DNA of 64,000 nt from IMG/VR virus record IMGVR_UViG_3300032007_001727; one strand, 5' to 3'. A program made the position numbers and the translations under genes. The stretch comes from a virus. Lineage: Duplodnaviria > Caudoviricetes. The notes under the pieces were generated by a model. The model had not been told where the DNA came from, did no database searches, and was given only the letters and a program-made list of their open reading frames with translations. Each line of letters begins with the position of its first letter. Positions within the stretch are counted from its first letter, which is position 1. Shown here in pieces: positions 1 to 64,000 of the stretch.

Positions 1-3000
1 CCACCAAGATTTACAATGACCATTAAGGGGTTTTACGGTAAACCGGTCACATATGAGGTCTTATGTGACAAATTTGAGACTAGTTTTAATTCTGAAACCG
101 GTGATTTTGACGTTGACACTAGGTTTATAGGGTACACGTATTCGTTTATGACCGATATTGTAATAGATGCATTATTGGCCGCTCCTTATTCTGACTATGG
201 CGGCAGGGATGAGTCGGATACATACAACAACTATTGGCAGCAACAAATTGAATCCGGCCGTTTTACAATACCAAACAAGGAAAAGACCAAAATGGACAAT
301 ATGCCGACACTTCTTGAAATATATAACACTGTCAAAAGCATTATGTCCACAAAGAGCGGTGTTACAAACGCCATAGATGACGAAGAGTTGAACCACAAGA
401 ATGAAATATCAAAACTAGCATTAATAAAGGAATCATTTGATGAATGGTATGAAACTCTTTATAACGAGTGTGTAAATAAATTCGGAAAGGAATATTGTTA
501 TCTGTTCAAGAGTACCGGCTATTATTACAGATTACTCATTTTAACCACCAACAACACAGATTCTAGTGCAAATACACTGTCAAGCGTGTATGATACATTT
601 AGTGATAAGTTCAAGAGTCTCAATCAAGACTTGAATACAACCATAAGTGAATTTAACACGTCAAAGGACAAGTTCATGACTCTCAGTGGTGTATCCTCTG
701 ATTTTTCAGCATACAAGATTTTTTCATTATTCAATGCAATAACACTTATGTATGACGGAACACTGAAATTTAATGGTTTTAGTTCAACGTGTAATTTACC
801 TAGGGAGGAAGTGTATGCAAAACTGAATAGTGAAAATAAGAATTTATTTGAGTTGATATACAATGACGGAACTAACCAATATCTGAATTGTTATGTTGTC
901 AATGTCGACTATAGTATGATAGTGAATAGGATAAATTCATTACAGTTGGATGCAAACAAGAGTTCAGAGGAAAAGGAAATGGAGCGTAAAAGGAAAGCCA
1001 TTAACGAGGAAATGTTCAAACGTCTTAATTGGTATCCTTCCGTATCTAATTTCAGCAAAATAATGATTGCGCACTTGGAAACCTTTATGAAGCAACTATA
1101 TGATTGTGTGAACAAGTGTGGTGACAGAAGGGCAAGTCAGTTGGGTGTGGATGCCAATGGCAACCTAGACATGAAAAGTATCGACAAAGACCCTCAGATA
1201 CCTCCATTCCCTAGGGTTTATAAGAGTAAGATGGGTGATGACCGTTTGGTCACAAATGAAGATATTTGGGTTGGAGAATTCACGGACGGAATCGGTTTTG
1301 AGGAGGTTAATTTCATTAACGGCTTGTTAAATGGTGCTTCAAAGGTCAACAATGAGTATAAATCTAGCGCACAGCAATATGGTGAGGCGAGCAGAGAATT
1401 ACGCGGGTCATATAACGGAGAGACATTTATGACACATCCGTTGTCATCTTTTGACCTATACACAAATAAACCGGTATATGACTTTGCCGGTGACATATCA
1501 GATGGTGTTCCAAACGGTTATGTATTGGCCGGAAAGATTGCCATCAGAATGTTTAATATCCTAGCCGTGAACTATTTCAAGAAGGAGTTGGGTGATTTGT
1601 TTGACAATAATATCGGTAGGATTGGTGCAATTGAGGCGGATAATTTCTTCGATACGACTAGGATTACCAATAAAAAATTAATGGAAATGATTTCTAACCA
1701 CACTTTCAATTCAGCGAGTGTGATAGACATTATAACCAATAAGAGTAGTGACCATCCTTGGGGCAACGAACCATTGTTCAAACCGGGGGATGACTTGGTT
1801 TTCAACCGTTATTATGTTGATAAGTTGAAGGAAAAGTTTTATATTTTCCCAATACAAGATATTTCATTTGAAAAACTTGATGAGACGCTTAAAATGGTGA
1901 GCCAAGAAGGAAAACTGACCAATTCTAACGGAAGTATATCATTAACTAAGATTCCTTCAAACATAGTGGATAAATATGTCAATGAAGATGACTCATTCGG
2001 ATATGGTTCTACCTTGATACTTGATAACCGGTCGATAATAGAGGACAAGATTAATTCGGCGAACACATACCCTAGCGATAATTATTATCAAATCTATTCA
2101 GCCATACAATCCGCAACATCCTATGATGAGCAGTTTGCCATGACTTTCATACATACGAACAATGAAGATGGAAAGGCATCATCCGTTACAACCAAGATAC
2201 CGACAGATGGCATTAGAAGTATGCGGCCGATTACAGAAAGTGATGACGTTGCCAAGGTGAAGGTCATTAACAATAAGGGTGAGGAGGATATAATCGACTT
2301 AATTAATACTACGTCATATAACTTCTCTAGTTTGACAATAACTGAAATCTTCGGTATTCATAAAAATTCCTTTAACTTGGACAAGAGCAACAGTTTCTAT
2401 TCTTGTGCCCTTAAAAAATTTAGGGAGGGGAAATGTATGCTATATCTTGGCCTTGGTGTCGGTGGGTACAAGTTTGAGGCTGAAGTGATGTTGTTGGCTG
2501 AGGCATTAATATGTATTGAATTGAACAATTCGGCAATTGTGGATTATTTGCGTAACCCGCACACCGTCACATATGTCCCTAGAATAGTCGCATTGCAGAT
2601 TGGTGCGTTGATATTCGTCACCGGCGGAATTCATGGTCCGACGAATAAATCTCGCGTATTAAATACTCAAGTTGGCTTGTGGAATTATGCCAAGTCGCTT
2701 AGTAAGATGGCAAAACACCAATATGAAAAATATTTCATAGATTGGATTACTGCACATAAAGCATATACTAAGGAAATATTCGATGAGAGCAATTATCTCA
2801 AAACGGATGATAATTCATCTAGAATGATTCTCAACCAAAACAAGCCATTCGTAAAAGAATTTACGAACGAACTGCTTCATGTGGTATGCATCGTCCGTCT
2901 TTCTCAGATGTACGATAACACCAATGACAATTACAGATTAAGCATAGGTAATGTGAGGTCTTATTTAGACGGGTTCTTGGAACGATTGGCAGAATTGTAT

Positions 3001-5793
3001 AATTCATATACGAACAACAATAACAGCGCAGAGAATTCAATCATAAAGACCTCGAAGGAACCGTCCATAGTAAATGTGGAAATGAAAAAGGAACTCTACA
3101 GATACATTAAGCAAATCTATGATAAATGGGTACCGATGTCATCCTTTGATGATTGGACCATAGAGTCATTCTTTAACACTAGCAGTGGCGAAACTGAGGG
3201 TCATAAGTTCTATTTCATAGACTCGTACTATAATGATATAGGGCATAAGTTATTGATAAATCCTCTTGTAATATCTGAAAAAATCGGAATATTACTATCA
3301 ACTCCGGATATTAATTCAATGATGCTAGGATTTATGGCTGATATGTTTTCGGCAAACAAGGCAATGTTCTTGACCATACAGAATTTCTTTGACTTAAAAC
3401 AACCTGGTTCAATGGATGAAATGTTTAAGCCGATACCATATGTTGACTTGTCAATGAATAAGGTCAATAGGTATCCTAGTTTTGTCGTGGTTTATCCGTA
3501 TCAGCCTTCAAAAAACTTGGATGTAACAAACGGTGAATATAAGAATGACGGCTTCATGCTCAATGATGAGAATGAGACACCGATTGCAATTAGGACAAAG
3601 TTAAACAACGAAGACGGACACTACAGAATACCGGCATTCGGTGTGGCTTACGGTAAGCAGTATCAGAGTTATTTCAAGAGGGTAAACGTGAATATGCAGA
3701 GTCCAATAGCAACGGAACAAGCGATAAGGATGAAGCATTCCATAATTCTTGGTCATGCGACAGCGGGAAAAATGGGCATAAAATCCCAAGACATGTATGA
3801 CATATATGCTTCTAACTCATACACTTGTACAGTTGAAATGATGGGTTGTGCATGGGTTCAGCCATTGATGTATTTTGTGTTATTGAACGTACCAATGTTT
3901 AGGGGTTCATATTTGGTCTTGAGTGTAAAACATTCGATGAGACCGGGTGATATGACAACAACCTTCACCGGATGCAGGATGTCAAACGTATCAAACACGT
4001 TGGTAAGTGAAATATTCACGGATGACATGATTGATTCAGCAGACATACAATACTATGAAAGTGAGAAAAAAGAAGAATTGGCGGCAAAGGTTGATAATGA
4101 CTGCCCGTATAAGGTGTATAATTTAAAGGACACGGCAAAGAAGATGACTGAAGCGGAACTCAAAAAGGGTGTTGAATTAATGGGAAAATTAAGTGAAGAC
4201 TTTCCCCCAATCGCCGCTGCCGGTATTGTCGGAAATATGTTCCAAGAGTCTAGATTTAACTATAAAGCATGTAACAAAGACAATAATGGTTATTTTGTCG
4301 GTGGCTTATTCCAATGGAATGATAAATATTGTAATCTAACAAGAATGTGTGATGGTGATTCTAATAACTATGGACAACCCGGTGGTACAAGGAAATTCAA
4401 AACATTAGATGAAGTACGTAATGAATTAAATTCAACAACACAAAGCGAGGATTATCAAATAGATTTCATGAAGAAAACGTTAAAACCATCTGCTCGTGAG
4501 GCATTAAGCGTGTCTACTAGTCCGTCTGATTCGGCTAAAAAGTTTAATGATGCATATGAAATTGGCTCAAGTGAGAATAATAGGATGAATTACGCCGAAC
4601 AAGTGTATGCCTTCTATCAGTCACAGTCTTCTGACAAAGTTGTTGATTCTTCGTTTGATAATACAAAGGAAAAACTCCTATACAACAGATTCTTTGAAGT
4701 TGTAAATAAGTCTGCAAAGGAAACACCTTCCATTGGTTTGGAACTTGTAAGCGGAATAACAGACAACAATTACTTGGAAATAAAGCAAGCAAACGGTAGG
4801 TGTGACAAAATGTGTAATGTTTTGGATTTAATTCTAAACAGTGAATACTACAATTATGTCAAAGAATTGAAATCCGTTTATTCTAACGGAGGCTTAAATG
4901 TTGATTCTTCACCCACGGCTATATATTGTTTATTATCCAATACGGTTGAACCAAACAATAAATCCGTGGTTGTTGAGGTAAATACGGAAAAACAAGTTAG
5001 GGAAATCCCAACCGGTGACGGAAGTTCAAATTCATTATTGCTGAAGTCTTTGGCAAAGAGGAGGAAGAAACTAAATAATGACAAATACTTTAAATCAGAA
5101 GTAAAACAAATAAAAGATATTAGCGCTTTGGATAAATATATGTGTAATGATTGTGCTTCTCAGACGAGAAATGATGGTTGGACCGGTTCATTGAAGGGTT
5201 ATAACGGTAATGTTAAAAAGGGTTCAGACCTTTATATCATACTTGATGTTGAGCATGATGGGCTTGCATTAGATTATTTGAATTCCGATAAACTTAAAAA
5301 TAATTACAAACTTTTGAGAGAAAGTGTAAGTGGGTCGGCTGCGTATCGTGGGTGCTGTACTTCCGGTCCAAGCACATGGTATGGTCGGGTCAAAAGATTC
5401 CAAGGAAAAGGTAAAAGTCTTCTTTGGTGGAATAATAAAGACGTAACTGATAGTGACCATAATACAACCGGCAAGAATTTCAAAGACAGAGGTTTTATTT
5501 TAGTTTGGCATGGAGGATTAAAGGACGCTGAAAAATTATCAAATAGTTTGTTCTGTCCGGGTGACATTGCCACATTCCATGTGTATAACGGAAAGAAATC
5601 TACATCACATGGTGTTATGTGGACCGGTAAAGATTGGCGTAGCGATTGTATACAAAACTCTTTATCGTGTTATAAAACAAACGGCAAGGATAGAGACGGC
5701 AAATATTCGGTATGTATATGGAGACACGAAGGTTTAATCCGTGAAGGTCTTGATGTTGACAATGTTGATGATTTACTTAAAGAAGTCTCTTAA
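1..5793 (+). CDS. Giant tail/baseplate hub-type protein with phage tail lysozyme domain and C-terminal CHAP/NlpC-like amidase domain (N-terminus runs off the window)
   Basis: The frame is open from base 1. AAAGIVGNMFQESRF...GGLFQWN...F..AYE (~4210-4620) is a Phage_lysozyme2-like motif. C-terminal GCC...PGDIATF...SHGVMWTGKDWRSD has the Cys/His papain-like amidase pattern. YTCTVEMMGCAWVQPLMYF...GSYLVLSVKH resembles baseplate hub/gpD-like domains. Confidence 0.7.
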   Translation, partial: PPRFTMTIKGFYGKPVTYEVLCDKFETSFNSETGDFDVDTRFIGYTYSFMTDIVIDALLAAPYSDYGGRDESDTYNNYWQQQIESGRFTIPNKEKTKMDNMPTLLEIYNTVKSIMSTKSGVTNAIDDEELNHKNEISKLALIKESFDEWYETLYNECVNKFGKEYCYLFKSTGYYYRLLILTTNNTDSSANTLSSVYDTFSDKFKSLNQDLNTTISEFNTSKDKFMTLSGVSSDFSAYKIFSLFNAITLMYDGTLKFNGFSSTCNLPREEVYAKLNSENKNLFELIYNDGTNQYLNCYVVNVDYSMIVNRINSLQLDANKSSEEKEMERKRKAINEEMFKRLNWYPSVSNFSKIMIAHLETFMKQLYDCVNKCGDRRASQLGVDANGNLDMKSIDKDPQIPPFPRVYKSKMGDDRLVTNEDIWVGEFTDGIGFEEVNFINGLLNGASKVNNEYKSSAQQYGEASRELRGSYNGETFMTHPLSSFDLYTNKPVYDFAGDISDGVPNGYVLAGKIAIRMFNILAVNYFKKELGDLFDNNIGRIGAIEADNFFDTTRITNKKLMEMISNHTFNSASVIDIITNKSSDHPWGNEPLFKPGDDLVFNRYYVDKLKEKFYIFPIQDISFEKLDETLKMVSQEGKLTNSNGSISLTKIPSNIVDKYVNEDDSFGYGSTLILDNRSIIEDKINSANTYPSDNYYQIYSAIQSATSYDEQFAMTFIHTNNEDGKASSVTTKIPTDGIRSMRPITESDDVAKVKVINNKGEEDIIDLINTTSYNFSSLTITEIFGIHKNSFNLDKSNSFYSCALKKFREGKCMLYLGLGVGGYKFEAEVMLLAEALICIELNNSAIVDYLRNPHTVTYVPRIVALQIGALIFVTGGIHGPTNKSRVLNTQVGLWNYAKSLSKMAKHQYEKYFIDWITAHKAYTKEIFDESNYLKTDDNSSRMILNQNKPFVKEFTNELLHVVCIVRLSQMYDNTNDNYRLSIGNVRSYLDGFLERLAELYNSYTNNNNSAENSIIKTSKEPSIVNVEMKKELYRYIKQIYDKWVPMSSFDDWTIESFFNTSSGETEGHKFYFIDSYYNDIGHKLLINPLVISEKIGILLSTPDINSMMLGFMADMFSANKAMFLTIQNFFDLKQPGSMDEMFKPIPYVDLSMNKVNRYPSFVVVYPYQPSKNLDVTNGEYKNDGFMLNDENETPIAIRTKLNNEDGHYRIPAFGVAYGKQYQSYFKRVNVNMQSPIATEQAIRMKHSIILGHATAGKMGIKSQDMYDIYASNSYTCTVEMMGCAWVQPLMYFVLLNVPMFRGSYLVLSVKHSMRPGDMTTTFTGCRMSNVSNTLVSEIFTDDMIDSADIQYYESEKKEELAAKVDNDCPYKVYNLKDTAKKMTEAELKKGVELMGKLSEDFPPIAAAGIVGNMFQESRFNYKACNKDNNGYFVGGLFQWNDKYCNLTRMCDGDSNNYGQPGGTRKFKTLDEVRNELNSTTQSEDYQIDFMKKTLKPSAREALSVSTSPSDSAKKFNDAYEIGSSENNRMNYAEQVYAFYQSQSSDKVVDSSFDNTKEKLLYNRFFEVVNKSAKETPSIGLELVSGITDNNYLEIKQANGRCDKMCNVLDLILNSEYYNYVKELKSVYSNGGLNVDSSPTAIYCLLSNTVEPNNKSVVVEVNTEKQVREIPTGDGSSNSLLLKSLAKRRKKLNNDKYFKSEVKQIKDISALDKYMCNDCASQTRNDGWTGSLKGYNGNVKKGSDLYIILDVEHDGLALDYLNSDKLKNNYKLLRESVSGSAAYRGCCTSGPSTWYGRVKRFQGKGKSLLWWNNKDVTDSDHNTTGKNFKDRGFILVWHGGLKDAEKLSNSLFCPGDIATFHVYNGKKSTSHGVMWTGKDWRSDCIQNSLSCYKTNGKDRDGKYSVCIWRHEGLIREGLDVDNVDDLLKEVS

Positions 5794-5797
5794 TAAT

Positions 5798-5829
5798 TTT
5801 GTTTTTTAGCATTTTTTATATATTTTTGC
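5798..5829 (+). promoter_or_regulatory. Bacteroidota primary-sigma promoter (-33 TTTG / -7 TAnnTTTG)
   Basis: TTTG at 5798 and TATTTTTG at 5821, just upstream of ORF 5844. Confidence 0.7.
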
Positions 5830-5843
5830 ATAAAATGTGAAAA

Positions 5844-6434
5844 ATGATGAAAATATTAGGCTATATTGTTTCCGAAAAAAAGATAAAAGGATTGGATTTT
5901 TGTGTTAAACAAGTTGATAATATCGGGCTTGCAGACAGAAGCAAGCCCGTATTAATCGTTGGTTGGGACAAGGCAAAGGAACAAGGGGACTATACCAACA
6001 TTTTAAATAAAAAATTAGGTGATAACTTGTTTTGGACTTTCGGAAAAACAGAAAGTCGCTCAGACTTTGAACTCGATTTGTCTAATTTTTATAATTATAT
6101 ATATAATAATATAATAAATAATATTAAGTATATTAATATTAATATTTTTAAGATAAAATATAATAAAATAAAAAAAATATTATATTATATATTATATTCT
6201 AAAGAAGATAAGACTATTTATATTAATAATGGGATGTTATATATACCATTTAAGGGCGATATTATAGGTGTTTCGTTGAGAATTATGGAATACTGTGGGA
6301 TGAAAGAAGAAAAAATACTTAAGAAATTAACTTCAAATCCACATAATAAAATTTGTGACAACACAAGCAAGTCCATCCTTAAACTTTCAAATCGCCTAGG
6401 AAATAATAAGTACGTTATACCGTACTTAGTATGA
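5844..6434 (+). CDS. Hypothetical phage protein (LIVGW motif; very AT-rich N/I/Y/K middle)
   Basis: 196-aa ORF directly after a promoter. Confidence 0.65.
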   Translation: MMKILGYIVSEKKIKGLDFCVKQVDNIGLADRSKPVLIVGWDKAKEQGDYTNILNKKLGDNLFWTFGKTESRSDFELDLSNFYNYIYNNIINNIKYININIFKIKYNKIKKILYYILYSKEDKTIYINNGMLYIPFKGDIIGVSLRIMEYCGMKEEKILKKLTSNPHNKICDNTSKSILKLSNRLGNNKYVIPYLV

Positions 6435-6449
6435 ATAAAATTTGAAAAA

Positions 6450-6857
6450 ATGACACTAAAAGGTAATATAATAGGAATTTTTATTAAGAAAAATAGAATA
6501 CTTTCATTTTTAGAAACCCTAAAACACAAATATGGTGTCGGATACGATAAAATTTTTGTACATGAAATAGACACCAATAAATACGAATACCTTGTGACCT
6601 TCAAGGTCTTTGACAAGGAAAAATTCATTAAAGAGATACCCGGATGTTCCGTGATGCACGTCAAAAACAAGTGCTTTTTCTCAATAAACGCATTAAATAA
6701 ACTCATTGAAACGGAAAAGGATAACTCAAACCAACCTAATAATGAATATGTTATCGATTGGGATAATTTAAAAAATAAGTTAATTATAACTTCAAATAAT
6801 GAATTATCAATTTCTAATTTGACCAAAATAGACGATTTTTGTTATTTTTTCAAGTAA
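6450..6857 (+). CDS. Hypothetical protein
   Basis: 135-aa co-oriented ORF. Confidence 0.65.
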   Translation: MTLKGNIIGIFIKKNRILSFLETLKHKYGVGYDKIFVHEIDTNKYEYLVTFKVFDKEKFIKEIPGCSVMHVKNKCFFSINALNKLIETEKDNSNQPNNEYVIDWDNLKNKLIITSNNELSISNLTKIDDFCYFFK

Positions 6858-6895
6858 AATAGTTCAATAATTCTTAAAATTTATAGATAATATAC

Positions 6896-6903
6896 TATTT
6901 ATA
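6896..6903 (+). promoter_or_regulatory. Putative phage late-promoter motif TATTTATA (one of >=13 copies)
   Basis: Oriented TATTTAT(A/T/G) close upstream of gene starts. Other copies: 21067, 27739, 29408, 33004, 50717, 51946, 54245, 62718 (+) and 27674-81, 36981-88, 61614-21, 62675-82 (-). Confidence 0.6.
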
Positions 6904-6923
6904 GGAGAAAAAATCTTTATATA

Positions 6924-7184
6924 ATGGGAAAATTCATACTTAAGCATATTGATAACAGAAAACCGCAAGTAACTAGGACTGAAAGTGCTAGCGATTCAAA
7001 TAATAAAATTAATGAAGTTGTTATGACTACAAGTGAAAAAATAGCAATTGCCCAAGAGGTACTTAACGGGCAACCCCAAGCACACAGTGTAAAGAAAGTG
7101 AAAAAGGACAGGGGTCTTATAGAGAGAACGGAGAGTTCAAAGATTGTTCTTACAGAAGATAATAAGGAATTATTGAACGATTAG
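6924..7184 (+). CDS. Hypothetical protein (probable late gene)
   Basis: 86-aa ORF after TATTTATA motif. Confidence 0.65.
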   Translation: MGKFILKHIDNRKPQVTRTESASDSNNKINEVVMTTSEKIAIAQEVLNGQPQAHSVKKVKKDRGLIERTESSKIVLTEDNKELLND

Positions 7185-7191
7185 TATAGAT

Positions 7192-8040
7192 ATGGCAACC
7201 AACGTAAAATATCTTAAAGAGAATAACTTATATGATGCGCACAAGCATTTCATGGAATTGAGTGAAGCATATCAATATTTTCCGGAAGACTTGGAAGAGG
7301 CTGATGACGATATGAACCAAAATCCAATGGATAACCAAGACCCAAACGGAATGGGTGGTGACATGGGTATGCCCCAAGACCAAAACGGAATGGGCGGACC
7401 ACAAGACCCTAATGGCATGGGCGGCGATACGGGTATGCCACAAGACCAAAACGGTATGGGTGGTGACATGGGTATGCCCCAAGATGACCCAAACGGTATG
7501 GGCGATGATATGGGTATGTCTCAACAAGGCGGTCTTGACACCCCTCCAATGGGTGAGATTGAAGACGATGTCCAAAAGGAGGATGAACCTAGTGACACTA
7601 TCGACATAGATGACCTTACCAAGGCGCAAGAAAAGTTGAATGTCAAACAGAACCACGTAGGAAGGGATTTGGTAAAGGTTGACAATAAGATAGAGAAACT
7701 TATTGACACTCTTACCACGTTGCTGCATAAGGTTGATGACAATAACACTGAGATTGAAGCACTCAAGGCCGAGTTCGAGAAGAGAAACCCGACACAGACG
7801 GAGAAGTTGAATCTCCGTTCATTGGATTCTTACCCATTCAGCGTCAAGCCAACGGATTATTGGTCCAAGAAGGCACTTGAGGGTGGTTATGAGGTCTATG
7901 CCGATAATGATGAGCCGACAACGAAGGAATATGTCATCACCAACAATGACGTTGATAATCCTTCGGATGACATAGCAAATACCTTTTTCAACATTGATGA
8001 CGATGATATTCAGACATTATCAAAAATTTTCAACATATGA
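7192..8040 (+). CDS. Acidic protein with Gly/Met/Pro repeats and coiled coil (possible scaffold/assembly protein)
   Basis: QD(P/Q)NGMGG(DMGMP) repeats, followed by a heptad-rich segment. Confidence 0.6.
   Translation: MATNVKYLKENNLYDAHKHFMELSEAYQYFPEDLEEADDDMNQNPMDNQDPNGMGGDMGMPQDQNGMGGPQDPNGMGGDTGMPQDQNGMGGDMGMPQDDPNGMGDDMGMSQQGGLDTPPMGEIEDDVQKEDEPSDTIDIDDLTKAQEKLNVKQNHVGRDLVKVDNKIEKLIDTLTTLLHKVDDNNTEIEALKAEFEKRNPTQTEKLNLRSLDSYPFSVKPTDYWSKKALEGGYEVYADNDEPTTKEYVITNNDVDNPSDDIANTFFNIDDDDIQTLSKIFNI
7336..7520 (+). repeat. Imperfect coding tandem repeat, about 5 copies of QDxNGMGGDMGMP
   Basis: caagacc(c/a)aaacgg(a/t)atggg(t/c)gg units recur directly in the DNA. Confidence 0.85.
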
Positions 8041-8411
8041 GGAAAGTAATACTTAGAGAGGAATCATATAATCATTTGATTAACGAAATAACTTATGGAA
8101 TGGTTGATAGGGCTTATGAAAGGTCTTATCAACTGTTCGATGACTTGTCCACTAGGTTTGACGAGTTCTATTCATCATTGAACGAGGCGTTATACAATTC
8201 AGAAGACGGTAATCCGTATTTAAGTCAAATCAAGGAACTTGCAGACAATATCCGTGATATCCTTATTAAAAAGGATTCACAGCGTGACAAGTTCAACAGA
8301 GAGGCATCAAAGGTCGATTTCCGTAAATTCAACAGAAGCGAGGAATCCAATGAGAATGACATGGATGACTTGGACTTGACTTATTTGCAGAACAAATATC
8401 CAAAGCATTAA
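8037..8411 (+). CDS. Hypothetical protein (putative virion-internal protein, N-terminal K-V-I-L-x-E motif)
   Basis: 124-aa ORF with ATGA overlap on the upstream gene. Confidence 0.65.
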   Translation: MRKVILREESYNHLINEITYGMVDRAYERSYQLFDDLSTRFDEFYSSLNEALYNSEDGNPYLSQIKELADNIRDILIKKDSQRDKFNREASKVDFRKFNRSEESNENDMDDLDLTYLQNKYPKH

Positions 8412-8454
8412 CTCAAAAAATTTGAGTTAATGTAAGGATTTTTTTACAATTTTT

Positions 8455-8487
8455 TTTGTTTTTTTAACATTTTTTATATATATTTGC
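8455..8487 (+). promoter_or_regulatory. Bacteroidota -33/-7 promoter for the replication genes
   Basis: TTTG 8455, TATATTTG 8479. Confidence 0.75.
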
Positions 8488-8553
8488 ACAAAGATAACTT
8501 AAGTACGTTTTGACGTACATTTAAAATAATTTTATAATAATTTAATTTTTTTT

Positions 8554-9585
8554 ATGGATGAAAAGAAATTTGTCATTAACATTGACTATGACGCTGTGAA
8601 GGAACAGTACGAAGAAGAACAAAGACTTTATTCCCCCAAAAAGACAACAACCTTCGACGAGAAGAATTATCTCCAAGCGAGACTTAATCCCGGAGAGAAC
8701 CAAAAATCACTTACCATAAGACTTTTGCCCTTTTCAACGAACGGGGGCGACGTATTCCAAAAAGTGTACGCCCATACCTATAAGGTCAACAAAGAGGTTG
8801 CCCCTAGCGGCTGGAAGACATTTATATGTCCGAACCACAACACCAAGGACGGGGAATCGTTCAATGTTGAGGGATGCCCGTTCTGTGAGACGGCTGCAAA
8901 GGCCAAGGAGTTGAAGAATGCCGCATTGGATGAGGCAACAAAGAAGAAATACGGTGAGGTTGAGTTTATGAGCCGTGTCAAGACAATGTGGATTGTAAGA
9001 TGCATCGACAGAGACCACGAGGAAGACGGTGTAAAGTTTTGGCTCTTCAACTCCTCAAAGAAAAAGGACGGTGTTTGGGACCAAATCAACAACTTGGCCA
9101 AGATTCGTTCGGCTGCGGCTGAACGCAAGGGCAATAAGTATAATATCTTTGATGTGAATAACGGTCTAGACTTGATTGTCACCCTTACTAGGGATGAAAA
9201 CAACAAGACAAGGATTCAAGTTGTTGATGACGGAACGCCGTCACCATTGTCAGATGACGTTGATTTGGGAAACTCTTGGCTTATGGACGAGAAGAAGTGG
9301 TACGAGGTATATACGGTCAAGCCATACAACTACATGTCCATAATCGTAAGCAACGGTGTCCCGGTGTATAACAAGGAACTTGGAAAGTATGTGGACAAGT
9401 ATGCCAACAATGAGGCACGGCCGCAGAGTGAGGACTTGACAAGCGCAGAGGACGGCGACGAGCCGATTGACTTCTCGAAGATAGTATCTTCCGGAGACAT
9501 TATCACAGACACTACGGAAAGTGCAACGGTTCAGAGTGAAGCACCAGTTTCCGGAAATAATGATGATGAAGACTTGCCGTTTTAA
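8554..9585 (+). CDS. Single-stranded DNA-binding protein, T4 gp32-like
   Basis: IRLLP, H...CP...CPFC zinc motif, GVKFW, IFD...GLDL, acidic tail ending DDEDLPF. Confidence 0.8.
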   Translation: MDEKKFVINIDYDAVKEQYEEEQRLYSPKKTTTFDEKNYLQARLNPGENQKSLTIRLLPFSTNGGDVFQKVYAHTYKVNKEVAPSGWKTFICPNHNTKDGESFNVEGCPFCETAAKAKELKNAALDEATKKKYGEVEFMSRVKTMWIVRCIDRDHEEDGVKFWLFNSSKKKDGVWDQINNLAKIRSAAAERKGNKYNIFDVNNGLDLIVTLTRDENNKTRIQVVDDGTPSPLSDDVDLGNSWLMDEKKWYEVYTVKPYNYMSIIVSNGVPVYNKELGKYVDKYANNEARPQSEDLTSAEDGDEPIDFSKIVSSGDIITDTTESATVQSEAPVSGNNDDEDLPF

Positions 9586-9590
9586 TTACC

Positions 9591-10259
9591 ATGACACCGG
9601 TTCTTAAGTTTTATTTCGGTCCAATGTCTTCATCGAAGACACTGCGTCTCTTGGCCCTAGCACACGATTTCGAGGAAAAGGGGATACCCATCTTGGTACT
9701 TAAGCCGTCCGTTGACAACAGAGACGGCTACGGCGTGATTAAGTCTAGGGCCGGACTTAGCAGGGATTGTTTGATGGTGGATGAGTCCGTGAACATCTTT
9801 AATATGGTTGAGGATTTATACAGAAGAAGCCTACGTGGTGAAACCATTACTAGTGAGGGGCAGACCACACAATCTCTGAAATATGTGTTCATTGACGAGT
9901 GTCAGTTCTTGACGGAAAAACAAGTGGATGAATTGTCCGACGTTGTTGATTTTTTAGACATTAATGTCTTATGCTTCGGACTGAGGACTGATTTTCAAAG
10001 CAAGTTGTTCCCGGCATCAAAGAGACTCTTCGAGTTGGCTGACGAGATAGAGGAAATCAAGTCCGTATGTGACTGTTGGTATCGCAATAATGTCATTAAC
10101 GCAAGGTTGGACTCTAACGGTAGGATTGTCACGGACGGAGAGCAAGTCTTGGTCGGAGGTGATGACAAGTACACACCCATGTGCAGGAAATGTTGGAAAA
10201 ACATCATCAGAAGGAAAAGAATGAATGATAAACTGCGCACGGCAGTTGTACATACGTAA
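9591..10259 (+). CDS. tdk: Thymidine kinase
   Basis: FGPMSSSKT P-loop, IDECQF, FGLRTDF, C-x-C and GGDDKYTPMCRKC zinc motifs. Confidence 0.93.
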   Translation: MTPVLKFYFGPMSSSKTLRLLALAHDFEEKGIPILVLKPSVDNRDGYGVIKSRAGLSRDCLMVDESVNIFNMVEDLYRRSLRGETITSEGQTTQSLKYVFIDECQFLTEKQVDELSDVVDFLDINVLCFGLRTDFQSKLFPASKRLFELADEIEEIKSVCDCWYRNNVINARLDSNGRIVTDGEQVLVGGDDKYTPMCRKCWKNIIRRKRMNDKLRTAVVHT

Positions 10260-10329
10260 TATTTTAGGACGAGCAGTCGTTCATCAAAAAACAAAATTTG
10301 AAGAATAATTTAAGAAAAATTTATCTGTT

Positions 10330-11517
10330 ATGAAACAACCCATTAAAAAGAAGGAATTTCAGAAGCCTAGCATTGCTAGCATAAAGGAGAAACTGAATTT
10401 AACAATTAAGTCAAGCGATGACTTGGTAATGTCTTCAGCAGACAAACCAATGGACTTCATACCACTACCACAAGCGTTTGCAGATGCCGTTAAGTTACCC
10501 GGCATCCCAAAAGGCTACTTAACCATCGTAACTGGGTGGTCAAACACCGGAAAATCCACAATAAAGAACTGTTTAATAGCATCTTGCATAAATAATGGGA
10601 TACTTCCGGTTATATATGAGACAGAGAATAACTTCGATTTTAACTATGCCATTGACTGTGGTGTTAAGGCAACCCCGGTGTATGGTGACATTGAAGTAGA
10701 AAATGTTGACACCGAGACCGGTGAGATTTATGTTGAGACAAGAAAGGAGATTATTGACTACGAGGGTGACTTCCTATACTACGACAGCAAGAAGTTGGCT
10801 AGGAATTTCGGACACATAGACCATTCGACCGGAAAAGAGGTAAAGACGCGCAGAAAGACGGCAGTGTTGGAGGATATTGCTTATTCAATGAACACAATTC
10901 TCGACATGCAAGAGAATGGAGACATTAGACAGCCAATATGTTTTATATGGGACTCCATAGGTTCCATCGGCTCCTATAAATCTTATACAAGCAAGACCGG
11001 AAACAATATGTTTGATGCCGGTGCCATAGCACAAGCATTTAACAGCATAATCAATGACCGCATCCCATCCTCAAAGAAAATCAGTGAGCCGTACACAAAC
11101 ACGTTTTTCTGTGTGAATAAGATATGGAATGACTCCATGAATTCAATGGGCGGGGTTCCATCCATAGAACTAAAAGGTGGAAAGACTATGTTCTATGGTG
11201 CTAGGCTTATCATTCATTTGGGTGGAATCGGAAAGGCTGCAACTAGGAAACTTGAGGCAACCGCAAAGGGCCAGAAGTATGAGTACGGAATCATAACAAA
11301 GATTAGGGTCACCAAGAATCAATTACCAACCCCTTATAACATCACGTATGAAGGTGAAATGGCTTGTGTACATAACGGTCTATGCTGCGTAGGTGACCTA
11401 GACGCTTATAAAAAGACGTATATGAAGACCTTCCTAAAGAAACTAGAGGAAGACCTAAATGGTGATACCGTAGGTGAGGATGACGTTAAATTTGCCGAGG
11501 AGGACACTAATGACTAA
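10330..11517 (+). CDS. recA: RecA/UvsX-like recombinase
   Basis: Walker A GWSNTGKS, YETEN, FIWDSIGS, KGGKTMFY, VTKNQL; next to SSB. Confidence 0.85.
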   Translation: MKQPIKKKEFQKPSIASIKEKLNLTIKSSDDLVMSSADKPMDFIPLPQAFADAVKLPGIPKGYLTIVTGWSNTGKSTIKNCLIASCINNGILPVIYETENNFDFNYAIDCGVKATPVYGDIEVENVDTETGEIYVETRKEIIDYEGDFLYYDSKKLARNFGHIDHSTGKEVKTRRKTAVLEDIAYSMNTILDMQENGDIRQPICFIWDSIGSIGSYKSYTSKTGNNMFDAGAIAQAFNSIINDRIPSSKKISEPYTNTFFCVNKIWNDSMNSMGGVPSIELKGGKTMFYGARLIIHLGGIGKAATRKLEATAKGQKYEYGIITKIRVTKNQLPTPYNITYEGEMACVHNGLCCVGDLDAYKKTYMKTFLKKLEEDLNGDTVGEDDVKFAEEDTND

Positions 11518-12494
11518 TGGGAAAAAAGATTGATACTCAAGAATTTATAAGAAGGTCTAGGCTTGTACACGGTGACAAGTATGACTATTCAAAGACAAAC
11601 TATGTTAGGGCAAAGGATAAAGTATGTATAATTTGCCCTAAACATGGTGAGTTTTGGCAATTTCCATTTAATCACTTCTATAATGGTGGCGGATGTAAGA
11701 AATGCGCGATGGAAGCACTGACCTCAAATAAGCCGAAGACACTTGAACAATTCATATCCGATGCAAGGAACGTACACGGCGACAAGTATGACTATTCAAA
11801 GGTCGAATACAAGGACTCAAAGACAAAGGTATGTATTATCTGTCCAAAACACGGTGAATTTTGGCAAACACCGGATGCCCACATAAATTTTAAATGCGGT
11901 TGTCAGAAATGCAAGAGTGAAAAAATAAAGGCGATTAAAAACAAAGGAATCAAAAAGTTCATCGAGGATGCTAGGGCCGTACATGGTGACAAGTATGACT
12001 ATTCAAAGGTTGAATATATCAATACCCATGAAAAGGTTTGCATAATATGTCCTACACACGGTGAGTTTTGGCAAGAGGCGAAACTTCATATCAATGGTTG
12101 CGGTTGTCCTAGTTGCGTAAACAGTATGTTGGAGAATTCGGTTGAAACGGCATTAAGGGAAAATAACATTCAATTTGAATTGAGGAAATATCACCCTTGG
12201 CTTTTAAACGAGAATACGAATTATCACTTGACACTTGATTTCTTCCTTCCAACACTGAATACCGCCATTGAATGCCAAGGAGAACAGCATTTTGTGCCGA
12301 TTGACTATTTCGGAGGACAAGAATCGTTCGAAAACACCGTGAAACGAGACAAGTTGAAAAAGAAACTATGCGATGAGAACGGAATATCACTATTATATTA
12401 TATGGATGAGAAATTCAATGAGTATATGAATGACGGTGACATATATTTCAACTCAATTGACGCTTTAATAAACTATCTGAAATCAAAGATGTGA
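11517..12494 (+). CDS. Free-standing homing endonuclease: three DUF723-like HGDKYDYS/CPKHGEF zinc repeats plus a PD-(D/E)XK (Vsr/DUF559-like) domain
   Basis: Repeats visible in the protein; LDFFLP...AIECQGEQH...RD..K..LC catalytic pattern; TAATG overlap with recA. Confidence 0.8.
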   Translation: MGKKIDTQEFIRRSRLVHGDKYDYSKTNYVRAKDKVCIICPKHGEFWQFPFNHFYNGGGCKKCAMEALTSNKPKTLEQFISDARNVHGDKYDYSKVEYKDSKTKVCIICPKHGEFWQTPDAHINFKCGCQKCKSEKIKAIKNKGIKKFIEDARAVHGDKYDYSKVEYINTHEKVCIICPTHGEFWQEAKLHINGCGCPSCVNSMLENSVETALRENNIQFELRKYHPWLLNENTNYHLTLDFFLPTLNTAIECQGEQHFVPIDYFGGQESFENTVKRDKLKKKLCDENGISLLYYMDEKFNEYMNDGDIYFNSIDALINYLKSKM

Positions 12495-12497
12495 TGT

Positions 12498-12731
12498 ATG
12501 GCAAACAAGATTAATTATTATTGGGCATGTGAGTTCGTCGACAAGGACGGAAATTCACAGTGGAGGCTGATTGCCGCAACAACGCCGCTTGGTGCCAAGA
12601 GAAGAGCGTTTGAGATTGGTTTCAACCGTAACTTGACACCAAAATATGAAACGATAAGAGTGGCAACTAGCAAGGAAATTTCTGATTTGAAGAAGAAAAT
12701 AAAGGAAAAGGTAAAAAAGCGCGACATTTGA
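12498..12731 (+). CDS. Hypothetical protein
   Basis: 77-aa co-oriented ORF. Confidence 0.6.
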   Translation: MANKINYYWACEFVDKDGNSQWRLIAATTPLGAKRRAFEIGFNRNLTPKYETIRVATSKEISDLKKKIKEKVKKRDI

Positions 12732-12741
12732 TTGCGCTTTT

Positions 12742-12774
12742 TTTGTTTTTTTAACATTTTTTATATATATTTGC
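12742..12774 (+). promoter_or_regulatory. Bacteroidota -33/-7 promoter
   Basis: TTTG 12742, TATATTTG 12766. Confidence 0.75.
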
Positions 12775-12799
12775 AAAAAATTAATTAAAACATTAGGTT

Positions 12800-13249
12800 A
12801 TGGAAGTTACATGTAAGTTTTTTAAAGTTAAATCATTCGGTGATGATACGTTCTTTGTGGATTCCGTTATTCCGTCAATTGACTTGGCTATCCGAGAACT
12901 TGAGGGAATCTTGGCCAAGGAGTTATATTGTTCGCATTTTGATGAGGACGGGGTGGAGATTGAGGAGCCTGACATTAACTATGAGAATGTGTTTTGTGAG
13001 GCTTTTGACTTGGCGTTTGGTGGGAACAATATCATAACGCCTAGCATACCAAAGATGATATTGAACGGAATAGTCAATGATGACATAAAAGAATATGAAT
13101 TAATCGACATAACGGATGAAATCGTTAAAAAGTTTTTCGAAAAGGTGAACATTAAGGAGATTGAGGAATTTATATTGACACATGATGAAGATGAAATTGC
13201 TGAAAGATATAGTGCCGATAAGCGACATATTGAACAGTTTTGGTGGTGA
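12800..13249 (+). CDS. Hypothetical acidic protein
   Basis: 149-aa ORF after promoter. Confidence 0.65.
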   Translation: MEVTCKFFKVKSFGDDTFFVDSVIPSIDLAIRELEGILAKELYCSHFDEDGVEIEEPDINYENVFCEAFDLAFGGNNIITPSIPKMILNGIVNDDIKEYELIDITDEIVKKFFEKVNIKEIEEFILTHDEDEIAERYSADKRHIEQFWW

Positions 13250-13296
13250 TTTATGATAGGTTAATAATGTTTCAAAACGTTAAAATATTGATTTGA

Positions 13297-14007
13297 ATGA
13301 GCAAGATTGTACTTGAATCGAAGGTGGACGCGGATGATTATTGCGAGTACCTTTTTAATAATTATGACATTACACTTAAGGATAAGACTAGGACTGAGGT
13401 TCCGCTGCCGTCCAAAGAGGACATTGATGAAATGAACTCGAGCCATTGGAACATAATGCTCATATGTGGGAACAGCGGGAGCGGGAAGTCAACGATATTG
13501 AAGGAGGCGTTCGGCGGCGTGAAGCCGATTGAGTATGACGAGAGCAAGGCAGTAATAAGCCAATTTTCCGGGTTTACCGTGGATGAGACTTGTGACTTGT
13601 TGTTCAGTGTTGGATTGGCTTCCGTACCGGCATGGCTGAGAAAACCGCACGAACTATCAAACGGTGAAAAGGCTAGATTGGATTTATGCAAGGCCATTTA
13701 TGATGCCAAGGGGCGTGAATTGGTTGTCATTGATGAGTTTACCTCCGTCGTAAACCGTTCTTGTGCAAAGTCAATGAGTTTCGCCTTGCAGAGATACGCA
13801 AGGCAGAAGGACCTCAAATTTGTTATTGCGTCATGTCATTTCGACATTATCCCGTGGTTGCAGCCGGACTATGTCTTCAACTTGAACCATGTTGATGGGA
13901 ACGGTGACGTTGAGTTGGAAAAAATGGTCTACAGTGACGATGACGAGTATGTTACGGGTCAAAGTGTGTTGGATGAGCAAATATTAACTAAAGCAATGGA
14001 AATTTAA
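13297..14007 (+). CDS. Stand-alone ABC-type ATPase (no membrane partner)
   Basis: Walker A GNSGSGKST, signature LSNGE, Walker B VVIDE, H-loop SCH. Confidence 0.85.
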   Translation: MSKIVLESKVDADDYCEYLFNNYDITLKDKTRTEVPLPSKEDIDEMNSSHWNIMLICGNSGSGKSTILKEAFGGVKPIEYDESKAVISQFSGFTVDETCDLLFSVGLASVPAWLRKPHELSNGEKARLDLCKAIYDAKGRELVVIDEFTSVVNRSCAKSMSFALQRYARQKDLKFVIASCHFDIIPWLQPDYVFNLNHVDGNGDVELEKMVYSDDDEYVTGQSVLDEQILTKAMEI

Positions 14008-14009
14008 CC

Positions 14010-14171
14010 ATGAAAATGAATATTAACGAGGCGGTCAAGTTGCTTGACGGTCATAATAAATGGAGAAGAGGGGCCGATATTCCGATGGTTGACGCGAAAA
14101 AACTAGGAGAGGCCATAGACATTATTGTTGATTTTTTTAGAAACGAGGAAAATGGCAAACAAGATAATTGA
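14010..14171 (+). CDS. Small hypothetical protein, 53 aa (not in ORF track)
   Basis: MKMNINEAVKLLDGHNKWRRGADIPMVDAKKLGEAID... fills the gap between adjacent genes. Confidence 0.6.
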   Translation: MKMNINEAVKLLDGHNKWRRGADIPMVDAKKLGEAIDIIVDFFRNEENGKQDN

Positions 14172-14649
14172 AGAATATAAGAGAAAGAAGGAAAAGGAAT
14201 TGAAGGAGCATCCGGAAAGGTTTAAGCCACAATGGCCATATGAGTTATTCGGTGTTGAGTGCGGTGAGGGATGGAAACATCTGTATGAACCGATTACGGA
14301 GTACATTGAGAACTATAATAAGACACACGAGGATGAGCCGATTGAAATCCATCAGATTAAGGAGAAATTCGGTGGTTTAAGGTATTATACCAATTTCTAC
14401 ACCGAAGAATTGAGAAAAATGATTGATAAGGCGGAGGAGGAATCTTTCAAGACTTGTGAAGTGTGTGGAAAACACATTGACAAGCCAATCATTGAGAACC
14501 GTTGGGTCTATGCTGAATGCAATGAGTGTCACAATGAACGATTGGAAAGACGAAAAAAAGCCTTTGAAGAATTTAAGAGGAAGGTTGAGGAACATAAAAA
14601 TGAAGAAAGTGTACATAAGTCACAAGAAGGGGGAACGACCGGAGATTAA
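14152..14649 (+). CDS. Hypothetical phage protein with C-terminal zinc finger
   Basis: ECGEGW...QIKEKFGGLRYY...CEVCG...CNEC. Confidence 0.7.
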   Translation: MANKIIEEYKRKKEKELKEHPERFKPQWPYELFGVECGEGWKHLYEPITEYIENYNKTHEDEPIEIHQIKEKFGGLRYYTNFYTEELRKMIDKAEEESFKTCEVCGKHIDKPIIENRWVYAECNECHNERLERRKKAFEEFKRKVEEHKNEESVHKSQEGGTTGD

Positions 14650-15178
14650 ACTTACCGTCAAGCGCGTTGAGTCAAGCGCGTGGTCAATTTTCAGTTCTCA
14701 TCACTATTTGAGCACAAAAATAAATAAGTCTTGCAAGTGTCTTTTGTTTGAATGGGAGGGCGTTCCGGTGGCATTTGCTGCAATACTTAACACACCTAGA
14801 AAAGGGGTACCATATGGATGTTCGTTATCAAGGCTCGTTGTGCTTCCGGACTTTCAAGGTTTGGGATTGAGCACACGCATATTTAATTTCTGCGGCGGAA
14901 TCGTCAAGTCACTTAGCGATGAGGAACGTGACTACAGAATGTACATTAAGGTCGGATATAAGAAATTCGGGGAAGCGTTGGATAGAAACCCCAACGTGAG
15001 GTCTACCCAATTTGATGGTAAGGGTAGGAGGAGGCAAGATTTTGACACGAATAAATATGCTAACCGCATGGAGAGGGTTTCCTATTGTAAGGAATATATC
15101 GGGGAGAGTATAAGCGGCTATGAGGATTTGCTTAAACCAATTAAGGAATTAAGAGAATATAAAAAAATAAGTTTATGA
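14600..15178 (+). CDS. GNAT-fold acetyltransferase (Mom-like?)
   Basis: HHYL and SRLVVLPDFQGLGLS acetyl-CoA binding motif; start placed at ATG 14600. Confidence 0.75.
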   Translation: MKKVYISHKKGERPEIKLTVKRVESSAWSIFSSHHYLSTKINKSCKCLLFEWEGVPVAFAAILNTPRKGVPYGCSLSRLVVLPDFQGLGLSTRIFNFCGGIVKSLSDEERDYRMYIKVGYKKFGEALDRNPNVRSTQFDGKGRRRQDFDTNKYANRMERVSYCKEYIGESISGYEDLLKPIKELREYKKISL

Positions 15179-16314
15179 AGCAAGTGACAAGACAAAGACA
15201 GAAGGATGATACTAAGTTTTCCTTGGTGGTAGACGGCAATAATCTTCTAAAGATTTCTCTTGTTAACGATACAATGAACAGCAAGGGAGAGGAATATGGT
15301 GCGGTTATTTCGTTTCTGAGAATGTTGGGCAATGTCCTAAAGAAGAAGGATTTTGACTATTGCGTTGTCGCATGGGACGGTGAAGGCTCCGGTGTCTTGC
15401 GTTGGCAGATTTATGAGGACTATAAGGCAAACAGAGGCAAGAAATATTGGGAGTATGACCCGAACCTAAGCGAATATTCTGAAAGATTAGTCAAGTATCA
15501 GCAAGCACTGATGAAATATTCAAAATTAAAGAAAGGTGTCGAGGATGAGGATATTTCCTTTGAGAGACAAAGAGCCATCATAAGGTCCATATTGGAGGAA
15601 CTGTGCATAAGACAGTACGTATTTGACAAAGTCGAGGGTGATGATATAATCGCGTATTATGTTAAGCATAAGAAGGAGAATGAGAAAGTTGTCATAATGT
15701 CATCGGACAAGGACTTGACACAGTTGATATCGGATTCCGTAATCATATATAACCCTAGGATAAGGGATTTCATCACAAAGGACAATTCGGTGGAAAGGAT
15801 TGGCATAACCCATCAGAACGTTGTGCTTGAGAAGATTCTTTGCGGTGATTCTTCAGATAATATAAAGGGCGTAAAGGGATTGGGTGAAGCAACCCTTATT
15901 AAACTCTTTCCTTTTATAAAGGATGAAAAAACCGATTTAAAGGCCATATTGGAGCGTTCAAGGTCTTTGTTGGAGGAGAGGGCACAGAACAAGAAAAAGC
16001 CCCTCAAAGCGCTTGAAAACATAGTTAACGGGGTCACTGACGGGTGCCAAGGTGAGAAACTGTATGAGATTAATAAGAAGATAATAGATTTGTCTGAGCC
16101 GTTATTGACAAAAGATGCCGAAGAATCCCTCAAGAACGAATTATATGGCATTATGGACACCTCAGACCGTACAATAAAGAATGTGTATTCAATCATAAGG
16201 GATAACGATATGTCCGAATTGTTTGACGAAAGCAAATTCAGTGAAATATTTTCATCTTATGAGAGGATAAGGATGATGGAGGAGAGAAGGTTTAAAGAAT
16301 ATTCTAAAAAATAA
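15175..16314 (+). CDS. 5'-3' exonuclease / flap endonuclease (PolI N-terminal, T4 RNase H-like)
   Basis: VDGNN, WDG, YKANR, EGDDII, SSDKDLTQL, GDSSDNIKGVKGLGE (H3TH). Confidence 0.92.
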   Translation: MKQVTRQRQKDDTKFSLVVDGNNLLKISLVNDTMNSKGEEYGAVISFLRMLGNVLKKKDFDYCVVAWDGEGSGVLRWQIYEDYKANRGKKYWEYDPNLSEYSERLVKYQQALMKYSKLKKGVEDEDISFERQRAIIRSILEELCIRQYVFDKVEGDDIIAYYVKHKKENEKVVIMSSDKDLTQLISDSVIIYNPRIRDFITKDNSVERIGITHQNVVLEKILCGDSSDNIKGVKGLGEATLIKLFPFIKDEKTDLKAILERSRSLLEERAQNKKKPLKALENIVNGVTDGCQGEKLYEINKKIIDLSEPLLTKDAEESLKNELYGIMDTSDRTIKNVYSIIRDNDMSELFDESKFSEIFSSYERIRMMEERRFKEYSKK

Positions 16315-16325
16315 TTTACAATTCC

Positions 16326-16358
16326 CTTGTATTTTAACATTTTTTTATATATATTTGC
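16326..16358 (+). promoter_or_regulatory. Bacteroidota -33/-7 promoter
   Basis: (C)TTG 16326, TATATTTG 16350. Confidence 0.65.
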
Positions 16359-16411
16359 ATTAGTTTAACGATTTTTAACTATTTTATGTTTAACTTTTAA
16401 CAAAAATTAAT

Positions 16412-17218
16412 ATGGAAAACAAAGAAAAGGATTACAAAGAAGAGAGGTTTGAGTTTACCATTTATGTAAACGATAACATCATTTGTAAGAGGAACTTTAG
16501 GATTTACAACTACATTGAGAACAGTATGCAGTCCATAGAGTTCAAGGACAAGGTTGATGAGATTGTACGGATGATTGACAATGACTTGAAATCCAAGAGC
16601 CGTGTATACACTTGGTTCTACTACAATCCGGATGACTTGATTGAGGGTGATGAGTTCGATTCACCATTGATAGACCCTTGGGTTTGCACGTTTAAGATTG
16701 TTATCTCAGATAACAAGAATGACGTTATTACGAAAATTTGGGACGGATACGCCTACCCAAAGGCTGTGCGTGACAAAGTTGATTTAAGTAATAAGAACGT
16801 TAAGGTGATGAGTGACGGGCAGTTATACGTATATGACAAGGATAGTTTCTTCAAGGCAAATGAGGGTAGGCTTTCTTTTGAGCACGAACTCCTAAAGGCC
16901 ATGATTATGGACAAACAAGATGTTTTATTACAAATCACCAAGAAGATTTGCGAGGCTTGTTCACCTTCAAAGGATGAAATCAAGGAAGTGAACCAAAGGG
17001 GTCATTTCGATACAAGGGACAATACAAAATACTTGGTAATGAAATACACTTTGGTGGATGAATATGGAAATGACGAGGTAACCAAGAAGGCTACCGGGGA
17101 AAAGTTAAAGCCAAAGAGGTATGCTTATAGTTTGCAGTTGGCAAATAAGAAATTAGAGAAGGATTGGGAGAAATATACACAGAAGAAGACTGCGAAATAT
17201 TTGAAGGAATGGTTTTAG
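16412..17218 (+). CDS. Hypothetical protein upstream of the helicase
   Basis: 268-aa ORF. Confidence 0.7.
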   Translation: MENKEKDYKEERFEFTIYVNDNIICKRNFRIYNYIENSMQSIEFKDKVDEIVRMIDNDLKSKSRVYTWFYYNPDDLIEGDEFDSPLIDPWVCTFKIVISDNKNDVITKIWDGYAYPKAVRDKVDLSNKNVKVMSDGQLYVYDKDSFFKANEGRLSFEHELLKAMIMDKQDVLLQITKKICEACSPSKDEIKEVNQRGHFDTRDNTKYLVMKYTLVDEYGNDEVTKKATGEKLKPKRYAYSLQLANKKLEKDWEKYTQKKTAKYLKEWF

Positions 17219-17241
17219 GTTTAATTTTTTAAAAGTGTGTT

Positions 17242-18645
17242 ATGACTCAGAAAAGAAATGACTTAGGTTATCTTGGTGAAGAATTCCAATACCGCTTGAC
17301 ACACGAGTTCATGGAAAACCACACTTTTTTCGAAGACCTAAACTGTATCGTTGACCAAAATATGTTCACTGACCCCAACCTTAAGGTCTTTATCGGTGTT
17401 ATGAAGAATTATTACAACACAAACGGTGTTGTGCCTTCATATGAAATGATGGACGTTGAGTTGAGGAACACGTCACATTCTGAAAAGGAATTGGAAACCT
17501 TTGTCGCCGTATTGGAAAAGGTACGCAATACCAAGGAGGACGGGTCAGAGAGGATAATGGAGTTGGCCGAGAAGTTCTTCAGACAGCAGAATATCGTCAA
17601 GACCGCTAACGAAATACTTAAAGTGGCTAGCAACGGTGACATCAATGAATACGAGAAATGTGTCAACTTGTTGAATGATGCCATGACGAAGGGCGTTCAC
17701 AATGATTTCGGTGAATGCGTATTTGACCACATAGATGAGGTGTTGTCGGATGATTACCGTGAGCCTATTCCAACCGGAATTGATAAAATAGACGAGACAC
17801 TAGAAGGTGGGTTGGCAAAGGGTGAATTGGGTGTGATTATAGCACCTAGCGGCATCGGAAAGTCATCATTGACCACTGCAATGGCATCACATGCAGCCTT
17901 AAGCGGCAAGAAGGTGTTGCAGATAATCTTTGAGGACCGAATAAAGCAGATTCAGAGGAAGCACATCGGAAGACTTGCGAATATCGAGGCAAAGGACTTA
18001 TCAAAGAAGGAGAATATCGATAAAGTTAGGGAAGTCATTGCCAAATACGAGGCAGACGGAAAACTTCAGAATAACCTTAGGATTGTCAAGTTCCCTAGCG
18101 GAGAGAAGACCGCAAGACAGATAAAGTCCTTCATACAAAAACTCTCAAATAGCGGATTTAAGCCGGATTTGGTCATAATAGACTATTTCGAGTGTCTTGC
18201 ACATGAGCCGGACAAGGATTCGTCGAATGAATTTGAGAAAGAGGGAAAGACAATGAGGTTCTTTGAGGCAATGGTCGGTGAATTGAACATCGCGCTGTGG
18301 ATTCCTTCACAAGGAACGAAGGACTCGATAAACCTAGAGTTGATTACGATGGATAAGATTGGCGGTTCGGTCAAGAAGGCTCAGATTGCACATATAATAT
18401 TGTCAATTGCTAGGACTGTGGAGGATATTTCAAACAACAAGGCAACGATTGCAATACTTAAGAACCGTGCCGGTGCTAGCGGAAAGATATTCAACAATGT
18501 AGGCTTTAACAACGGAACATGCCGCATTACAACCGACAATGTTGACGAATCTGACAGTTTATTTGAACTTCAAAAGAAAAAAGAGGACAATAGGGCACTA
18601 GTTGCTGCTGAAATTTTTAAGAGCACTCGTGAAGGAAAAAAATAA
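17242..18645 (+). CDS. dnaB: Replicative DNA helicase, DnaB/gp41-like
   Basis: IPTGI..ID..L.GGL..GEL, APSGIGKS Walker A, VIIDY, SQ, LKNR. Confidence 0.9.
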   Translation: MTQKRNDLGYLGEEFQYRLTHEFMENHTFFEDLNCIVDQNMFTDPNLKVFIGVMKNYYNTNGVVPSYEMMDVELRNTSHSEKELETFVAVLEKVRNTKEDGSERIMELAEKFFRQQNIVKTANEILKVASNGDINEYEKCVNLLNDAMTKGVHNDFGECVFDHIDEVLSDDYREPIPTGIDKIDETLEGGLAKGELGVIIAPSGIGKSSLTTAMASHAALSGKKVLQIIFEDRIKQIQRKHIGRLANIEAKDLSKKENIDKVREVIAKYEADGKLQNNLRIVKFPSGEKTARQIKSFIQKLSNSGFKPDLVIIDYFECLAHEPDKDSSNEFEKEGKTMRFFEAMVGELNIALWIPSQGTKDSINLELITMDKIGGSVKKAQIAHIILSIARTVEDISNNKATIAILKNRAGASGKIFNNVGFNNGTCRITTDNVDESDSLFELQKKKEDNRALVAAEIFKSTREGKK

Positions 18646-18668
18646 AAAAAAAATTATGTTTGTACTCA

Positions 18669-18710
18669 TTGGGCTATCAGTGGGTTTTCGACCGATAGCC
18701 CCAATTTTTT
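18669..18710 (+). terminator. Intrinsic terminator after the helicase
   Basis: gggctatc...gatagccc stem followed by a T-tract. Confidence 0.7.
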
Positions 18711-18831
18711 GAATTTTTTATGTTGAATTTTATATGATTTGGTTATATTTATTTTTGACATCAGATGTAAAAGAAAATAAAAAAATGGTTAACCGAATCA
18801 ATAAAAAAATTAATTTACAACACTATTTGTT

Positions 18832-21039
18832 ATGGCAAAAATCAATGATGATTTACTGAAATATTTTGATGGCGATGAAATGGCATCAAATGTTTGGCTG
18901 AATAAATATGCAATGAGGGATGAAAACGGTGAATTAATAGAATCGACCCCGGATGACATGCATAGAAGAATGGCAAAGTACTTTGCCGATGTTGAGGAAA
19001 AGTATGAGTTTAACGAAGAGGAAAACGTTAAACTGAAATTGAGTGAATATGGCTACAACAGAGGCAAACTTACCGAAGAAAAAATCTATTCTCTTTTCAA
19101 GGACTTTAAATATATTGTTCCGGGCGGTTCTGTCATGTGTGGTTTAGGCTCACCGCTAGCAATTAGCCTCTCTAATTGCTGGGTAATTGATGGTCCAGGT
19201 GACAGTATAGATGACATCTTTAGGGTTTGCAATGAACAGTCTCAGTTGTTTAAGAGAAGAGGTGGAAACGGGTTCGATATATCGAAGTTGAGACCAAAGG
19301 GTGCGAAGGTAAGCAATTCTGCAAAATATTCCACCGGTGCCGTATCCTTCATGGACTTGTTCAGCAACGTGACAAATACCATCGCCCAAAGCGGAAGAAG
19401 GGGTGCCCTTATGCTTTCAATGCACGTGGAACATCCGGATGCGGAGGAGTTTATTGAGAAGAAGCAAGACCTTTCAAAGGTTACCGGTGCAAATATCTCG
19501 TTGCAGATAGGTGATGACTTTATGAATGCCGTGGAGAATGATGAGGACTTTATTCAGAGGTGGCCAATCACTTGTGAGGTCAACGTTGACCCTAGTTGGG
19601 AATATGACACCTTGTACGAGTCCAAGGATTCGAACGGTAAGACTTGCTATTTCAAGAAGGTAAAGGCGAAGAGGTTGTGGGATAAATTAATCCATTGTGC
19701 TTGGAATACGGCCGAACCCGGCATCATCTTCAAGACAAACCACTATGAATATTCACCGGACGGTGTGTATGATGAATTCCGTGGCAGTTCCACGAATCCG
19801 TGTGGAGAGATTTTTATGCATGAGGATTCTTGCAGACTCATCCACGTAAACCTTTCTTCTTTTATTGATGACGAGTATTCTGAGAATGCAAAGGTGAACG
19901 ACGAGAAGTTGTATGAAGTGTTCTATGAGGCCACTAGGTTAGGTGATGATTTGGTTGATTTGGAAAGGGATGCCATTACAAAGATTCTCAATAAGATTGA
20001 AAAAGACGGTGACAAGAATAATAATGAATATAAACTGTATAGCCGCTTACTTAAGAATACATTAGCCGGAAGAAGGTGCGGCGTTGGATTCTTCGGATTG
20101 GCTGACGCTGTCGCAAAATTGGGCTTTAAGTTTGATTCTGATGAGAGCCTTAAGGCAATTAACCATATGATGAGGATTATGTTCGTTGCAGAAATTGACT
20201 CAGAGATTGACATGTCAATCACAAGGGGTAGTTTCCCGAACTATAATCCGGAATTGGAGAAGGCCGGAAACAGATGGTATAACCACTTGAAGGATGATTT
20301 CAAGCACTTATACGACAGAATGATGAAATATGGCAGGAGAAACGTATCATTCAGTACGGCAGCACCTACCGGTTCTGTTGCGATGCTTGCACACTGCTCT
20401 AGCGGTATAGAACCCATATTTATGCCATTCTACACAAGGAGGGTTAAATGCACGACACCAAACGACAAGGTTGACTTTGTTGACAAGGACGGTGAGAAGT
20501 TCACGGAATATATTACGGTACACCATCCTTTGGAAGAGTGGGCAAAGAACACATTGAACGTCGATACAAGCGAATTGAAGGTAAAGGATTGGCAAGACAT
20601 ATATGAGAAGTCACCTTGGTATAAGTCAACCGCAAACGATATCGATTGGGTAAAACGTGTTAAAATCCAAGCAATATGCCAGTGCTATGTGACACATAGC
20701 ATTTCTAGTTGCGTTGTTAAAGATACATTCATTGAACTTGAAAATGGCGGCTACGCATATATTGATGAGTTATGTGACTTTTCAGCCATAAACGAAGGGG
20801 AATTTAAGGATAACACATCGTTTGAAACATTGGTTAAGACTTGTGACGGAACTAATAATAGGATTAAGTCATTCTACAATAACGGAGTAAAAGATGTGTT
20901 TGAGTTAAAACTTACGAATGGGTTATCAGTCGAGACCACGTCAAATGAACGTTTCATGGTCTATAACGATGAAAAATCAGAATTTGATTGGAAATATCTT
21001 TATGATATTAAAGAGGGTGACATAATAAAAATTCAATAA
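18832..21039 (+). CDS. nrdJ: Class II (B12-dependent) ribonucleotide reductase, N-terminal part fused to an N-intein (intein 20710-21039)
   Basis: SNCWV, RRGA, AEPG, TNPCGE, APTGS, SSGIEP; HSISS|CVVKDT junction; Hint blocks A/B; then a stop codon. Confidence 0.9.
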   Translation: MAKINDDLLKYFDGDEMASNVWLNKYAMRDENGELIESTPDDMHRRMAKYFADVEEKYEFNEEENVKLKLSEYGYNRGKLTEEKIYSLFKDFKYIVPGGSVMCGLGSPLAISLSNCWVIDGPGDSIDDIFRVCNEQSQLFKRRGGNGFDISKLRPKGAKVSNSAKYSTGAVSFMDLFSNVTNTIAQSGRRGALMLSMHVEHPDAEEFIEKKQDLSKVTGANISLQIGDDFMNAVENDEDFIQRWPITCEVNVDPSWEYDTLYESKDSNGKTCYFKKVKAKRLWDKLIHCAWNTAEPGIIFKTNHYEYSPDGVYDEFRGSSTNPCGEIFMHEDSCRLIHVNLSSFIDDEYSENAKVNDEKLYEVFYEATRLGDDLVDLERDAITKILNKIEKDGDKNNNEYKLYSRLLKNTLAGRRCGVGFFGLADAVAKLGFKFDSDESLKAINHMMRIMFVAEIDSEIDMSITRGSFPNYNPELEKAGNRWYNHLKDDFKHLYDRMMKYGRRNVSFSTAAPTGSVAMLAHCSSGIEPIFMPFYTRRVKCTTPNDKVDFVDKDGEKFTEYITVHHPLEEWAKNTLNVDTSELKVKDWQDIYEKSPWYKSTANDIDWVKRVKIQAICQCYVTHSISSCVVKDTFIELENGGYAYIDELCDFSAINEGEFKDNTSFETLVKTCDGTNNRIKSFYNNGVKDVFELKLTNGLSVETTSNERFMVYNDEKSEFDWKYLYDIKEGDIIKIQ

Positions 21040-21051
21040 TTCTTTAAAAAA

Positions 21052-21112
21052 ATTTATCTCATTGTATATTTATATATATAAATAATTTTAATAAATATGC
21101 AATGAGATAAAT
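21052..21112 (+). promoter_or_regulatory. 22-bp hairpin covering the endonuclease translation-initiation region, with TATTTATA in its left arm
   Basis: atttatctcattgtatatttat (21052-73) pairs with ataaatatgcaatgagataaat (21091-112) with one G:U; ends at the ATG. Confidence 0.8.
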
Positions 21113-22339
21113 ATGAATGAAAGTCAGAAAAAGAGGATACAAAAACTAATAGAAATGGGTTTGTATCATGAGCCAAAAATAATAAAGGGCGTATGTAAAT
21201 TATGTGGAAAGGAATATGAATATGACGAGAACAATAAAGTAGTTAGACAATACTTTACTAACGGCTTTTGTTGCAATAAATGTTATCAAGATTCCGGTTT
21301 AAAGTTAATTAATAAAATTAAAACGACACTGACGAATGCAAATATGCCGTTTAATGATGAAAACATCTTAGAAGTTTTTTCAGAGTATCAATCAAATAGA
21401 ACTAAAAAGTGTGCTGACACTTGGAGGAAGACAATGGTTGAGAAATATGGAACAGACTATGCCACCAAGAGAGGAAAAATGGGATGGGATGGCCACAAGA
21501 AGAAATTTTTAATTGAAAACAACATAATTTCAGAAGATGATTTTTCAAAATTAAGTGAGGAGGAAATTGATGACTTATTTATTAGTAACTTCAACAAAAT
21601 AACCAAACATGGTGAACACGTTGTTAATGGTAGAAAAAGTAAATACGGAGAAGATTACAAGAAATCATTCCAAGATGCACTAGTAAAAAGCGTAACCAAC
21701 CTAATGGAGAAGAAATACGGGAAAGAATATTTAGATGGACTATCTGATTCTGAATACCAAGAGGTTTACAATGAATGTTCAACTGAAATAAATTCGAAGA
21801 AGGTTGTAAAGGATAGAATTGAATGGAAGAAGAGTACATTGTTGAACCACGGCTTCGATAAAGATTCATTGGACAAATGCAGTTCAGATGAAATTGAAAA
21901 GTTCTATTCAGAATATTTGTCAAAGAGAAAGACAAAACTTGTTTGTTCCGAAAAGAATGGGTATAAACATTCTGAAAAGGGTTGGTACAATTTTGATAAG
22001 TGGGATAAGTTTTTCTACCGTAGTAGTTGGGAAAAGCGATTATGTGAAGAATTGGACGCTAATTGTGATTTAATTGAAAATGTCATGGTTCCGGAACCAA
22101 TCTATTATAAGTTAAATGGTGTTACACATGCCTATTTTTGTGACTTTGAAATTTTATTTAAAAATGGTTTCAGACTATTCATAGAAGTCAAACCGGAAGG
22201 AAAATTAAAAGAATTAGTAAATGAGTGTAAAATAAATGCGGCAAAGGAAAAATGGGGTGACTCATTTATTGTTGCAACTGAGCATGAAATTTTTTCAAGT
22301 GATTTAAAAAATTTATTAATGAAATATGGAAAAGATTAA
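21113..22339 (+). CDS. Free-standing endonuclease (TnsA-like PD-(D/E)XK) between the split-intein halves
   Basis: N-terminal CKLC...CCNKC zinc motif; C-terminal YRSSWE...Y.CDF....IEVKP...KINAA. Confidence 0.75.
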   Translation: MNESQKKRIQKLIEMGLYHEPKIIKGVCKLCGKEYEYDENNKVVRQYFTNGFCCNKCYQDSGLKLINKIKTTLTNANMPFNDENILEVFSEYQSNRTKKCADTWRKTMVEKYGTDYATKRGKMGWDGHKKKFLIENNIISEDDFSKLSEEEIDDLFISNFNKITKHGEHVVNGRKSKYGEDYKKSFQDALVKSVTNLMEKKYGKEYLDGLSDSEYQEVYNECSTEINSKKVVKDRIEWKKSTLLNHGFDKDSLDKCSSDEIEKFYSEYLSKRKTKLVCSEKNGYKHSEKGWYNFDKWDKFFYRSSWEKRLCEELDANCDLIENVMVPEPIYYKLNGVTHAYFCDFEILFKNGFRLFIEVKPEGKLKELVNECKINAAKEKWGDSFIVATEHEIFSSDLKNLLMKYGKD

Positions 22340-23348
22340 AGAAATTGAGTCTATTTGTCTAAGTGATGAAAGAATACCGTTTGAATTTAGAAAAAATGGT
22401 GACTCTGTGAAAGATTTTCTTGAAACCATTAAGAACAATGGTTTTGTTGTGACGAACAAGGATGTTAAAAGACTCATGAAAATGTATGACACAAAAAACG
22501 AAACATTTTCAATTGTTGAAAACATTTCTTATGTTGGGGTGAAGGAAACCGTTGATTTGGAGGTTGAAAATACTCATAGTTATGTAGCAAATGGAATAGT
22601 TGCCCATAATACAATAAATCTTCCGAACGACGTGAAAGAAAGCGAGGTGGCGGAAATATATAGGGAATCTTGGAAACAAGGACTTAAGGGTATTACCGTA
22701 TATAGGGATGGATGCAGAAGCGGTGTCTTTGTATCAGTTGACAAGAAGGACACACCGAAGAAGGACTTGAACCTTGAACTCATCGAGAGCGGTACCGCAA
22801 AGAGGAGGCCAAAGACATTGGAGGCCAAGATTATACGCTTCAGCAACAAGGGTGAAAAATGGGTAGGCATAATAGGAATGCTAGACGGAAAACCGTATGA
22901 ACTCTTCACCGGAATGCTTGATAAACTGAATATCCCGAATTGGGTTGACAACGGTTCCATCATCAAGAACTATGATGAGATTGAGACTGACGGTGAAGTG
23001 AAGAAGAAATCACGATACGATTTCTGCTATAATGACAAGGACGGGTATAAGGTATGTATCGAAGGTATATCTAGGATATTTAACCCCGAGTTTTGGAATT
23101 ACGGCAAACTAATCAGCGGCTTGTTAAGGCATAATATGCCCATACCTTATATAATAAAGGTGATTTCAACCCTTAAGTTGGATGATTCCTCCATAAACAC
23201 TTGGAAGAACGGTGTTGTTAGGGTTCTCAGAAAGTTTGAAGACTCTGCTGAATTGGAGGGTGAAAAATGCCCGGAATGTGGTGGAAGGCTAGTTAGGGAC
23301 GGCGGATGCATTCACTGCGTTGACTGCGGATACAGTAAGTGTTTATAA
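22326..23348 (+). CDS. nrdJ: C-intein (22326-22610) fused to the NrdJ C-terminal part (TSCPD-like domain, zinc ribbon)
   Basis: VDLEVENTHSYVANGIVAHN|TINLP (blocks F/G, His-Asn, +1 Thr); GLKGITVYRDGCR; CPECG...CVDCGYSKC. Confidence 0.9.
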   Translation: MEKIKEIESICLSDERIPFEFRKNGDSVKDFLETIKNNGFVVTNKDVKRLMKMYDTKNETFSIVENISYVGVKETVDLEVENTHSYVANGIVAHNTINLPNDVKESEVAEIYRESWKQGLKGITVYRDGCRSGVFVSVDKKDTPKKDLNLELIESGTAKRRPKTLEAKIIRFSNKGEKWVGIIGMLDGKPYELFTGMLDKLNIPNWVDNGSIIKNYDEIETDGEVKKKSRYDFCYNDKDGYKVCIEGISRIFNPEFWNYGKLISGLLRHNMPIPYIIKVISTLKLDDSSINTWKNGVVRVLRKFEDSAELEGEKCPECGGRLVRDGGCIHCVDCGYSKCL

Positions 23349-23361
23349 AAACTGATTTCTC

Positions 23362-24306
23362 ATGTTAATGGATATTATTTTGAATAAACCGTCAGTTAAC
23401 ATCAACTTGGATTCTGACGGTTTATTTTCCTACCTATTTTTGAAATTGGCTTCATATAAGGGTCATATAAGCGGGTACAGCAACAGCAACGACCTAATCT
23501 TAAGTGAATACCCAATTGATGATTTATGGAGTGATTTCTATGTTGACTTGTTCACGCCGAAGCCGAATGCCACAACAATTGACCAACATGTCATATCTAA
23601 CTCAAACGGTATTTCCTTTCCGGAGACAAAAATAAATCCTCATATATTGATTGAGAACCATATTGCAAATAACCCCAAAAGTTATTGCGGCAAGTTCCCG
23701 TTTTCAACATCAATATTCATGTTGGGTCTCTGTGAAAGGGAAGGAAAGATTTCAGACGATGTCGGTCTTTTTGAAAACATTGACTATAAGAATAATTTTT
23801 TTGGTGGCTATGGTATTACATTGGCAGATTTGCTGCTACGTGCCGACGGATGCCTCCTAAACCGTTGCCAATATGAAAGGAATGTCTCATATTGGAAAGA
23901 CAAGATGATTGAGTTCTCCAACGGCGGTATTAATACCGAAAGGGTATTGGAATACTTGGTAAGGATGCCGAGGGAAGAGGCACAAGTAAAACACGGTATT
24001 ATAAGCAACGGTTACTTTAACTATGGGCTTTCAAAGGACGGCGGCTATAACGGACGCATTGACTTGGAAGAAAATCTTAGGCTGATAGTGAATTTGTTTA
24101 GGTCGATTTCAAAATACTTGAACGTTCTAGTAAAGGAATGCGAGACTACATTATATAAATATATAGGGGTGGTTCGTGATGCAAAATCAGACTTGACGGA
24201 AGATTTGTCATCGTTTGACACATATGCCTTCACTAGGAATAATCAGATAAAATATACAACAGACTTTAAATGTTGTGATAAAATAACTTTTAAAAATTTT
24301 AATTAA
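23362..24306 (+). CDS. Putative DHH-like phosphoesterase
   Basis: DSDG, VDL, IDQH, INP pattern resembles DHH motifs I-III. Confidence 0.45.
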   Translation: MLMDIILNKPSVNINLDSDGLFSYLFLKLASYKGHISGYSNSNDLILSEYPIDDLWSDFYVDLFTPKPNATTIDQHVISNSNGISFPETKINPHILIENHIANNPKSYCGKFPFSTSIFMLGLCEREGKISDDVGLFENIDYKNNFFGGYGITLADLLLRADGCLLNRCQYERNVSYWKDKMIEFSNGGINTERVLEYLVRMPREEAQVKHGIISNGYFNYGLSKDGGYNGRIDLEENLRLIVNLFRSISKYLNVLVKECETTLYKYIGVVRDAKSDLTEDLSSFDTYAFTRNNQIKYTTDFKCCDKITFKNFN

Positions 24307-24307
24307 T

Positions 24308-24676
24308 ATGTCCGTACAGTATTTTTTGGACAAGCCAATTGTAATTGGCGACTTGAAAAAAGTTGGTTTGGTGGTTGAGGACCACAGAAAAAATATGAAA
24401 CATCATCCGTTCACCGTCTCAAACGGTCAAGATACGGTGGCAATAAGTTCAATTGATGAAAATGGTGAAGGCAATGACGATGAACTCACAATAAAAGAGT
24501 TTGAGGGAAGATTCTCACACGGCGGAGCAAGCGTTATGCTTGAAATATGCGATAAACTTGATTGCAAGTTCATTACAGATGAGGATATTGATGAGTTGTT
24601 TTACACTGATGGTGATACCATTACGAAGGAAATGTACGATGATAGAACTGAGCGGTTCAGAGAATATCTCAAATGA
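24308..24676 (+). CDS. Hypothetical protein
   Basis: 122-aa ORF. Confidence 0.65.
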   Translation: MSVQYFLDKPIVIGDLKKVGLVVEDHRKNMKHHPFTVSNGQDTVAISSIDENGEGNDDELTIKEFEGRFSHGGASVMLEICDKLDCKFITDEDIDELFYTDGDTITKEMYDDRTERFREYLK

Positions 24677-24684
24677 GGTCTATT

Positions 24685-24717
24685 GGAGTTGACAATTGTC
24701 AACTCCTTTTTTTTTTT
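24685..24717 (+). terminator. Intrinsic terminator insulating the CRISPR locus
   Basis: ggagttgac-aatt-gtcaactcc palindrome plus a long T-tract. Confidence 0.85.
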
Positions 24718-24737
24718 GCAAAATAATTGTGATAATA

Positions 24738-24770
24738 TTTGTTTTTTTCAAATTTTTTATATATCTTTGC
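24738..24770 (+). promoter_or_regulatory. Bacteroidota -33/-7 promoter driving ncRNA + CRISPR array + effector
   Basis: TTTG 24738, TATCTTTG 24762. Confidence 0.8.
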
Positions 24771-24774
24771 ACCG

Positions 24775-24954
24775 TTAGTATTAAAACACTAGCCTACCCA
24801 CAGTGTAAGTGGGGACGTTAAGTCCGCGTACTAGGCTGTTGAGGAGTGCTTTAGTGAAAGTATCTTTCTCACGTCTAGGTTTAAACGGAAAGAAAATGTG
24901 CAAGCAGGACTTGCGCAACCATTATTAAAATTTAGTGGAAACATTTGATACAAC
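24775..24954 (+). ncRNA. Structured omegaRNA/tracrRNA-like scaffold with anti-repeat
   Basis: Stems: 24782-90/24845-53, 24791-96/24832-37, cccac/gtggg, ggac/gtcc, gtgaaag/ctttctcac, gcaag/cttgc. 24925-45 is complementary to the repeat 5' half. Ends in gatacaac, like the repeats. Confidence 0.6.
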
Positions 24955-24985
24955 TTATTGATTGTCATTCAATTACGTGTGGTGT

Positions 24986-25454
24986 GGTGTTAATTCCACT
25001 TATCTTAAGGTGGGTTACAACTACATCCCAATACTTTACTACGTGAACTTGGTGTTAATTCCACTGATTGTAAAGTGGATTACAACCTTAGAGAGGAATA
25101 ATAAAAATCCAAAGAAGGTGTTAATTCCACTGATTGTAAGGTGGATTACAACCAACTCCCAAAGAAAATACACAAAAAGTTTGGTCTTAATACCACTTAT
25201 TTTAAGGTGGATTACAACACATGAATTAAGTTCATAGATGGTGTTAATTCCACTCATCTTAAAGTGGATTACAACAATCTAAATGAATATCAACACCCGT
25301 GAAAATGGTGTTAATTCCACTGATTTTAAGGTGGATTACAACCTACCTATCACTCAGAATCAAGTGTTAATTCCACTGATTGTAAGGTGGATTACAACTG
25401 TCATTGGGAATTGCCGGTGTTAATTTCACTTATCTTAAAGTGGATTAATACAAC
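24986..25454 (+). CRISPR. CRISPR array, 8 repeats (36 nt, consensus GGTGTTAATTCCACT(G/T)AT(T/C)(G/T)TAA(G/A)GTGGATTACAAC), 7 spacers
   Basis: Repeats start at 24986, 25051, 25117, 25183, 25240, 25307, 25363 and 25416 (last one 39 nt, degenerate). Spacers are 29, 30, 30, 21, 31, 20 and 17 nt. Confidence 0.93.
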
Positions 25455-25490
25455 AATGTATTTGAGTTACAACAAATTAGATTGTCAAAT

Positions 25491-26993
25491 ATGACAAAAG
25501 AAAAAATCTTACGTGGTATTAAATACCGCTTTTTTCCAACGGAAAAACAAAAAACATACATTAACGCTATGTTTGGTGCAAAACGTTTTTTTTATAATAA
25601 AACGTTAGAAACCTATTTGTCCCTTGAAAAAGAGAACCGTGAAATAAAAGAGTATAATAGCACCCATGAGGATAAGAAGGAACCAATTGCGTATTCTTTG
25701 TTATTAAACAACGGAAAACCAAACCCAAACTATAGCAAAAACTCTCTAATACAAAGGGGATTTGATGGCTTTTATGGTGAAGTAAAAGATTATTCTTGGC
25801 TAAAGAATTATTCATCTACCATATATCAAAATGAGATTGCTAATTTGGGTAATTCTTGGAAGACTTTCTTTAAGTCCCTAAAGACGAAAAATAAAGTAGG
25901 AAAGCCTAAAATGAAAAGAAGGAATTCGGTTAATTCCATAACCTTGCAGAACACATCTTCCTTGAAGGACGGTAAGAATATTATGGATTGGAAGAATAGC
26001 CGAATAAAAACCCCGGGTTTTAATAAATTGGGTTGGTGCAAATGTGAATTGCACAGAAGATTCAAAGGCATGGTCAAGGAGACAACAATATCTAAGGATA
26101 TTGATGGTTCATACTATATTTCCCTAATAGTTGAGAGTGAAGGCTCATACCCACAGCCTAGCGGTGAAGTCACAAAGGAAAATACTATAGGTATTGATTT
26201 TGGCCTAAAGACACTTGCTACCATTTCCAATGCAAACGATGATAGCAATAACTATGAAAAGATTGTTCCATCATATTTTGCAAAGGTATGTGATTTGGAG
26301 AAAAAAATCAATAGGCTCAAGGCAAAGAGAACTCTATGTCAAGCAACACTGACAAGGGAGGGGTGTGAATCCAAGGTCTTAACCATAAAGCAGATGGATA
26401 AGGCTAGAACCAACAATAAAAGGGCTTTCAGTGGATACCATATCACCTATTCAAAAGGTTATGAGGAATATACCAAGAGGATAAACAAACTTACGGTCAG
26501 AATCAATAACATTAAGAAAAACTACACTGGTGAGGAGGCAAGTTCGATTGTAAATCGTGATTGTGCCAATGCAATCTGCGTTGAAACCCTTGATATAAGG
26601 GGCATGTCCATAAGAAATAAGACAAGGGAGGCCGAAGGCAAGAAGATTCCAAATAAAGTCAAAAGGAGAAGGAAAATGGCCCATAAATTAGGACAATTGG
26701 CCATCGGTAGTATAATCTCTCAAATAGAATATGACTCCATAAAGGCAGGAAAACACTTTATAAAGGCCCCGGCAAACTATGCTTCCACAAAGATTTGCAA
26801 TTGCTGTGGTCATAAACTTGAAGACATTGGACTAGATGTTCGGAAATGGGTTTGTCCGGTTTGTGGACAAGAGCATGACCGTGATGTAAATGCCGCAAAA
26901 AATTTGGCAAAGTATGCCTATGCCTTAAAGAATGACATCGATTTGAAGGATATTTACCACAAAGTTGAGGCTGAGGTAATGGCTGAACGATAA
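25491..26993 (+). CDS. tnpB: CRISPR-associated TnpB/Cas12f-like RuvC effector (~500 aa)
   Basis: IKYRFFPTEKQ..FG..RFFYN N-terminus; RuvC-I IGIDFG, RuvC-II CVETL, CNCC...CPVC zinc finger, RuvC-III DRDVNAAKN; 36 nt after the array; no tnpA beside it. Confidence 0.88.
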   Translation: MTKEKILRGIKYRFFPTEKQKTYINAMFGAKRFFYNKTLETYLSLEKENREIKEYNSTHEDKKEPIAYSLLLNNGKPNPNYSKNSLIQRGFDGFYGEVKDYSWLKNYSSTIYQNEIANLGNSWKTFFKSLKTKNKVGKPKMKRRNSVNSITLQNTSSLKDGKNIMDWKNSRIKTPGFNKLGWCKCELHRRFKGMVKETTISKDIDGSYYISLIVESEGSYPQPSGEVTKENTIGIDFGLKTLATISNANDDSNNYEKIVPSYFAKVCDLEKKINRLKAKRTLCQATLTREGCESKVLTIKQMDKARTNNKRAFSGYHITYSKGYEEYTKRINKLTVRINNIKKNYTGEEASSIVNRDCANAICVETLDIRGMSIRNKTREAEGKKIPNKVKRRRKMAHKLGQLAIGSIISQIEYDSIKAGKHFIKAPANYASTKICNCCGHKLEDIGLDVRKWVCPVCGQEHDRDVNAAKNLAKYAYALKNDIDLKDIYHKVEAEVMAER

Positions 26994-27004
26994 GGATAAT
27001 ATGA

Positions 27005-27040
27005 AAAAAAGAGCAACCATAACTGATTGCTCTTATATTT
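27005..27040. terminator. Probable bidirectional terminator between convergent genes
   Basis: A-tract, agagcaa...ttgctct stem, T-rich tail. Confidence 0.6.
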
Positions 27041-27049
27041 TAAATTTTT

Positions 27050-27640
27050 TTAATAATTATGGTTATTATAACCACCATAAAATCTTGGCTGTTCACCAAA
27101 CACAAACTGAACATCCCTTGTTGTGATACGCCCACTCCGTATTAACAAATCAACATCCCTTTCAGTGATGTCATATGGCTCTTTCCCCCCTTTTATCATT
27201 TTCGCCCATTTATCAAGTTTTTCTTCCCTTGACGAACCACTACGACGTGGTTCTTCCTTATATTGATTTTCAAATTCAAAATCAAGACATTTCTCTCTGT
27301 TTGCAGACCTAACTTGCTTAATTGAGTATTCAAGTTGTTCCGGCTCTACTCCGCAAATTCTTCTAACCTTATGTGGGCTACCAAAATCAATATCCGGTGC
27401 AACGTTTACTACCCATTTATCCGAATTGGCAATCTTACCATACCATTTATTTGCCCTAGGATTATATGCGTATTTTAAGGCTAATCGACGATTATAAAAA
27501 TATATATAATCTCCGGATACCATCGCAAACCACCTCTCACTAGAGTCGATATATCCATTTTCCTCTTTTAATAACTTTTTTACAGATTCTTTTACGATTC
27601 TGTGAAGGTCTGACTCTGTCAATCTAATTTTTCTTTTCAT
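27050..27640 (-). CDS. Hypothetical protein with MKRKIRLTESDLHRIVKESV leader (putative virion-internal protein)
   Basis: N-terminus shared with ORF 50757; TATTTATT motif upstream. Confidence 0.7.
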   Translation of the reverse strand: MKRKIRLTESDLHRIVKESVKKLLKEENGYIDSSERWFAMVSGDYIYFYNRRLALKYAYNPRANKWYGKIANSDKWVVNVAPDIDFGSPHKVRRICGVEPEQLEYSIKQVRSANREKCLDFEFENQYKEEPRRSGSSREEKLDKWAKMIKGGKEPYDITERDVDLLIRSGRITTRDVQFVFGEQPRFYGGYNNHNY

Positions 27641-27782
27641 ATTGTTTTATATGTATTTGTTGCCTTATTTTCTAATAAATATCAGCATATACAAAAAATG
27701 TTGTTGCCAAATTTTTTCCAAAATCATCATTTTAATACTATTTATAATAATAAAATGATTATTTGTTAGAAGAACTTAAAAT

Positions 27783-28937
27783 ATGGTAATAACTCAAGAA
27801 ATGAAGGACTTGTTCCAACTGACTAGACACATGTTAGGGGCACCAATCAGAACCGTTCAGTTGGAAGACGAACAACTCTGCGACTTATTAAATGTTGCTG
27901 TTGGTGACTATTCGGAAAAGGTTCAGAATTGGGTTCTTGAAACACAGTGGCTAAATTTACAGAACAGACACATGTTTCAGTTTCAGAACGCAAGTGAACT
28001 AGCCTACGCCATGACGGTTCGTACAATGGATTGGTCACGCGACTACTCTTATTGGTATAGCCGTGAGGTTGGACTTCAGCAACGTGGAAACTATGAACTG
28101 AAAAAAGACTTTTTTAGAATTGAGAAAGGTAAGCAAGTATATGTTATTCCTGCCGGTAGGGAGATAAATAAGGTCATGTACATTACACCGTCAACAACCA
28201 AGGCTGCGCTTTACGGTAATCTTGGAACACTAGATACCGGAATCGGAGGCGGATTCGGACAACTTGGAAACTTGGGATACATGGGAGGATTGACCGGATT
28301 CTACGTCGGAAACGTATATGACACGGCCCTCATGGCCGCTGACCTTAAATACAAGAATTCAATGCTTAGGGGTGATTTGGCCTACAAGGTAACTGCCGGT
28401 CCGAACGGTACACACCTTGTACACCTTATGTCGGTACCGGGTTCACCAAACATGGTAGGAGGCGTTGCTGCCGATGATACTTGGGGTTGGAGAAAATACC
28501 ACAATTGCATATGTTGGTATACCTATTATGACGTTTCAAACGGTACGAGCGATGACGTTACACAGTGCATGTTGGAAAACAAGGATGACATTGTCATCAC
28601 CCCGGACCAAGTACCGCTTGACAAGATGAGGTATGAACTTATGAACAACCCAACACAACAGATAATAAGAAGACTCTTGGTTGCTGAAGCAAAGATTCTG
28701 TTGGGTATTATCCGTGGTACATACAGCGGAGAAGTGAAGATACCGGAGGCCGATATGAAAATGGACTACTCCATTTTTCTTGAGCAAGGCAAGAGTGAAA
28801 AAGAGACAACATTGAATGATTTGAAGGAAAGGCTAGAGAGGATGTTGCCGTGGAATCTAATGAAGAATCAAGCGGACTTAAACGACCAACTGATAAACGT
28901 CTTAAAGAAAAAGCCGTTGGGGCTTTACGTTCGATAA
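27783..28937 (+). CDS. Neck/head-completion protein, T4 gp13-like
   Basis: LGAPIRTVQL N-terminus; AKILLG.IRG.YSG...P...E....L C-terminus; late motif upstream. Confidence 0.65.
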   Translation: MVITQEMKDLFQLTRHMLGAPIRTVQLEDEQLCDLLNVAVGDYSEKVQNWVLETQWLNLQNRHMFQFQNASELAYAMTVRTMDWSRDYSYWYSREVGLQQRGNYELKKDFFRIEKGKQVYVIPAGREINKVMYITPSTTKAALYGNLGTLDTGIGGGFGQLGNLGYMGGLTGFYVGNVYDTALMAADLKYKNSMLRGDLAYKVTAGPNGTHLVHLMSVPGSPNMVGGVAADDTWGWRKYHNCICWYTYYDVSNGTSDDVTQCMLENKDDIVITPDQVPLDKMRYELMNNPTQQIIRRLLVAEAKILLGIIRGTYSGEVKIPEADMKMDYSIFLEQGKSEKETTLNDLKERLERMLPWNLMKNQADLNDQLINVLKKKPLGLYVR

Positions 28938-28958
28938 ACAAAAAAATTCGGAGATTCC

Positions 28959-28991
28959 TTTGGTTTTTCCGAATTTTTTTTATATATTTGC
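28959..28991 (+). promoter_or_regulatory. Bacteroidota -33/-7 promoter overlapping a terminator hairpin; probably leaderless transcript
   Basis: TTTG 28959, TATATTTG 28983, ATG at 28995; aaaattcgga...tccgaatttt stem 28943-28977. Confidence 0.55.
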
Positions 28992-28994
28992 ATT

Positions 28995-29328
28995 ATGACG
29001 AGGGAAGAATTCATAAAGAAAGCCCAAGAGGCTCACGGTGATAAATACGATTATTCGAAAATTCCAAGCGAACTGAAGGCAAGCGACAACGTTGTGATTG
29101 TTTGCCCCATTCATGGTGAATTCACACAGAATGCTAGGACACATTACAGAGGTCACGGTTGTCCAAACTGTAAGGCGGAAAAGACAAGACAATTCTTGAC
29201 ATTGACAACTGAGACCTTTCTGAAGAAGTATCATGATAAATTCGGTGATGAGTATGATACTTCATTGGTTGATTACAAAGATTTTGAGACAAAGGTTAAA
29301 ATGATTTGTCCAATTCATGGCGTATGGG
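28995..29328 (+). pseudogene. 5' fragment of a DUF723-repeat homing endonuclease interrupted by an IS607-like element
   Basis: HGDKYDYS/CPIHG repeats; joins in frame to 31437 (CPIHG-VWE-MTPH) when the element is removed. Confidence 0.85.
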
Positions 29329-29460
29329 ATTAACATCTGCTGAATGAAAAATATTCATTTATATCAAAAAATATTCAAAAATAAGTAAACTTTTTAAAAT
29401 TACGTGATATTTATATATGAATATTAAGATAAATAATAAAAGAATAAGTGAACTTATTTT

Positions 29461-29772
29461 ATGGATAAATTGTTATCACTGAAAGAAACAGAGAAATTGC
29501 TAAATGTAAGTAAATCCACATTACAACGATGGGATAATAGTGGGAAACTTAAAGCAATCAGAACAGAAGGTGGACATAGACGTTATAAGCAATCTGATAT
29601 AGATGAAATATTAAAAAACATAGACGGTGTTACATACGGTAATTTATATGAACATCTTTGTTCAGCGCAATATATAGCCGATGGTTTACATGATGATGAT
29701 GCTGATGCAATACTCGAAATACGAGAAAGAATAGGGCAAAAACTACTAAATCAATATAATAAAATGAGATAA
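29461..29772 (+). CDS. IS607 TnpA-like MerR-HTH protein lacking the serine recombinase domain
   Basis: LNVSKSTLQRWD..GKL...RTEGGHRRY; no YARVSS. Confidence 0.75.
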   Translation: MDKLLSLKETEKLLNVSKSTLQRWDNSGKLKAIRTEGGHRRYKQSDIDEILKNIDGVTYGNLYEHLCSAQYIADGLHDDDADAILEIRERIGQKLLNQYNKMR

Positions 29773-29787
29773 AAATCAAATTGAATA

Positions 29788-31428
29788 ATGCTTATTCAGA
29801 GTAAGTACACAAAGATATTCCATTCAAAGGACTTAACTCGTCAGAAATATGATGAGTTATATGACTTTGCTGTGCTTATTCGAAACCATAAAAACACAGT
29901 ATCACAATACGTCAACGACAATCTCTTACATTTCTTGGAATACAATAAATTTCAATTCCTTAAGGAAATGAGAGAACGTTTCAAGAATGTAATACCAAGT
30001 TCATTTGATGCACAACTCTATACACAAGTATTCACTTGCTATCAGAATAAATTTGATGGAATACAACGCAAACTGATATTTGAAGTAAAAACATTTAAAG
30101 GGTTTGAGTTCTACAAGCGTGATACAAAGAAGAATAAGAAAGGTGACTTAAAGAAAGTAATAGCCGAAAAGAAACAAACACCATTATCTAACTGCCTCAC
30201 TTATCTTGCAAGATACGGAAATGAAAACACAATAGACTATATAAGTAGTAATATAGATGTTTGTGATGAGAAGAAACGTGAGTTCTATAACAACATATTA
30301 AGATGCTGTAATAAATTCGGATTTGAACGGTTGTATCGATTAGCATTGAACAAAAGACAACGTGTTGTTAAGCATTATTCTGAATATCCTATTGAATTCA
30401 AGTCATTAACGTTCAATGGTAGGTGTAGGAAGAAAAGGATAATTGACTACAACAGAAAGTTTGACTCTGTTATCAATTCATTCATAAGCCTTAGTGGTAT
30501 TGGACGTAAATCATTTGATATACCGATTACATTCAACAAAGGTTGGCACGGAAATATGAAGGATTACAGAAAGAAGAATCCCGATTACGAATATACAATC
30601 ACTTTCAATGAGAAAGAACATCAAGTAAACATCCATTTATGCAAGGATGGAGAAAGGTATATTCCCCAAGCCAATGGCAATACAATAGGTATTGATGTCA
30701 ATTGCAAGCATAACTTATTCAGCCTATCAAATGAAGCAACTTACGATTATGATAGAAAACTCGTCAATGATTTCTGTAAATTATCACTTGAAATTGACAA
30801 ACTTAAAGAAAATGATAAAGAATACAAGGTCGGTAAGCGTAAACAGCAGAAACTTGATACTCTCAAATCCAAGATGATTAAGTCTGAGCAGCAACTTATT
30901 GCTGATATGTGCAAGACGTTACAATCGCAAGGTGTTGGGCATATTGTGATGGAAGACCTTGATAATGGTTTCGGTAAGTGCTATGTTAAAGACAAGGATA
31001 ATGAGGATATTAATTACAACAGAAAGGTTAAGTTTCTTGGCTTGAGTAGTCTTAAACAAGAAGTTGAGCATATTGCAAGAAAATATGATATTGCGGTTTC
31101 AACTGTTCAAGCAAGTTATACATCGAAGATGTGTCCTATGTGTGGATGTATTGAGGATGAGAACAGACCAAACCAAGAGACTTTTGAGTGTATTAAATGT
31201 GGACATAAAGATAATGCAGACTTTAATGCTGCAAAGAACATAAGGAACAGAGTGCTCGTAACCGTGTTACAAGATTTGCTCTTAAAACAAAAGGATAATG
31301 GTGCTTTTGAGCCTAAGAAACTTAAACGTGAGAAGGTAAAGGAGGTATTGTTATCGTTTCGAAGAAGCCTACAAAATGTAGGAAGTGAATGTACAGAAAG
31401 TAGTGTGACTACTTTTGACTATGTTTAA
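29788..31428 (+). CDS. tnpB: Large TnpB-family RNA-guided nuclease (546 aa)
   Basis: IGIDVN, VMEDL, YTSKMCPMCG...CIKCG, NADFNAAKNI; long atypical N-terminus. Confidence 0.85.
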   Translation: MLIQSKYTKIFHSKDLTRQKYDELYDFAVLIRNHKNTVSQYVNDNLLHFLEYNKFQFLKEMRERFKNVIPSSFDAQLYTQVFTCYQNKFDGIQRKLIFEVKTFKGFEFYKRDTKKNKKGDLKKVIAEKKQTPLSNCLTYLARYGNENTIDYISSNIDVCDEKKREFYNNILRCCNKFGFERLYRLALNKRQRVVKHYSEYPIEFKSLTFNGRCRKKRIIDYNRKFDSVINSFISLSGIGRKSFDIPITFNKGWHGNMKDYRKKNPDYEYTITFNEKEHQVNIHLCKDGERYIPQANGNTIGIDVNCKHNLFSLSNEATYDYDRKLVNDFCKLSLEIDKLKENDKEYKVGKRKQQKLDTLKSKMIKSEQQLIADMCKTLQSQGVGHIVMEDLDNGFGKCYVKDKDNEDINYNRKVKFLGLSSLKQEVEHIARKYDIAVSTVQASYTSKMCPMCGCIEDENRPNQETFECIKCGHKDNADFNAAKNIRNRVLVTVLQDLLLKQKDNGAFEPKKLKREKVKEVLLSFRRSLQNVGSECTESSVTTFDYV

Positions 31429-32992
31429 TTCTTCGGAAATGACACCGCATGATTTGATGCGTGGAAAGGGGTGCCCGGTTTGCGGCACGGAACAAGGACA
31501 CTTATCAAAGCGTCTTGAACGTGATGAGGTATTGAAGCGGGCGGAAGAGTTGCATGGTGGAAAATATCTCTATGATAGGTTTGTTTATACTAGAATGTGT
31601 GACAAGGGTATAATCACTTGTCCAATTCATGGTGATTTTAAACAGACCATGAGAAAGCATCTATCCGGTAGTGGATGCCCAAAATGCGGCTATGAAAGGA
31701 ATGCAGACACCTTCAGAATACCGATAGATAAAGTCATTGAGAAATGCGAGAAGGTTCACAATGGCAAATATCAATATTTAAAGGATTTTGACTATTTCAA
31801 TAATAAGACTCGTTTGCATATAGTTTGCCCAATTCATGGTGAGTTTTGGCAAGAGGCAATTGCTCACTTTCATGGTCAAGGATGCCCGGAGTGTGGTAGG
31901 GAAGAAGCAGCCCGTAAGTTACGAAAAGATAAAGAGCACATGATAAAAAGGGCAAGAATTGTGCACGGGGACAAATATTCGTATGATAATTTTGAGTATG
32001 TGAATTGGCACACAAAGGGACTTGTAACTTGTCCAAAACACGGTGATTTCTTGGTTACGCCACTTAATCATATTTCAAATAGAAGCGGATGCCCAAAATG
32101 CGCCCACCAAGTGTCAAAGTGGGAGAAAGATGTTGGTGATTTTATCTCATCCTTAGGAATTGAAGTTGAGCATTCCAATAGAAGTATCCTAGGTGGTAAG
32201 GAAATTGACATTTTTCTGCCACAATATAATATTGGTATTGAGTGTGATGGTTTAAGGTGGCACAATGAGTTATACACGAAGAAAAACTATCATTTGGACA
32301 AGACAAACGATTGTGCGGAAAAAGGAGTCAGACTAATTCATATTTTTGAAGATGAATGGAAGGACAAGGATTTTATTTGGAAATCAATGCTAAGGAATAT
32401 CTTTGGTATGGTAACAAATAGGGTTTATGCTAGGAAATGTCAGATTATGGAGGTATCAGCAAAGGATACTAGGGATTTCTTGGAAGGGAACCACATTCAA
32501 GGCTATGCAAACTCAAAATTCAACTATGGCCTATATTATGAGAATGAGTTGGTTTCAATAATGACTTTTGGTATTCCTAGAATTAACCTAGGTGGTAAAA
32601 AAGAACTTGGACACTATGAGTTGGTTAGGTTCTGTAATAGAATAAATACAAATGTGATTGGAGGGGCAAGTAAATTATTTTCTCATTTCGTAAAACTTAA
32701 CAATCCGGATGAAATTGTATCATACAGTGACAAGAGGTGGTCGCTTGGAAACTTGTATCAGACCTTAGGTTTTGAAAACACGCACGATTCAAAGCCGAAT
32801 TACTTCTATGTTTATAACTTTAAAAGGATGAATAGGTTCAGATTCCGCAAGTCATTGTTGATAAAGGAAGGTTTTGACGGTAACAAGACAGAACATGACA
32901 TAATGCTAGAGAGAGGAATATTCCGGATATATGATTGCGGAACCAAAGTTTGGAAATGGAAAAATATTCCAAGCGAACTGAAGGCAAATTAA
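31421..32992 (+). CDS. 3' part of the interrupted homing endonuclease: zinc repeats, PD-(D/E)XK domain and C-terminal GNAT/Mom-like (Hef-like) domain
   Basis: CPIHG repeats; EIDIFLP...IECDGLRWH; NHIQG...ELVRFC...GGASKL...SYSDKRWS.G.LY..LGF. Confidence 0.75.
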   Translation: MFNSSEMTPHDLMRGKGCPVCGTEQGHLSKRLERDEVLKRAEELHGGKYLYDRFVYTRMCDKGIITCPIHGDFKQTMRKHLSGSGCPKCGYERNADTFRIPIDKVIEKCEKVHNGKYQYLKDFDYFNNKTRLHIVCPIHGEFWQEAIAHFHGQGCPECGREEAARKLRKDKEHMIKRARIVHGDKYSYDNFEYVNWHTKGLVTCPKHGDFLVTPLNHISNRSGCPKCAHQVSKWEKDVGDFISSLGIEVEHSNRSILGGKEIDIFLPQYNIGIECDGLRWHNELYTKKNYHLDKTNDCAEKGVRLIHIFEDEWKDKDFIWKSMLRNIFGMVTNRVYARKCQIMEVSAKDTRDFLEGNHIQGYANSKFNYGLYYENELVSIMTFGIPRINLGGKKELGHYELVRFCNRINTNVIGGASKLFSHFVKLNNPDEIVSYSDKRWSLGNLYQTLGFENTHDSKPNYFYVYNFKRMNRFRFRKSLLIKEGFDGNKTEHDIMLERGIFRIYDCGTKVWKWKNIPSELKAN

Positions 32993-33039
32993 CACTTTCA
33001 AGATATTTATAGATAATAAATTTTTTTTGAAGAGTTAAT

Positions 33040-35589
33040 ATGTCAAGTTTACTTAGAGAAATATTAGAACGGATTGAGTTTGAGCGGTTAATCGAGGAAG
33101 GAAGGGACCCCGTAGAATTGCTTCATCATAAATTTCAAGATATTCCTAGTGACGTAATAGATAAGGTTATTGAAATTGACCCCACCAACAAGAAGAGTTA
33201 TTCACAGTGGCTTCTAAGCAAGTGGGATGATGAGAAGAATGTAATTTTAGACAATTTGGATAACGGTAGAATTGAGAAATTGTTTCAATACTATAAAAAC
33301 CGAAATGACATTCAGTTAAAGGACTGTCCTTCCGTGAAGATTGGGTTGGATACCTATATTCCGGAAGAAAATACCGTATTGGTAAAGAGTGACAAGGAAA
33401 CGACTGTTTTGATGAACAAGGGAATGGGTTGGACTGAGAGTGTTCCGTCGGAATTGGCAAACGACTTTGATGTTGTGTTCAATGAAGACAATTGGGTGAT
33501 AGCAGTTCCGCATACGTATGAAGCCGACTGCAAACTCGGTGAAAATACAAAGTGGTGCACCGCCGGAGGCAGAAGCGACTTCAGAGGCGGAAGAAGGTAT
33601 TATGACCATTATTTGGAAGATGACGGTGGCAGGTATTATGTGAATTTTGACATGGGGCAAGGTGAGACAAGATACGGCAAGGATTATCCGTTTACACGCT
33701 ATCAGTTCCATTTTGAAAGTAATCAGTTCATGGATTCAAACGATGACTCGGTCTCGCTCAGTGATATTGGAATGCCGGAAAGTGCAAAGGATTTTTACAT
33801 CAATGAAGGTTATTCCGAAGAGGACTTTGAGGATGAGGGAGCGAAATTCGAGCGATATGAGGAGCAGAGGGGTGATATTTCATATTTTTTAGCATACGGG
33901 TACTATCCGTTATATTTGTGCATTGAATATGATAATGATTATGAGTATCATGAGCCGGATGAAGACACGCCGTTTTTCTTATTCGGTGAGGATTCAAGAG
34001 ACCCAATATTGTATGAGGAAATATTGAATCCATGGGCACATGAAGATGCTGTTATATTAAAGAGTGAGAATATTTGTATCCTTAAAACGGCACATTTTGA
34101 CAAGTATGTTGTAGCGGTGAATAAGCACCCTTGGTGGGCTTGCGCCTTAAGCAACTATTTGGTGTTGCCTCAAAATATGGGTGTCATAGGGGTTGAGGGT
34201 TCTAATTATGCATTCATTTCTATGGGTGACTATACTTTATTTAAGCATCTTAATATTGGAACTTGTGAGAAGATATTTGTGAATGAGAATTGCACCAATG
34301 CCTATGGCGCTAAAAATAAGGTATTATTTGTTGAAGCCGTTGCGGACGGTTATCACACCCTTTTTATGGTGAGCAATGACAGTAGTGAGTGTGAGATTCT
34401 TATTAAGAAGGATATTCCGGTGAACGGAAACTCCTTTGAAATTAATGAAAAGGGTATGATTGATGGAAAGATACGCTCATATAGGGTATATTCGGATGAA
34501 GACTATGACGATGAATATGATGAGTGGAATTTTGAAACCGAACTGACCAATGGTGACTACCTTATTTCATATGACGATAAGTTTTATAACGTGTTAAAGC
34601 CAAAGACAAAGAAACTGTTGTCCCAAGAATGGTTTAATGGGTATATTTCTCAGAGTGGATATTTATATTGCTTCAAGAAAGGTGAGAAATTGGTGCTGAT
34701 AAACAAGGAAACCGGTGAACAAATTGGCGGCGAATATAAAAATTGTGTTGGTTTTGATGCGGAGCATGACATTGTTTTGGGTTATATGAATGACTATGAC
34801 TACGGGGCACTTGACATGATAGATGGACGCAAGAGTGCGGTTATAGGTACGTTCCACGAAATTATCAGCAGAAAGGCCAATAATAAGGTAATCGTATCCG
34901 ATGTTGAGACTTATACCACTAGGATATTTGACTATGTTGAGTGTAAATACTGTTTTCCGGAGTTAGGCGACTTTAGGAAAGTGTACGACTATCAGACAGT
35001 GCCACTGTTTTCTTGCCGTGTGTTAGATACAAATGAGTTGGTATTGTTTGACTTGAATCAGATGAAGATAGTTGCTAGTGAGTTAGAAAAGGTACAAGCA
35101 TTTGACAAACGAGAAAAAAATTTCATTATTTTGACCAAAACAAACGGAAAGGTTAATGTGTATAATGCAATGACATCAAGTGAAATATTGCCGTATGATG
35201 CGGATGCGGTCATTGGTGTGTCTAGTAATTATAACATAGTGGTTTTTGAAGCAAACGGGAAATCATACCCCTATAATTATAAGGATAAGCGTGTGTTGAT
35301 TAATCCGAACGGCTTAGGTGTTTATTGCCAAATATATGATAATGGTAATATAATTTGTGAGAAAGGTGACTATACGATAGTATTTAAACCGAATGAGAAT
35401 GGTGAGTATAATTTGGAATATTGGTATAATTCTTCCCGGATGACGGAAAGAGGCAGAACGTTCGACCGTCAAACAACACCGCAGGAAGTCCTTGTGATGT
35501 ACAGCCTAATATATGGGCAACAAGAAAGTTTTATTAGTGATTTCAAGAAATATATGAACAGAATAAATGAAGTAAGGAAATTAAGATAA
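33040..35589 (+). CDS. Large hypothetical protein (KWCTA motif, beta-repeat C-terminus), probable late/virion protein
   Basis: 849-aa ORF after TATTTATA. Confidence 0.7.
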   Translation: MSSLLREILERIEFERLIEEGRDPVELLHHKFQDIPSDVIDKVIEIDPTNKKSYSQWLLSKWDDEKNVILDNLDNGRIEKLFQYYKNRNDIQLKDCPSVKIGLDTYIPEENTVLVKSDKETTVLMNKGMGWTESVPSELANDFDVVFNEDNWVIAVPHTYEADCKLGENTKWCTAGGRSDFRGGRRYYDHYLEDDGGRYYVNFDMGQGETRYGKDYPFTRYQFHFESNQFMDSNDDSVSLSDIGMPESAKDFYINEGYSEEDFEDEGAKFERYEEQRGDISYFLAYGYYPLYLCIEYDNDYEYHEPDEDTPFFLFGEDSRDPILYEEILNPWAHEDAVILKSENICILKTAHFDKYVVAVNKHPWWACALSNYLVLPQNMGVIGVEGSNYAFISMGDYTLFKHLNIGTCEKIFVNENCTNAYGAKNKVLFVEAVADGYHTLFMVSNDSSECEILIKKDIPVNGNSFEINEKGMIDGKIRSYRVYSDEDYDDEYDEWNFETELTNGDYLISYDDKFYNVLKPKTKKLLSQEWFNGYISQSGYLYCFKKGEKLVLINKETGEQIGGEYKNCVGFDAEHDIVLGYMNDYDYGALDMIDGRKSAVIGTFHEIISRKANNKVIVSDVETYTTRIFDYVECKYCFPELGDFRKVYDYQTVPLFSCRVLDTNELVLFDLNQMKIVASELEKVQAFDKREKNFIILTKTNGKVNVYNAMTSSEILPYDADAVIGVSSNYNIVVFEANGKSYPYNYKDKRVLINPNGLGVYCQIYDNGNIICEKGDYTIVFKPNENGEYNLEYWYNSSRMTERGRTFDRQTTPQEVLVMYSLIYGQQESFISDFKKYMNRINEVRKLR

Positions 35590-35597
35590 TAAAATAA

Positions 35598-35625
35598 AAA
35601 ATGCAGTCAGAAATGGCTGCATTTT
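35598..35625. terminator. Bidirectional hairpin terminator (family of 3 near-identical copies)
   Basis: aaaatgcagtc-agaaat-ggctgcatttt; copies at 50676-50703 and 61675-61702. Confidence 0.75.
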
Positions 35626-35630
35626 ATGAT

Positions 35631-36959
35631 TTACTCATCTTCGTTTTTTGACTTTTCTTTGTTGGCATCATCTTGTGGAAGTTCTCCACTTCTTTGTTTC
35701 AATACCTTGTCAGAATAATTGTTAAGCCTAGTTCTAGTATCCTTATTGCGCATTGTCTCAAGTTCACCTTTACTGTACCAATTGCTTTTATTTCCCAATG
35801 ACATCACTCGCTTCATTTCAGACGTTGTGAAAAGATTCTTAAGACCGTTTGCTGCGACAACACCGTGATACCTTACATATATGGTATACTGTTTCCCGGT
35901 TTTGTTTTGGTTGAAACATACACCACACCTATCACATGTGGATTCGTCACTCTTGCAAGGACACTTATAAAAGTATTCAATCCCACCGTTTTTAAGTTGC
36001 TTTTGACCCAATATGGGCTGTCCGTTTTTAACTTGGTCACCACCGGTCAAGTTATCATATGTCTCATCATCGACTGCCTTAAACTCTCTAGGCAAATCGC
36101 CTCTCTCGTTGCCGTTCCCGTGGTGTGAGTAGTTAATGGCAATATTATCTGAGGCTTTTGAGAAGTCAAGGTTCCTAGCAGTATAGGCATGTGAGTTTAT
36201 TTGATACTTCATTTTCATCTTTTTGGCGAATTTTGACCACAAGTCAACAGCCAACTGACAATGGAAATCACCACTCTCGTTGAGTCTTATTTCAGTTATC
36301 TTGTTCTCGGAACACTGTACCCTCAGCAATCTTTTCTGTTCATCCGTCATCTTACCACCCAACTTATAATTCCACTTTTCCAACTCTTGTCTATACAAGT
36401 TCTCAGAATAGGCATTTCCAAGTTGTATGTACATTTCAAGCAACCTAAAGAAGTCTTTATATGGTTTTTTGTTTCCGTGTTGATACTGCTGAAGCATTTG
36501 AGTGTGTACCAAGTCTCGTTTGAAGTTATTGTTCAATACTGAACCTTGGTCAATTCTTGAATATTGGTTTTCATCCTTCATTGCATAGCAAGCACCGTTT
36601 GTTATCTTGCATAGCCCAAGAAAATAGGATGGACACATTAAGGCCGAGGACATATTGACAATAAGAACATTTGCCGGAAGTTTCTTGTTTCCGGCAGAGA
36701 ACATGTTTTTAGGTATCTGCATAAAATCACCCTTTGGTTTTAACTTGTTCATCTGTTTTTGCTTTTCACGGGTCATATCATATATTTTTTCGGATAATTC
36801 GCCGAACACCTCTTGATATAACTCCCTCTGCTTTTTGTCAATTGCCTTCCAAATAGCCTTCATGTTCGTACCATTTGTATTTCCCCTTTTTAGGGCAACA
36901 TTTTCGGCTTCAGCCAATATTAAAGCATTATATTGTTTATTTGTGATGCTGATTCTCAT
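35631..36959 (-). CDS. GP88-like cysteine-rich phage protein
   Basis: GNKKLP...CPS....C.....CYA, IRLNESGDF, AYT, CPC...C..C..C. Confidence 0.6.
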   Translation of the reverse strand: MRISITNKQYNALILAEAENVALKRGNTNGTNMKAIWKAIDKKQRELYQEVFGELSEKIYDMTREKQKQMNKLKPKGDFMQIPKNMFSAGNKKLPANVLIVNMSSALMCPSYFLGLCKITNGACYAMKDENQYSRIDQGSVLNNNFKRDLVHTQMLQQYQHGNKKPYKDFFRLLEMYIQLGNAYSENLYRQELEKWNYKLGGKMTDEQKRLLRVQCSENKITEIRLNESGDFHCQLAVDLWSKFAKKMKMKYQINSHAYTARNLDFSKASDNIAINYSHHGNGNERGDLPREFKAVDDETYDNLTGGDQVKNGQPILGQKQLKNGGIEYFYKCPCKSDESTCDRCGVCFNQNKTGKQYTIYVRYHGVVAANGLKNLFTTSEMKRVMSLGNKSNWYSKGELETMRNKDTRTRLNNYSDKVLKQRSGELPQDDANKEKSKNEDE

Positions 36960-37019
36960 GATAAAAAAAGACCTTTTTACAATAAATACAAATATTTTTG
37001 CATTTTTTCTTAAAATTAT

Positions 37020-37051
37020 TTTGTTATTTCAAATTTTTTTTGTACCTTTGC
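37020..37051 (+). promoter_or_regulatory. Bacteroidota -33/-7 promoter opening the accessory region
   Basis: TTTG 37020, TACCTTTG 37043. Confidence 0.75.
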
Positions 37052-37079
37052 ATTGTAAATCAATTAAAAACATTAAGAT

Positions 37080-37856
37080 ATGCTCACAAAGAAGGAAATA
37101 AGAGAGGAAATGGTAAGTGCATTTGCATTATACAAACACAAGGTTGAGGAACTAAAGGTCGGTAACGGGTATTACCTTTTCAACCTAGGTGACGAGAGTG
37201 TGATACACTTCAGACTAAAGGGGTGTAAGAAATGGCTCTTTGGACTATGGATTCTAAATGATGAAAAGGAAAACAAAACAACATTAAGACTCTTTGGCGA
37301 GCATGAGGACTATATCGACAAGTTTAAGCCAACTGCAACTGTATTGTCTGAGAGCGTTGAATTCAACAACGACTCAAGAAATGCCGACATCAAGGAGAAT
37401 ATTAAAGACTTGGTGTGGTCGTTGATTTATAACCAAGTGGACGTGATAAAGAGTTCCAATACCGTCGGAAAGTTGAAGTTTTATTACCACGGATTCAACC
37501 GTGGTCCCATTGCATGGCTGATTGAACAATGGTGGTCTTATAACTATAGCATCCCTTTCCGTAATTGGCTTAAGAGGAAGGGTAACAAGTATGTGTGCAT
37601 GCTAATATGCTTCATATTGAATATGATATATTGGAAAAGGCTAAAGGCATCTTATTCCAAGTTGAAGGACACATTCCACCCTTGCTATATTGTAAGGCTT
37701 GACTATAAGGAAGGTGTCGATGATGACCATATATATGAGGTGTATTATCATATACACGGAAATGTAGGCTTTGATAATGCCATACGGATTGAACACGTTC
37801 CGTTTGGCGAAAAAAGGGGAGTATGTTTTCGCAAAAAGGATGAAGATGATGAATAA
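37080..37856 (+). CDS. Hypothetical protein
   Basis: 258-aa ORF after promoter. Confidence 0.7.
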   Translation: MLTKKEIREEMVSAFALYKHKVEELKVGNGYYLFNLGDESVIHFRLKGCKKWLFGLWILNDEKENKTTLRLFGEHEDYIDKFKPTATVLSESVEFNNDSRNADIKENIKDLVWSLIYNQVDVIKSSNTVGKLKFYYHGFNRGPIAWLIEQWWSYNYSIPFRNWLKRKGNKYVCMLICFILNMIYWKRLKASYSKLKDTFHPCYIVRLDYKEGVDDDHIYEVYYHIHGNVGFDNAIRIEHVPFGEKRGVCFRKKDEDDE

Positions 37857-37865
37857 TAGGACGTA

Positions 37866-37948
37866 TTTCACATCTTTTAAGAAAAAAACTTTTGTCAGTT
37901 CAATTTTTTTCGGTACATTTACACCGTAAACCAATTAAAATAGAATTA
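37866..37948 (+). repeat. ~83-bp promoter/leader block, copy 1 (copy 2 at 47353-47435)
   Basis: tttcacat.ttttaagaaaaaaacttttgt.a.ttcaatttttttcggtacattt.ca.cgtaaacca.ttaaaatagaatta shared. Confidence 0.85.
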
Positions 37949-37950
37949 TT

Positions 37951-38109
37951 ATGTTCGATTACATTTTTAACCTTAAGGGATTTATTGACGAAATGATTTC
38001 CTCAATCTACGAGAATGAGAACCTTCCAACCGAAATCAAGGATAGTTGGGGTGAACTGAGTTTTGTGGTGAATATTGAACACCTCCATGATGAGGTCGTG
38101 GCTTGTTAA
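37951..38109 (+). CDS. Small acidic hypothetical protein, 52 aa (not in ORF track)
   Basis: MFDYIFNLKGFIDEMISSIYENE... immediately after the promoter block. Confidence 0.55.
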   Translation: MFDYIFNLKGFIDEMISSIYENENLPTEIKDSWGELSFVVNIEHLHDEVVAC

Positions 38110-38124
38110 AAAAAAGATATTGTC

Positions 38125-38382
38125 ATGAACAGAAACGAAGTTACAAATTTTGCAATATACAGCGCAGCATTGTTTGCTGCCGCTGCCAATAATCCCTATT
38201 TTGGTGTCGGTCAAAGACCTCAATATAAGCCTTCCATTAACAATCCGCAAGTTCAGAGAATGGCCGATTTCAATACACACCGCACCATTCTCCGTGAATT
38301 CTCCGTCCATGGCGTTAAGATAGAGGCAAGGTCAAAGAAGGACGCAATCAAGATTTATAATGCAACAAAGAGAAAGCAATGA
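38125..38382 (+). CDS. Hypothetical protein
   Basis: 85 aa; EFSVHGVKIEARSKKDAIK. Confidence 0.65.
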   Translation: MNRNEVTNFAIYSAALFAAAANNPYFGVGQRPQYKPSINNPQVQRMADFNTHRTILREFSVHGVKIEARSKKDAIKIYNATKRKQ

Positions 38383-38807
38383 CACAAGAAGAAAAACAAC
38401 TACTGTTGAAAGACCTCTGTGCGAGGTTGCCTTATGATTGTAATGTTACTATTGCTGAGGGTGGAATTGATGGACTGCAATGGCATAATGTAACATTGAA
38501 TTCCTATTTGCTTTATCAGATTGAAGAAGAAGATGGTTTGGAATATATTAAACCCTATCTCCGTCCGATGTCAAGTATGACTGAGGAAGAAAGAGAAGAG
38601 TGGGCAGATTTATTTAATTTAGAATTAGATAAATTAAACGAAATTGATGATGAAAATGAAGCAGAAGAACTTGCTCCTTATTATTTTGGAAAATCACATC
38701 AAGTTTCTATTGATTGGCTCAATGAACATTACTTCGATTATCGCGGACTTATTGAATTAGGTCTTGCATTAGAAGCACCCAAAGAAATGTATGAAATACA
38801 GAATTAG
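38379..38807 (+). CDS. Paralog family A (DLCARLPY...KPYLRPMSSMTEEE...DWLN..HFD.RGLIE.GLALEAP)
   Basis: Shares its termini with 39125, 40714 and 42333. Confidence 0.8.
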   Translation: MTQEEKQLLLKDLCARLPYDCNVTIAEGGIDGLQWHNVTLNSYLLYQIEEEDGLEYIKPYLRPMSSMTEEEREEWADLFNLELDKLNEIDDENEAEELAPYYFGKSHQVSIDWLNEHYFDYRGLIELGLALEAPKEMYEIQN

Positions 38808-38927
38808 GCGAGCAAAATATAAGGACGGAACAAGAACTCCTTGGTGGACAATAATAGTCTACAAAAATGGAAGACCTTTCGATGAATCAGATACACAATA
38901 TTCATCCTTTTGGACAATATTTAAAAT

Positions 38928-39128
38928 TTGGTTAAAAGCAACATTATTATGATATACAAAGAAATAGAACGAAACAAAATAGGTTTTTATTTCGAAGGAA
39001 GAGAAGTATCTTGGAACGACTTGCCTCTTTCGGTAAGGAAACACGATTATCCGTATTATTTTGATAAAGATGGAAATGATTGCTATCCGAATGTACAAGA
39101 CCCTAGATTAATTTATAATGTAAAATGA
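38928..39128 (+). CDS. Small hypothetical protein
   Basis: Co-oriented short ORF; start uncertain. Confidence 0.45.
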   Translation: MVKSNIIMIYKEIERNKIGFYFEGREVSWNDLPLSVRKHDYPYYFDKDGNDCYPNVQDPRLIYNVK

Positions 39129-39533
39129 CACAAAAAGAAAAAATCCCTATTACTCCAAGACCTTTGTGCAAGGTTGCCTTATGGAGTAAAAATCAGAATT
39201 AGAAACGATTATGTTAGGTTTCAAATCGAAGAACATGAACTTTGTGCTGAACACCTTGCTAATGTTTCTTATAATATAGAGAATTTAAGTATGCGGCCTT
39301 ACCTTCGTCCGATGTCAAGTATGACGGAGGAAGAGAAAAGGGAAATTTACGATTGGCTTGTAGAAAATGATATTGATTGGTTTGATTTTAGCCAACTCAG
39401 ACTTGATGAAATACTAATATCATTTGATAGTTCTTGGTTGCTTGTAGATTGGCTCAACAAGCATCAGTTTGACTTTCGTGGACTTATAGAGAAGGGACTT
39501 GCTCTTGAAGCACCAAAGGATATGTATAACTAA
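39125..39533 (+). pseudogene. Paralog family A copy with a +1 frameshift in an A6 tract (39138-39143)
   Basis: Removing one A gives MTQKEKSLLLQDLCARLPYG, in frame with 39174-39533. Confidence 0.75.
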
Positions 39534-39645
39534 AGGAAGAATAACCACGACACAAGAAGAAAAAGAATCGTTGTTAAGCCTTCTTTCAAGATTAAATGAA
39601 GACAGCCATTATGAGATAGACTAGATGTTTTTTTGACTATGAATT

Positions 39646-39930
39646 ATGTGTGAAAATAAAACGATAAAAGGAGAAATAACTATGGATAAAAATACGTTAA
39701 AATGGATTGATGTTAAAGAACAACTTCCAATTATTGACGATGAACATGAAGAGGGTGAAGTGCCATATCTAGGTATATACTGTGAACTTGAAGATTATGA
39801 TGAAGAGGATGAAGATTTCCCTTTTATGGATATAGTCTACTTCTATGGCAAAGGATGGAAAAATTCTAGATGGGAAAAAATATATGTCAAATATTGGTTA
39901 GAAATACCAGAAGCCCCAAAAAAACGATGA
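39646..39930 (+). CDS. DUF551-like protein
   Basis: WIDVKEQLP...VKYWLEIPEAP. Confidence 0.7.
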   Translation: MCENKTIKGEITMDKNTLKWIDVKEQLPIIDDEHEEGEVPYLGIYCELEDYDEEDEDFPFMDIVYFYGKGWKNSRWEKIYVKYWLEIPEAPKKR

Positions 39931-40310
39931 AAAGTTATACAGATATTGAACAAAGCAAAAAGTTGGCAGAAATACTGCCACTTGAAACCGCTGATATGTT
40001 TTATGACGGTGTTCAAGACTTATATAAGGAAAAGGTATATAACATTCCAATAAACGGCAGTTCTATTGCTGTTAGAACTGGACACAGCATCACAAAGAAA
40101 GCAATTAAAGCAAATCTTCTCTTGCCTTGTTGGAGCCTTGCTGCATTGCTTGGTGTTTTGTATGATGCTCACTTGAAGAAATACGTTTATGGCGGTATTA
40201 CAAAATATTATGTAACGCTACTTGGAAATAGGCAATATAATTCAATGCATCACGATAATCCAATTGACGCTTGTTACGAAGCGATAATGAAGTTACAAGA
40301 ATTAAATTAG
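39927..40310 (+). CDS. Paralog family B (KSYTDIEQSKKLAEILP.E.ADM...PCWSLAALL...NPIDAC)
   Basis: Shares blocks with 40313, 41121 and 42829. Confidence 0.8.
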   Translation: MKSYTDIEQSKKLAEILPLETADMFYDGVQDLYKEKVYNIPINGSSIAVRTGHSITKKAIKANLLLPCWSLAALLGVLYDAHLKKYVYGGITKYYVTLLGNRQYNSMHHDNPIDACYEAIMKLQELN

Positions 40311-40312
40311 TT

Positions 40313-40711
40313 ATGAAAGCATACACTGACATAGGACAATCCAAAAAGTTGGCAGAAATACTGCCAATTGAAAGTGCTGATATGTATAGAGTATTTGAGA
40401 ATAATGCAGAAACTCGTGTCTATCATGGTAAAATACCAACTGCATATTTTATTTGCAAACCTTGTTGGAGTCTTGCTGCGTTGCTTGATAGATTAAAAAT
40501 CTTTACTACACCAACAGCATTTTCAGTTAAAGTATGTGTGCCCTTGTTAAGAAAGACTAACAAAGGTTATTCTTTAACATATGCTGGAGATTATGCACTT
40601 ATGGTTAATAATGGCGCAGACATTGTTGCTCCAATTGAAATAGTAGCAGAAAATCCCATTGATGTTTGTGTAGAAATGATATTAAAATTACATGAACTTA
40701 AAATGTTGTGA
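40313..40711 (+). CDS. Paralog family B
   Basis: KAYTDIGQSKKLAEILP, PCWSLAALL. Confidence 0.8.
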   Translation: MKAYTDIGQSKKLAEILPIESADMYRVFENNAETRVYHGKIPTAYFICKPCWSLAALLDRLKIFTTPTAFSVKVCVPLLRKTNKGYSLTYAGDYALMVNNGADIVAPIEIVAENPIDVCVEMILKLHELKML

Positions 40712-40713
40712 TT

Positions 40714-41094
40714 ATGAAAAAATTATCAATAGAAGAAAAGCAACTACTGTTCAAAGACCTTTGTGCAAGGTTGCCTTATCACGTAAAGGTAAAGGTATGG
40801 CTTAAAGATGAGACAACAGAAGAAGGTGCATTGGATTTGGAACATAATTATGGGGATGTACTGCAAGATGCTTTTTATTTCGGTAAAATAAAAGACATTA
40901 AGCCATATCTTCGTCCAATGTCAAGTATGACTGAGGAAGAGAAGATTGAATATAAGCACCTTATTGCATTTAGTGGTAATCCAATTGGGTCAGCAGATTT
41001 TATTGATTGGCTCAATGCACATCACTTTGACTTTCGTGGACTAATTGAGAAAGAGTTTGCATTAGAAGCACCAAAGGATATATATAAATTATGA
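40714..41094 (+). CDS. Paralog family A
   Basis: KDLCARLPY, KPYLRPMSSMTEEE. Confidence 0.8.
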   Translation: MKKLSIEEKQLLFKDLCARLPYHVKVKVWLKDETTEEGALDLEHNYGDVLQDAFYFGKIKDIKPYLRPMSSMTEEEKIEYKHLIAFSGNPIGSADFIDWLNAHHFDFRGLIEKEFALEAPKDIYKL

Positions 41095-41120
41095 ATCTGA
41101 TAGTTGGTCGTTATTTAAAT

Positions 41121-41465
41121 ATGAAAAGTTATACAGATATTGAACAAAGCCGTAAGTTGGCAGAAATACTACCACTTGAAACTGCTGATATGGATTATAT
41201 TCCAATATGTAATTTAGAAGGAGAATATTCTATAAATGTTAATATTTGGAATAACGACCATCTTATAGACGAAGGCTGGATTCCTTGTTGGAGTCTTGCA
41301 GCGTTGCTTAATGTTTTACCGGATGATTGCGGTACAGAGAAAGAAGACGGAAAATATGTTGCATCTTATATTATATCAAACGAATGCGGCGCTTACACTA
41401 AGGATAATCCCATTGATGCTTGTGTGGAAATGATAATTGGACTTAAAGAACAAAACTTATTATAA
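41121..41465 (+). CDS. Paralog family B (alternative start 41091)
   Basis: KSYTDIEQSRKLAEILP, PCWSLAALL. Confidence 0.8.
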   Translation: MKSYTDIEQSRKLAEILPLETADMDYIPICNLEGEYSINVNIWNNDHLIDEGWIPCWSLAALLNVLPDDCGTEKEDGKYVASYIISNECGAYTKDNPIDACVEMIIGLKEQNLL

Positions 41466-41467
41466 TT

Positions 41468-42025
41468 ATGGGTTGCGATATACATTTAAGGGTTGAACAA
41501 AGAAAGAAAGTAAATCCTTATCCAAATGACAGACATGAATGGTATCATGTAGGATTCTATGGCGAATTTAGTTGCCGAATCTATGGTATGTTTGCACGAA
41601 TGGCAGGTGTAAGAGATTATGGCAATGATTGCAAAGTCAAATTTGAGCCACGAGGTCTCCCTAAGGATATAACAGATTGGGCTACACGTGAAACTTTCTT
41701 TATGAATGTCACAGACAATAAGGAAGCGGCAGCATGGCTTAGAAGCCATTGTCTCAAGGAAGATGCAGAAAGATGGGTAAAGGAGGGTTATTCAGAATGG
41801 GTTGATGAAAACCACAGAAAAGTAACACACCCCGACCTACATTCGCATTCTTGGCTTACAACACAAGAATTAAGGCAATGCTTTGATGATTGTTTCAAAG
41901 AGGAAGATGGCACATACAAACCATATGGTGATTATGTTAGATGGCTTGGATTAGTGTCATTATGCGAAGGCATTGAATCTGACGGAATACATGAATGTAG
42001 AGTAGTATTTGCATTTGATAACTAA
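41468..42025 (+). CDS. Hypothetical phage protein (MGCDIH...FDN type)
   Basis: MGCDIH, PRGLPKD, HSHSWLT, RVVFAFDN. Confidence 0.75.
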   Translation: MGCDIHLRVEQRKKVNPYPNDRHEWYHVGFYGEFSCRIYGMFARMAGVRDYGNDCKVKFEPRGLPKDITDWATRETFFMNVTDNKEAAAWLRSHCLKEDAERWVKEGYSEWVDENHRKVTHPDLHSHSWLTTQELRQCFDDCFKEEDGTYKPYGDYVRWLGLVSLCEGIESDGIHECRVVFAFDN

Positions 42026-42041
42026 TTTATGTTTTACAATT

Positions 42042-42287
42042 ATGACACAAGAAGAGAAACTTGAAGAGGCCAAGAGGCTATACAAAGATGCAAACGCAGA
42101 CCAGCGTTATGTGTTGGAACGGCTATTTCCACAACTCATAGAGTCAGAGGATGAGAAGATAAGGAAAGAAATAATTGAATATTTAAAATCCAAGTATGAA
42201 AATCCCAATGCTATTAGATTCGATTATGATAAATGGATTGCTTGGCTTGAAAAGCAAGGTAATCAGAAATCTGCTGATATAGAATAA
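42042..42287 (+). CDS. Paralog family D, short modular member
   Basis: EEAKRLYKDANADQRYVLE, DEKIRK, WIAWLEKQG shared with 47663. Confidence 0.7.
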   Translation: MTQEEKLEEAKRLYKDANADQRYVLERLFPQLIESEDEKIRKEIIEYLKSKYENPNAIRFDYDKWIAWLEKQGNQKSADIE

Positions 42288-42332
42288 ATTGGTTCAAATC
42301 TCTCAGAGCAAGAATAAAAGGAGGATAAGGTT

Positions 42333-42695
42333 ATGACGCAAAAAGAAAAACAACTATTGTTAAGGGACCTTTGTGCTAGATTGCCTTATGGTATAAAAAT
42401 TCTTCATAGAGGGGCAATAGAAGAAATAGTAGAAATAACATTAGAAGGGTCGTTTCAAAATAGGAGTTATAACGCTTGGTTTGATATTTCAACTTGTAAG
42501 CCTTACCTTCGTCCAATGTCAAGTATGACGGAGGAAGAAAGACAAGAATATGGTTTGGTACTATGTGATGAAGTATCAATTAATCAGTATGATTGGCTAA
42601 ATGCACATCATTTTGATTATCGCAACCTCATTGAGAAAGGGCTTGCATTAGAAGCACCAAAGGATATGTATAATTTCAATAATAAAGAGAAATAA
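42333..42695 (+). CDS. Paralog family A
   Basis: MTQKEKQLLLRDLCARLPYG. Confidence 0.8.
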   Translation: MTQKEKQLLLRDLCARLPYGIKILHRGAIEEIVEITLEGSFQNRSYNAWFDISTCKPYLRPMSSMTEEERQEYGLVLCDEVSINQYDWLNAHHFDYRNLIEKGLALEAPKDMYNFNNKEK

Positions 42696-42828
42696 CTATG
42701 GTAACAATGATAAATAATATTACAAGCCTTACAATAAGTGATATAGGAGAATTAATTTTTGTTCTTTTACCATTTATATTACTAATATTATTCATATTGA
42801 GGTTTAAAGATTCTAAATTTAGATAACT

Positions 42829-43209
42829 ATGGTAACAGTTAAGTCATATACAGACATTGAACAGTCAAAAAAGTTGGCTGAGATACTGCCAATTGAAAGT
42901 GCGGATATGGGCTATCTTTGGAATGGCATATCTTTTTGTGAATATGCTGTAAGTAAACAAACTATTTCCAAGAAAGTAGAGAATATTCCTTGTTGGAGTC
43001 TTGCTGCATTGCTTAATATTTTACCCAAAAAATATTATCCGATAAAAGACCATAAAACTGACCTAGTTCTTTGCAAGCAAAAAGATAAATGGTGCGTTCT
43101 TTATTGGGATGCAACTGGAATGCAAGACGGTGAACAAACATTGGAAGATAATTTAATAGACGCTTGTTACAAAATGATTTTAAATTTACATGAACTTAAA
43201 ATATTGTGA
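42829..43209 (+). CDS. Paralog family B
   Basis: KSYTDIEQSKKLAEILP, PCWSLAALL. Confidence 0.8.
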   Translation: MVTVKSYTDIEQSKKLAEILPIESADMGYLWNGISFCEYAVSKQTISKKVENIPCWSLAALLNILPKKYYPIKDHKTDLVLCKQKDKWCVLYWDATGMQDGEQTLEDNLIDACYKMILNLHELKIL

Positions 43210-43321
43210 TTATGATTGCAATTAACTATTTAAGAAGCAAGGAATATGTTCTGTCTTCCGATTATAAGGATTATAGAATCATTAAAGGCAAAACAAAATA
43301 TAGTGCAAAACATAAAAAATA

Positions 43322-43666
43322 ATGGAAAAGGTTTTTGAAATACCAGAAATAACAAATAATACAATTAAGTATTTTGTTGATAATAAATTTGTTGGTGACG
43401 TTACTGTAGACCAAGTAAATCAAATCCGCGAAAATATTATTGAGTACATTATTGAGAATAAAGATAAATCAATTCTTGATAGATTTTATTTTGTTGGTCA
43501 TAAGGATTCAAATGACAAGCCAGGTGAAGAGGTAAAAATAACTATGGATGTATGGGGAAATCTCTCTGATTTACCGTGGGAAATGAACCATGTTCGAAGA
43601 AGCATGATGCGTCTTATTCATATTGGACGTGTTAATAGTGAACTTTTATATAGTTTAGAAAAATAA
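43322..43666 (+). CDS. Hypothetical protein
   Basis: 114-aa ORF. Confidence 0.65.
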   Translation: MEKVFEIPEITNNTIKYFVDNKFVGDVTVDQVNQIRENIIEYIIENKDKSILDRFYFVGHKDSNDKPGEEVKITMDVWGNLSDLPWEMNHVRRSMMRLIHIGRVNSELLYSLEK

Positions 43667-44035
43667 TAAGTGTTCAAGTATCAAACATTCTATTTTTACG
43701 ATAAGATAGATAAGTATGTAATAGGTCAACAGTTAACATTAAAGTAATTGTAGCAAAATGAGAAAAATTGACTTTTAACAAAAATTGACACATAAAACTT
43801 TGCCACGTGACAAATAATTCGTATATTTACACAAGTCAAAGATAAAAATAAGTTTTATAGAATAAAAAAATGTTGTGATTATGCATATAAACGGAAATAA
43901 ACACCCTATTTTATGGTGGATTTGTGTTGTAATCCCCTTTATTATATATTCTTCCTTTCCTAAATGCATTAAAAGAAAATTATTTGATAAATATTCAAGT
44001 TATAGCAAATATAAAAATAATAAAAAGAAAATACT

Positions 44036-45559
44036 ATGAAAGAACTAACTATAGAACAAAAGGCTTTAGTTTATGACGAGGCCCTTGAAATAGCAAAACA
44101 TTATCACAGCGGAATGGGTGATGATGTCAAATGTGTCTTAGAAGAGGTCTTTTCCGAACTCCGTGAATCAGAAGACGAGAGTGAGGATGATAAGATAAGA
44201 AGAGCCCTTCTCAACACAGTAAAATATTATCATTTTAAAGAATCACCTTACATGTTAGGTATATCTCAAGAACAAGTTATTGCTTGGCTTGAAAAGCAAC
44301 GCGAACAGAAGCCCACTGATAAGGTTAAACCAAAGTTTAAGGTTGGCGATAAAATAATTGAAAAAGATTTCGATGAATGTGGTTGTGGAACTATTATAGA
44401 CATTAAAGATGGCAAATACATCTTTGATGATGGAGGCTTTATTTTTATAGAAGAACAAGGTCTTTGGAAACTCGTTAAGCAGAAGTCTGCTGACAAGGCA
44501 GAACCAAAGTTTAAGGTTGGCGATTGGATAGTATATAATAGAAACAATTCTTCAATAGAAATTCTGTATATTTGTGATATAAGGGATGGTAGATATTATT
44601 TCAATGACAATATTCATATCTCTTGGTCTGTAAAAGAATGTGATGAAAAATGTCATCTTTGGACTATTGCTGATGCAAAGGGTGGTGATGTACTTGTAAA
44701 TCAAAATGGAGAAATGCCATTTATATTCAAAGAATGTAAGGACAATCATATCTATTGCTATTGTGGATATACAAATCGTAAAGATATATTCTTTAATAAG
44801 TTTGTTGATAGTAAAGGTGAAGAATTACATTGGTTAAATCTTTATCATGAACAAGCATATCCAACCACCAAAGAACAACGTGACCTCTTGTTCCAAAAGA
44901 TGAAGGAATCTGGCTATGAATGGAATGCTGAAAAGAAAGAAGTGAAGAAGATACACGTAATTGATGAAGGCAAGGCTGAAATGGACTACTGTTTCACTAA
45001 GATGATGAATGGTGAAAAGGTAAGTCCCATTTGGAGTGAAGGGGATGATGTCTTTTTTAAAGCAATTGTCAGAGATATTGAGAATATCAAATATATCAGT
45101 GAAAGTGCAAAAACTGATAGAATAAAATGGCTCAAATCCCTCAAAGACCGCGTACAACCAAAACAAGAGTGGAAACAAGAAAATACAAGTGATTTGACTG
45201 ACTTTGAGAATGCGATGATGCACATAGGTGACTCTTTCTTTGGACAACATGCAGGTTTAGACCCGAATAACACTAATGCAATAAAAGAGCAAGCAAACCT
45301 TCTCTTAGAACTTATACCAAGTAAAGAGTGGAGTGAGAAGGATAATAGACTTTTAAATGATGCCATATCTCTTGCTGATGAATGTGATGATTTTGAATTA
45401 AGAGATTGGCTCAAATCCCTCAAATCTCAAAATAGATGGAAGCCAAGTGATGAGCAGATGAGCCTTCTTGAAGAATTAGTTGAAGACAATAATCAAAGGT
45501 ACTTCTATACTATACTTAGGTCATTGTATGAGCAATTAAAGAAACTAAGGGAGGAATAG
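44036..45559 (+). CDS. Paralog family D, long mosaic member
   Basis: Modules AWLEKQ, PKFKVGD x2, LWTIADAK.GD, P.TKEQ, WSE.D, WKPSDEQM. Confidence 0.8.
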   Translation: MKELTIEQKALVYDEALEIAKHYHSGMGDDVKCVLEEVFSELRESEDESEDDKIRRALLNTVKYYHFKESPYMLGISQEQVIAWLEKQREQKPTDKVKPKFKVGDKIIEKDFDECGCGTIIDIKDGKYIFDDGGFIFIEEQGLWKLVKQKSADKAEPKFKVGDWIVYNRNNSSIEILYICDIRDGRYYFNDNIHISWSVKECDEKCHLWTIADAKGGDVLVNQNGEMPFIFKECKDNHIYCYCGYTNRKDIFFNKFVDSKGEELHWLNLYHEQAYPTTKEQRDLLFQKMKESGYEWNAEKKEVKKIHVIDEGKAEMDYCFTKMMNGEKVSPIWSEGDDVFFKAIVRDIENIKYISESAKTDRIKWLKSLKDRVQPKQEWKQENTSDLTDFENAMMHIGDSFFGQHAGLDPNNTNAIKEQANLLLELIPSKEWSEKDNRLLNDAISLADECDDFELRDWLKSLKSQNRWKPSDEQMSLLEELVEDNNQRYFYTILRSLYEQLKKLREE

Positions 45560-45561
45560 TT

Positions 45562-45729
45562 ATGAAATATTGTGTAGAAAACGAAATATTCGGACATCTT
45601 GAAGGCATTATCGATGGTGCTGATAGAATGACAAGTGGCAACTTTATGCACAACAAAAATGCAATTAAGTTGTCTGCGAAGATTATTATAGATAGGCTTC
45701 ACAGTCTTGGTATTAACGAAAAAAAATAA
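45562..45729 (+). CDS. Small hypothetical protein, 55 aa (not in ORF track)
   Basis: MKYCVENEIFGHLEGIIDGADRMTSGN... fills the gap. Confidence 0.55.
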   Translation: MKYCVENEIFGHLEGIIDGADRMTSGNFMHNKNAIKLSAKIIIDRLHSLGINEKK

Positions 45730-45733
45730 AATT

Positions 45734-46057
45734 ATGAAAGCAAACGAAGCAACGGAAAAATGTATGACGTTTTATCATGGAACAAATAAAGAAAATTGGG
45801 ATGCCATACAAAAAGAAGGTATACTTTATGGTAGAAGGTATATAACAGACAATAATGGCAATATTATAAAAAAAGTTAGTAGATGTACTTATCTTGCAAC
45901 AGATTTAGAGGAGGCTAAATGTTATGGTGATGTAATTCTACAAGTTGAATATGACCCATTTAAACATAAGAAGAAAAACAACTATATAGATGGTTGTTGG
46001 CAAGTAAGAGTATATGAACCTATTCCTATTTCTAAAATTCAAGAAGTAAAGTTATGA
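45734..46057 (+). CDS. Putative ADP-ribosyltransferase-fold protein with MKANEA leader (family C)
   Basis: FYHGT...I.KEGI, YLATD..EA..YG, VY..IP pattern of H-Y-x ART/KptA-like proteins. Confidence 0.55.
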   Translation: MKANEATEKCMTFYHGTNKENWDAIQKEGILYGRRYITDNNGNIIKKVSRCTYLATDLEEAKCYGDVILQVEYDPFKHKKKNNYIDGCWQVRVYEPIPISKIQEVKL

Positions 46058-46359
46058 AAGCAAACGAAGCACCAGAGAAATTGTATGTTGATGTAAACGA
46101 CAATTTTAGTGATTCTTTTCTTTATGGATTTACAGAAAAGCGTAAAGAGGATGATATTGAATACACCCATACTGATGCCTTTATTGAGAAGGCTTGCGAG
46201 TTTATAAGTAAATATATTGAGTCTGATAAATATGTATCTCCTGATGAGGAATCATACAGATTGGGTTTTCCGTATAACTACTTTGAGACAAACATGTTTA
46301 TTAATGATTTCAAAGACTATATGAAGGGGAATAGTTATGAAAGCAAACGAAGCACCTAA
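46054..46359 (+). CDS. Paralog family C (MKANEAP...IEY...DAFIE)
   Basis: Shares its termini with 46337. Confidence 0.75.
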   Translation: MKANEAPEKLYVDVNDNFSDSFLYGFTEKRKEDDIEYTHTDAFIEKACEFISKYIESDKYVSPDEESYRLGFPYNYFETNMFINDFKDYMKGNSYESKRST

Positions 46360-46594
46360 GAAGATTATATTGTCAGCATATAGAGATTCAGAAGAACTAT
46401 CCGATTATTGGGCGGTAAGTGACAATACAGATAATATTAAGATTGAATACGTTCGTGCTGATGCCTTTATTGAGGGGGCTGCTGACAAATTAAAGCAACT
46501 TATGTATGACCAACATTTGTTTGAAGGTAGGATGCATCAAGATGCTATTATCGAGAATTTCGTTGGGTATTTTAAAGACTATATAAAAGGATAA
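46337..46594 (+). CDS. Paralog family C
   Basis: MKANEAPKK, DAFIE, FKDY.KG. Confidence 0.75.
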   Translation: MKANEAPKKIILSAYRDSEELSDYWAVSDNTDNIKIEYVRADAFIEGAADKLKQLMYDQHLFEGRMHQDAIIENFVGYFKDYIKG

Positions 46595-46615
46595 TAATTT
46601 ATGACATAATTGAGT

Positions 46616-47074
46616 ATGGCACACTTAATAGACAAAGACGCTTTATTAGCGAGGATTAAAAAATTAAAGATGGACATTGGAAACATGTTCAATGAGTATG
46701 ATGAAGGGTTTTGGGAAGGAAGGGCCACTGCATTTGATGATGTTATTTGTGCTCTCAACACCCTTGAAGTGAAAGACCCACATGAACAATGTGCTCAATA
46801 TGACTCTATTAAAGCGGGTATTCAAGCCCATTCTGAAACCTATTCTTTCAACATAGAAAGTGAGTTGTTTAATCAACTGACAAAAGAACAGCAAGTGTTG
46901 TGGAGAAAGGAAATAGAGCAAGCATGTATCAGCGGTGGCGAAGTAGGTTATTTACTTGCAAAAGACCCACGTTATAAGGAAAACCTTGAAGTTAAAGTGG
47001 CGGACTTAGATGAAGCATTATCAGGTTTGGATAAAGAGATAAAAGAATTTGTTGCAACGGAAGAAGGAGAATAG
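46616..47074 (+). CDS. Paralog family E (H.IDKDAL.A.I...YDEG...TLEVK)
   Basis: Shares blocks with 47441. Confidence 0.7.
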   Translation: MAHLIDKDALLARIKKLKMDIGNMFNEYDEGFWEGRATAFDDVICALNTLEVKDPHEQCAQYDSIKAGIQAHSETYSFNIESELFNQLTKEQQVLWRKEIEQACISGGEVGYLLAKDPRYKENLEVKVADLDEALSGLDKEIKEFVATEEGE

Positions 47075-47077
47075 AAT

Positions 47078-47341
47078 ATGAATATGGAAAAAGATTTTGT
47101 CAAACCTTTTGTAACCGTTGGAAAGTGGTTACTGTTTCTTGTTCTGATTATATTAATAGGCATTCAGAATTATCAGATAAGAAACTATAAACAGAGTGAA
47201 AAAGAATGGGTTGAACTTTCAAAACTATGGCGAGAGAAACTTGATACTTGTATGAATCGTAATGAACGAATCTATGAGCAGTTGTATCAATTCCAAGATA
47301 TAAGAATTAATCAATTAAAAGCACAGAAAGGAGAAGATTGA
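47078..47341 (+). CDS. Small membrane-anchored coiled-coil protein
   Basis: Hydrophobic WLLFLVLIILIGI segment. Confidence 0.6.
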   Translation: MNMEKDFVKPFVTVGKWLLFLVLIILIGIQNYQIRNYKQSEKEWVELSKLWREKLDTCMNRNERIYEQLYQFQDIRINQLKAQKGED

Positions 47342-47352
47342 AAAAATACCTT

Positions 47353-47435
47353 TTTCACATTTTTTAAGAAAAAAACTTTTGTTAATTCAATTTTTTTCGG
47401 TACATTTGCATCGTAAACCATTTAAAATAGAATTA
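47353..47435 (+). repeat. ~83-bp promoter/leader block, copy 2, with intact -33/-7 promoter
   Basis: TTTG 47378, TACATTTG 47401. Confidence 0.85.
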
Positions 47436-47440
47436 AAAGT

Positions 47441-47647
47441 ATGTCACACTACATAGACAAAGATGCTCTTAGGGCGGAAATAGAAGCCCTACAAGATGCT
47501 ACCATGGACGAGAATAGAAATTTCAAGTCTTCCTATGACGAGGGTAAGTTTGATGCTTTAACCGTAATAGATAATTTACTTGACACCCTTGAGGTGAAGT
47601 CCGAAGAAATTGATTTGAACAACTCCAAGGATAGAGTAATATATTAA
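47441..47647 (+). CDS. Paralog family E
   Basis: MSHYIDKDALRAEI...YDEG...TLEVK. Confidence 0.7.
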   Translation: MSHYIDKDALRAEIEALQDATMDENRNFKSSYDEGKFDALTVIDNLLDTLEVKSEEIDLNNSKDRVIY

Positions 47648-47662
47648 AATTTTGTGAAAGTT

Positions 47663-48544
47663 ATGGAAGAAAAAGAAAGATTTGAAGAAGCCAAAAGGCT
47701 ATACAAAGATGCAAATGCAGACCAACGCTATGTTTTGGAACGTATATTTCCTCAACTCAGAGAGAGCGGGGATGAGAAGATAAGGAAAGCAATAATTAAT
47801 TATTTTGAATGTCAAATTAGGGATGAACCTACAAGAAAAAATATTCTTAATAAATGGATTAATTGGCTTAAATTTATAAAAGCATCTTCTATCAATAATA
47901 TAGATAAATCATTCATTGATGATATAAAAAACATAATTTATGAAGCACCTGGAGTGCTTCAAGCAGATAAAAATAGACTTGTTGCTTGGCTTGAAAAGCA
48001 AGGCGAGTCGAAATCTATTGATATTCAATCAATAGAAAAAAGAGCGCATGAAGTATTTCCTGATGATGATGATGAAAATACTCCCCTTTATAGACAAGCA
48101 TTTATAGATGGTGCTGTAGATTATATTGATTGTGGCTGCAAAAATATTGCTTGGAGTGAAGAGGATGAGAAGATAAGAAGGGAAATTATAAGAATTGTTG
48201 ACATATGGACAAGTAGTTCTCCAATTGTCAACGGGATTCCAAGTGAAACCCTTCTTGCTTGGCTTGAAAAGCAAGGGGAGCATGCTTCTACTTGGAGTGA
48301 AGAAGATGAAAGAAACGTAAAAGAGTTACTATATCTTGTAGAAGCAAATTATTTAAACTCAGAAGAACCACATGACAGACTAATCAATTTTCTTGAATCC
48401 ATCAGATATAAGAACACTTGGAAGCCAAGTGATGAGCAGATGCGTGAACTTCACAATGTATTTAATGATACAAGTGGGGGTTGGGAAGATAGCGTTATTG
48501 AATCACTCTATAACAATTTAAAGAAACTAAGGAAGGAGAAATAA
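47663..48544 (+). CDS. Paralog family D mosaic member
   Basis: DEKIR x2, AWLEKQGE x2, WSEEDE x2, WKPSDEQM. Confidence 0.8.
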   Translation: MEEKERFEEAKRLYKDANADQRYVLERIFPQLRESGDEKIRKAIINYFECQIRDEPTRKNILNKWINWLKFIKASSINNIDKSFIDDIKNIIYEAPGVLQADKNRLVAWLEKQGESKSIDIQSIEKRAHEVFPDDDDENTPLYRQAFIDGAVDYIDCGCKNIAWSEEDEKIRREIIRIVDIWTSSSPIVNGIPSETLLAWLEKQGEHASTWSEEDERNVKELLYLVEANYLNSEEPHDRLINFLESIRYKNTWKPSDEQMRELHNVFNDTSGGWEDSVIESLYNNLKKLRKEK

Positions 48545-48546
48545 CT

Positions 48547-48948
48547 ATGGCAATAATAACAGAAGATTACGTTAGTTTTGAAATAGCAAAACTTTTGAAA
48601 GAAAAAGGTTTTAATGCCAAATGCGATAAATGTTATGCTTATTTTGCAGATGATGACATTCGTTCTCTGAATTTAAAATATCCAAAATTAGCACAATTAC
48701 TGATTGAAAATAGGTACCCTTGTGTAACTCACCAAATGGCAATGAAGTGGCTACGAGAAGAACATCATTTATCAGTTGAGGTGTATAGAACTGCTTGTGG
48801 TTATATAGGATGTGTTGTTGCTATTCCAAGTGGAACTGATATTAAATTTCTTGAAGATGATGGCGATGATTTGCCAAGTGGCACATATACAAAATGGGAA
48901 TATGCTTGTGAAGCATCAATCAAGTATTGTATTAAAAATTTGATTTAA
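48547..48948 (+). CDS. Hypothetical phage protein
   Basis: EDYVSFEIAKLLKEKGF...AMKWLRE. Confidence 0.7.
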   Translation: MAIITEDYVSFEIAKLLKEKGFNAKCDKCYAYFADDDIRSLNLKYPKLAQLLIENRYPCVTHQMAMKWLREEHHLSVEVYRTACGYIGCVVAIPSGTDIKFLEDDGDDLPSGTYTKWEYACEASIKYCIKNLI

Positions 48949-48971
48949 TATGACAATAAAAGACAACGACT

Positions 48972-49481
48972 ATGGAAGAAAAAGACAAATTGAGTGATAT
49001 GCTTGATGAATCTTTGTCCAAGGAAAACACTGCTGACAAGGTTGAACCAAAGTTTAAGATTGGTGACACTATCTATTATAACTCATTTGGCAAAGTAAAA
49101 AGTATGATTGTATCCAATGTAGTTACAGATAGTACAGATAATCCTATGTATGAAGATGCAAATGGCAATGCTGTATTTGAGAAAGACCTTGTAGAACAGA
49201 AGCATGTTTGGAGTAGAGAGGATGAACAAAATCTTAATGCCGCACTAGGTTATATAGATGATGAGTATCTTCGTAGATGGCTTAAAGATGCTATCTATAA
49301 CAAATACGAGAAGCCTACTTGTAGTGAAGAGGATGGAAGGATAAGGAAAGACTTAATAAGTCATTTCAAGGAAACAATAGAAAATATTAAAAGTGAAGAA
49401 ATAATACCTCATCATGCAAAGATTCTTGTAGGCAAAATGCAAAAATGGATTGCTTGGCTTGAAAATGCAAGAACTTGGTAA
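48972..49481 (+). CDS. Paralog family D mosaic member
   Basis: DKVEPKFKIGD, WSREDE, WIAWLE. Confidence 0.75.
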   Translation: MEEKDKLSDMLDESLSKENTADKVEPKFKIGDTIYYNSFGKVKSMIVSNVVTDSTDNPMYEDANGNAVFEKDLVEQKHVWSREDEQNLNAALGYIDDEYLRRWLKDAIYNKYEKPTCSEEDGRIRKDLISHFKETIENIKSEEIIPHHAKILVGKMQKWIAWLENARTW

Positions 49482-49512
49482 ATATAAAGTTAAATAAGTT
49501 TTAGAAAAACAT

Positions 49513-50577
49513 ATGAATAATATGAGCAATAAAGACGATGAAAGATTAAGAAAGACTACTATTGCCTTTCTCAAAGATTTCGCAGAACAAGGTTATGAGA
49601 ATGCCGTAGAGTGCATAGATTGGCTCGAAAAGCAAGGTGAGCAGAAGTCTATTGATATGGTTGAGCCAAAGTTCCATGAAGGTGATTGGATTATAACAGA
49701 CAAGAATCATATTTGGTATGTGGATGAAGATTGCTCAACAACGGGTTATCTTTATAGACTTGTTGCTATTAATGGAAAAGTTGAAGTGGCTGAATATGAA
49801 GTTGTTGATGAACACGCTCGTCTTTGGACTATTGCTGATGCAAAGGATGGGGACATACTATTCCAAGATTTAATGTGTGGTAAAACGTTTATTTATAATG
49901 GAATTAACCCTGACATGGCAATACTTTATTCTTTTCTTATAAGCAATGATGGTGAAGATGTTTTGCCATATCATATAGGGAAACCAAATACAGGTATAGG
50001 ATTTATTGAAGAAAACAAAAATATTATTCACCCAGCCACCAAAAAACAGCGTGAACTTTTATTTGCAAAAATGAAAGAAGCGGGTTATGAATGGGATATT
50101 GAAAAGAAAGAAGTGAAGAAAATTGAACCAAAGTTCAAGGTTGGCGACTATATAGTTTATAAAGGTTATGTGTGGAAAGTTTTTAATATAAGTCTTGAAA
50201 AATATTATGAACTATTGAAAATAAATAACGAAGTTTCTACATGTTCTATTGAATACGTCGATAACAATGCACATTTGTGGACCATCCAAGATGCAAAAGA
50301 TGGTGATATACTTGTGTCTAAATCTGGAGATAAAATATTTTCATATCGTGGGAATCTTGATTTAAGGGGTAGACCTTGTGCATATTATGGAATATACAAA
50401 GTACATGATGGAATACGTTTTAGTCCGTGTGCTATTGGTAATTATTTTACATATGAGGATGTTCATCCCGCAACCAAAGAACAGTGCGAGCAACTTGAAG
50501 AAGCAATGGCTGAAGCAGGATACACCTTTGATTTTGATAAGAAAGAGTTGAATAAAATAGAGGCACCAAGACTATGA
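49513..50577 (+). CDS. Paralog family D mosaic member with an internal duplication
   Basis: Two EPKF..GD / LWTI.DAKDGDIL / HPATK units. Confidence 0.8.
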   Translation: MNNMSNKDDERLRKTTIAFLKDFAEQGYENAVECIDWLEKQGEQKSIDMVEPKFHEGDWIITDKNHIWYVDEDCSTTGYLYRLVAINGKVEVAEYEVVDEHARLWTIADAKDGDILFQDLMCGKTFIYNGINPDMAILYSFLISNDGEDVLPYHIGKPNTGIGFIEENKNIIHPATKKQRELLFAKMKEAGYEWDIEKKEVKKIEPKFKVGDYIVYKGYVWKVFNISLEKYYELLKINNEVSTCSIEYVDNNAHLWTIQDAKDGDILVSKSGDKIFSYRGNLDLRGRPCAYYGIYKVHDGIRFSPCAIGNYFTYEDVHPATKEQCEQLEEAMAEAGYTFDFDKKELNKIEAPRL

Positions 50578-50756
50578 TTAAGGTATTTTTAAGCAAGATT
50601 TTGAGGTGGTTTCTTGAAAGCGGCAATGATGATGCATATGCAAAGGCAATCGAAGACATGGACTAATTAAGTGATAAAATGCAGTCAGAAATGACTGCAT
50701 TTTCTGTTTATTATGATATTTATTGTAAAAATAACGAATTAAATACATATTATAAT

Positions 50757-51089
50757 ATGAATAAGAAACTTATTAGATTAACAGAAGGAGACCTTCATAA
50801 TATAGTGAAAGAGTCTATAAAGAAAATACTAAAAGAAAGCGTTGGAGTTTTCGAGGTTTACACAAATGACTATATGCAAAATGCACCTGTTTTTGTGAGG
50901 GTTGGTGAAGAATTCTATAAAGTGCCACAAGAAATGGAGTTTATGATAGGCGAGTTAGGCACAAGACAAGGAAGAATGACTTTTATTGATGCCATTACTA
51001 ATGGCGAAATTCCTTCTTGTAATGTAGATGTATTAAAATTGAAAGGACACGGATATAAGAGTAGAGCGTTTAACGCCAATGCATTTTAA
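50757..51089 (+). CDS. Hypothetical protein with MNKKLIRLTEGDLHNIVKES leader (putative virion-internal protein)
   Basis: Leader peptide and upstream DNA shared with 27050-27640. Confidence 0.7.
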   Translation: MNKKLIRLTEGDLHNIVKESIKKILKESVGVFEVYTNDYMQNAPVFVRVGEEFYKVPQEMEFMIGELGTRQGRMTFIDAITNGEIPSCNVDVLKLKGHGYKSRAFNANAF

Positions 51090-51224
51090 GCAGCCATTAG
51101 ACTGACTCTAATTTCTGACCACTTACGAACAAGTCCAATTGACTTATGAAATATATGGGCGAATCTTTCTGATTTGCCCATTTTCGTTTTTTATAACCCA
51201 ACTGCCATATTATCACCAACAATT

Positions 51225-51257
51225 ATTGGAATTCTCAATTTTTTTATATATCTTTGC
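51225..51257 (+). promoter_or_regulatory. Bacteroidota -33/-7 promoter
   Basis: TTG 51226, TATCTTTG 51249. Confidence 0.6.
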
Positions 51258-51284
51258 ATTGATTAAAAAAAATATTATTATAAT

Positions 51285-51530
51285 ATGGAATGGCATTTGA
51301 TTTTAATGGTTGTTGGTACGATGTTATACCTCTACATGAAGGTATATTGGTATTCAACATCGATAACTATTAGTTATTATGAAGAGCCAAAAACCAAGAT
51401 ACAATCATTTAGGCGTTGGCTTAATCGCATAAAGTATTATTTGAAAGGATACTTCAAATGGTACGGATTTAAACATTTCTACCGCATAATAATCATATGG
51501 CTTATATATGGTGGATTTTTCATTTGGTAA
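51285..51530 (+). CDS. Small membrane protein
   Basis: Two hydrophobic/aromatic segments. Confidence 0.55.
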   Translation: MEWHLILMVVGTMLYLYMKVYWYSTSITISYYEEPKTKIQSFRRWLNRIKYYLKGYFKWYGFKHFYRIIIIWLIYGGFFIW

Positions 51531-51544
51531 TTTTTAAACAACTT

Positions 51545-51739
51545 ATGACAATAATACCGAAAGATAGAATGAAGAGGTATATGGCTTGGTGCAAGGACAA
51601 GAGATATACCGTGATTTGTGATTGTGGAGAAAAGGTTGAGATAACCCTCACTCCATATTATTATGACGAAGAGGAGAATGATGTATATTTTGCAGCATTA
51701 TGCCCCAAATGCGGAGACCTAATAATCATCAAAGAGTGA
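51545..51739 (+). CDS. Small zinc-ribbon protein
   Basis: CDCG...CPKCG. Confidence 0.6.
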   Translation: MTIIPKDRMKRYMAWCKDKRYTVICDCGEKVEITLTPYYYDEEENDVYFAALCPKCGDLIIIKE

Positions 51740-51764
51740 AGGATTGTTAAATTTTGGAATAAAA

Positions 51765-51797
51765 TTTGCTGTTTTCAAAATTTTTATATACTTTTGC
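51765..51797 (+). promoter_or_regulatory. Bacteroidota -33/-7 promoter of the tRNA cluster
   Basis: TTTG 51765, TACTTTTG 51789. Confidence 0.75.
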
Positions 51798-51814
51798 ACT
51801 GAAAAAATACGGAT

Positions 51815-51867
51815 GGTCGTTTAGTTCAATTGGATAGAACAATGCTCTCCTAAAGCATAGAATTGAG
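51815..51867 (+). tRNA. tRNA-Arg(CCT), 5' part (interrupted in the T-arm by IS607; 3' part at 54204-54223)
   Basis: GGTCGTT acceptor, GTTC/GAAC D-stem, ATGCT-CTCCTAA-AGCAT anticodon arm, TTGAG T-stem. Confidence 0.88.
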
Positions 51868-51954
51868 TATGAAATAGTTAAGTAAATATTTCAACTTTTT
51901 TATACTTTTTTTAACAAAATTTGATAACTTTTTAAAATAACGATATATTTATAT

Positions 51955-52116
51955 ATGATGAAAGTAATAAATATTGATTTTGAAAATAAGACATTTGAAA
52001 CAGATAATGGTGAAACATTCCCCTTAATGTTCGATGTTGATGAAACCATCACGCTTGAAGAATTTCAAGAGTTGGTTGACAAAAGTGAGAACGCAATAAA
52101 AGAAGTATTAAGTTAA
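51955..52116 (+). CDS. 53-aa acidic passenger ORF in the IS607 element
   Basis: MMKVINIDFENKTFETDNGETFPL... directly after TATTTATA and abutting tnpA. Confidence 0.55.
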   Translation: MMKVINIDFENKTFETDNGETFPLMFDVDETITLEEFQELVDKSENAIKEVLS

Positions 52117-52119
52117 TTG

Positions 52120-52746
52120 ATGGATAAACTATATAACATATCAAAAACCGCAGAAATATTAGATGTCACACCAAAAACATTAAGAGTATGGGATAAGGAA
52201 AATAAACTTAAACCGATTCTAACATCTGGTGGTCACAGACGTTATCGTGAGTCTGACATTAATAAGATAATCGGAGTTGAACAAAATGATGAAGTTAAGC
52301 AAGATGTTTGCGCAACATATGCAAGAGTTTCATCACAAAAACAGAAAGTAAGTGGTGAGTTGGATAGACAATCTCAGAGACTATCTGAATATTGTGCAAA
52401 ACATAATCTGTATGTTGAGCATATTATTAAAGATTGTGGAAGCGGCTTGGATGATAAAAGACAAGGCTTCGCTCAGTTGACTGACTTGGTTGTTAAGGGA
52501 AAAGTCAATAAGGTGGTGATTGAACATAAGGACATACTTACACGATTCCAATTCAACTTCATTAAGAAGTTGTATGCTGCATTTGGATGTGAGATAATAG
52601 TTTTAGATGACAAAGAAGATGTTTCTGATGCAGAGGAATTGACAAGAGACCTTATGGCATTATTAGCAAGTTTCAGTGGTAAGTATTATGGACGAAGAAG
52701 TTTAGAAAGGCATAAGCAAAATAAGAATGATAATAGAAGTAAATAA
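52120..52746 (+). CDS. tnpA: IS607-family serine transposase
   Basis: N-terminal MerR-HTH (TSGGHRRY), YARVSS, DCGSGL, C-terminal YGRRS; the usual DRL motif reads HKDILTRF. Confidence 0.92.
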   Translation: MDKLYNISKTAEILDVTPKTLRVWDKENKLKPILTSGGHRRYRESDINKIIGVEQNDEVKQDVCATYARVSSQKQKVSGELDRQSQRLSEYCAKHNLYVEHIIKDCGSGLDDKRQGFAQLTDLVVKGKVNKVVIEHKDILTRFQFNFIKKLYAAFGCEIIVLDDKEDVSDAEELTRDLMALLASFSGKYYGRRSLERHKQNKNDNRSK

Positions 52747-52879
52747 ACCAAGATGGAAGAATAAAGAATGGACATTTAACATAATTCCATACTTTTCAAT
52801 AACAAAAATATCCAATCTAGTGATTGCAATTAATGTTGGATGGTTATTTTGGGGAATAACGATTAGTAATGATTTTTAA
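52727..52879 (+). CDS. 50-aa passenger ORF between tnpA and tnpB
   Basis: MIIEVNKPRWKNKEWTFNIIPYF...GWLFWGITI; overlaps the tnpA stop and ends 6 nt before tnpB. Confidence 0.45.
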   Translation: MIIEVNKPRWKNKEWTFNIIPYFSITKISNLVIAINVGWLFWGITISNDF

Positions 52880-52885
52880 TTTAAT

Positions 52886-54196
52886 ATGTTAAGAGCGGTT
52901 AAGATAAGGTTGTATCCAAACAAGGAACAAGCAACAATGATAAACAAGTTGCTTGGATGCTGCCGTGTTGTCTATAATCAATGCCTTAACAGAAAGATAG
53001 AATCATATAAGAACGAAGGAAAAACTGAAAACTTGACAACATTGGGGCATTTCTTTCATAATGAATTGACAAAAGACCCGTGTTTCATATGGCTTAGAGA
53101 ACAGAATACAAAGGTTCTCAAACAAGCAATAATTGATATGTTGACAGCCTATAAGAATTTTTTTGAGCGACGCAGTGGATTTCCTAAATTCAAATCAAAG
53201 CACGATAACAAACAATCTTGTAGGTTTGAACTACACGCTATATCAAAACGCAATGACTATACAACATATCATTTGTCGCTTGCAAATATAAGAAACGTCA
53301 AATTCAGATGTAATGAAAAGTGTGCCCAGTACCTACAGAAGCATCACGACAATATAAGACAAGCAACGTTAACGAAGGTGCCTTGTGGTGAATACTACTT
53401 GTCAATATTGGTTGATGGTGATTTGACGCACAAAGTAAAAGAGACCGATGCTGCTGTAGGTATAGACCTTGGAATAAAGGACTTTGTGACAACAAGTGAC
53501 GGAGAAGTGTTCAATAATCTTCATTTCAAAAAAACAGAAACAAAGAAGATTAATAGGTTACAACGTCAGTTGTCAAAGAAAGAAAAAGGAAGTAACAATA
53601 GAAACAAGGCAAGGATTAAACTTGCTAAGTTATATAAAAAGATAAATGATAGGAAACAATACTATCTTCACGCTATAAGTAATTCACTCATTGACGAAAA
53701 CCAAGTCATATGTATGGAAGACTTGAATGTGAAGGGAATGGTCAAGAATCATAACCTTGCTGAAAGCATTTGTGAAATGAACTTTGGCGAATTTCGAAAA
53801 ATGCTTGAGTACAAGGCTCAGTGGTACAACCGAAAGATAGTATTTGTTGATAGGTTTTATCCATCAAGCAAGACGTGTCATAATTGTGGCTACATCAATA
53901 AAAGCCTCACATTAAATGATAGGCAATGGGCTTGCCCTCAATGTGGCGAAGTCATTGAAAGGGACTACAATGCAGCATTGAATATACTTGATGAAGGTTT
54001 AAAGATATTGGAGACAACCATAAACGTAGGGTGCTGTGAACCCGAACTCACGCTTGTGGACTACCCAACTACCGAAAGGTGGCAACACAGAAATGTGCTT
54101 ACCGTGGATGACAGACTCAGCAATGAGGTACTAAAAAGCAGTGGTAGGTTGAAACAAGAAGTTAATAATGAACAGACAAGTTTGTTCAAGTTTTAG
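52886..54196 (+). CDS. tnpB: TnpB RNA-guided nuclease
   Basis: AVKIRLYP, VGIDLG, CMEDL, PSSKTCHNCG...CPQCG, RDYNAALNI. Confidence 0.93.
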   Translation: MLRAVKIRLYPNKEQATMINKLLGCCRVVYNQCLNRKIESYKNEGKTENLTTLGHFFHNELTKDPCFIWLREQNTKVLKQAIIDMLTAYKNFFERRSGFPKFKSKHDNKQSCRFELHAISKRNDYTTYHLSLANIRNVKFRCNEKCAQYLQKHHDNIRQATLTKVPCGEYYLSILVDGDLTHKVKETDAAVGIDLGIKDFVTTSDGEVFNNLHFKKTETKKINRLQRQLSKKEKGSNNRNKARIKLAKLYKKINDRKQYYLHAISNSLIDENQVICMEDLNVKGMVKNHNLAESICEMNFGEFRKMLEYKAQWYNRKIVFVDRFYPSSKTCHNCGYINKSLTLNDRQWACPQCGEVIERDYNAALNILDEGLKILETTINVGCCEPELTLVDYPTTERWQHRNVLTVDDRLSNEVLKSSGRLKQEVNNEQTSLFKF

Positions 54197-54203
54197 CACA
54201 CAG
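54020..54203 (+). ncRNA. Predicted omegaRNA overlapping the tnpB 3' end
   Basis: Stems cttgt/acaag, ctacc/ggtag, taccgaaaggtg, cacagaaatgtg; ttgaa/ttcaa possible pseudoknot; typical position at the right end. Confidence 0.55.
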
Positions 54204-54223
54204 TTCGAGTCTCAAAATGACCA
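54204..54223 (+). tRNA. tRNA-Arg(CCT), 3' part
   Basis: TTCGAGT T-loop, CTCAA, then AATGACC-A pairing with GGTCGTT. Confidence 0.88.
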
Positions 54224-54273
54224 CAATAAAAATTTAACCTCGGCTATTTATGTGAATATAATCTAAGCCGAAA

Positions 54274-54741
54274 ATGAATAGGAGTAAAGAAGAATATATA
54301 AATGCTGCAAAAAATGCTTTCAGCATTGCACAGATGTGCAGAAATTTAGGGCTAAAATGTGCCGGTGGCAACTATAAAACCGTTAAGGAGGCAATTGATA
54401 AATATGAGATTGACACTTCGCACTTTAGAGGAAAAGGTTGGAACATAGGTTTAAAATTCAAACCGAATAAACCAATTCCGATTGAAGAGATATTGGTTGA
54501 GAATTCTAATTATCAATCGAATAAATTGCGAAAGAGGTTAATTGAAGCCAATTTAAAGGAAGCAAAATGTGACTGCTGCAATAGGTCAACGTGGAATGGA
54601 ATGCCAATTCCATTGGAACTCCATCATATTAATGGCGACAACACGGACAATAGGTTAGCGAACCTACAGATACTTTGCCCCAACTGTCACGCACAGACTG
54701 AGAACTACAGAAGAAGAAAAAATGCTGCTATGGTGAAATAG
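54274..54741 (+). CDS. HNH homing endonuclease in the tRNA cluster
   Basis: CDCC...LELHHINGDNTDNRLANLQILCPNCH. Confidence 0.9.
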   Translation: MNRSKEEYINAAKNAFSIAQMCRNLGLKCAGGNYKTVKEAIDKYEIDTSHFRGKGWNIGLKFKPNKPIPIEEILVENSNYQSNKLRKRLIEANLKEAKCDCCNRSTWNGMPIPLELHHINGDNTDNRLANLQILCPNCHAQTENYRRRKNAAMVK

Positions 54742-54807
54742 GTATACACGAGGGACTTAAAATCCCTTGGTCATTGGACCGTGCGAGTTCGACTCTCGCT
54801 AGCAGCA
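54724..54807 (+). tRNA. tRNA-Leu(TAA)
   Basis: GCTGCTA/TAGCAGC acceptor, AGGGA-CTTAAAA-TCCCT, long variable arm, GCGAG-TTCGACT-CTCGC. Confidence 0.93.
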
Positions 54808-54832
54808 CAAGAGTAATGATTTTTGTATTATT

Positions 54833-55204
54833 ATGTTAAGTTTTGAATATATATTAGAGAAAAAGGTTGTTAGGTTTCCGTTTCGAATTGGTGATATTGT
54901 GAAGGTAAAGGATTGGGGTGATACTTATAGCCAATGCCCTTCATTCAATAAATTCTTTGGTGTGAAAGATAACAAGACATATTACGAAATGTCGGATGAC
55001 TCTAATAAAAAAAGAAGTAAAGCAAAAGATTTTAAGATTGTGAAACTTGGTGCACACCCAAATGGACGTGTGGTTGTTGCATACATTGTTGATAGGGCAT
55101 TCCGTGATAACATAATTGGTATTGACGGTTTGTCCTTGGTGAAACAGTTTCCGTTAAGGAATGGTGAGCAAACAACAATAACATTAGAACAAATACCAAG
55201 ATAA
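54833..55204 (+). CDS. Hypothetical protein
   Basis: 123 aa; FRIGDIVKV (KOW/SH3-like start). Confidence 0.6.
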   Translation: MLSFEYILEKKVVRFPFRIGDIVKVKDWGDTYSQCPSFNKFFGVKDNKTYYEMSDDSNKKRSKAKDFKIVKLGAHPNGRVVVAYIVDRAFRDNIIGIDGLSLVKQFPLRNGEQTTITLEQIPR

Positions 55205-55214
55205 TATATTTAAA

Positions 55215-55823
55215 ATGGATAGGAATAAAGCATATAAAGCCTTTGACATTAATGAAGTCGGTGACCACAACGAGGTATTTCTTGTTCCCAAGAACAAGAC
55301 AATAACCTTATACGACGGGAGATATTGTGCCGTTGCCGGATTCATTTATGCCATCGTTGACGGAAAGTATTGTGTGTTGGCGAATAAGAGGGGAATCGGG
55401 ACACCGGACTTCCAAGGATATTGGAATTGCCCTTGCGGGTATTTGGAAAGGGGTGAAAACTCAAGACAAGGTATTTCTAGGGAAACGAATGAGGAGTGTA
55501 ACATACTTGTCAGTCCGGATAAATTCACTGTCACATTTGTACAAACTGAACCGTCAGAGTCCAATAACGGAAATGTGACAATCCATCATACTGCCTTTAT
55601 CGGAAGAGGTTGTAATAACAATACAATTGAATACCCTACGGAATTTGATAACGGTGGCGAGGAGAATGAGGTCCAAGACATCAGATGGATTCCGGTAACT
55701 GAGATTAATAGATATAAATGGGCCTTCGGACACGATAGACTAATATTAAAATATGCCGCACCCATTTGGAAAAGGGTATTTCTTAAAGTTTGGTTTAAAT
55801 TTTTTGGTGGCTATGATAATTGA
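55215..55823 (+). CDS. Nudix hydrolase
   Basis: GYLERGENSRQGISRETNEECNI Nudix box; WAFGH. Confidence 0.85.
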   Translation: MDRNKAYKAFDINEVGDHNEVFLVPKNKTITLYDGRYCAVAGFIYAIVDGKYCVLANKRGIGTPDFQGYWNCPCGYLERGENSRQGISRETNEECNILVSPDKFTVTFVQTEPSESNNGNVTIHHTAFIGRGCNNNTIEYPTEFDNGGEENEVQDIRWIPVTEINRYKWAFGHDRLILKYAAPIWKRVFLKVWFKFFGGYDN

Positions 55824-56067
55824 TTTGTCTTTTGACTACGATGCATCCTTTACTGAATTTAAAGGGCCGAAGGTATTTGAGATAAGCAATGGCGATAGGT
55901 GGGCACATTGTCATACAGATATGGGGAAGGAATTCTTAAGCACTTATCTCGGCAAGGAAGTTGAGATAAATAAGCCGGTAAGAATATCAAAAGACTTATA
56001 CAGAAAAATAATGGAGGACATTCCAAAAGAACTGTCCTCCATCATCGGTGGATTCCACTATAAGTGA
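55813..56067 (+). CDS. Hypothetical protein
   Basis: ORF overlapping the Nudix stop; start uncertain. Confidence 0.5.
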   Translation: MIIDLSFDYDASFTEFKGPKVFEISNGDRWAHCHTDMGKEFLSTYLGKEVEINKPVRISKDLYRKIMEDIPKELSSIIGGFHYK

Positions 56068-56079
56068 TTTTTTTATTTT

Positions 56080-59000
56080 TTAGATTTCAAAACTATCACT
56101 TGAATTTGTGGTCTGTACTCTTACGGTATCGCCGGATGTAAACGTACGTGCCGTGAATGATGCAATGTTATTGGTTACGGTTACCGTCTCAATGAAAGTG
56201 TCATTTACATACAATGATGCCGAATTTCCGTCATTGGTATAGCATTTTATTACTCTGTCCACTGTCTTTGTGTAATTCTTTCCACAGATATGAATAAACG
56301 GTGCCGGATTCCACCAAGCCTTATACAGATAGAATGCATCCTTCTTGGTTCTGTGGTCTCTCTCAACAAGTCCCTTGTCATTAAGTCTTCTGAGATTATC
56401 GTCAATTGACGTGTTTTCGCCGTCAAGACACACCGTATATCCCTCGTTTCTGTTATAGACCGCTATATCGAATAACTGCCATTGTGCCGTGAACAACAAT
56501 TGCGGATATTGCTTTATGGTTGCAATATGTCCCTCATGAAGCCACATCATATACTCAATGTCATGGCGTTCATAGTTTCCCCTTGTGGTTGTTGTCATAA
56601 AGTCATCGGAGTGACACCGTTGAGTACCGCCACATCCGTATTCTGAGAATGCCATAGGCTTGTGCAGTGCCGTAATGGTATTGGCCGTCCTAGTATTCAG
56701 TTGATTTACCGGTGTATTCATATTCGGTTGGTCATACCATCCCACGTATATATTGCAGCCGAACCAATCAACGTTTGGATTATTGAAATATGCGCTTGGG
56801 TTTGTTGAATTACCTTGCGAAAGCACGTAACCGACCCATCTGTCACTGTCCAAGTTCTTAATTATGGATGTGTAGGATTCAATCTTACCCTTTGCGAAGT
56901 TCTTGTCATCCGTGGTCGTTTCATTGCTTAAACTCCAAAATATGATACACGGGTGATTATAGTGCTGATTCACCATATCAGTATATTGTCCCTCAAGGTG
57001 GGTATAATATTCATTCGGCATGGTTGTCTGCATCTTGTTGACACAAGGAACCTCCGTCTGTACGACAATACCCAATGCGTCACATCTGTCATAGACCTCC
57101 TTCGGGTGTGGATAGTGTGCTAGACGTATGAAGTTACATCCAAGTTCTTGTATGATACTGAATGTCTGCGTGTAGTCGCTGTCTGTCAAGGCATTTGCCT
57201 TTCCGTCAATATCATCATGCATGCAAACACCCCTCAAGAGGTAAGGTGACCCGTTCAGCAAGAAGCCGGTATATGGATTCTGTGCAGTACCAACCTTCTC
57301 AGTGTCATCAATGACATATTCATAGTACCTTAAACCATATGGTCTAACATATCTGTGATACAAGTCACCGTTATGACGTATTTCCATCGTAATGGTATAC
57401 AAGTGCGGGTCACTAGTACCGTTCCAAAGGTGCGGGTTTGATATGGTTGTTATGAATATGATTTCCTCATTCTCACTAGCCTTTGTTTCGGTATGATGAT
57501 AAGTCCCGTCATCGATTGTCAACGTCACGCTTGCACCGGAAGGTATCGTTGTCATGACATTTATGGTTGCCGTGTCTGACGATACCGTGGATGTTACGTG
57601 GAATCCGTCGTATCCATATTCCGGAAGCGGCATATATTCACTTGTGAACAGTTTCACGTTGCCTAGGGTTGCGTTAAAGTTGAAGTCACCCGCTGCCGGT
57701 GCAAGTTTATTTCCCTCATTGTTCTTGAGGACAACCATCACTTCATTCGTGCCACTGTGAACATATTCAGATATGTCCGTAAAGAATGCGTTATATCCGC
57801 CCCAATGTTTCTCAACCAAGGTGTTGTCAATATATATGGAAGCCGATTGGTCTGCGTGTTGGAACCAAAGATATGCCGGATGTTTTTCCCTTAGTGCGAA
57901 ACTTGTCTCAAACGTGAATTCACCCTTTGCATAACTAGATGAGTGTCCGTCTATGGCATTTACCGAATATGGTGTCGAGACAGTCTGTCCGTTGTATCTC
58001 CATGAAGTCAAGTCTCTGTTTGAGGCTTCATATGGAACATCGCTCACATATTGGCAATATTCACTGACGGTACGGCTCGTGTCAGTGTTAAGTTCCGAAT
58101 ATGCCTCAATGGTTGTATCGGCAGTAATGGTTATCGGACTGCTATATCCGGAGTATGCACCGTTCTTGTCAAGCCTATAGTATATATTCGCATTTACCGT
58201 ACTGCAAGACAACGAAATAATACTAAATCCGTCGTACATGATTTCCGGTGGCGTAATGGCAGTTTCATCCACGACAACCCATGATGTCGGGATACCGCTA
58301 GCACCCCTAGTCCAAGTAGTGACCGAAACACCTGAATCCTTTACGAAAGTACCGGATGAGGAAACGCTCTTAACCCAATTCTGCTTGCAGTTGCTTGCAT
58401 TAAACCCGTCAATTGCAAGACACTTGATAAAGTTTAGGTGTGTACAGCCGGTAAACATATTACCGTAGCATTCTTGCACTAATATAGGTGCAAGAAGTTC
58501 CGGTGCGGACTGTATTCCGCATTCCTCGAACATATACCAATAGCAACCTTTTGTCAATGTTAGTGCCGGTAACTTAGGTGCCGTCGTAAGTGTGGTACAT
58601 TTGCTGAATAATGCCCTATAGCAGTATTCAGTCAAGGTTGTACAAGGCAATACCAAGTTTTCGGCTGATACTACACTTGAGAGTTTAAACAATGAGCAGA
58701 AATTATAGGTTCCTCCACTGAACGTTGTCTTGTTAAGGAAATTGTCACCATAGATTAAACTCATTATGTTACCTTCAGCGTTGAATGTTGCCGTGCCGCC
58801 CTCAAAACCGGAATAATTACTCTTACTACTAGCATATGAGACATTTGTTCCCTTCAATCTCAAGGAATCACCGGCAGCAACGGTTATGGTTGTTGCCGTG
58901 CTTGCCGTAATCGATGTCCATTGCCCGTTATTAAGACTATATTGAATGGTCTTTGCTTGTCCGGAACCGATAGAGTTCCACTTAATGGTTCCGCCGCTTA

Positions 59001-60906
59001 ATATGCTTAATGTGAGATAGTCTTGAGAATAGTCATGTGCCGGATTATAGATACAGTTCTCCGTCACGACGCTGCTTACACGCCCCCTATACTGTGAATA
59101 GGCTTCAACAATGGTGTCTGCCGTTATTGGTATGGGTACGTCATACAAGATATAACTTCCACTTTGGTCTAGTCTGTAGTATATCACAGAACCTTGCGTC
59201 GAACATTCAATTGTCACTTGTGTGCCGTTGCACATTATAACCGGAGAAGTTAACTGAACGGGGCTATATATGCAGTTTTCGGTTACCGTGGCACTTTTGG
59301 TACCGCCTATCTGAGCATACGCTTGAACAATTGTGTCCGCCGTGATTTCTATTTCCTCAGAATACAACGCATAGTCACCGGTTTCATTTAGTCTGTAGTA
59401 AATGTCCGCATTTGAGGTATCTGATACGATTGTGACTATTTCACCGTCACAATATATGGTCGGCCGCTTGACATCACTCTCGTATTGGCAGTGATATGAT
59501 GTAATAGGACTTTTCTCACTGTCAATTTCAGCATATGCTTGTACGAATGTGTCATCATAGATTGTAAATGCCGAGGAATAGACCAAATACACTCCGGTAC
59601 CGTTTAAGCGATAGCGGATGGTTGCCCCCACGGTATCACAAGCCATTGTGACCTCATTGTTATTACATGCGATGGTAGGAGCGGCAATATTCGTCAGTTT
59701 CGATATTTGGAAATTCTTGACGTTAATGTTTGAATATCTGTATGCCCCGCCGCTAGCATTCATGGCATATCCAATCGTCACCTTAAGATATTTAAGTTCT
59801 TCAATATCCGGGAACTTGGCGTTTTTTGAGTATATAACCGCACCGTTTACCATATTCTCACATACAAATATATTGGTGCTTGCTGTAGGATTATATGTTA
59901 TCCTCAGATTATATTCAGCCGTTGTTCCGGTTAATAATGTAGGACTTATTGTCGTATTTGTATTATTTGTACCGCTGAACTGCGTACCCAATATAATGTA
60001 CTTGTTTGTTGATGTCTGTCTCAATTGAAAACCATACCAAGGCTCCGGCGTGGCTCTCTTCATCGTCAGTATATTATGGTGATTCTCGTCTTGGTTTGGC
60101 GGTTGGTTGGAGAAGTCAATCGTGAAATTGAAGTCAATGACAAAACCTTGGGTCAAGTCAAACGCATAATATTCCGTGTTGACACCGTCACCGCTGAATG
60201 ACTTTACACCGTCCGGGTTATTGCTAGTATCGATAGCATATCCAACGATAACCTCTTCTCCATTCTCATCATATGCTATTTGCTGCGTGTCAATGTTTCC
60301 GCTTGGGTCGATTACCTCATTGGTCCTTTCACTAGGTTCACCGTCTGAACCGTACACAATGGTTGTGACGCTCGTGCTTTCCGTACCATCTTCGTTCTCA
60401 GTTACGGTTGTTGTGATATTTGTTAGTTCATCGGTGTCCTCATTTATTACAGTTTCACTTGATGTCTCACTGCTTGAGCCGCTTGAATAGGTTATCACTG
60501 CGTCCATTGTCGCCGAAAGTTCACCGTATTCAGCCCTTATCGTTATTTGGTTTCCATTTGCGGTATTGTTGATTATTAACAAGCCATTAGCACCGAAAGA
60601 GGCATATTGTAAGCCGCTGTCAAGTGACCATGTGGCATTGTTCACTTCCCTTCCGTTCACCAATGCAACATACGTACAAGATTCACTAGTCACACTCTTT
60701 GCACCGCTGATTTCCAAGTTGCTGTATGACCTTCCGGCAAACTTGAATGATGTAACCGCACTAGTGGTTGCAGTTGTCACCCAAGTCCCGTTCTGTTTCA
60801 CGAAAACATTTGAAATGCTTCCGCTAGTCCACACTCCGTTCTGCTTGATTCCGAATCCGTTAACCTCAGACAAGGAACCATCGTTCTTAAAAAATACTCT
60901 CGTCAT
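56080..60906 (-). CDS. 1608-aa fibre/surface protein: Ig-like, lectin-like, Fn3-associated (CHB_HEX_C-like) repeats, LRR-like segment, C-terminal GH2 glycoside hydrolase
   Basis: Four IYYRL...Y..Y...I....DT.V.AY repeats. GH2 motifs: HWGGYNAF, GDFN, RGVCMHDD, IRLAHYPH, NHPCIIFWSLSNE, SEYG, NDKGLV..D...KKDAFYLYKA.W. Confidence 0.85.
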   Translation of the reverse strand: MTRVFFKNDGSLSEVNGFGIKQNGVWTSGSISNVFVKQNGTWVTTATTSAVTSFKFAGRSYSNLEISGAKSVTSESCTYVALVNGREVNNATWSLDSGLQYASFGANGLLIINNTANGNQITIRAEYGELSATMDAVITYSSGSSSETSSETVINEDTDELTNITTTVTENEDGTESTSVTTIVYGSDGEPSERTNEVIDPSGNIDTQQIAYDENGEEVIVGYAIDTSNNPDGVKSFSGDGVNTEYYAFDLTQGFVIDFNFTIDFSNQPPNQDENHHNILTMKRATPEPWYGFQLRQTSTNKYIILGTQFSGTNNTNTTISPTLLTGTTAEYNLRITYNPTASTNIFVCENMVNGAVIYSKNAKFPDIEELKYLKVTIGYAMNASGGAYRYSNINVKNFQISKLTNIAAPTIACNNNEVTMACDTVGATIRYRLNGTGVYLVYSSAFTIYDDTFVQAYAEIDSEKSPITSYHCQYESDVKRPTIYCDGEIVTIVSDTSNADIYYRLNETGDYALYSEEIEITADTIVQAYAQIGGTKSATVTENCIYSPVQLTSPVIMCNGTQVTIECSTQGSVIYYRLDQSGSYILYDVPIPITADTIVEAYSQYRGRVSSVVTENCIYNPAHDYSQDYLTLSILSGGTIKWNSIGSGQAKTIQYSLNNGQWTSITASTATTITVAAGDSLRLKGTNVSYASSKSNYSGFEGGTATFNAEGNIMSLIYGDNFLNKTTFSGGTYNFCSLFKLSSVVSAENLVLPCTTLTEYCYRALFSKCTTLTTAPKLPALTLTKGCYWYMFEECGIQSAPELLAPILVQECYGNMFTGCTHLNFIKCLAIDGFNASNCKQNWVKSVSSSGTFVKDSGVSVTTWTRGASGIPTSWVVVDETAITPPEIMYDGFSIISLSCSTVNANIYYRLDKNGAYSGYSSPITITADTTIEAYSELNTDTSRTVSEYCQYVSDVPYEASNRDLTSWRYNGQTVSTPYSVNAIDGHSSSYAKGEFTFETSFALREKHPAYLWFQHADQSASIYIDNTLVEKHWGGYNAFFTDISEYVHSGTNEVMVVLKNNEGNKLAPAAGDFNFNATLGNVKLFTSEYMPLPEYGYDGFHVTSTVSSDTATINVMTTIPSGASVTLTIDDGTYHHTETKASENEEIIFITTISNPHLWNGTSDPHLYTITMEIRHNGDLYHRYVRPYGLRYYEYVIDDTEKVGTAQNPYTGFLLNGSPYLLRGVCMHDDIDGKANALTDSDYTQTFSIIQELGCNFIRLAHYPHPKEVYDRCDALGIVVQTEVPCVNKMQTTMPNEYYTHLEGQYTDMVNQHYNHPCIIFWSLSNETTTDDKNFAKGKIESYTSIIKNLDSDRWVGYVLSQGNSTNPSAYFNNPNVDWFGCNIYVGWYDQPNMNTPVNQLNTRTANTITALHKPMAFSEYGCGGTQRCHSDDFMTTTTRGNYERHDIEYMMWLHEGHIATIKQYPQLLFTAQWQLFDIAVYNRNEGYTVCLDGENTSIDDNLRRLNDKGLVERDHRTKKDAFYLYKAWWNPAPFIHICGKNYTKTVDRVIKCYTNDGNSASLYVNDTFIETVTVTNNIASFTARTFTSGDTVRVQTTNSSDSFEI

Positions 60907-60908
60907 GT

Positions 60909-61595
60909 CTATACCGTCGTTTGTACAAAAATATCTCCATTATTTCCTTGGTCGGAACTTGGCGTATTTGTACCGGTATAGATGCTAGACAACGTTACGA
61001 GTGTCCAAGCACCGTCAACGACCATTAATACCTTTCCATTATCTGCGCTAGTGACACTTGGCAGTCCGCCGACATTTCCAAGGTCTATGGTTACGCTTGA
61101 GGAGGAATTAAGGGTAAAGGTACCGGCAGTCGTTCCGTTTATTGTTATTGTAATTGTGGAATCATTTACAGTCGGTATTGTCGGCTTGTTCAAAATCTGA
61201 GCAACACCGCTGCTTGCATTCCAATCAGACTGTGTAGATGCATTCGTCCTAATCGTACTTAAGTCATTTATCACGTCTTGTTTTTCATCGAGTCTTTCAT
61301 TCAAATCATTTAATGCTGCTGCCGTTATCTCTTCATTCTCGATAATAACGTCCGTAACAGTCAATGCGCTATTCGAACCGGTGAATCCACTTCCCAATTT
61401 CTGTTCCGTATAGTAGTCATCGGAGGAGAATCTTACAATTTCACTGTTCGAATTCTTTATCGATATGGTCTCATACCCATCAGCATAGTTTACGGCCACC
61501 TCTCCCTCTAGCAATGAATTGCTCAACGGGAGTTTCGGTTGCCCATCGTTTATAACATTACTTTTAATGTGTTGAATATGTTCGATATTTTTCAT
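60909..61595 (-). CDS. Tail-fibre-like structural protein
   Basis: LLEGEVAVN, QSDWN...ILNKPTIP, LPSVTSADNGKVL.VVDGAW, YTGT..P...G.NGD. Confidence 0.65.
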   Translation of the reverse strand: MKNIEHIQHIKSNVINDGQPKLPLSNSLLEGEVAVNYADGYETISIKNSNSEIVRFSSDDYYTEQKLGSGFTGSNSALTVTDVIIENEEITAAALNDLNERLDEKQDVINDLSTIRTNASTQSDWNASSGVAQILNKPTIPTVNDSTITITINGTTAGTFTLNSSSSVTIDLGNVGGLPSVTSADNGKVLMVVDGAWTLVTLSSIYTGTNTPSSDQGNNGDIFVQTTV

Positions 61596-61727
61596 GATTT
61601 ATATTAGTTTCCTTATAAATAGTGTGAAAAAACTAATTTATCACCTAATATTTGTAAAAAATTTTCAAAAAGAAAAAATGCAGCCGCTTATGACTGCATT
61701 TTTATCAATTATTTGAATTGATTTAAA

Positions 61728-61760
61728 GAAAGGTGGTCAGATATTGACCACCTTTTTTAT
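61728..61760. terminator. Hairpin terminator after the LRR gene
   Basis: aaaggtggtca-gatat-tgaccaccttt. Confidence 0.75.
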
Positions 61761-61762
61761 TG

Positions 61763-62626
61763 TTATTGTTCGACCTTTGTCCAATAATACAATTTACTCA
61801 ACCAATCATCATAGCCGCTGCTACCTTGTGGAACATAGAGAGTACCATTAGTCTTAACTCTATAAAAAGTATTATTTGTTGTTGTTGGTGCTGTTGTGGC
61901 AAGCGAGGTTATTGCTGATAAACTACTACAATAACCGAAAGCATTACTACCAATACTTGTAACACCACTACCAATTGTACAAGTTGTCATAGCAGAACAA
62001 CTTTGAAAAGCATAATCACCAACGTTAGTAACAGTATTTGGTATTGTTATATTTGTTAAACTAGAACATTGGGTGAAAGCACCACGACTGATGCTTGTAA
62101 CACCACTGCCAATATTGCAAGTTGTTAAGGCAGTACAACCAGCGAAAGCACTATCAATAATGCTTGTAACACTGTCCGGTATCGTTATGCTTGTTAAACT
62201 AGAACAATTTCGGAAAACATCATCATCAATACGTGTAATGCCACTTGGAATTGTTATGCTTGTTAAACTAGTACAATCTTGGAAAGCATTATAACCAATG
62301 CTTGTAACACCACTGCCAATTGTACAAGTTGTCATTGCAGAACATCCTCTGAAAGTCATGGGACTAATACTTGTACAAGGTTCGCCAATTTCAGCACTGA
62401 CACAAGTTGCGCTGTAATCCCTTATCATTGCTTGTGTAAGTTGTCCACTTCCTTCAATTTTAACAACTTCACCATTGTTAAGGGTTAATTTACATAATGG
62501 TGGAGGAATGGGATTATAATGCACATCACCCTCAGCAGCACAAAGTGATACATTTGGTTTCGGGTAGTCTGTTGCAACATATGCCGTATAATCAGCATGT
62601 GTTGCAAATTCTTTAACATATTTCAT
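61763..62626 (-). CDS. BspA-type leucine-rich repeat (LRR_5) protein
   Basis: About 7 repeats of IGSGVTSI...AF..C.SLTSITIP. Confidence 0.9.
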   Translation of the reverse strand: MKYVKEFATHADYTAYVATDYPKPNVSLCAAEGDVHYNPIPPPLCKLTLNNGEVVKIEGSGQLTQAMIRDYSATCVSAEIGEPCTSISPMTFRGCSAMTTCTIGSGVTSIGYNAFQDCTSLTSITIPSGITRIDDDVFRNCSSLTSITIPDSVTSIIDSAFAGCTALTTCNIGSGVTSISRGAFTQCSSLTNITIPNTVTNVGDYAFQSCSAMTTCTIGSGVTSIGSNAFGYCSSLSAITSLATTAPTTTNNTFYRVKTNGTLYVPQGSSGYDDWLSKLYYWTKVEQ

Positions 62627-62743
62627 AATTTTCTAAATAAAGATTTTTTAAAAATGAGTTATTATTTTTCTTACTATAAATACTTTATTAATCTTTAAAA
62701 AGAAATATTTTTACCTATATTTATATAGGAAAAAACTATATTA

Positions 62744-63133
62744 ATGGCTAAGAAACAGTATTTTGGTATAAAGTATCCATTTACATCAGATGACTTCCAA
62801 AAGTTCTATGTAGATGTTAATTCCGACACCAAGGACAAGGTGAGGAGTCAACTCATGCACGTTGTATTCACGCCAAAGGGTCAAAGGATAAGGATGCCGG
62901 AATTCGGTACGGACTTGATAAAATTCATATTTGACCCGGACGAGGGAATCACGTGGGAATCAATCAAGAGTGAGGTGAGCGAGTCTGTTAACAGATGGAT
63001 TAATAATGTTAAGGTTAATGACATACAAGTTGTCAAGAATGAGAATGATGACTCTGAGATATATGTGAGACTCGATTACAGCGTCATTGAGGGGAATAAG
63101 GTTACAAACGATAGCATAGGCGTAAAGATATAA
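62744..63133 (+). CDS. Baseplate wedge subunit, gp25-like
   Basis: GIKYPF, FTPKGQRIRMPEFGTDL..FIFDP. Confidence 0.85.
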   Translation: MAKKQYFGIKYPFTSDDFQKFYVDVNSDTKDKVRSQLMHVVFTPKGQRIRMPEFGTDLIKFIFDPDEGITWESIKSEVSESVNRWINNVKVNDIQVVKNENDDSEIYVRLDYSVIEGNKVTNDSIGVKI

Positions 63134-64000
63134 TGGGTAAGAAAATGACCAAGGAGGAGTTTGCTGAAAGGTCTAAGGCTGTTCATGGAGACAAGTATGA
63201 CTATTCAATGGTCGATTACGTAAATAATAGAACCAAGGTTTGTATAATCTGCCCAAAACATGGAGAATTTTGGCAAACCCCTAGTGACCATTTGTTAGGA
63301 AAAGGATGCAAAAGATGCAGTGTTGAGAAAAACCATAAACTAATGAGTAGTGAGGAATGGATTAAACTCGCAAAGAAACATTCTAGTGAGCCTTATGACT
63401 ACTCAAGAGTTGAATACAAAGGAAACAAGAAAAAGGTAGAAATAATTTGTCCGAAGCACGGTCCGTTTCATATCAGACCAAATGATTTCCTAAGTGGACA
63501 CCGGTGCCCGAAATGCGGAATTGAAAACCGAGTCAGTAAAGTCTCAACCAAACAATGCGAATTCATTAGGAAACTCCATTCAGTATTTCCGGAATATGAC
63601 ACCTCTGAGGTTGAATATATAAACTCACATACAAAAGTTAGGCTATACTGTAACAGACACGGTTGGTTTGAGTCTCTGCCATATCACTTGCTAAGTGGAC
63701 ACGGATGTTATAAATGCGGGCAGGAATCGACCCATAACAAGCAGAGAAAAAGCCTAGAGACCTTCATCAGAGAAGCAAAGTCAGTCCATGGAGACAAGTA
63801 TGATTACTCCAACTCTGAATACTTGAACAGAGATTCAAAGTTATGCATAGTATGTCCGAAGCACGGTGAATTTTGGCAAACGCCACACGCCCATGTTGAC
63901 TTGCACCGTGGATGTCCGATATGCAACAACAGCCTTCTAGAGGAAAGAATCTCAAAGGTTCTAGACGGTGAGGGAATAAAATTTGAACGTGAGAAGAAAT
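63133..64000 (+). CDS. DUF723-repeat homing endonuclease (runs off the window; absent from ORF track)
   Basis: MGKKMTKEEFAERSKAVHGDKYDYS...CPKHGEFWQTP repeats; TAATG overlap with gp25. Confidence 0.85.
   Translation, partial: MGKKMTKEEFAERSKAVHGDKYDYSMVDYVNNRTKVCIICPKHGEFWQTPSDHLLGKGCKRCSVEKNHKLMSSEEWIKLAKKHSSEPYDYSRVEYKGNKKKVEIICPKHGPFHIRPNDFLSGHRCPKCGIENRVSKVSTKQCEFIRKLHSVFPEYDTSEVEYINSHTKVRLYCNRHGWFESLPYHLLSGHGCYKCGQESTHNKQRKSLETFIREAKSVHGDKYDYSNSEYLNRDSKLCIVCPKHGEFWQTPHAHVDLHRGCPICNNSLLEERISKVLDGEGIKFEREKK

Follow-up and report, generated by a model that had tools for sequence, protein, structure and literature searches.

Fractured genes, in which split inteins are combined with free-standing endonucleases, were described by Dassa, London, Stoddard, Schueler-Furman and Pietrokovski in 2009 (PMC2677866). 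In these genes, a phage gene for a DNA-precursor enzyme is broken at the intein, a stop codon closes the N-intein ORF, and a hairpin is followed by a stand-alone endonuclease ORF whose 3′ end overlaps the C-intein ORF by 6–69 bp. The endonucleases described there are GIY-YIG or Vsr-like enzymes, and the inteins NrdJ-1 and NrdJ-2 adjoin the thiyl-radical Cys (PMC2677866). The homing endonucleases of the I-Bth0305I type, which are Vsr-like (EDxHD), are modular, with a restriction-fold catalytic domain and a separate N-terminal region (PMC3239194); they occur in phage DNA-metabolism genes and stand free between split inteins. A related case is the nrdA gene of phage Aeh1, a ribonucleotide reductase (RNR) large-subunit gene broken by the free-standing endonuclease gene mobE, which overlaps the downstream piece; there is reportedly no intein, and the pieces assemble unspliced (PMC3045599). 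We compared with these systems a locus in the window, i.e., a 64,000-nt stretch of phage DNA (IMG/VR record IMGVR_UViG_3300032007_001727), for which a sequence-only reading had correctly named the fractured genes of 2009 as the precedent. The arrangement has been known since then; what is new here is the insertion site and the nuclease family, and the intein chemistry is unusual. Judged from sequence, there is a probability of roughly 80% that positions 20710–22610 form a mobile cassette in nrdJ, that the intein halves trans-splice, and that the nuclease promotes homing.

The split gene encodes a B12-dependent (class II) RNR and lies in the genome of a large phage of rumen type. Its N piece (18832–21039, + strand) encodes 735 aa, namely a 626-aa extein (18832–20709) ending in THSISS and a 109-aa N-intein (20710–21039), which begins with the Cys codon at 20710–20712 and is closed by a TAA at 21037–21039. 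After a 73-nt gap (21040–21112), the nuclease ORF follows (21113–22339, + strand, 408 aa). The C piece (22326–23348, + strand, 340 aa) begins with an ATG 14 nt ahead of the nuclease stop, the two ORFs sharing 22326–22339; among the relatives, this overlap varies from −1 to 23 nt. The first 95 residues of the C piece are the C-intein, which ends in AHN and is followed by TINLP, the Thr codon being located at 22611–22613. All the coordinates of the sequence-only reading, which had placed the nrdJ break between HSISS and TINLP and the start of the C-intein over the nuclease stop, agree with the ORF list. The ORFs around the nuclease gene are the nrdJ pieces: the enzyme gene is interrupted at a split intein whose halves flank a free-standing endonuclease gene, and the hairpin ahead of the nuclease and the overlapping start also correspond to the fractured genes. 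The insertion position is different, however. The thiyl-site motif NPCGE (N-piece residues ~322–326) is uninterrupted, and the break occurs at residue 626, so that the intein of the window lies ~290 residues further on than NrdJ-1 and NrdJ-2. The identity of the site with that of NrdJ-1, taken from the published description, was rejected on this basis.

The extent of the inserted element can be read from the intact nrdJ of a related phage contig (L091), in which the DNA joins the window position 20709 directly to 22611. The element is thus exactly 20710–22610, or 1,901 bp, and it is in frame between the codons of Ser626 and Thr. Equivalent exact boundaries were obtained from another pair, L001 and the empty-site contig L092. 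When joined, the exteins give HSISSTINLP, a motif that is uninterrupted in the intact homologues. The identical layout was found in at least 10 independent assemblies that differ in samples, projects and assemblers (L001, L002/L003, L004, L008–L011 and L089/L090), with nuclease identities of 33–73%. The split layout cannot be due to chance or misassembly; the question of whether the stop codon and the 73-nt gap are assembly artefacts, which had been raised with the sequence-only reading, is settled by these independent assemblies and by the exact comparison of empty and occupied sites. A wider form of this objection is that the break is a misassembly or a frameshift, or that it is repaired in RNA, the stop codon, gap and nuclease ORF belonging to a self-splicing intron whose removal would give a contiguous intein, as could be imagined from related gut jumbo phages, in which numerous small group I introns break up genes (PMC12880540). 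This is hardly conceivable here: no Rfam family was found in 18500–23800 at E up to 1, the stop codon, gap, nuclease and overlapping start recur in assemblies of different projects, the start of the C piece shows conservation at the protein level from its first Met onward, and the nuclease ORF leaves very little room between the halves.

The N-extein comprises the all-alpha domain and the greater part of the catalytic barrel (Pfam PF00317 and PF02867), with the RNR barrel match covering N-piece residues 114–626, and its best solved relative is the Thermotoga maritima NrdJ (1xje, E 2e-43), the alignment running to the residue before the break. The C-extein (22611–23348, + strand; 245 aa and the stop codon) extends from the +1 Thr to a Cys-rich zinc-finger tail, which contains six invariant Cys at C-piece residues 315–339; such a C-terminal tail acts in the turnover of class II RNRs (PMC5704485). 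Nothing specific speaks for nrdJ being a decaying pseudogene in a phage that relies on the host or on another RNR. Neither extein is truncated and both are conserved (dN 0.15, dS saturated), the catalytic and zinc-finger residues are all retained, and the split arrangement persists among sequences down to ~35% identity, which makes a pseudogene extremely improbable.

The two intein halves match complementary parts of the Pfam Intein_splicing family (PF14890): positions 2–93 of 155 are found on the tail of the N piece (28.9 bits), and positions 101–155 of 155 on C-piece residues 43–95 (23.6 bits). Taken singly, these halves score below the whole-intein cut-off of 35.8 bits. A profile of 8 N-inteins also hits inteins of known structure, namely those of Mxe GyrA, DnaE and DnaB (E 3e-6). 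Blocks A, N2, B and N4 are located in the N-intein, while blocks F and G are located in the C-intein at 22500–22610, with the terminal His-Asn at 22605–22610. No exception to Cys1 was found in 8 loci and 7 further clusters. Over the 8 loci and 18 further clusters, Cys1, the block B Thr, the block F Asp, the His-Asn and a +1 nucleophile are all invariant; in the C-intein these residues are D77 of block F and H94 and N95 of block G. The +1 residue, for which class 1 inteins use Cys, Ser or Thr, is Thr in most of the related clusters. Thr is the least reactive of the +1 nucleophiles. The presence of Cys1, the terminal His-Asn and the Thr+1 bears out the description of a natural split intein.

From these features, we infer trans-splicing of the two NrdJ pieces. 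In the proposed sequence of events, the two polypeptides would be translated apart, and the 109-aa N-intein would combine with the F/G portion of the C-intein (95 aa in all) into a single HINT fold. A thioester would be formed at Cys1 and then passed to the Thr+1 hydroxyl, and cyclisation of the terminal Asn would release an 871-aa NrdJ with a native peptide bond. Splicing would in this way rejoin the barrel with its last segment and with the C-terminal reducing tail.

Block B speaks against splicing, as do the Thr at +1 and the sub-cut-off scores of the single intein halves. In the window it reads T-S-N-E: the Thr is kept, and a Glu (20947–20949) occupies the place of the usual intein His, so that the Thr-x-x-His of class 1 inteins is absent. 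In the profile alignment, the Glu column falls on His75 of Mxe GyrA and on the TKDH of DnaE. TSNE is fixed in 7 clusters, while the sister loci L008, L010 and L011 have TxDH, i.e., they keep the block B His. This His is essential in many inteins, but a few natural inteins that do without it form a small group known to splice (PMC6333167). The Tko CDC21-1-type inteins cited in that paper belong to class 1 and have been maintained in evolution although this otherwise most conserved catalytic His is missing; they are contiguous and archaeal, whereas the intein of the window is split, is carried by a phage and has Glu at this position, with the sister lineages keeping the His.

It may be asked whether the NrdJ pieces simply assemble non-covalently and never splice, the intein halves acting as docking domains. 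The loss of the block B His throughout the Thr+1 clade would agree with this, and so would the case of Aeh1 NrdA, which is reported to be split by a homing endonuclease and to reassemble through interaction domains (PMC3045599). An extension of the C-intein described below could add affinity. Nevertheless, docking needs none of the Cys1, terminal Asn, penultimate His, block F Asp and +1 nucleophile that are invariant in ~25 diverged sequences. Moreover, in a sister clade the insertion point is shifted one residue further, placing Cys at +1, and this shift is sensible only if the +1 nucleophile is used. With the natural splicing inteins that lack the block B His also taken into account, a purely docking role is quite unlikely, and trans-splicing is the reading that we prefer.

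The extension is another peculiarity of the C-intein. Its N-terminal ~58 aa (22326–22499), the first 14 nt of which are shared with the nuclease gene, are predicted by AlphaFold to form three helices (residues 2–12, 25–38 and 45–55; pLDDT 80–90 over residues 1–55). The unit is kept in the 8 loci, and sequences clustered at 50% identity show it in 18 or more clusters; R16, P18 and R22 are invariant. The 95-aa C-intein with this extra three-helix unit, the block B Glu and the +1 Thr together set the intein of the window apart from NrdJ-1 and NrdJ-2. One bold proposal is that the Thr+1 clade is a mechanistically distinct natural split intein, in which the block B Glu activates the N-terminal scissile bond and the three-helix unit is a functional module rather than the remnant of an endonuclease domain that an ancestral intein had contained. 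We put this forward with considerable doubt; under it, the module would serve, for example, as a high-affinity clamp, as a DNA- or nuclease-binding element, or as a switch for the timing of splicing. For intein biology, the locus offers a widespread, natural and selected split intein with a Ser/Thr junction, no block B His and an extra folded unit in the C-half, and these three unusual traits make it a candidate orthogonal trans-splicing pair. It is also a natural test of the first splicing step in the absence of the block B His.

The free-standing nuclease begins with a four-Cys zinc ribbon; a long helical region connects this to the TnsA-like PD-(D/E)xK domain at the C terminus (~residues 290–408). 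The putative catalytic residues E307, D344, E358 and K360, forming the pattern E...PD...ExK, are invariant in 13 homologous sequences. With 26.3 bits, the match to the TnsA-like N domain (PF08722) falls just short of the cut-off (26.5), and a short 154-aa homologue in L033 exceeds this cut-off with 61.9 bits. In Foldseek searches with the AlphaFold model (mean pLDDT 84.7), the best matches were the TnsA structures 1t0f and 1f1z (probability 1.0, E 7e-4), in agreement with the TnsA-like assignment of the sequence-only reading. The nuclease resembles TnsA, a subunit of the Tn7 transposase, in its restriction-enzyme-like fold and in its E, D, E-x-K pattern. Unlike TnsA, it has the zinc ribbon and a helical region of ~230 aa, and its gene is located between intein halves; the chain stops after the catalytic domain, so that the C-terminal domain of TnsA is absent, and neither tnsB nor tnsC was found in the surveyed loci. 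With the I-Bth0305I type it shares the modular build, and it differs from that type in the active site, which is Lys-based PD-(D/E)xK here and His-based Vsr there; no sequence or fold match to I-Bth0305I or Vsr-like enzymes was obtained in the searches run. The TnsA-like PD-(D/E)xK enzymes are the third nuclease family, after the GIY-YIG and Vsr-like ones, in the fractured-gene arrangement.

As to its function, the sequence data point most likely to a homing endonuclease. The cassette consists of the stop-ended N-intein, an independently translated nuclease gene and a C-intein that provides the start codon for the rest of nrdJ; the nuclease would cut the intein-less nrdJ alleles of co-infecting relatives, and the repair is proposed to copy the whole cassette. 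The distribution of the cassette is sporadic, with occupied and empty alleles, bounded exactly, in close relatives. In a tree built from 236 kept columns of the C-extein only, three occupied/empty sister pairs were found with strong support, and at least 6 label changes are forced. The recurrence of such pairs suggests that the cassette was gained or lost among close relatives, although precise loss instead of gain could also produce the pattern. Purifying selection acts on the nuclease as well as on the two halves of the intein: relative to L089, dN is 0.093 and 0.128 for the intein halves and 0.161 for the nuclease, with dS saturated, and dN/dS is 0.12–0.19 wherever it could be computed. The matched occupied and empty alleles of close relatives locate the presumed homing site with single-base precision.

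Alternatively, the nuclease may not, or may no longer, take part in homing, being either a phage nuclease that has been domesticated or a passenger without activity that chanced to lie in the split site, in a cassette that is inherited only vertically. Short homologues of the catalytic domain (~155 aa) are indeed common phage genes in other contexts, and in L010 the nuclease gene is split into ORFs of 132 and 189 aa with the intein halves still present, which shows that a split intein can survive the breakdown of its nuclease gene. By contrast, the only places in which the full-length protein, with the zinc ribbon and the helical region, was found lie between intein halves of nrdJ; its catalytic residues are invariant and its dN is low, and among close relatives occupied alleles are interspersed with empty ones. 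This alternative is accordingly rather unlikely, and homing remains the preferred function.

A 22-bp hairpin is located immediately before the nuclease gene (21052–21112, + strand), its 3′ arm ending at the base that directly precedes the nuclease ATG. The predicted fold has an energy of −23.9 kcal/mol (z −5.2), which was equalled by none of 200 shuffled sequences. An equivalent hairpin was found at 7 of the 8 related loci, and compensatory changes in the stem are seen among the window, L089 and L002. Its 5′ arm carries the motif TATTTATA (21067–21074), which is enriched in the window. Most likely, the hairpin at the nuclease start keeps the translation of the nuclease low on read-through transcripts.

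In rumen and gut phages, nrdJ can be distributed over two to four ORFs, and annotation pipelines will miscall such genes. In L010, a true Vsr-like nuclease sits in another break of nrdJ.

Three consecutive ORFs of the ORF list lie on the + strand at 18832-23348. The first is the 735-aa N piece of nrdJ, in which the Pfam matches to the RNR all-alpha and barrel domains extend to residue 626, and whose last 109 residues, matching positions 2-93 of Pfam's 155-position intein model, constitute the N-intein. In translation, Cys1 of the N-intein is codon 20710-12 (+), and the stop codon of the piece is at 21037-39 (+). A very AT-rich gap of 73 nt precedes the ORF of the 408-aa nuclease (21113-22339, +), and the 340-aa C piece (+) starts at 22326, 14 nt ahead of the nuclease stop. 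The final 55 positions of the intein model are covered by residues 43-95 of the C piece, of which the last two are His-Asn; Thr-Ile-Asn-Leu-Pro and the remaining NrdJ follow. All the coordinates of the sequence-only reading were confirmed by the ORF list, Pfam and the translation. Its interpretation was likewise supported: the locus has the fractured-gene arrangement described by Dassa et al. 2009 (PMC2677866), with a TnsA-like nuclease between the intein halves. Among solved proteins, the N-extein finds its best match in the Thermotoga maritima B12-dependent RNR (E 2e-43), and the alignment reaches the last residue ahead of the break; the C-extein terminates in a six-Cys tail, which mediates turnover in class II RNRs (PMC5704485). 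Since the barrel up to the break is in the N piece and the turnover tail is in the C piece, each piece by itself should be non-functional as an enzyme.

An assembly artefact had been named in the sequence-only reading as a possible source of the stop codon and the gap. Full-length homologues are 31-73% identical to the nuclease, and all of those whose surroundings were read (L001, with TAG as Gln; L002/L003; L004; L089/L090; and the IMG/VR loci L008-L011) lie between an N piece that has an N-intein at its end and a C piece that has a C-intein at its start. This recurrence among differing samples and assemblers shows that the arrangement is real. The boundaries of the element were given by L091, a related phage contig with the same helicase-nrdJ order as the window and an intact nrdJ (868 aa). 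The blastn alignment of window 18746-20708 ends at L091 7877 and resumes from window 22611 at L091 7879; the junction codons of L091 read HSISS/TVNLP (the slash marks the break). From this junction and these codons, the inserted element is exactly 20710-22610 (1,901 bp), comprising both intein halves and everything between them. Equivalent boundaries were found between L001 and its near-twin L092, in which the site is empty (downstream DNA identity, 90.7%). A group I or II intron was rejected, as the Rfam search of 18500-23800 gave no intron match. No contiguous intein was found at the HSISS/T site among proteins of 404-1287 aa.

The eight N-inteins and the eight C-inteins align over their full lengths, and Cys1, the block B Thr, the block N4 Gly-Asp, the block F Asp and the terminal His-Asn are invariant (n = 8 each). 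Blocks A, N2, B and N4 are all present in the N-intein, which is thus complete, and the split corresponds to the canonical endonuclease-insertion point. The N-intein profile matches the solved Mxe GyrA, DnaE and DnaB inteins, and the Glu of the window (T-S-N-E) falls where they have the block B His. Glu is fixed at this position in each of the seven N-piece clusters with an SS/T break and is also found in L009, while L008, L010 and L011 retain T-x-D-His. The block B His is described as essential in many inteins, those that naturally lack it being a very small subset (PMC6333167). Two insertion registers were found: HSIS(S)/T-x-NLP with a +1 Thr in the majority of members, the window among them, and HSISKT/CNLP with a +1 Cys, one residue further on, in a monophyletic clade. 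Judging from these sequences, the retention of a +1 nucleophile despite the one-residue shift is hard to explain unless the splicing chemistry is in use. Relative to the closest relative, L089, dN was 0.093 for the N-intein, 0.128 for the C-intein and 0.156 for the N-extein; dN/dS could be calculated for the C-intein only (0.12), dS being saturated elsewhere. As both intein values are below that of the N-extein, the constraint on the intein halves is no weaker than that on the enzyme. The different insertion site sets this intein apart from the NrdJ-1 and NrdJ-2 alleles (PMC2677866), of which it is therefore not a member, and it deviates from canonical inteins in block B, the +1 residue and the architecture of the C-half.

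The last of these deviations consists of about 55 additional, conserved residues at the N-terminus of the C-intein, with R16, P18 and R22 invariant in eight loci. AlphaFold predicts three helices for this extension (pLDDT 80-90), with the F/G part unmodelled when the partner is lacking; the C-piece model is poor over residues 59-159, as expected for a C-intein lacking its partner. A normal C-intein of about 43-45 aa would result from a start at Met51 or Met53; such a start was rejected because the protein sequence of residues 1-50 is conserved in 8/8 loci, the first Met is aligned, and the three residues above are invariant. A search of 1.84 billion representatives recovered the extension in 18 or more clusters (50% identity). 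Foldseek with the C-piece model gave no meaningful match, and an atlas look-up of the extension gave sub-threshold leads only, such as an HTH_psq-like model at TM 0.52. Comparison with long multi-intein proteins gave a hint of likeness to the pre-block-F segment of contiguous LAGLIDADG inteins; as blocks F and G make up most of what aligns, an origin of the extension as a remnant is a guess.

The nuclease was assigned from its pattern and its predicted structure. The pattern SWE...(P)D...E-x-K (E307, D344, E358 and K360) is invariant in thirteen homologues, and the AlphaFold model (mean pLDDT 84.7) comprises a four-Cys ribbon, about 230 helical residues and a C-terminal alpha/beta domain. The top Foldseek matches were TnsA structures (probability 1.0), while a sequence search against solved structures gave only noise and a weak match to a rubredoxin-like zinc ribbon. 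The window nuclease scores 0.2 bits under the PF08722 cut-off, and a 154-aa homologue in L033, a viral contig, scores 61.9 bits. The Vsr-like family of PMC2677866, whose site is His-based, was rejected as its identity; a true Vsr-like gene is present in another nrdJ break of L010. Unlike the nucleases of that study, the present one belongs to a TnsA-like family not reported in a fractured-gene role, and a literature search, confined to one library, retrieved no paper joining a TnsA-like nuclease to split inteins. Viral contigs commonly encode the catalytic domain by itself, and the full-length form was seen in fractured nrdJ only. Fractured genes have been known for 17 years; the present variant, which can be tested directly, is widespread and seems not to have been described. 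For gut jumbo phages, the fragmentation of genes by endonucleases and by intein-domain proteins has been mentioned in general terms (PMC12880540). In three viral contigs (L033:3935-4399, L027:4058-4519 and L073:3923-4390), a stand-alone TnsA-like nuclease of 154-156 aa, consisting of the catalytic domain only, lies directly upstream of an intact nrdJ; here the same nuclease family may occupy an intergenic site beside the same target gene.

A 22-bp hairpin (21052-21112, +; z -5.2) ends at the base adjoining the nuclease ATG. A hairpin touches or covers the nuclease start in 7/8 loci despite sequence turnover, and compensatory changes were found among the window, L089 and L002. Its 5' arm contains TATTTATA, of which the window has 14 copies, more than the 7.4 ± 2.4 expected (0/100 shuffles reached 14), for example at 27739, 29408, 33004 and 62718 (+) and at 61614 and 62675 (-). 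Because its frequency is about twice that expected and half of the copies (7/14) lie 19-53 nt upstream of ORF starts in the correct orientation, TATTTATA is a candidate phage promoter element. Scans for sigma-70 promoters, terminators and the Bacteroidota -7 motif TANNTTTG gave nothing exceeding chance. In the T4 intron endonucleases, read-through RNA conceals the start, and a promoter within the hairpin exposes it. By analogy, the nuclease start would be concealed on read-through RNA and exposed on transcripts from a promoter inside the hairpin, a scheme with which the hairpin and TATTTATA appear to fit. The overlap between the nuclease and the C piece is conserved among loci (-1 to 23 nt), and the nuclease overlaps the downstream piece in 15 of the 2009 loci (PMC2677866).

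The distribution of occupied and empty alleles was examined with an unrooted maximum-likelihood tree of 39 C-exteins (16 Thr-type split, 5 Cys-type split and 18 intact), from which P0189 and P0190 (motif absent) and L089 (partial) were left out. The window, L001 and L002 are sisters of the intact P0174, P0183 and P0186, respectively (support 100/99 or 95/83 each), and the well-supported branches force at least six state changes. This pattern would fit several gains through homing as well as several precise losses, between which an unrooted tree cannot distinguish. In a single pair, L001 and L092, the 45 nt on either side of the site (L001:4561-4605 and 6586-6630) are 58% and 71% alike, against 75-90% nearby. 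Many of these differences are synonymous, including swaps of Ser codon family, and the protein is unchanged; in this one pair they could represent target-site divergence. L092 nrdJ has an additional insert of about 494 nt, absent from L001, and both translate properly only with TAG as Gln, while the window genes need no recoding.

Further fractures were found among the relatives. In L004 and a longer contig of sample ERZ17292905, three split inteins cut nrdJ into at least four ORFs, and each break holds one ORF (250, 458 and 418 aa). The TnsA-like nuclease is the ORF of the third break only; in the 458-aa ORF, the C-terminal 303 aa match no Pfam family. In L010 (3-5795), nrdJ is doubly fractured: the Vsr-like nuclease (PF03852, E 1e-4) is in the first break, the TnsA-like nuclease in the second is itself split into decaying ORFs of 132 and 189 aa, and the middle piece contains a contiguous mini-intein. 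In L002 (2291-4930), the N piece reaches 879 aa owing to a contiguous mini-intein at the thiyl-radical site (STNP/C...HN/CGE), which has a canonical TPDH block B and is absent from the window. The source viral record is partial (107 kb, 42% complete), the same nuclease protein is also present on a 366-kb contig, and the samples yielding relatives include one labelled STEW19. A 268-aa ORF of the window (16412-17218) has a weak, sub-threshold match to a TNF family domain (E 1.5e-4; 22.1 bits against a cut-off of 23), and a TnpB/Cas12f-like gene (OrfB_IS605, Cas12f1-like_TNB) is located at L091:1022-2179, near the helicase-nrdJ block.

Follow-up and report, generated by a model that had tools for sequence, protein, structure and literature searches.

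A giant cattle-rumen phage encodes a predicted TnpB-derived nuclease with a scaffold RNA and an eight-repeat CRISPR array

Our analysis of a 64,000-nt stretch of phage DNA (hereafter the window) indicates that a giant cattle-rumen phage encodes a small, transposon-derived and probably RNA-guided nuclease together with a scaffold RNA and an array of eight CRISPR repeats. Judging from the sequence, we put the probability of a functional RNA-guided DNA nuclease system of the TranC / type V-U* kind, encoded by the phage, at about 0.7. The architecture is that of TranC / V-U*, and the locus adds a rare new lineage to a known kind rather than defining a new system; the initial annotation had suggested a possibly undescribed kind, which turned out to have been published already as V-U* (PMC10691335) and as TranC. 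What is new here is the homology of the scaffold to omegaRNA, the presence of two gene orders within one clade, and the complementarity between the S2 loop of the scaffold and the tail of the repeat.

As shown in Table 1, the unit forms a single plus-strand operon (24738-27034) that runs from a promoter through a structured RNA of ~180 nt, eight 36-nt repeats and a 500-aa TnpB-family gene to a terminator, and each of these elements, including the start codon (ATG 25491) 36 nt past the last repeat, proved to be present as initially annotated. The terminator of the upstream gene is the left border of the unit. The promoter, initially described as host-type, lies on the plus strand; it follows the Bacteroidota-type form TTTG-N20-TAnnTTTGC and is not a sigma-70 -35/-10 pair. 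This motif occurs eight times in the window (0.6 expected by chance), always on the plus strand and upstream of genes, and it also precedes the scaffold in four relatives (L001, L002, L175, and L194). It is the sole recognisable promoter for scaffold, array, and effector, and since these elements are co-oriented without a terminator between them, they likely form a single transcript. The stop codon is followed by the next gene after 56 nt, terminator included, which leaves no room for a 3' omegaRNA, and our covariance model R1 (described below) found no match at the 3' end of the effector gene, in agreement with the earlier observation on the missing 3' omegaRNA. As also noted initially, no tnpA adjoins the unit. 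Pfam searches of the entire 107-kb record (~42% of the phage genome) for Cas1 and Cas2 were negative while control genomes were positive, so that an absence first noted for the window holds for the whole record. Nothing in the locus accounts for spacer acquisition, adaptation genes being absent, and "self-contained", as the unit had been called, is too strong a term.

Table 1. Features of the unit in window coordinates.
Feature	Position	Strand	Evidence
Intrinsic terminator of the upstream gene (24308-24676)	24685..24716; hairpin 24685-24706	+	9-bp stem, 5 G-C pairs, T10 run after it
Bacteroidota-type promoter: TTTG, 20 nt, TATCTTTGC	24738..24770	+	Motif match
omegaRNA-derived scaffold, tracrRNA-like	24776..24954	+	Fold, compensatory changes, covariance model R1
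31-nt "spacer 0" between scaffold ACAAC tail and repeat 1	24955..24985	+	Direct sequence reading
CRISPR array, eight 36-nt palindromic repeats and seven spacers, consensus GGTGTTAATTCCACTGATTGTAAGGTGGATTACAAC	24986..25454	+	
Degenerate partial repeat tail and imperfect junction copy, up to the start codon	25457..25490	+	Local alignment
500-aa TnpB-family RuvC nuclease, array-linked effector	25491..26993	+	Profiles, structures, AlphaFold2 model
Bidirectional terminator hairpin, shared with the convergent gene 27050-27640 (-)	27009..27034	both	

The effector belongs to the TnpB superfamily by its domain order (N-terminal HTH/WED, RuvC, zinc-ribbon TNB) and by family-level similarity. The NCBIfam model guided_TnpB scored 199 bits (cut-off 100), Pfam HTH_OrfB_IS605 and Cas12f1-like_TNB both exceeded their cut-offs, and the best match among solved structures was ISDra2 TnpB (E = 8e-28). 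An AlphaFold2 model (pLDDT 87.2, pTM 0.80) retrieved ISDra2 and ISFba1 TnpB as the best Foldseek matches, with target-normalised TM-scores of 0.75-0.86 for TnpB, 0.56-0.61 for AsCas12f chains, and 0.51-0.53 for LaTranC. The generic TnpB model outscored the PADLOC models Cas12u4 (133 bits) and Cas12f (124 bits), and the NCBIfam Cas12f2 model gave no match to the effector (P0001); solved Cas12f chains matched it at E = 0.2 only, and Cas12n (9j09) reached 6e-14 over the C-terminal part only. All three RuvC residues reported from the outset are present (D236, E365, D463/D465) and align with the TnpB catalytic motifs; together with the four cysteines of the CxxC...CxxC zinc ribbon (C436, C439, C455, and C458), the triad is unchanged in all 11 clade members compared. 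The effector is ~100 residues longer than ordinary TnpB, and comparison with the copy at 52886 confirms the three insertions that had been pointed out previously: an N-terminal one (residues ~43-97), one after RuvC-I (~277-330), and a basic one after RuvC-II (375-394).

The structured RNA has a predicted minimum free energy of -52.5 kcal/mol (z = -3.59), and 0 of 200 shuffled sequences folded as well. It comprises, in order, the S1 hairpin, an invariant CCUACC, the S2 hairpin with a UGUA loop, GUUAAGUCC, a variable long hairpin, and an A-rich linker, and its 3' part continues with stem D, a terminal repeat-like hairpin, and a tail ending in ACAAC. Among four scaffolds, compensatory changes were found in 12 of the 21 pairs. 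In an alignment of ten RNAs, which was fitted to the structure model and therefore favours the structure, 92.5% of the cells were paired compared to ~40% with the partners slid, and 19 of the 21 pairs showed double changes. Covariance model R1 matched the 3' ends of ordinary tnpB genes in nine phage loci (at or within ~40 nt of the end of the tnpB match) and also matched directly after the effector stop codon in L196. Ordinary omegaRNAs have an element order in common with the scaffold: S1, CUACC, S2, GAAAGUUAAGCC, A-rich linker, stem D, and terminal hairpin. Because R1 covers both kinds of RNA and the element order is shared, we conclude that the scaffold is homologous to the 3'-terminal omegaRNA of ordinary phage tnpB genes. 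Rfam contained no family for it. As a separate observation, CUACC could pair with the G-rich 3' arm of the repeat in every locus, with a shifting register, and we did not rely on it.

We infer that the scaffold acts as a tracrRNA. In five array-linked loci the S2 loop, UGUA, is complementary to the UACA that occupies positions -6 to -3 of the repeat, counted from the spacer, whereas ordinary omegaRNAs have at the same places a GAGC loop with GCUC or GUUC (in seven); both the loop and the tail beside the guide differ between the two classes, GAGC:GCUC having become UGUA:UACA. The GAGC:GCUC pairing at the equivalent places of omegaRNAs suggests that the S2 loop and the repeat tail form a pseudoknot, now in trans, in the array-linked loci, and the offset agrees with that of the ISDra2 pseudoknot at -5 to -3 (PMC10097598). 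Counting against this, the helix would be only 4 bp long, and the two sequence states amount in effect to one evolutionary change. Two other pairings were considered and set aside: a classical collinear anti-repeat, for which neither duplex folding nor a listing of helices revealed a site that the loci conserve, and a GUCC:stem D loop pseudoknot, which was unsupported by L194 and L002.

The scaffold itself terminates like a repeat, with a hairpin and then ACAAC, and 31 nt lie between this end and repeat 1; the intervening stretch, "spacer 0", may serve as a fixed guide in cis, comparable to that of a transposon. In addition, the palindromic repeats could provide their own pairing partner, making the scaffold dispensable for the array guides. 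The guide RNA of this lineage might be split elsewhere than in Cas12f or LaTranC, with a crRNA that holds the whole last omegaRNA hairpin and a palindromic repeat that can also provide the pseudoknot partner in cis. The locus may then hold both a "split" route, with tracrRNA and crRNA, and a "condensed", tracr-independent route through the palindromic repeats, and the scaffold may mainly serve its own "spacer 0" or be needed only through the 4-bp trans pseudoknot. If so, the two spacers with 12-13-nt seed matches to phage genes (see below) would be regulatory guides. We consider this version unlikely.

The repeats end at positions 25021, 25086, 25152, 25218, 25275, 25342, 25398, and 25454, and their outer stem covaries between loci (GUUGU/ACAAC versus GCUGU/ACAGC). 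The 107-kb record contains no second array. The spacers are irregular in length (29, 30, 30, 21, 31, 20, and 17 nt), compared to 29-31 nt in the regular arrays of relatives; several degenerate repeat copies differ from the consensus by up to 7 mismatches, and the final (eighth) repeat is degenerate and followed by a partial ninth repeat tail. The segment 25460-25487 resembles the junction between the scaffold end and spacer 0 at 24943-24967 (alignment score 28 versus 15.6 ± 2.6 for shuffled sequences; 1 of 2000 shuffles reached 28). With three short spacers and several degenerate repeats, the array of the window looks partly decayed. No protospacers were found for the four spacers scanned in IMG/VR or for the array in the phage's own 107 kb, and a comparison of the array with 50,697 phage records yielded chance phiX-type matches only (E ≥ 0.01).

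Short spacers, mismatched repeats, and the lack of targets in these searches would fit an array that is a decaying relic without working guides, beside an intact TnpB that is kept for another reason, for example to work with the scaffold and its fixed "spacer 0" guide; the repeat-like scaffold end followed by a 31-nt guide-like stretch also points this way. We nevertheless regard such a relic as unlikely. The relatives have regular arrays with different spacers, which implies spacer turnover, and the promoter, the scaffold helices, and the repeat hairpin are kept among relatives at 34-58% protein identity. Moreover, spacers of 17-21 nt could still work, because a TnpB guide need only be ~16 nt long (PMC10097598).

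Two spacers resemble the phage's own DNA: the first 13 nt of spacer 2 (18 of its first 20 nt) match window positions 8052-8064, with 5 of 300 shuffles as good, and the first 12 nt of spacer 7 match 35803-35792 on the minus strand, with 1 of 300 shuffles as good. The remaining five spacers match the 107 kb of the genome that this test covered at chance level. Partial-match guides of some Cas9 and Cas12 enzymes, and TldR proteins, silence genes without cutting. Guides with a 12-13-nt seed could likewise bind and silence the phage's own genes, or autoregulate the unit, without cutting, but we find a role in regulation or self-targeting quite improbable: the 5' flanks of the two sites have no common motif, spacers from a related phage's genes would yield equal partial matches, and the RuvC triad is intact and invariant, unlike that of TldR or Cas12m/Cas12c-type binders.

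Thirteen proteins, the effector's lineage, form one clade among ordinary TnpBs (SH-aLRT 100). The genomic context of its members is phage wherever it could be judged, and known members all come from rumen and gut metagenomes; the clade is rare, accounting for about four clusters in a set of 1.84 billion representative proteins. Each of the eight relatives with legible flanking DNA (34-58% protein identity) carries its own array, P0006, P0007, P0008, P0010, P0012, P0123, and P0124 each adjoining one with 36-nt repeats, and the same structured RNA is found wherever the sequence reaches its position. The initial annotation had proposed a domesticated TnpB turned multi-guide, array-linked effector near the TnpB-to-Cas12 transition, a proposal that homologues in ordinary IS elements without arrays would have contradicted, and the array-linked relatives support it. 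Their spacers are mostly 29-31 nt long (a few 17-32 nt), none being common to two loci; a difference between the L194 and L195 arrays was rejected as a case of turnover, as it reflects an assembly gap of Ns. The deep relatives L194 and L196 show the transposon order effector, scaffold, array, and in the crown subgroup, to which the window belongs, the effector comes last, behind the scaffold and the array with which it is co-transcribed. Related phages share the position of the unit (identity is ~81% for a gp13-like neighbour in both L001 and L004, and 61% for the upstream gene in L175). At the DNA level the unit had no match among 50,697 phage records, and a single-sequence locus search in IMG/VR gave none either; profile scans of IMG/VR and JGI metagenomes were dominated by ordinary TnpBs (23-29% identity) without yielding a further member of the clade, and a scan of IMG/VR and species genomes with a 17-nt scaffold motif returned chance matches in coding DNA only.

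That the unit is still a mobile IS200/IS605-type element, with multiple guides for homing or retention of the transposon at several sites, is highly improbable: the effector is closest to IS200/IS605 TnpB, a 66-aa Y1 TnpA fragment lies ~170 nt downstream of P0008 (in L176), and in L002 an ordinary tnpB precedes the relative by 1.7 kb, but no tnpA or IS ends flank the window's unit, it and its array occur once in the 107-kb record and at an equivalent syntenic place in related phages, and spacers differ among relatives while flanks are constant.

TnpB-sized effectors with arrays, without adaptation genes and with an omegaRNA-derived tracrRNA are known from 40 V-U* branches (PMC10691335), and TranC are transposon-CRISPR intermediates (Jin et al., Cell 2025, doi 10.1016/j.cell.2025.09.004; cited in PMC13565253, PMC13639567); this halfway stage was first described in 2023-2025 (PMC10691335; Jin et al., Cell 2025), and phage-borne examples such as CauTranC9 are published (bioRxiv 10.64898/2026.03.27.714800). 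The window's system shares with TranC a TnpB-sized, TnpB-like effector, a short adjoining array that is conserved beside the effector across the clade, the lack of adaptation genes, and a helper RNA that, by R1 and the shared element order, derives from the transposon guide RNA (omegaRNA/reRNA). Its eight repeats of 36 nt compare with the 32-38 nt and 3-20 repeats per array reported for TranC. Sequence comparison was with LaTranC (PDB 9jfo/9jfq), the only solved member, other TranC and V-U branches being compared by description, and LaTranC matched the effector weakly (E = 1e-10, C-terminal 100 residues only; TM-scores of about 0.45-0.53). The bioRxiv study characterised only systems with the nuclease upstream of the array (10.64898/2026.03.27.714800), whereas the window's subgroup has scaffold and array upstream. 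In contrast to TranC, the window has palindromic repeats that retain the last omegaRNA hairpin in full, which would leave only the pseudoknot of ~4 bp to form in trans.

The V-U* branches (V-U6 to V-U45) are likewise TnpB-derived clades stably linked to arrays without cas1, cas2, or cas4; many are known from metagenomes only, and duplicated omegaRNA segments are the proposed origin of their arrays (Altae-Tran et al., PNAS 2023, PMC10691335). In almost all conserved V-U* associations the array is downstream of the gene (PMC10691335), whereas in the crown subgroup it is upstream and only L194 and L196 have it downstream. The best sequence and fold match remains the IS200/IS605 TnpB (ISDra2, PDB 8h1j/8exa; phage copies L010-L012, L019, L026, L038, and L052), whose RuvC triad and zinc ribbon are identical in kind. 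Instead of an omegaRNA overlapping the tnpB 3' end with a single guide, however, the unit has the homologous RNA off the gene's 3' end and upstream of it, followed by the array, without TnpA, IS ends, or multiple mobile copies. Cas12f (V-F) and Cas12n (V-U4) are also miniature RuvC effectors, and those two use a tracrRNA and a crRNA. In Cas12f, two repeat:anti-repeat helices hold repeat and tracrRNA together. The window's effector does not reach family-level similarity to Cas12f, and its scaffold has no collinear anti-repeat; with no Cas1 or Cas2 in the record, the locus also differs from a complete adaptive type V locus.

On the favoured reading, a TranC / V-U*-type nuclease system, the transcript would be cut into a tracrRNA-like scaffold and repeat-spacer crRNAs, each crRNA keeping the repeat hairpin (the last omegaRNA stem) and a tail ending in UACA-AC. 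The tail would pair in trans, through nucleotides -6 to -3, with the UGUA loop of S2 and so rebuild the pseudoknot that TnpB and Cas12 enzymes clamp beside the guide. The complex would then locate spacer-matching DNA beside a TAM/PAM and cut it with RuvC, the likeliest targets being rival phages, or mobile DNA of other kinds, that share the Prevotella-type host. With adaptation genes absent from the locus, spacers could be gained only through Cas1-Cas2 of the host or through recombination.

How transposon nucleases became CRISPR effectors is now under active study, also with a practical view to very small genome editors. This clade leaves present views on the origins of type V as they are. Its use lies in that an ancestral-type omegaRNA is still alignable with the derived scaffold and that both gene orders survive within it; and since the pairs predicted to join helper RNA and crRNA can be named base by base, the model of a split guide RNA is directly testable by compensatory mutation.

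All the parts that the initial annotation had placed at 24685-27040 (terminators, a promoter, an RNA of ~180 nt, eight 36-nt repeats, and a 500-aa ORF) were present, and they are arranged as listed in the table. A sigma-70 type was ruled out for the promoter, the sequence of which fits a Bacteroidota pattern; the window contains 8 copies of this pattern (0.6 expected), each of them on the + strand and preceding a gene. Since we saw no second promoter between array and effector gene at the locus, the structured RNA (hereafter scaffold), array, and effector most likely form one transcript. Inspection of the 107-kb IMG/VR virus contig (42% complete by CheckV estimate) revealed no further scaffold or array, and the reported lack of Cas1 and Cas2 held for this entire record.

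Features of the array-linked TnpB unit
Feature	Position	Strand	Remarks
Terminator of upstream gene	24685-24706		
Promoter	24738-24770	+	TTTG-N20-TAnnTTTGC, Bacteroidota pattern; motif scan
Scaffold	24776-24954		~180-nt non-coding RNA, then 31-nt stretch before repeats
CRISPR array	24986-25454		eight 36-nt repeats; spacers of 29, 30, 30, 21, 31, 20, 17 nt
Degenerate repeat tail	between array end and ATG at 25491		
Effector ORF (P0001)	ATG 25491, stop at 26993		500 codons
Bidirectional terminator hairpin	27009-27034		common to effector and convergent gene

The array-linked TnpB system is real, conserved, and rare. A search of 5.8 billion clusters returned ten relatives of the effector P0001 (45–58% identity; 486–514 aa), followed by an abrupt fall to ordinary TnpBs at ≤30% identity; two deeper members, P0123 (42%) and P0124 (34%), came from a full HMMER pass over 1.84 billion representatives, in which the next match fell to E = 1e-37. 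Beside every relative with a readable flank lies a separate array built of 36-nt repeats (loci L001, L002, L003, L004–L009, L175, L176, L194, L195, and L196, the last on a contig that stops inside the first repeat), with spacers mostly of 29–31 nt and a few of 17–32 nt, and no spacer was common to two of the loci compared. In a maximum-likelihood tree (quick search without bootstraps, midpoint root), the 13 array-linked proteins grouped as a single clade with a long stem, amid 47 ordinary TnpBs (SH-aLRT 100). Because the relatives with readable flanks all carry arrays and form one clade, homologues in ordinary IS elements without arrays, which the initial annotation had named as evidence against its proposal, were not what we found. 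The locus is syntenic: the gp13-like gene after the unit is ~81% identical in L001 and L004, and the upstream neighbour of the unit is 61% identical in L175. The contig of L001 is 422 kb long and carries DnaB, NrdD, and a gene like T4 gp13.

By its sequence, P0001 is a TnpB. It matches the Pfam families HTH_OrfB_IS605 and TNB zinc ribbon and scores 199 bits with NCBIfam guided_TnpB (cut-off 100), whereas all NCBIfam Cas12 subtype models stayed below their own cut-offs. The nearest solved structure by sequence is ISDra2 TnpB (E = 8e-28); Cas12n (9j09; E = 6e-14) and LaTranC, a TranC member (E = 1e-10), match the C-terminal part only, and Cas12f reaches only E = 0.2. Similarly, an AlphaFold2 model (pLDDT 87, pTM 0.80) has ISDra2 and ISFba1 TnpB as its nearest folds, with target-normalised TM-scores of 0.75–0.86 for TnpB, in comparison to 0.56–0.61 for AsCas12f chains and 0.51–0.53 for LaTranC. 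Residues D236, E365, and D463/D465 and four zinc-ribbon cysteines do not vary across the clade, and the three insertions noticed earlier relative to the ordinary TnpB at 52886 were located at residues ~43–97, ~277–330, and 375–394, the last being basic.

The scaffold, in turn, reads as a homologue of omegaRNA. Its predicted fold (z = -3.59) was better than those of 200 out of 200 shuffles, and compensatory changes occur in 12 of the 21 base pairs within the helices common to four scaffolds. A covariance model made from these four (R1) gave, beyond its own members, weak matches in nine ordinary tnpB loci of phages. Each of these matches has the orientation of the gene and lies no more than ~40 nt from the point at which the tnpB match ends, the place occupied by an omegaRNA; in L196, R1 matched directly after the effector stop codon. 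Although individual E-values were just 0.02–0.35 on 61 kb, it is very unlikely that the positions agree by chance. The aligned RNAs have a common order of elements: S1 hairpin, CUACC, S2 hairpin, GAAAGUUAAGCC, GGACU, A-rich linker, stem D, and terminal hairpin. Across ten RNAs, 92.5% of cells were paired, compared to ~40% with partners slid, and double changes occur in 19 of 21 pairs, in an alignment that was fitted to the model and thus favours the structure.

The ordinary omegaRNAs compared have the common end GUAG(C/U)UCAC, beyond which their sequences no longer agree, and the junction of scaffold and guide is thereby fixed. Their S2 loop, GAGC, is complementary to nt -6 to -3 from the guide start (GCUC or GUUC); in five array-linked loci, the loop is UGUA and the repeat carries UACA at these positions, so that four of four loop/tail pairs changed jointly. 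[quoted passage not shown] Since loop and tail changed together at this site, we infer from two sequence states and 4 bp that the pseudoknot would now form in trans, between scaffold S2 loop and repeat tail, with the crRNA retaining the entire terminal hairpin. The repeats are palindromic, with an inner hairpin inside a covarying outer stem (GUUGU/ACAAC vs. GCUGU/ACAGC), and no collinear anti-repeat was found in the scaffold. Such a repeat may be used without a tracr; a "condensed" route has been proposed for palindromic repeats (PMC10097598). The scaffold 3' end is itself repeat-like (a hairpin, then ACAAC) and an imperfect duplication brackets the array (24943-24967 vs. 25460-25487; score 28, shuffles 15.6 ± 2.6), consistent with an array that may have grown by duplication of the omegaRNA end.

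As for targets, no protospacers of four spacers were found in IMG/VR, and none were found in phage records or in the 107-kb record itself. Spacer 2 resembles window 8052-8071 (+), at the start of gene 8037-8411 (13 nt from the first base, 18 of the first 20 nt), and the first 12 nt of spacer 7 match 35792-35803 (-), inside gene 35631-36959. Shuffled spacers reached these levels in only 5/300 and 1/300 trials, respectively, and the 5' flanks of the two sites have no common motif. These spacers could be seed-only regulatory guides or could have been acquired from related phages.

Other genes were noticed in the window and on the contigs of relatives. In the window, 29788-31428 (+) encodes a third TnpB-like protein (546 aa) with a clear TNB zinc ribbon and an otherwise very divergent sequence (guided_TnpB 79 bits, below cut-off; weak Cas12f2 and Cas12u3 matches). 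No array adjoins it. Directly ahead is a 103-aa MerR/excisionase-type HTH gene (29461-29772, +), similar to IS607 transposases at their N-terminus, so that the 546-aa protein could be a TnpB derivative associated with an HTH protein. The gene at 52886-54196 (+) encodes an ordinary 436-aa IS200/IS605-type TnpB (IS200_TnpB 368 bits; 22% identity to P0001), and because R1 has no match downstream, the RNA there is of a type other than the R1 scaffold. On either side of the region are DUF723-repeat proteins (28995-29333 and 31415-32992, +), and such proteins come immediately after the effector in L001 (7632-8588) and L004; weak REase_MTES_1575 and Mom-like matches were also seen for the one of 525 aa. 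A ribonucleotide reductase large-subunit gene (18832-23348, +) appears interrupted: an intein N-terminal splicing region forms the end of ORF 18832-21039 (+), 21113-22339 (+) has a TnsA-like endonuclease domain, and 22326-23348 (+) contains an intein C-terminal region and the end of the reductase barrel. Among the relatives, L002 carries both forms, with an ordinary 375-aa tnpB (3164-4291, +) 1.7 kb upstream of P0012 on the same strand. L176 has a 66-aa ORF (1819-2019, +) with a Y1 transposase (TnpA) match ~170 nt downstream of P0008, which may have been left by the IS element from which the unit descends or have inserted independently. In L194, a phage contig as judged by its upstream terminase gene, a dense tRNA-like gene cluster with repeated T-arm GGxTCGAAxCC motifs (5950-7750, -) begins directly after the P0124 array.

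The suggestion of an undescribed kind of system was not borne out: by description, the unit is built like TranC (Jin et al., 2025, as cited in PMC13565253 and PMC13639567) and like the 40 V-U* branches (PMC10691335), and TranC members on phages were already reported (bioRxiv 10.64898/2026.03.27.714800). Within the clade, L194 and L196 have the transposon-like order of effector, scaffold, and array, the L196 scaffold beginning directly after the effector stop codon, whereas in the window's subgroup the effector comes last, behind scaffold and array; the two arrangements are found in sister subclades of the tree. Comparison with ordinary TnpB suggests that the downstream position is ancestral. 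Since the array is almost always downstream in published conserved Cas12-array associations (PMC10691335), an upstream and probably co-transcribed array makes the window's subgroup an unusual variant. The worth of this clade lies in an RNA split mapped base by base, together with this upstream arrangement.

Follow-up and report, generated by a model that had tools for sequence, protein, structure and literature searches.

Compact CRISPR nucleases derived from TnpB attract interest as genome editors and document the origin of type V systems from transposons. The TranC systems reportedly use reRNA and crRNA guides alike. In TranC, the reRNA is split into a tracrRNA and a crRNA (Jin et al., Cell 2025, as relayed by 10.64898/2026.03.27.714800, PMC13565253 and PMC13639567), and these sources give an average of 513 aa with 36-nt repeats for clade 20 and about 414 aa for clade 9. 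The preprint (10.64898/2026.03.27.714800) took only nucleases located upstream of arrays and reports no consistent tracrRNA structure for clades 9 and 20. Many independent TnpB lineages have captured or generated arrays, and array birth through serial duplication of omegaRNA segments has been proposed (Altae-Tran et al., PNAS 2023, PMC10691335). In sigma-TnpB from the same survey, a tracrRNA fused to half a repeat re-creates an omegaRNA, which is a precedent for a scaffold tail that resembles a repeat. The omegaRNA of ISDra2 TnpB is itself a natural sgRNA, with a last stem that equals repeat:anti-repeat 2 (PMC10097598).

The locus described here lies in a 107-kb IMG/VR virus record, from which a 64,000-nt window (the whole stretch of DNA that was analysed) was drawn. 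The phage that carries this mini-CRISPR system is of rumen type. All parts of the unit are on the plus strand. An upstream gene of 122 aa ends in an intrinsic terminator (24685-24716; a 9-bp stem with a 4-nt loop at 24685-24706, then a T run), which is predicted to insulate the scaffold-array-nuclease unit from that gene. It is followed by an AT-rich promoter (24738-24769) consisting of TTTG (24738-24741), a 20-nt spacer and TAnnTTTG (24762-24769), boxes that suggest a putative promoter of Bacteroidetes type. The identical two boxes with the same 20-nt spacing precede the scaffold in three related loci (L001, L002 and L010) and the nuclease gene in a fourth (L181). From this predicted promoter, transcription probably starts near 24775.

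The stretch directly after the AT-rich promoter (24775-24985) is non-coding and GC-richer. It comprises a scaffold core (24775-24916), whose fold and motif order are kept in 11 loci, a scaffold 3′ module (24917-24954) formed by the P5 hairpin (24919-24938) and a tail (24939-24954), and a 31-nt tract (24955-24985). The CRISPR array comes directly after (24986-25454), with eight repeats of 36 nt, the last one being 39 nt long. A 36-nt trailer (25455-25490) then abuts the start codon of a TnpB-family nuclease gene (25491-26993, 500 aa, designated P0001), so placed that the scaffold is found 700 nt upstream of the gene. Based on the list of open reading frames, none of the genes flanking the unit in the window was seen to be cas1, cas2 or tnpA, and neither cas1 nor cas2 was seen near any locus of the family. 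The P0001 gene is single-copy in the 107-kb record and differs from the three other TnpB-family genes found there. Two of those are in the window (near 31048 and near 53783) and one is outside it; of the four different genes, one only has an array beside it.

P0001 matches the NCBIfam model guided_TnpB (1e-58) and the Pfam IS605 OrfB HTH and Cas12f1-like TNB domains. By sequence, ISDra2 TnpB is the best natural solved match (8e-28), followed by Cas12n (6e-14), LaTranC (1e-10) and Cas12f (about 0.2). The AlphaFold (AF2) model of the protein (pLDDT 78.6) is closest to ISDra2 (8h1j) and ISFba1 TnpB (TM by target 0.72-0.78). The next matches by fold are AsCas12f, Fanzor2 and LaTranC, with Cas12f at a TM by target of 0.57-0.61. 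Neither sequence nor fold places P0001 in the Cas12f branch. The RuvC triad (D236, E365 and D465) and both CxxC pairs of the zinc finger are intact in P0001 and invariant in its family. We classify P0001 as a TnpB-family nuclease, predicted to be RNA-guided, with intact catalytic residues.

The family is small. A word-indexed search returned only about 11 close relatives of P0001 (45-58% identity, 486-514 aa), and two further clusters emerged when 1.84 billion representatives were searched with a profile. Below these there is a gap in the profile scores: from 357 bits (282 for a 234-aa fragment) they drop to at most 207, as with ordinary TnpBs. Together, 12 proteins from collections of 15 billion proteins and P0001 make a family of 13 (486-514 aa), which is monophyletic (support 100/100) and sits on a long branch. 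In IMG/VR and in metagenome contigs, protein-pattern scans were swamped by ordinary TnpBs.

Arrays in the window and in 15 fetched loci correspond to 13 distinct systems (the window, L001, L002/L003, L004, L010, L011, L181, L182/L183, L032, L188/L189, L190, L193 and L209). Every family locus with enough DNA has 36-nt repeats and spacers of about 30 nt. Wherever the DNA before the array is present (11 related phage loci), the scaffold is found directly 5′ of the array on the same strand. The position of the gene varies: the order is promoter, scaffold, array and gene in the window, L001 (on a 422-kb scaffold that has T4-like genes), L002/L003 and L010, and gene, scaffold and array in L181 and L182/L183. 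In L181, about 10 nt separate the stop codon from the start of the scaffold, and it is the gene that the family promoter precedes.

A search with the 5′ motif of the scaffold also uncovered a homologous scaffold and a 36-nt-repeat array after TnpB-sized proteins of 385-438 aa (L032, L188/L189, L190-192, L193, L209 and L215), which are only about 29% identical to P0001; L190 and L209 come from long phage contigs. The first scaffold pattern gave chance matches only. The second gave 23 matches in IMG/VR, 20 of them without a TnpB gene, and these we treated as chance. The scaffold-motif searches found no omegaRNA homologue of the scaffold without an array.

Several observations were made along the way in these loci. 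In L011, a truncated Y1 TnpA (C-terminal half, PF01797, 1.7e-16) is found at 1819-2019, 170 nt downstream of the family member P0008; this IS200-type remnant is a hint of IS200/IS605 ancestry or an unrelated insertion. An ordinary 375-aa TnpB is located 1.7 kb upstream of the CRISPR-linked one in L002. Directly after the array of L182 (5940-6120), GGATTCGAACC motifs typical of tRNA T-arms are found on the opposite strand, probably a phage tRNA cluster. Unrelated background TnpB loci also have short arrays beside the gene, with periods of 61-75 nt (mostly 72-73): L031/L096 (2694-2911), L072, L063, L092 and L131 (4512-4709), with the array upstream of the TnpB gene in L031 and L096; presumably, further lineages of V-U or TranC-like type are represented here.

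The preliminary description of this DNA, made from the window alone, had likened the upstream RNA to an omegaRNA. Position and architecture agree with this view, the RNA starting right after the nuclease stop codon in L181, L032, L188 and L209. The window scaffold folds with an MFE of -52.5 kcal/mol (z -3.6 against shuffles). Its reverse complement also folds better than shuffles (z -3.4), hence the z-score alone gives no strand. The predicted fold begins with the H0 hairpin (24775-24792), the conserved CCTAC (24793-24797) and the H1 hairpin (24797-24813), which has UGUA in its loop. The conserved GTTAAGTCC follows at 24817-24825. P2 (24823-24826 with 24886-24889) encloses the P3 domain (24831-24879), and an A-rich link then leads to the P4 hairpin (24898-24916). 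The order H0, CCTAC, H1, GTTAAGTC-like motif, P2/P3, A-rich link, P4 and P5 is kept in 11 loci, and UGUA is invariant in the H1 loop across the scaffold loci.

The helices were compared by script, as MAFFT alignments threw them out of register. H1 is built from at least six arm sequences with pairing kept (CCCAC/GTGGG, CCGT/ACGG, CCAC/GTGG, CAGC/GCTG, CTAA/TTAG and CCC/GGG), and P4 from nine, different in every locus and all complementary. P2 covaries as well (TCCG/CGGA, TCCT/AGGA, TCCAC/GTGGA and CGATG/CATCG), as does the P5 stem in L032, L188 and L193. Lack of covariation in homologues had been named in advance as evidence against the element; covariation is seen in H1, P4 and P5 among the related loci. 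Based on this comparison, 24775-24954 is predicted to be a structured, conserved non-coding RNA. An Rfam search of 23500-28000 (E <= 10) returned chance matches only, with no CRISPR-DR and no known scaffold family. The core itself resembles the repeat, direct or antisense, significantly in no locus.

Some candidate features of the fold were set aside. The likeness of H1 to the repeat hairpin in the window, as if H1 were a diverged repeat, is at chance level (p 0.22). A long-range helix closing the 5′ and 3′ ends, seen in the window MFE and in L001, is unsupported across loci (Fisher 0.70). An alternative P2, pairing GTTAAGTC with GGTTTAA, is possible in three close loci only.

The repeats are imperfect palindromes over their full length and fold alone into end-to-end hairpins, with termini that covary (GTTGT..ACAAC or GCTGT..ACAGC). 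The window array has spacers of 29, 30, 30, 21, 31, 20 and 17 nt, and no two of its eight repeats are identical, the last one carrying a 3-nt insertion. With three spacers of just 17-21 nt and repeats that all differ, the array looks decayed. In the relatives, repeats are identical and spacers uniform (29-31 nt); degeneration is limited to repeats at the end away from the scaffold. The repeats of the window, L002 and L004 (36 nt, starting with GTTG or GGTG, ending with ACAAC and separated by 30-nt spacers) resemble the type VI-B (Cas13b) repeats of Bacteroidetes. If this likeness holds, the phage arrays might rely on host adaptation proteins in trans.

No array spacer matches the phage record at 20% mismatches or less. 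Spacers 2 and 7 match their own genome over 13 and 12 nt from base 1 (window 8052-8064 and 35792-35803, respectively). Self-targeting by these spacers was rejected: two of about 19 sites with an 11-mer match start at offset zero, against about 1.2 expected, which is chance level. A match of 25222-25260 to phiX174 is weak (E 0.01-0.5) and was taken as chance.

Next, we considered whether the 3′ module is an anti-repeat or a degenerate repeat. The segment 24925-24945 had been described as able to form about 20 bp with the 5′ part of the repeat, and it can indeed be drawn in this way. A degenerate direct copy would also be complementary, because the repeats are palindromic over their full length. 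In the window, the last 69 nt of the scaffold form a best duplex of -20.6 kcal/mol with the consensus repeat, against -14.4 +/- 3.1 for dinucleotide shuffles, which is marginal (p about 0.03-0.05). The whole 214-nt scaffold of the window is indistinguishable from shuffles in its pairing with the repeat. Whole-scaffold RNAduplex pairing with the repeats, tried as a candidate measure, was rejected, since it outdid neither shuffles nor non-cognate repeats. Only a test limited to the segment after P4 (about 70 nt) brings out the signal. In the window, the proposed duplex is thermodynamically about equal to the partners' own folds (-11.1 and -8.1).

The complementarity becomes convincing over 11 homologous loci together, not in the window alone. 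Across these loci, the last 70 nt or so pair with the cognate repeat better than dinucleotide shuffles do (Fisher p 1e-6), and in six of the 11, the window included, none of 13 repeats pairs better than the cognate one (binomial 7e-5). Aligned locally with the repeat's reverse complement, the segment scores significantly (Fisher p 4e-4), versus 0.067 when it is aligned with the repeat itself, or 0.45 without L209, whose P5 hairpin copies the repeat hairpin directly (direct p 0.002). In every locus the duplex uses the repeat from nt 1 to about 30 and leaves the last 6-8 nt free; in the window, 24917-24954 is predicted to pair with repeat nt 1-29. The departures of L001 from perfect complementarity are G:U-compatible transitions. 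In L001, L193 and L209, the complementary stretch is located downstream of P5 and reaches the 5′ end of the repeat. The cognate duplex is no better than shuffles in L032 and L193, and separate hairpins are preferred in four of six loci folded in cis.

The anti-repeat is favoured because of the shuffle test, the test of the cognate repeat as best partner and the excess of antisense over direct alignment. The caveat of the preliminary description, that the segment might just be a degenerate repeat, is accordingly disfavoured, the direct signal (p 0.07) being driven by L209. At family level, the data support the 3′ module as a predicted anti-repeat, and P5 also appears as a conserved scaffold helix in its own right. 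The last 40 nt or so of the scaffold co-vary with the cognate repeat. This co-variation, the conserved position 5′ of the array and the antisense excess support a tracrRNA-like scaffold derived from an omegaRNA. The earlier suggestion of a tracrRNA for the array thereby gains ground through the family, while remaining marginal in the window taken alone.

The 31-nt tract had been proposed as "spacer zero", the target-matching part of a natural single-guide RNA. Exactly 31 nt (24955-24985) do separate the scaffold from repeat 1 (24986-25021), and the scaffold does end in gatacaac (24947-24954). The likeness of this end to the repeat end loses its value as evidence for a guide, since the repeat termini are inverted repeats and gatacaac complements the 5′ end of the repeat. 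A tail of ACAAC or GTAAC type followed by exactly 31 nt is found in the window, L002 and L188, with 27 nt in L209 and 36 nt in L032. The distance from the best duplex to repeat 1 ranges from 5 to 47 nt in the relatives. A conserved block is common to L181 and L182 just before repeat 1, and the equivalent tract forms long, strong hairpins in L032 and L188. The 31 nt match neither the 107-kb phage record (<=20% mismatches) nor GenBank phages, and IMG/VR contains no exact copy of the first 20 nt. A working spacer zero is thus disfavoured: these searches found no target, and in relatives the tract varies, folds or is conserved. To judge from these sequences, a linker or leader is the most likely role of the 31 nt, which are possibly a relic of an ancestral guide position. 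A simple alternative is that the anti-repeat pairs in cis with repeat 1, with the 31 nt as the connecting loop and the whole as a natural single guide for spacer 1.

The end of the scaffold is duplicated around the array. The tail and the first 13 nt of the tract (24942-24967) recur at 25459-25487 in the trailer, directly after the array and just before the nuclease start codon (23/28 identical, p <= 0.001). The same linker/trailer duplication was sought in six other loci: the window alone is significant and L182 is marginal (p 0.04). L001 and L010 show a local likeness of linker and trailer that is non-significant. The duplication could be a footprint of array origin or exchange. It fits array birth by duplication of an omegaRNA 3′ end (PMC10691335), a fit that does not by itself establish guide use today.

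A contact between the scaffold and the repeat end had also been suggested, with GTTGA placed between an inner and an outer stem and pairing with the terminal CAAC of each repeat. GTTGA is present at 24838-24842. The predicted fold puts it inside the P3 stem, and the GTTG/CAAC pairing is at chance level across relatives and is not conserved. GTTG occupies different structural places in the window, L002 and L182 and is absent from L032. We rejected this pseudoknot: both ACAGC-ended loci are without GCTG, and L032 keeps CTGCGG together with ACAAC.

A better candidate for the contact, from the sequence comparison, is UGUA/UACA. The repeats have an invariant UACA at positions -6 to -3, which would face the UGUA that never varies in the H1 loop. 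All ACAAC loci have G immediately 5′ of UGUA and A at repeat position -2; in both ACAGC loci these two bases are swapped. We tentatively propose that the free repeat bases (UACA and the purine) may dock on the H1-loop UGUA as a pseudoknot. We lean against rather than towards this docking, because it rests on invariant bases and on one purine swap, which counts as one evolutionary event. Of eight loci, just five retain the neighbouring pair. In ISDra2, the pseudoknot uses positions -2 to -6, with -3 to -5 paired and -2A meeting a G non-canonically (PMC10097598). The proposed H1-loop pseudoknot would be like it in lying just 5′ of the guide with a purine-purine pair at -2.

Overall, we hold with moderate confidence that 24775-24954 serves as the guide-scaffold RNA of a phage-borne, TnpB-derived mini-CRISPR, an intermediate of TranC / V-U type, with its 3′ module acting as the anti-repeat. 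The scaffold, the 31-nt linker, the eight-repeat array and the nuclease mRNA would probably be made as a single transcript from one host-type promoter. By analogy with TnpB and its omegaRNA, the scaffold core would be held by the small nuclease. The 3′ module (24917-24954) would pair with about the first 29 nt of a repeat, either in cis with repeat 1, the 31 nt then forming the connecting loop, or in trans with later repeats. The resulting tracrRNA:crRNA pair would be topologically like an omegaRNA cut open in its last stem, and the last 6-7 nt of the repeat would remain free beside the spacer. We infer transcription, processing, pairing and cleavage of the unit from its sequence. A transcript with a single scaffold and eight repeats fits awkwardly with a tracrRNA.

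Other explanations of the same element were weighed against this one. That the scaffold is also a complete omegaRNA-like single guide, its tail replacing the repeat end and the 31 nt being a guide hard-wired beside the array, seems unlikely to us. It would account for a repeat-like tail followed by a spacer-sized tract, with exactly 31 nt again in L002 and L188, and for the copy of the tail and 13 nt after the array, as expected if the array grew from the omegaRNA 3′ end and its guide. The reported use of reRNA as well as crRNA guides by TranC would suit it too. Against it, the tract found no target in the phage record, in GenBank phages or, for the exact first 20 nt, in IMG/VR, and the repeat-end likeness of the tail follows from its pairing with the repeat 5′ end. 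Five loci (L001, L010, L181, L182 and L190) have no such tail, or a distance far from spacer length; moreover, the block conserved before the repeat in L181 and L182 is unlike spacers and the tract hairpins of L032 and L188 are unfavourable for a guide. It is rather improbable, in our judgement, that no repeat:anti-repeat pairing takes place, P5 being a fixed hairpin homologous to the repeat hairpin and the crRNA joining through the pseudoknot and protein contacts. Such a hairpin would agree with palindromic repeats that each fold alone with covarying termini, with a P5 conserved independently of the repeat in L001/L010 and in L032/L188/L193, with the direct repeat copy in L209 and with the preference for separate hairpins in cis. 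It is hard to reconcile with an antisense similarity over the 11 loci that exceeds a direct one owed to L209, or with complements that lie downstream of P5 and reach the repeat 5′ end in L001, L193 and L209.

An RNA outside the effector complex, that is a CRISPR leader, a 5′ UTR or a regulator of array transcription or spacer uptake, is very improbable. The only evident promoter is there, the position is leader-like, and in relatives the repeats adjacent to the scaffold are the best conserved and the distal ones degenerate. Yet some 145 nt of covarying helices are not known in leaders, in L181, L032 and L188 the element comes after the nuclease stop and lacks its own promoter, which is the omegaRNA arrangement, and TnpB-sized nucleases need a scaffold of about 100-150 nt (PMC10097598). 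Finally, we consider it unlikely that the locus is a snapshot of array birth, with a "unit zero" and a terminal unit flanking the array and a scaffold that would be omegaRNA and tracrRNA at once, serving a hard-wired cis guide as well as acquired spacers. If this were true, an omegaRNA 3′ end and its guide would have been duplicated, and both kinds of guide would be used from one transcript.

Under the favoured guide-scaffold explanation, the conserved scaffold with its boundaries, promoter and candidate anti-repeat, defined over 11 phage loci, is the information needed for reconstitution. Both gene orders, gene-scaffold-array and scaffold-array-gene, are found inside one family. Palindromic repeats and a long scaffold have been proposed as marks of alternative evolutionary routes (PMC10097598); their occurrence together here makes the splitting and duplication models directly testable.

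By description, and as read from its sequence, the window unit belongs to the published TranC / type V-U class. The kind of system is therefore already published, and the conserved scaffold of this family addresses the published tracrRNA gap for similar clades. As in TranC, a compact TnpB-like nuclease is stably tied to a short array and the guide would correspond to an omegaRNA split in two; TranC itself is described with 32-38-nt repeats, about five repeats and some phage-borne members (CauTranC9). By size and repeat length alone, the 500-aa family resembles clade 20 and the 385-438-aa relatives clade 9. The match of P0001 to LaTranC (E 1e-10) is confined to the C-terminal RuvC/zinc-finger part. 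The window differs from the TranC preprint set in having array and scaffold upstream of the gene, and repeats that are palindromes over their full length.

ISDra2 TnpB (8h1j, 8bf8; PMC10097598) is the best match both by sequence (8e-28) and by fold (TM 0.73 by target). Its omegaRNA is likened to our scaffold by position and architecture, not by sequence: both are multi-stem scaffolds of similar size, and relatives have a scaffold that starts at the gene's 3′ end. Unlike ISDra2, the unit has an array in place of one guide, an upstream scaffold and about 95 extra residues in the protein, and it apparently lacks TnpA and transposon ends. It also departs from the IS200/IS605 OMEGA arrangement, an omegaRNA at the tnpB 3′ end with a single guide, as the relatives with gene-scaffold order carry arrays too. 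With Cas12f (V-F) the unit shares a miniature nuclease and short arrays that come without adaptation genes; it would also share a long tracrRNA pairing through its 3′ end with the repeat (R:AR-2) and last repeat bases that pair internally (R:AR-1, pseudoknot). The protein, however, is much closer to TnpB, the repeats are palindromic, and scaffold and array adjoin on what is presumed to be one transcript. In the V-U survey (PMC10691335), arrays are almost always downstream of the gene, whereas this family has both orders. The likeness to V-U branches is one of description and points to no named branch. What is unusual here is that scaffold and array lie upstream of the gene, that a single transcript is presumed, and that palindromic repeats go together with a long scaffold.
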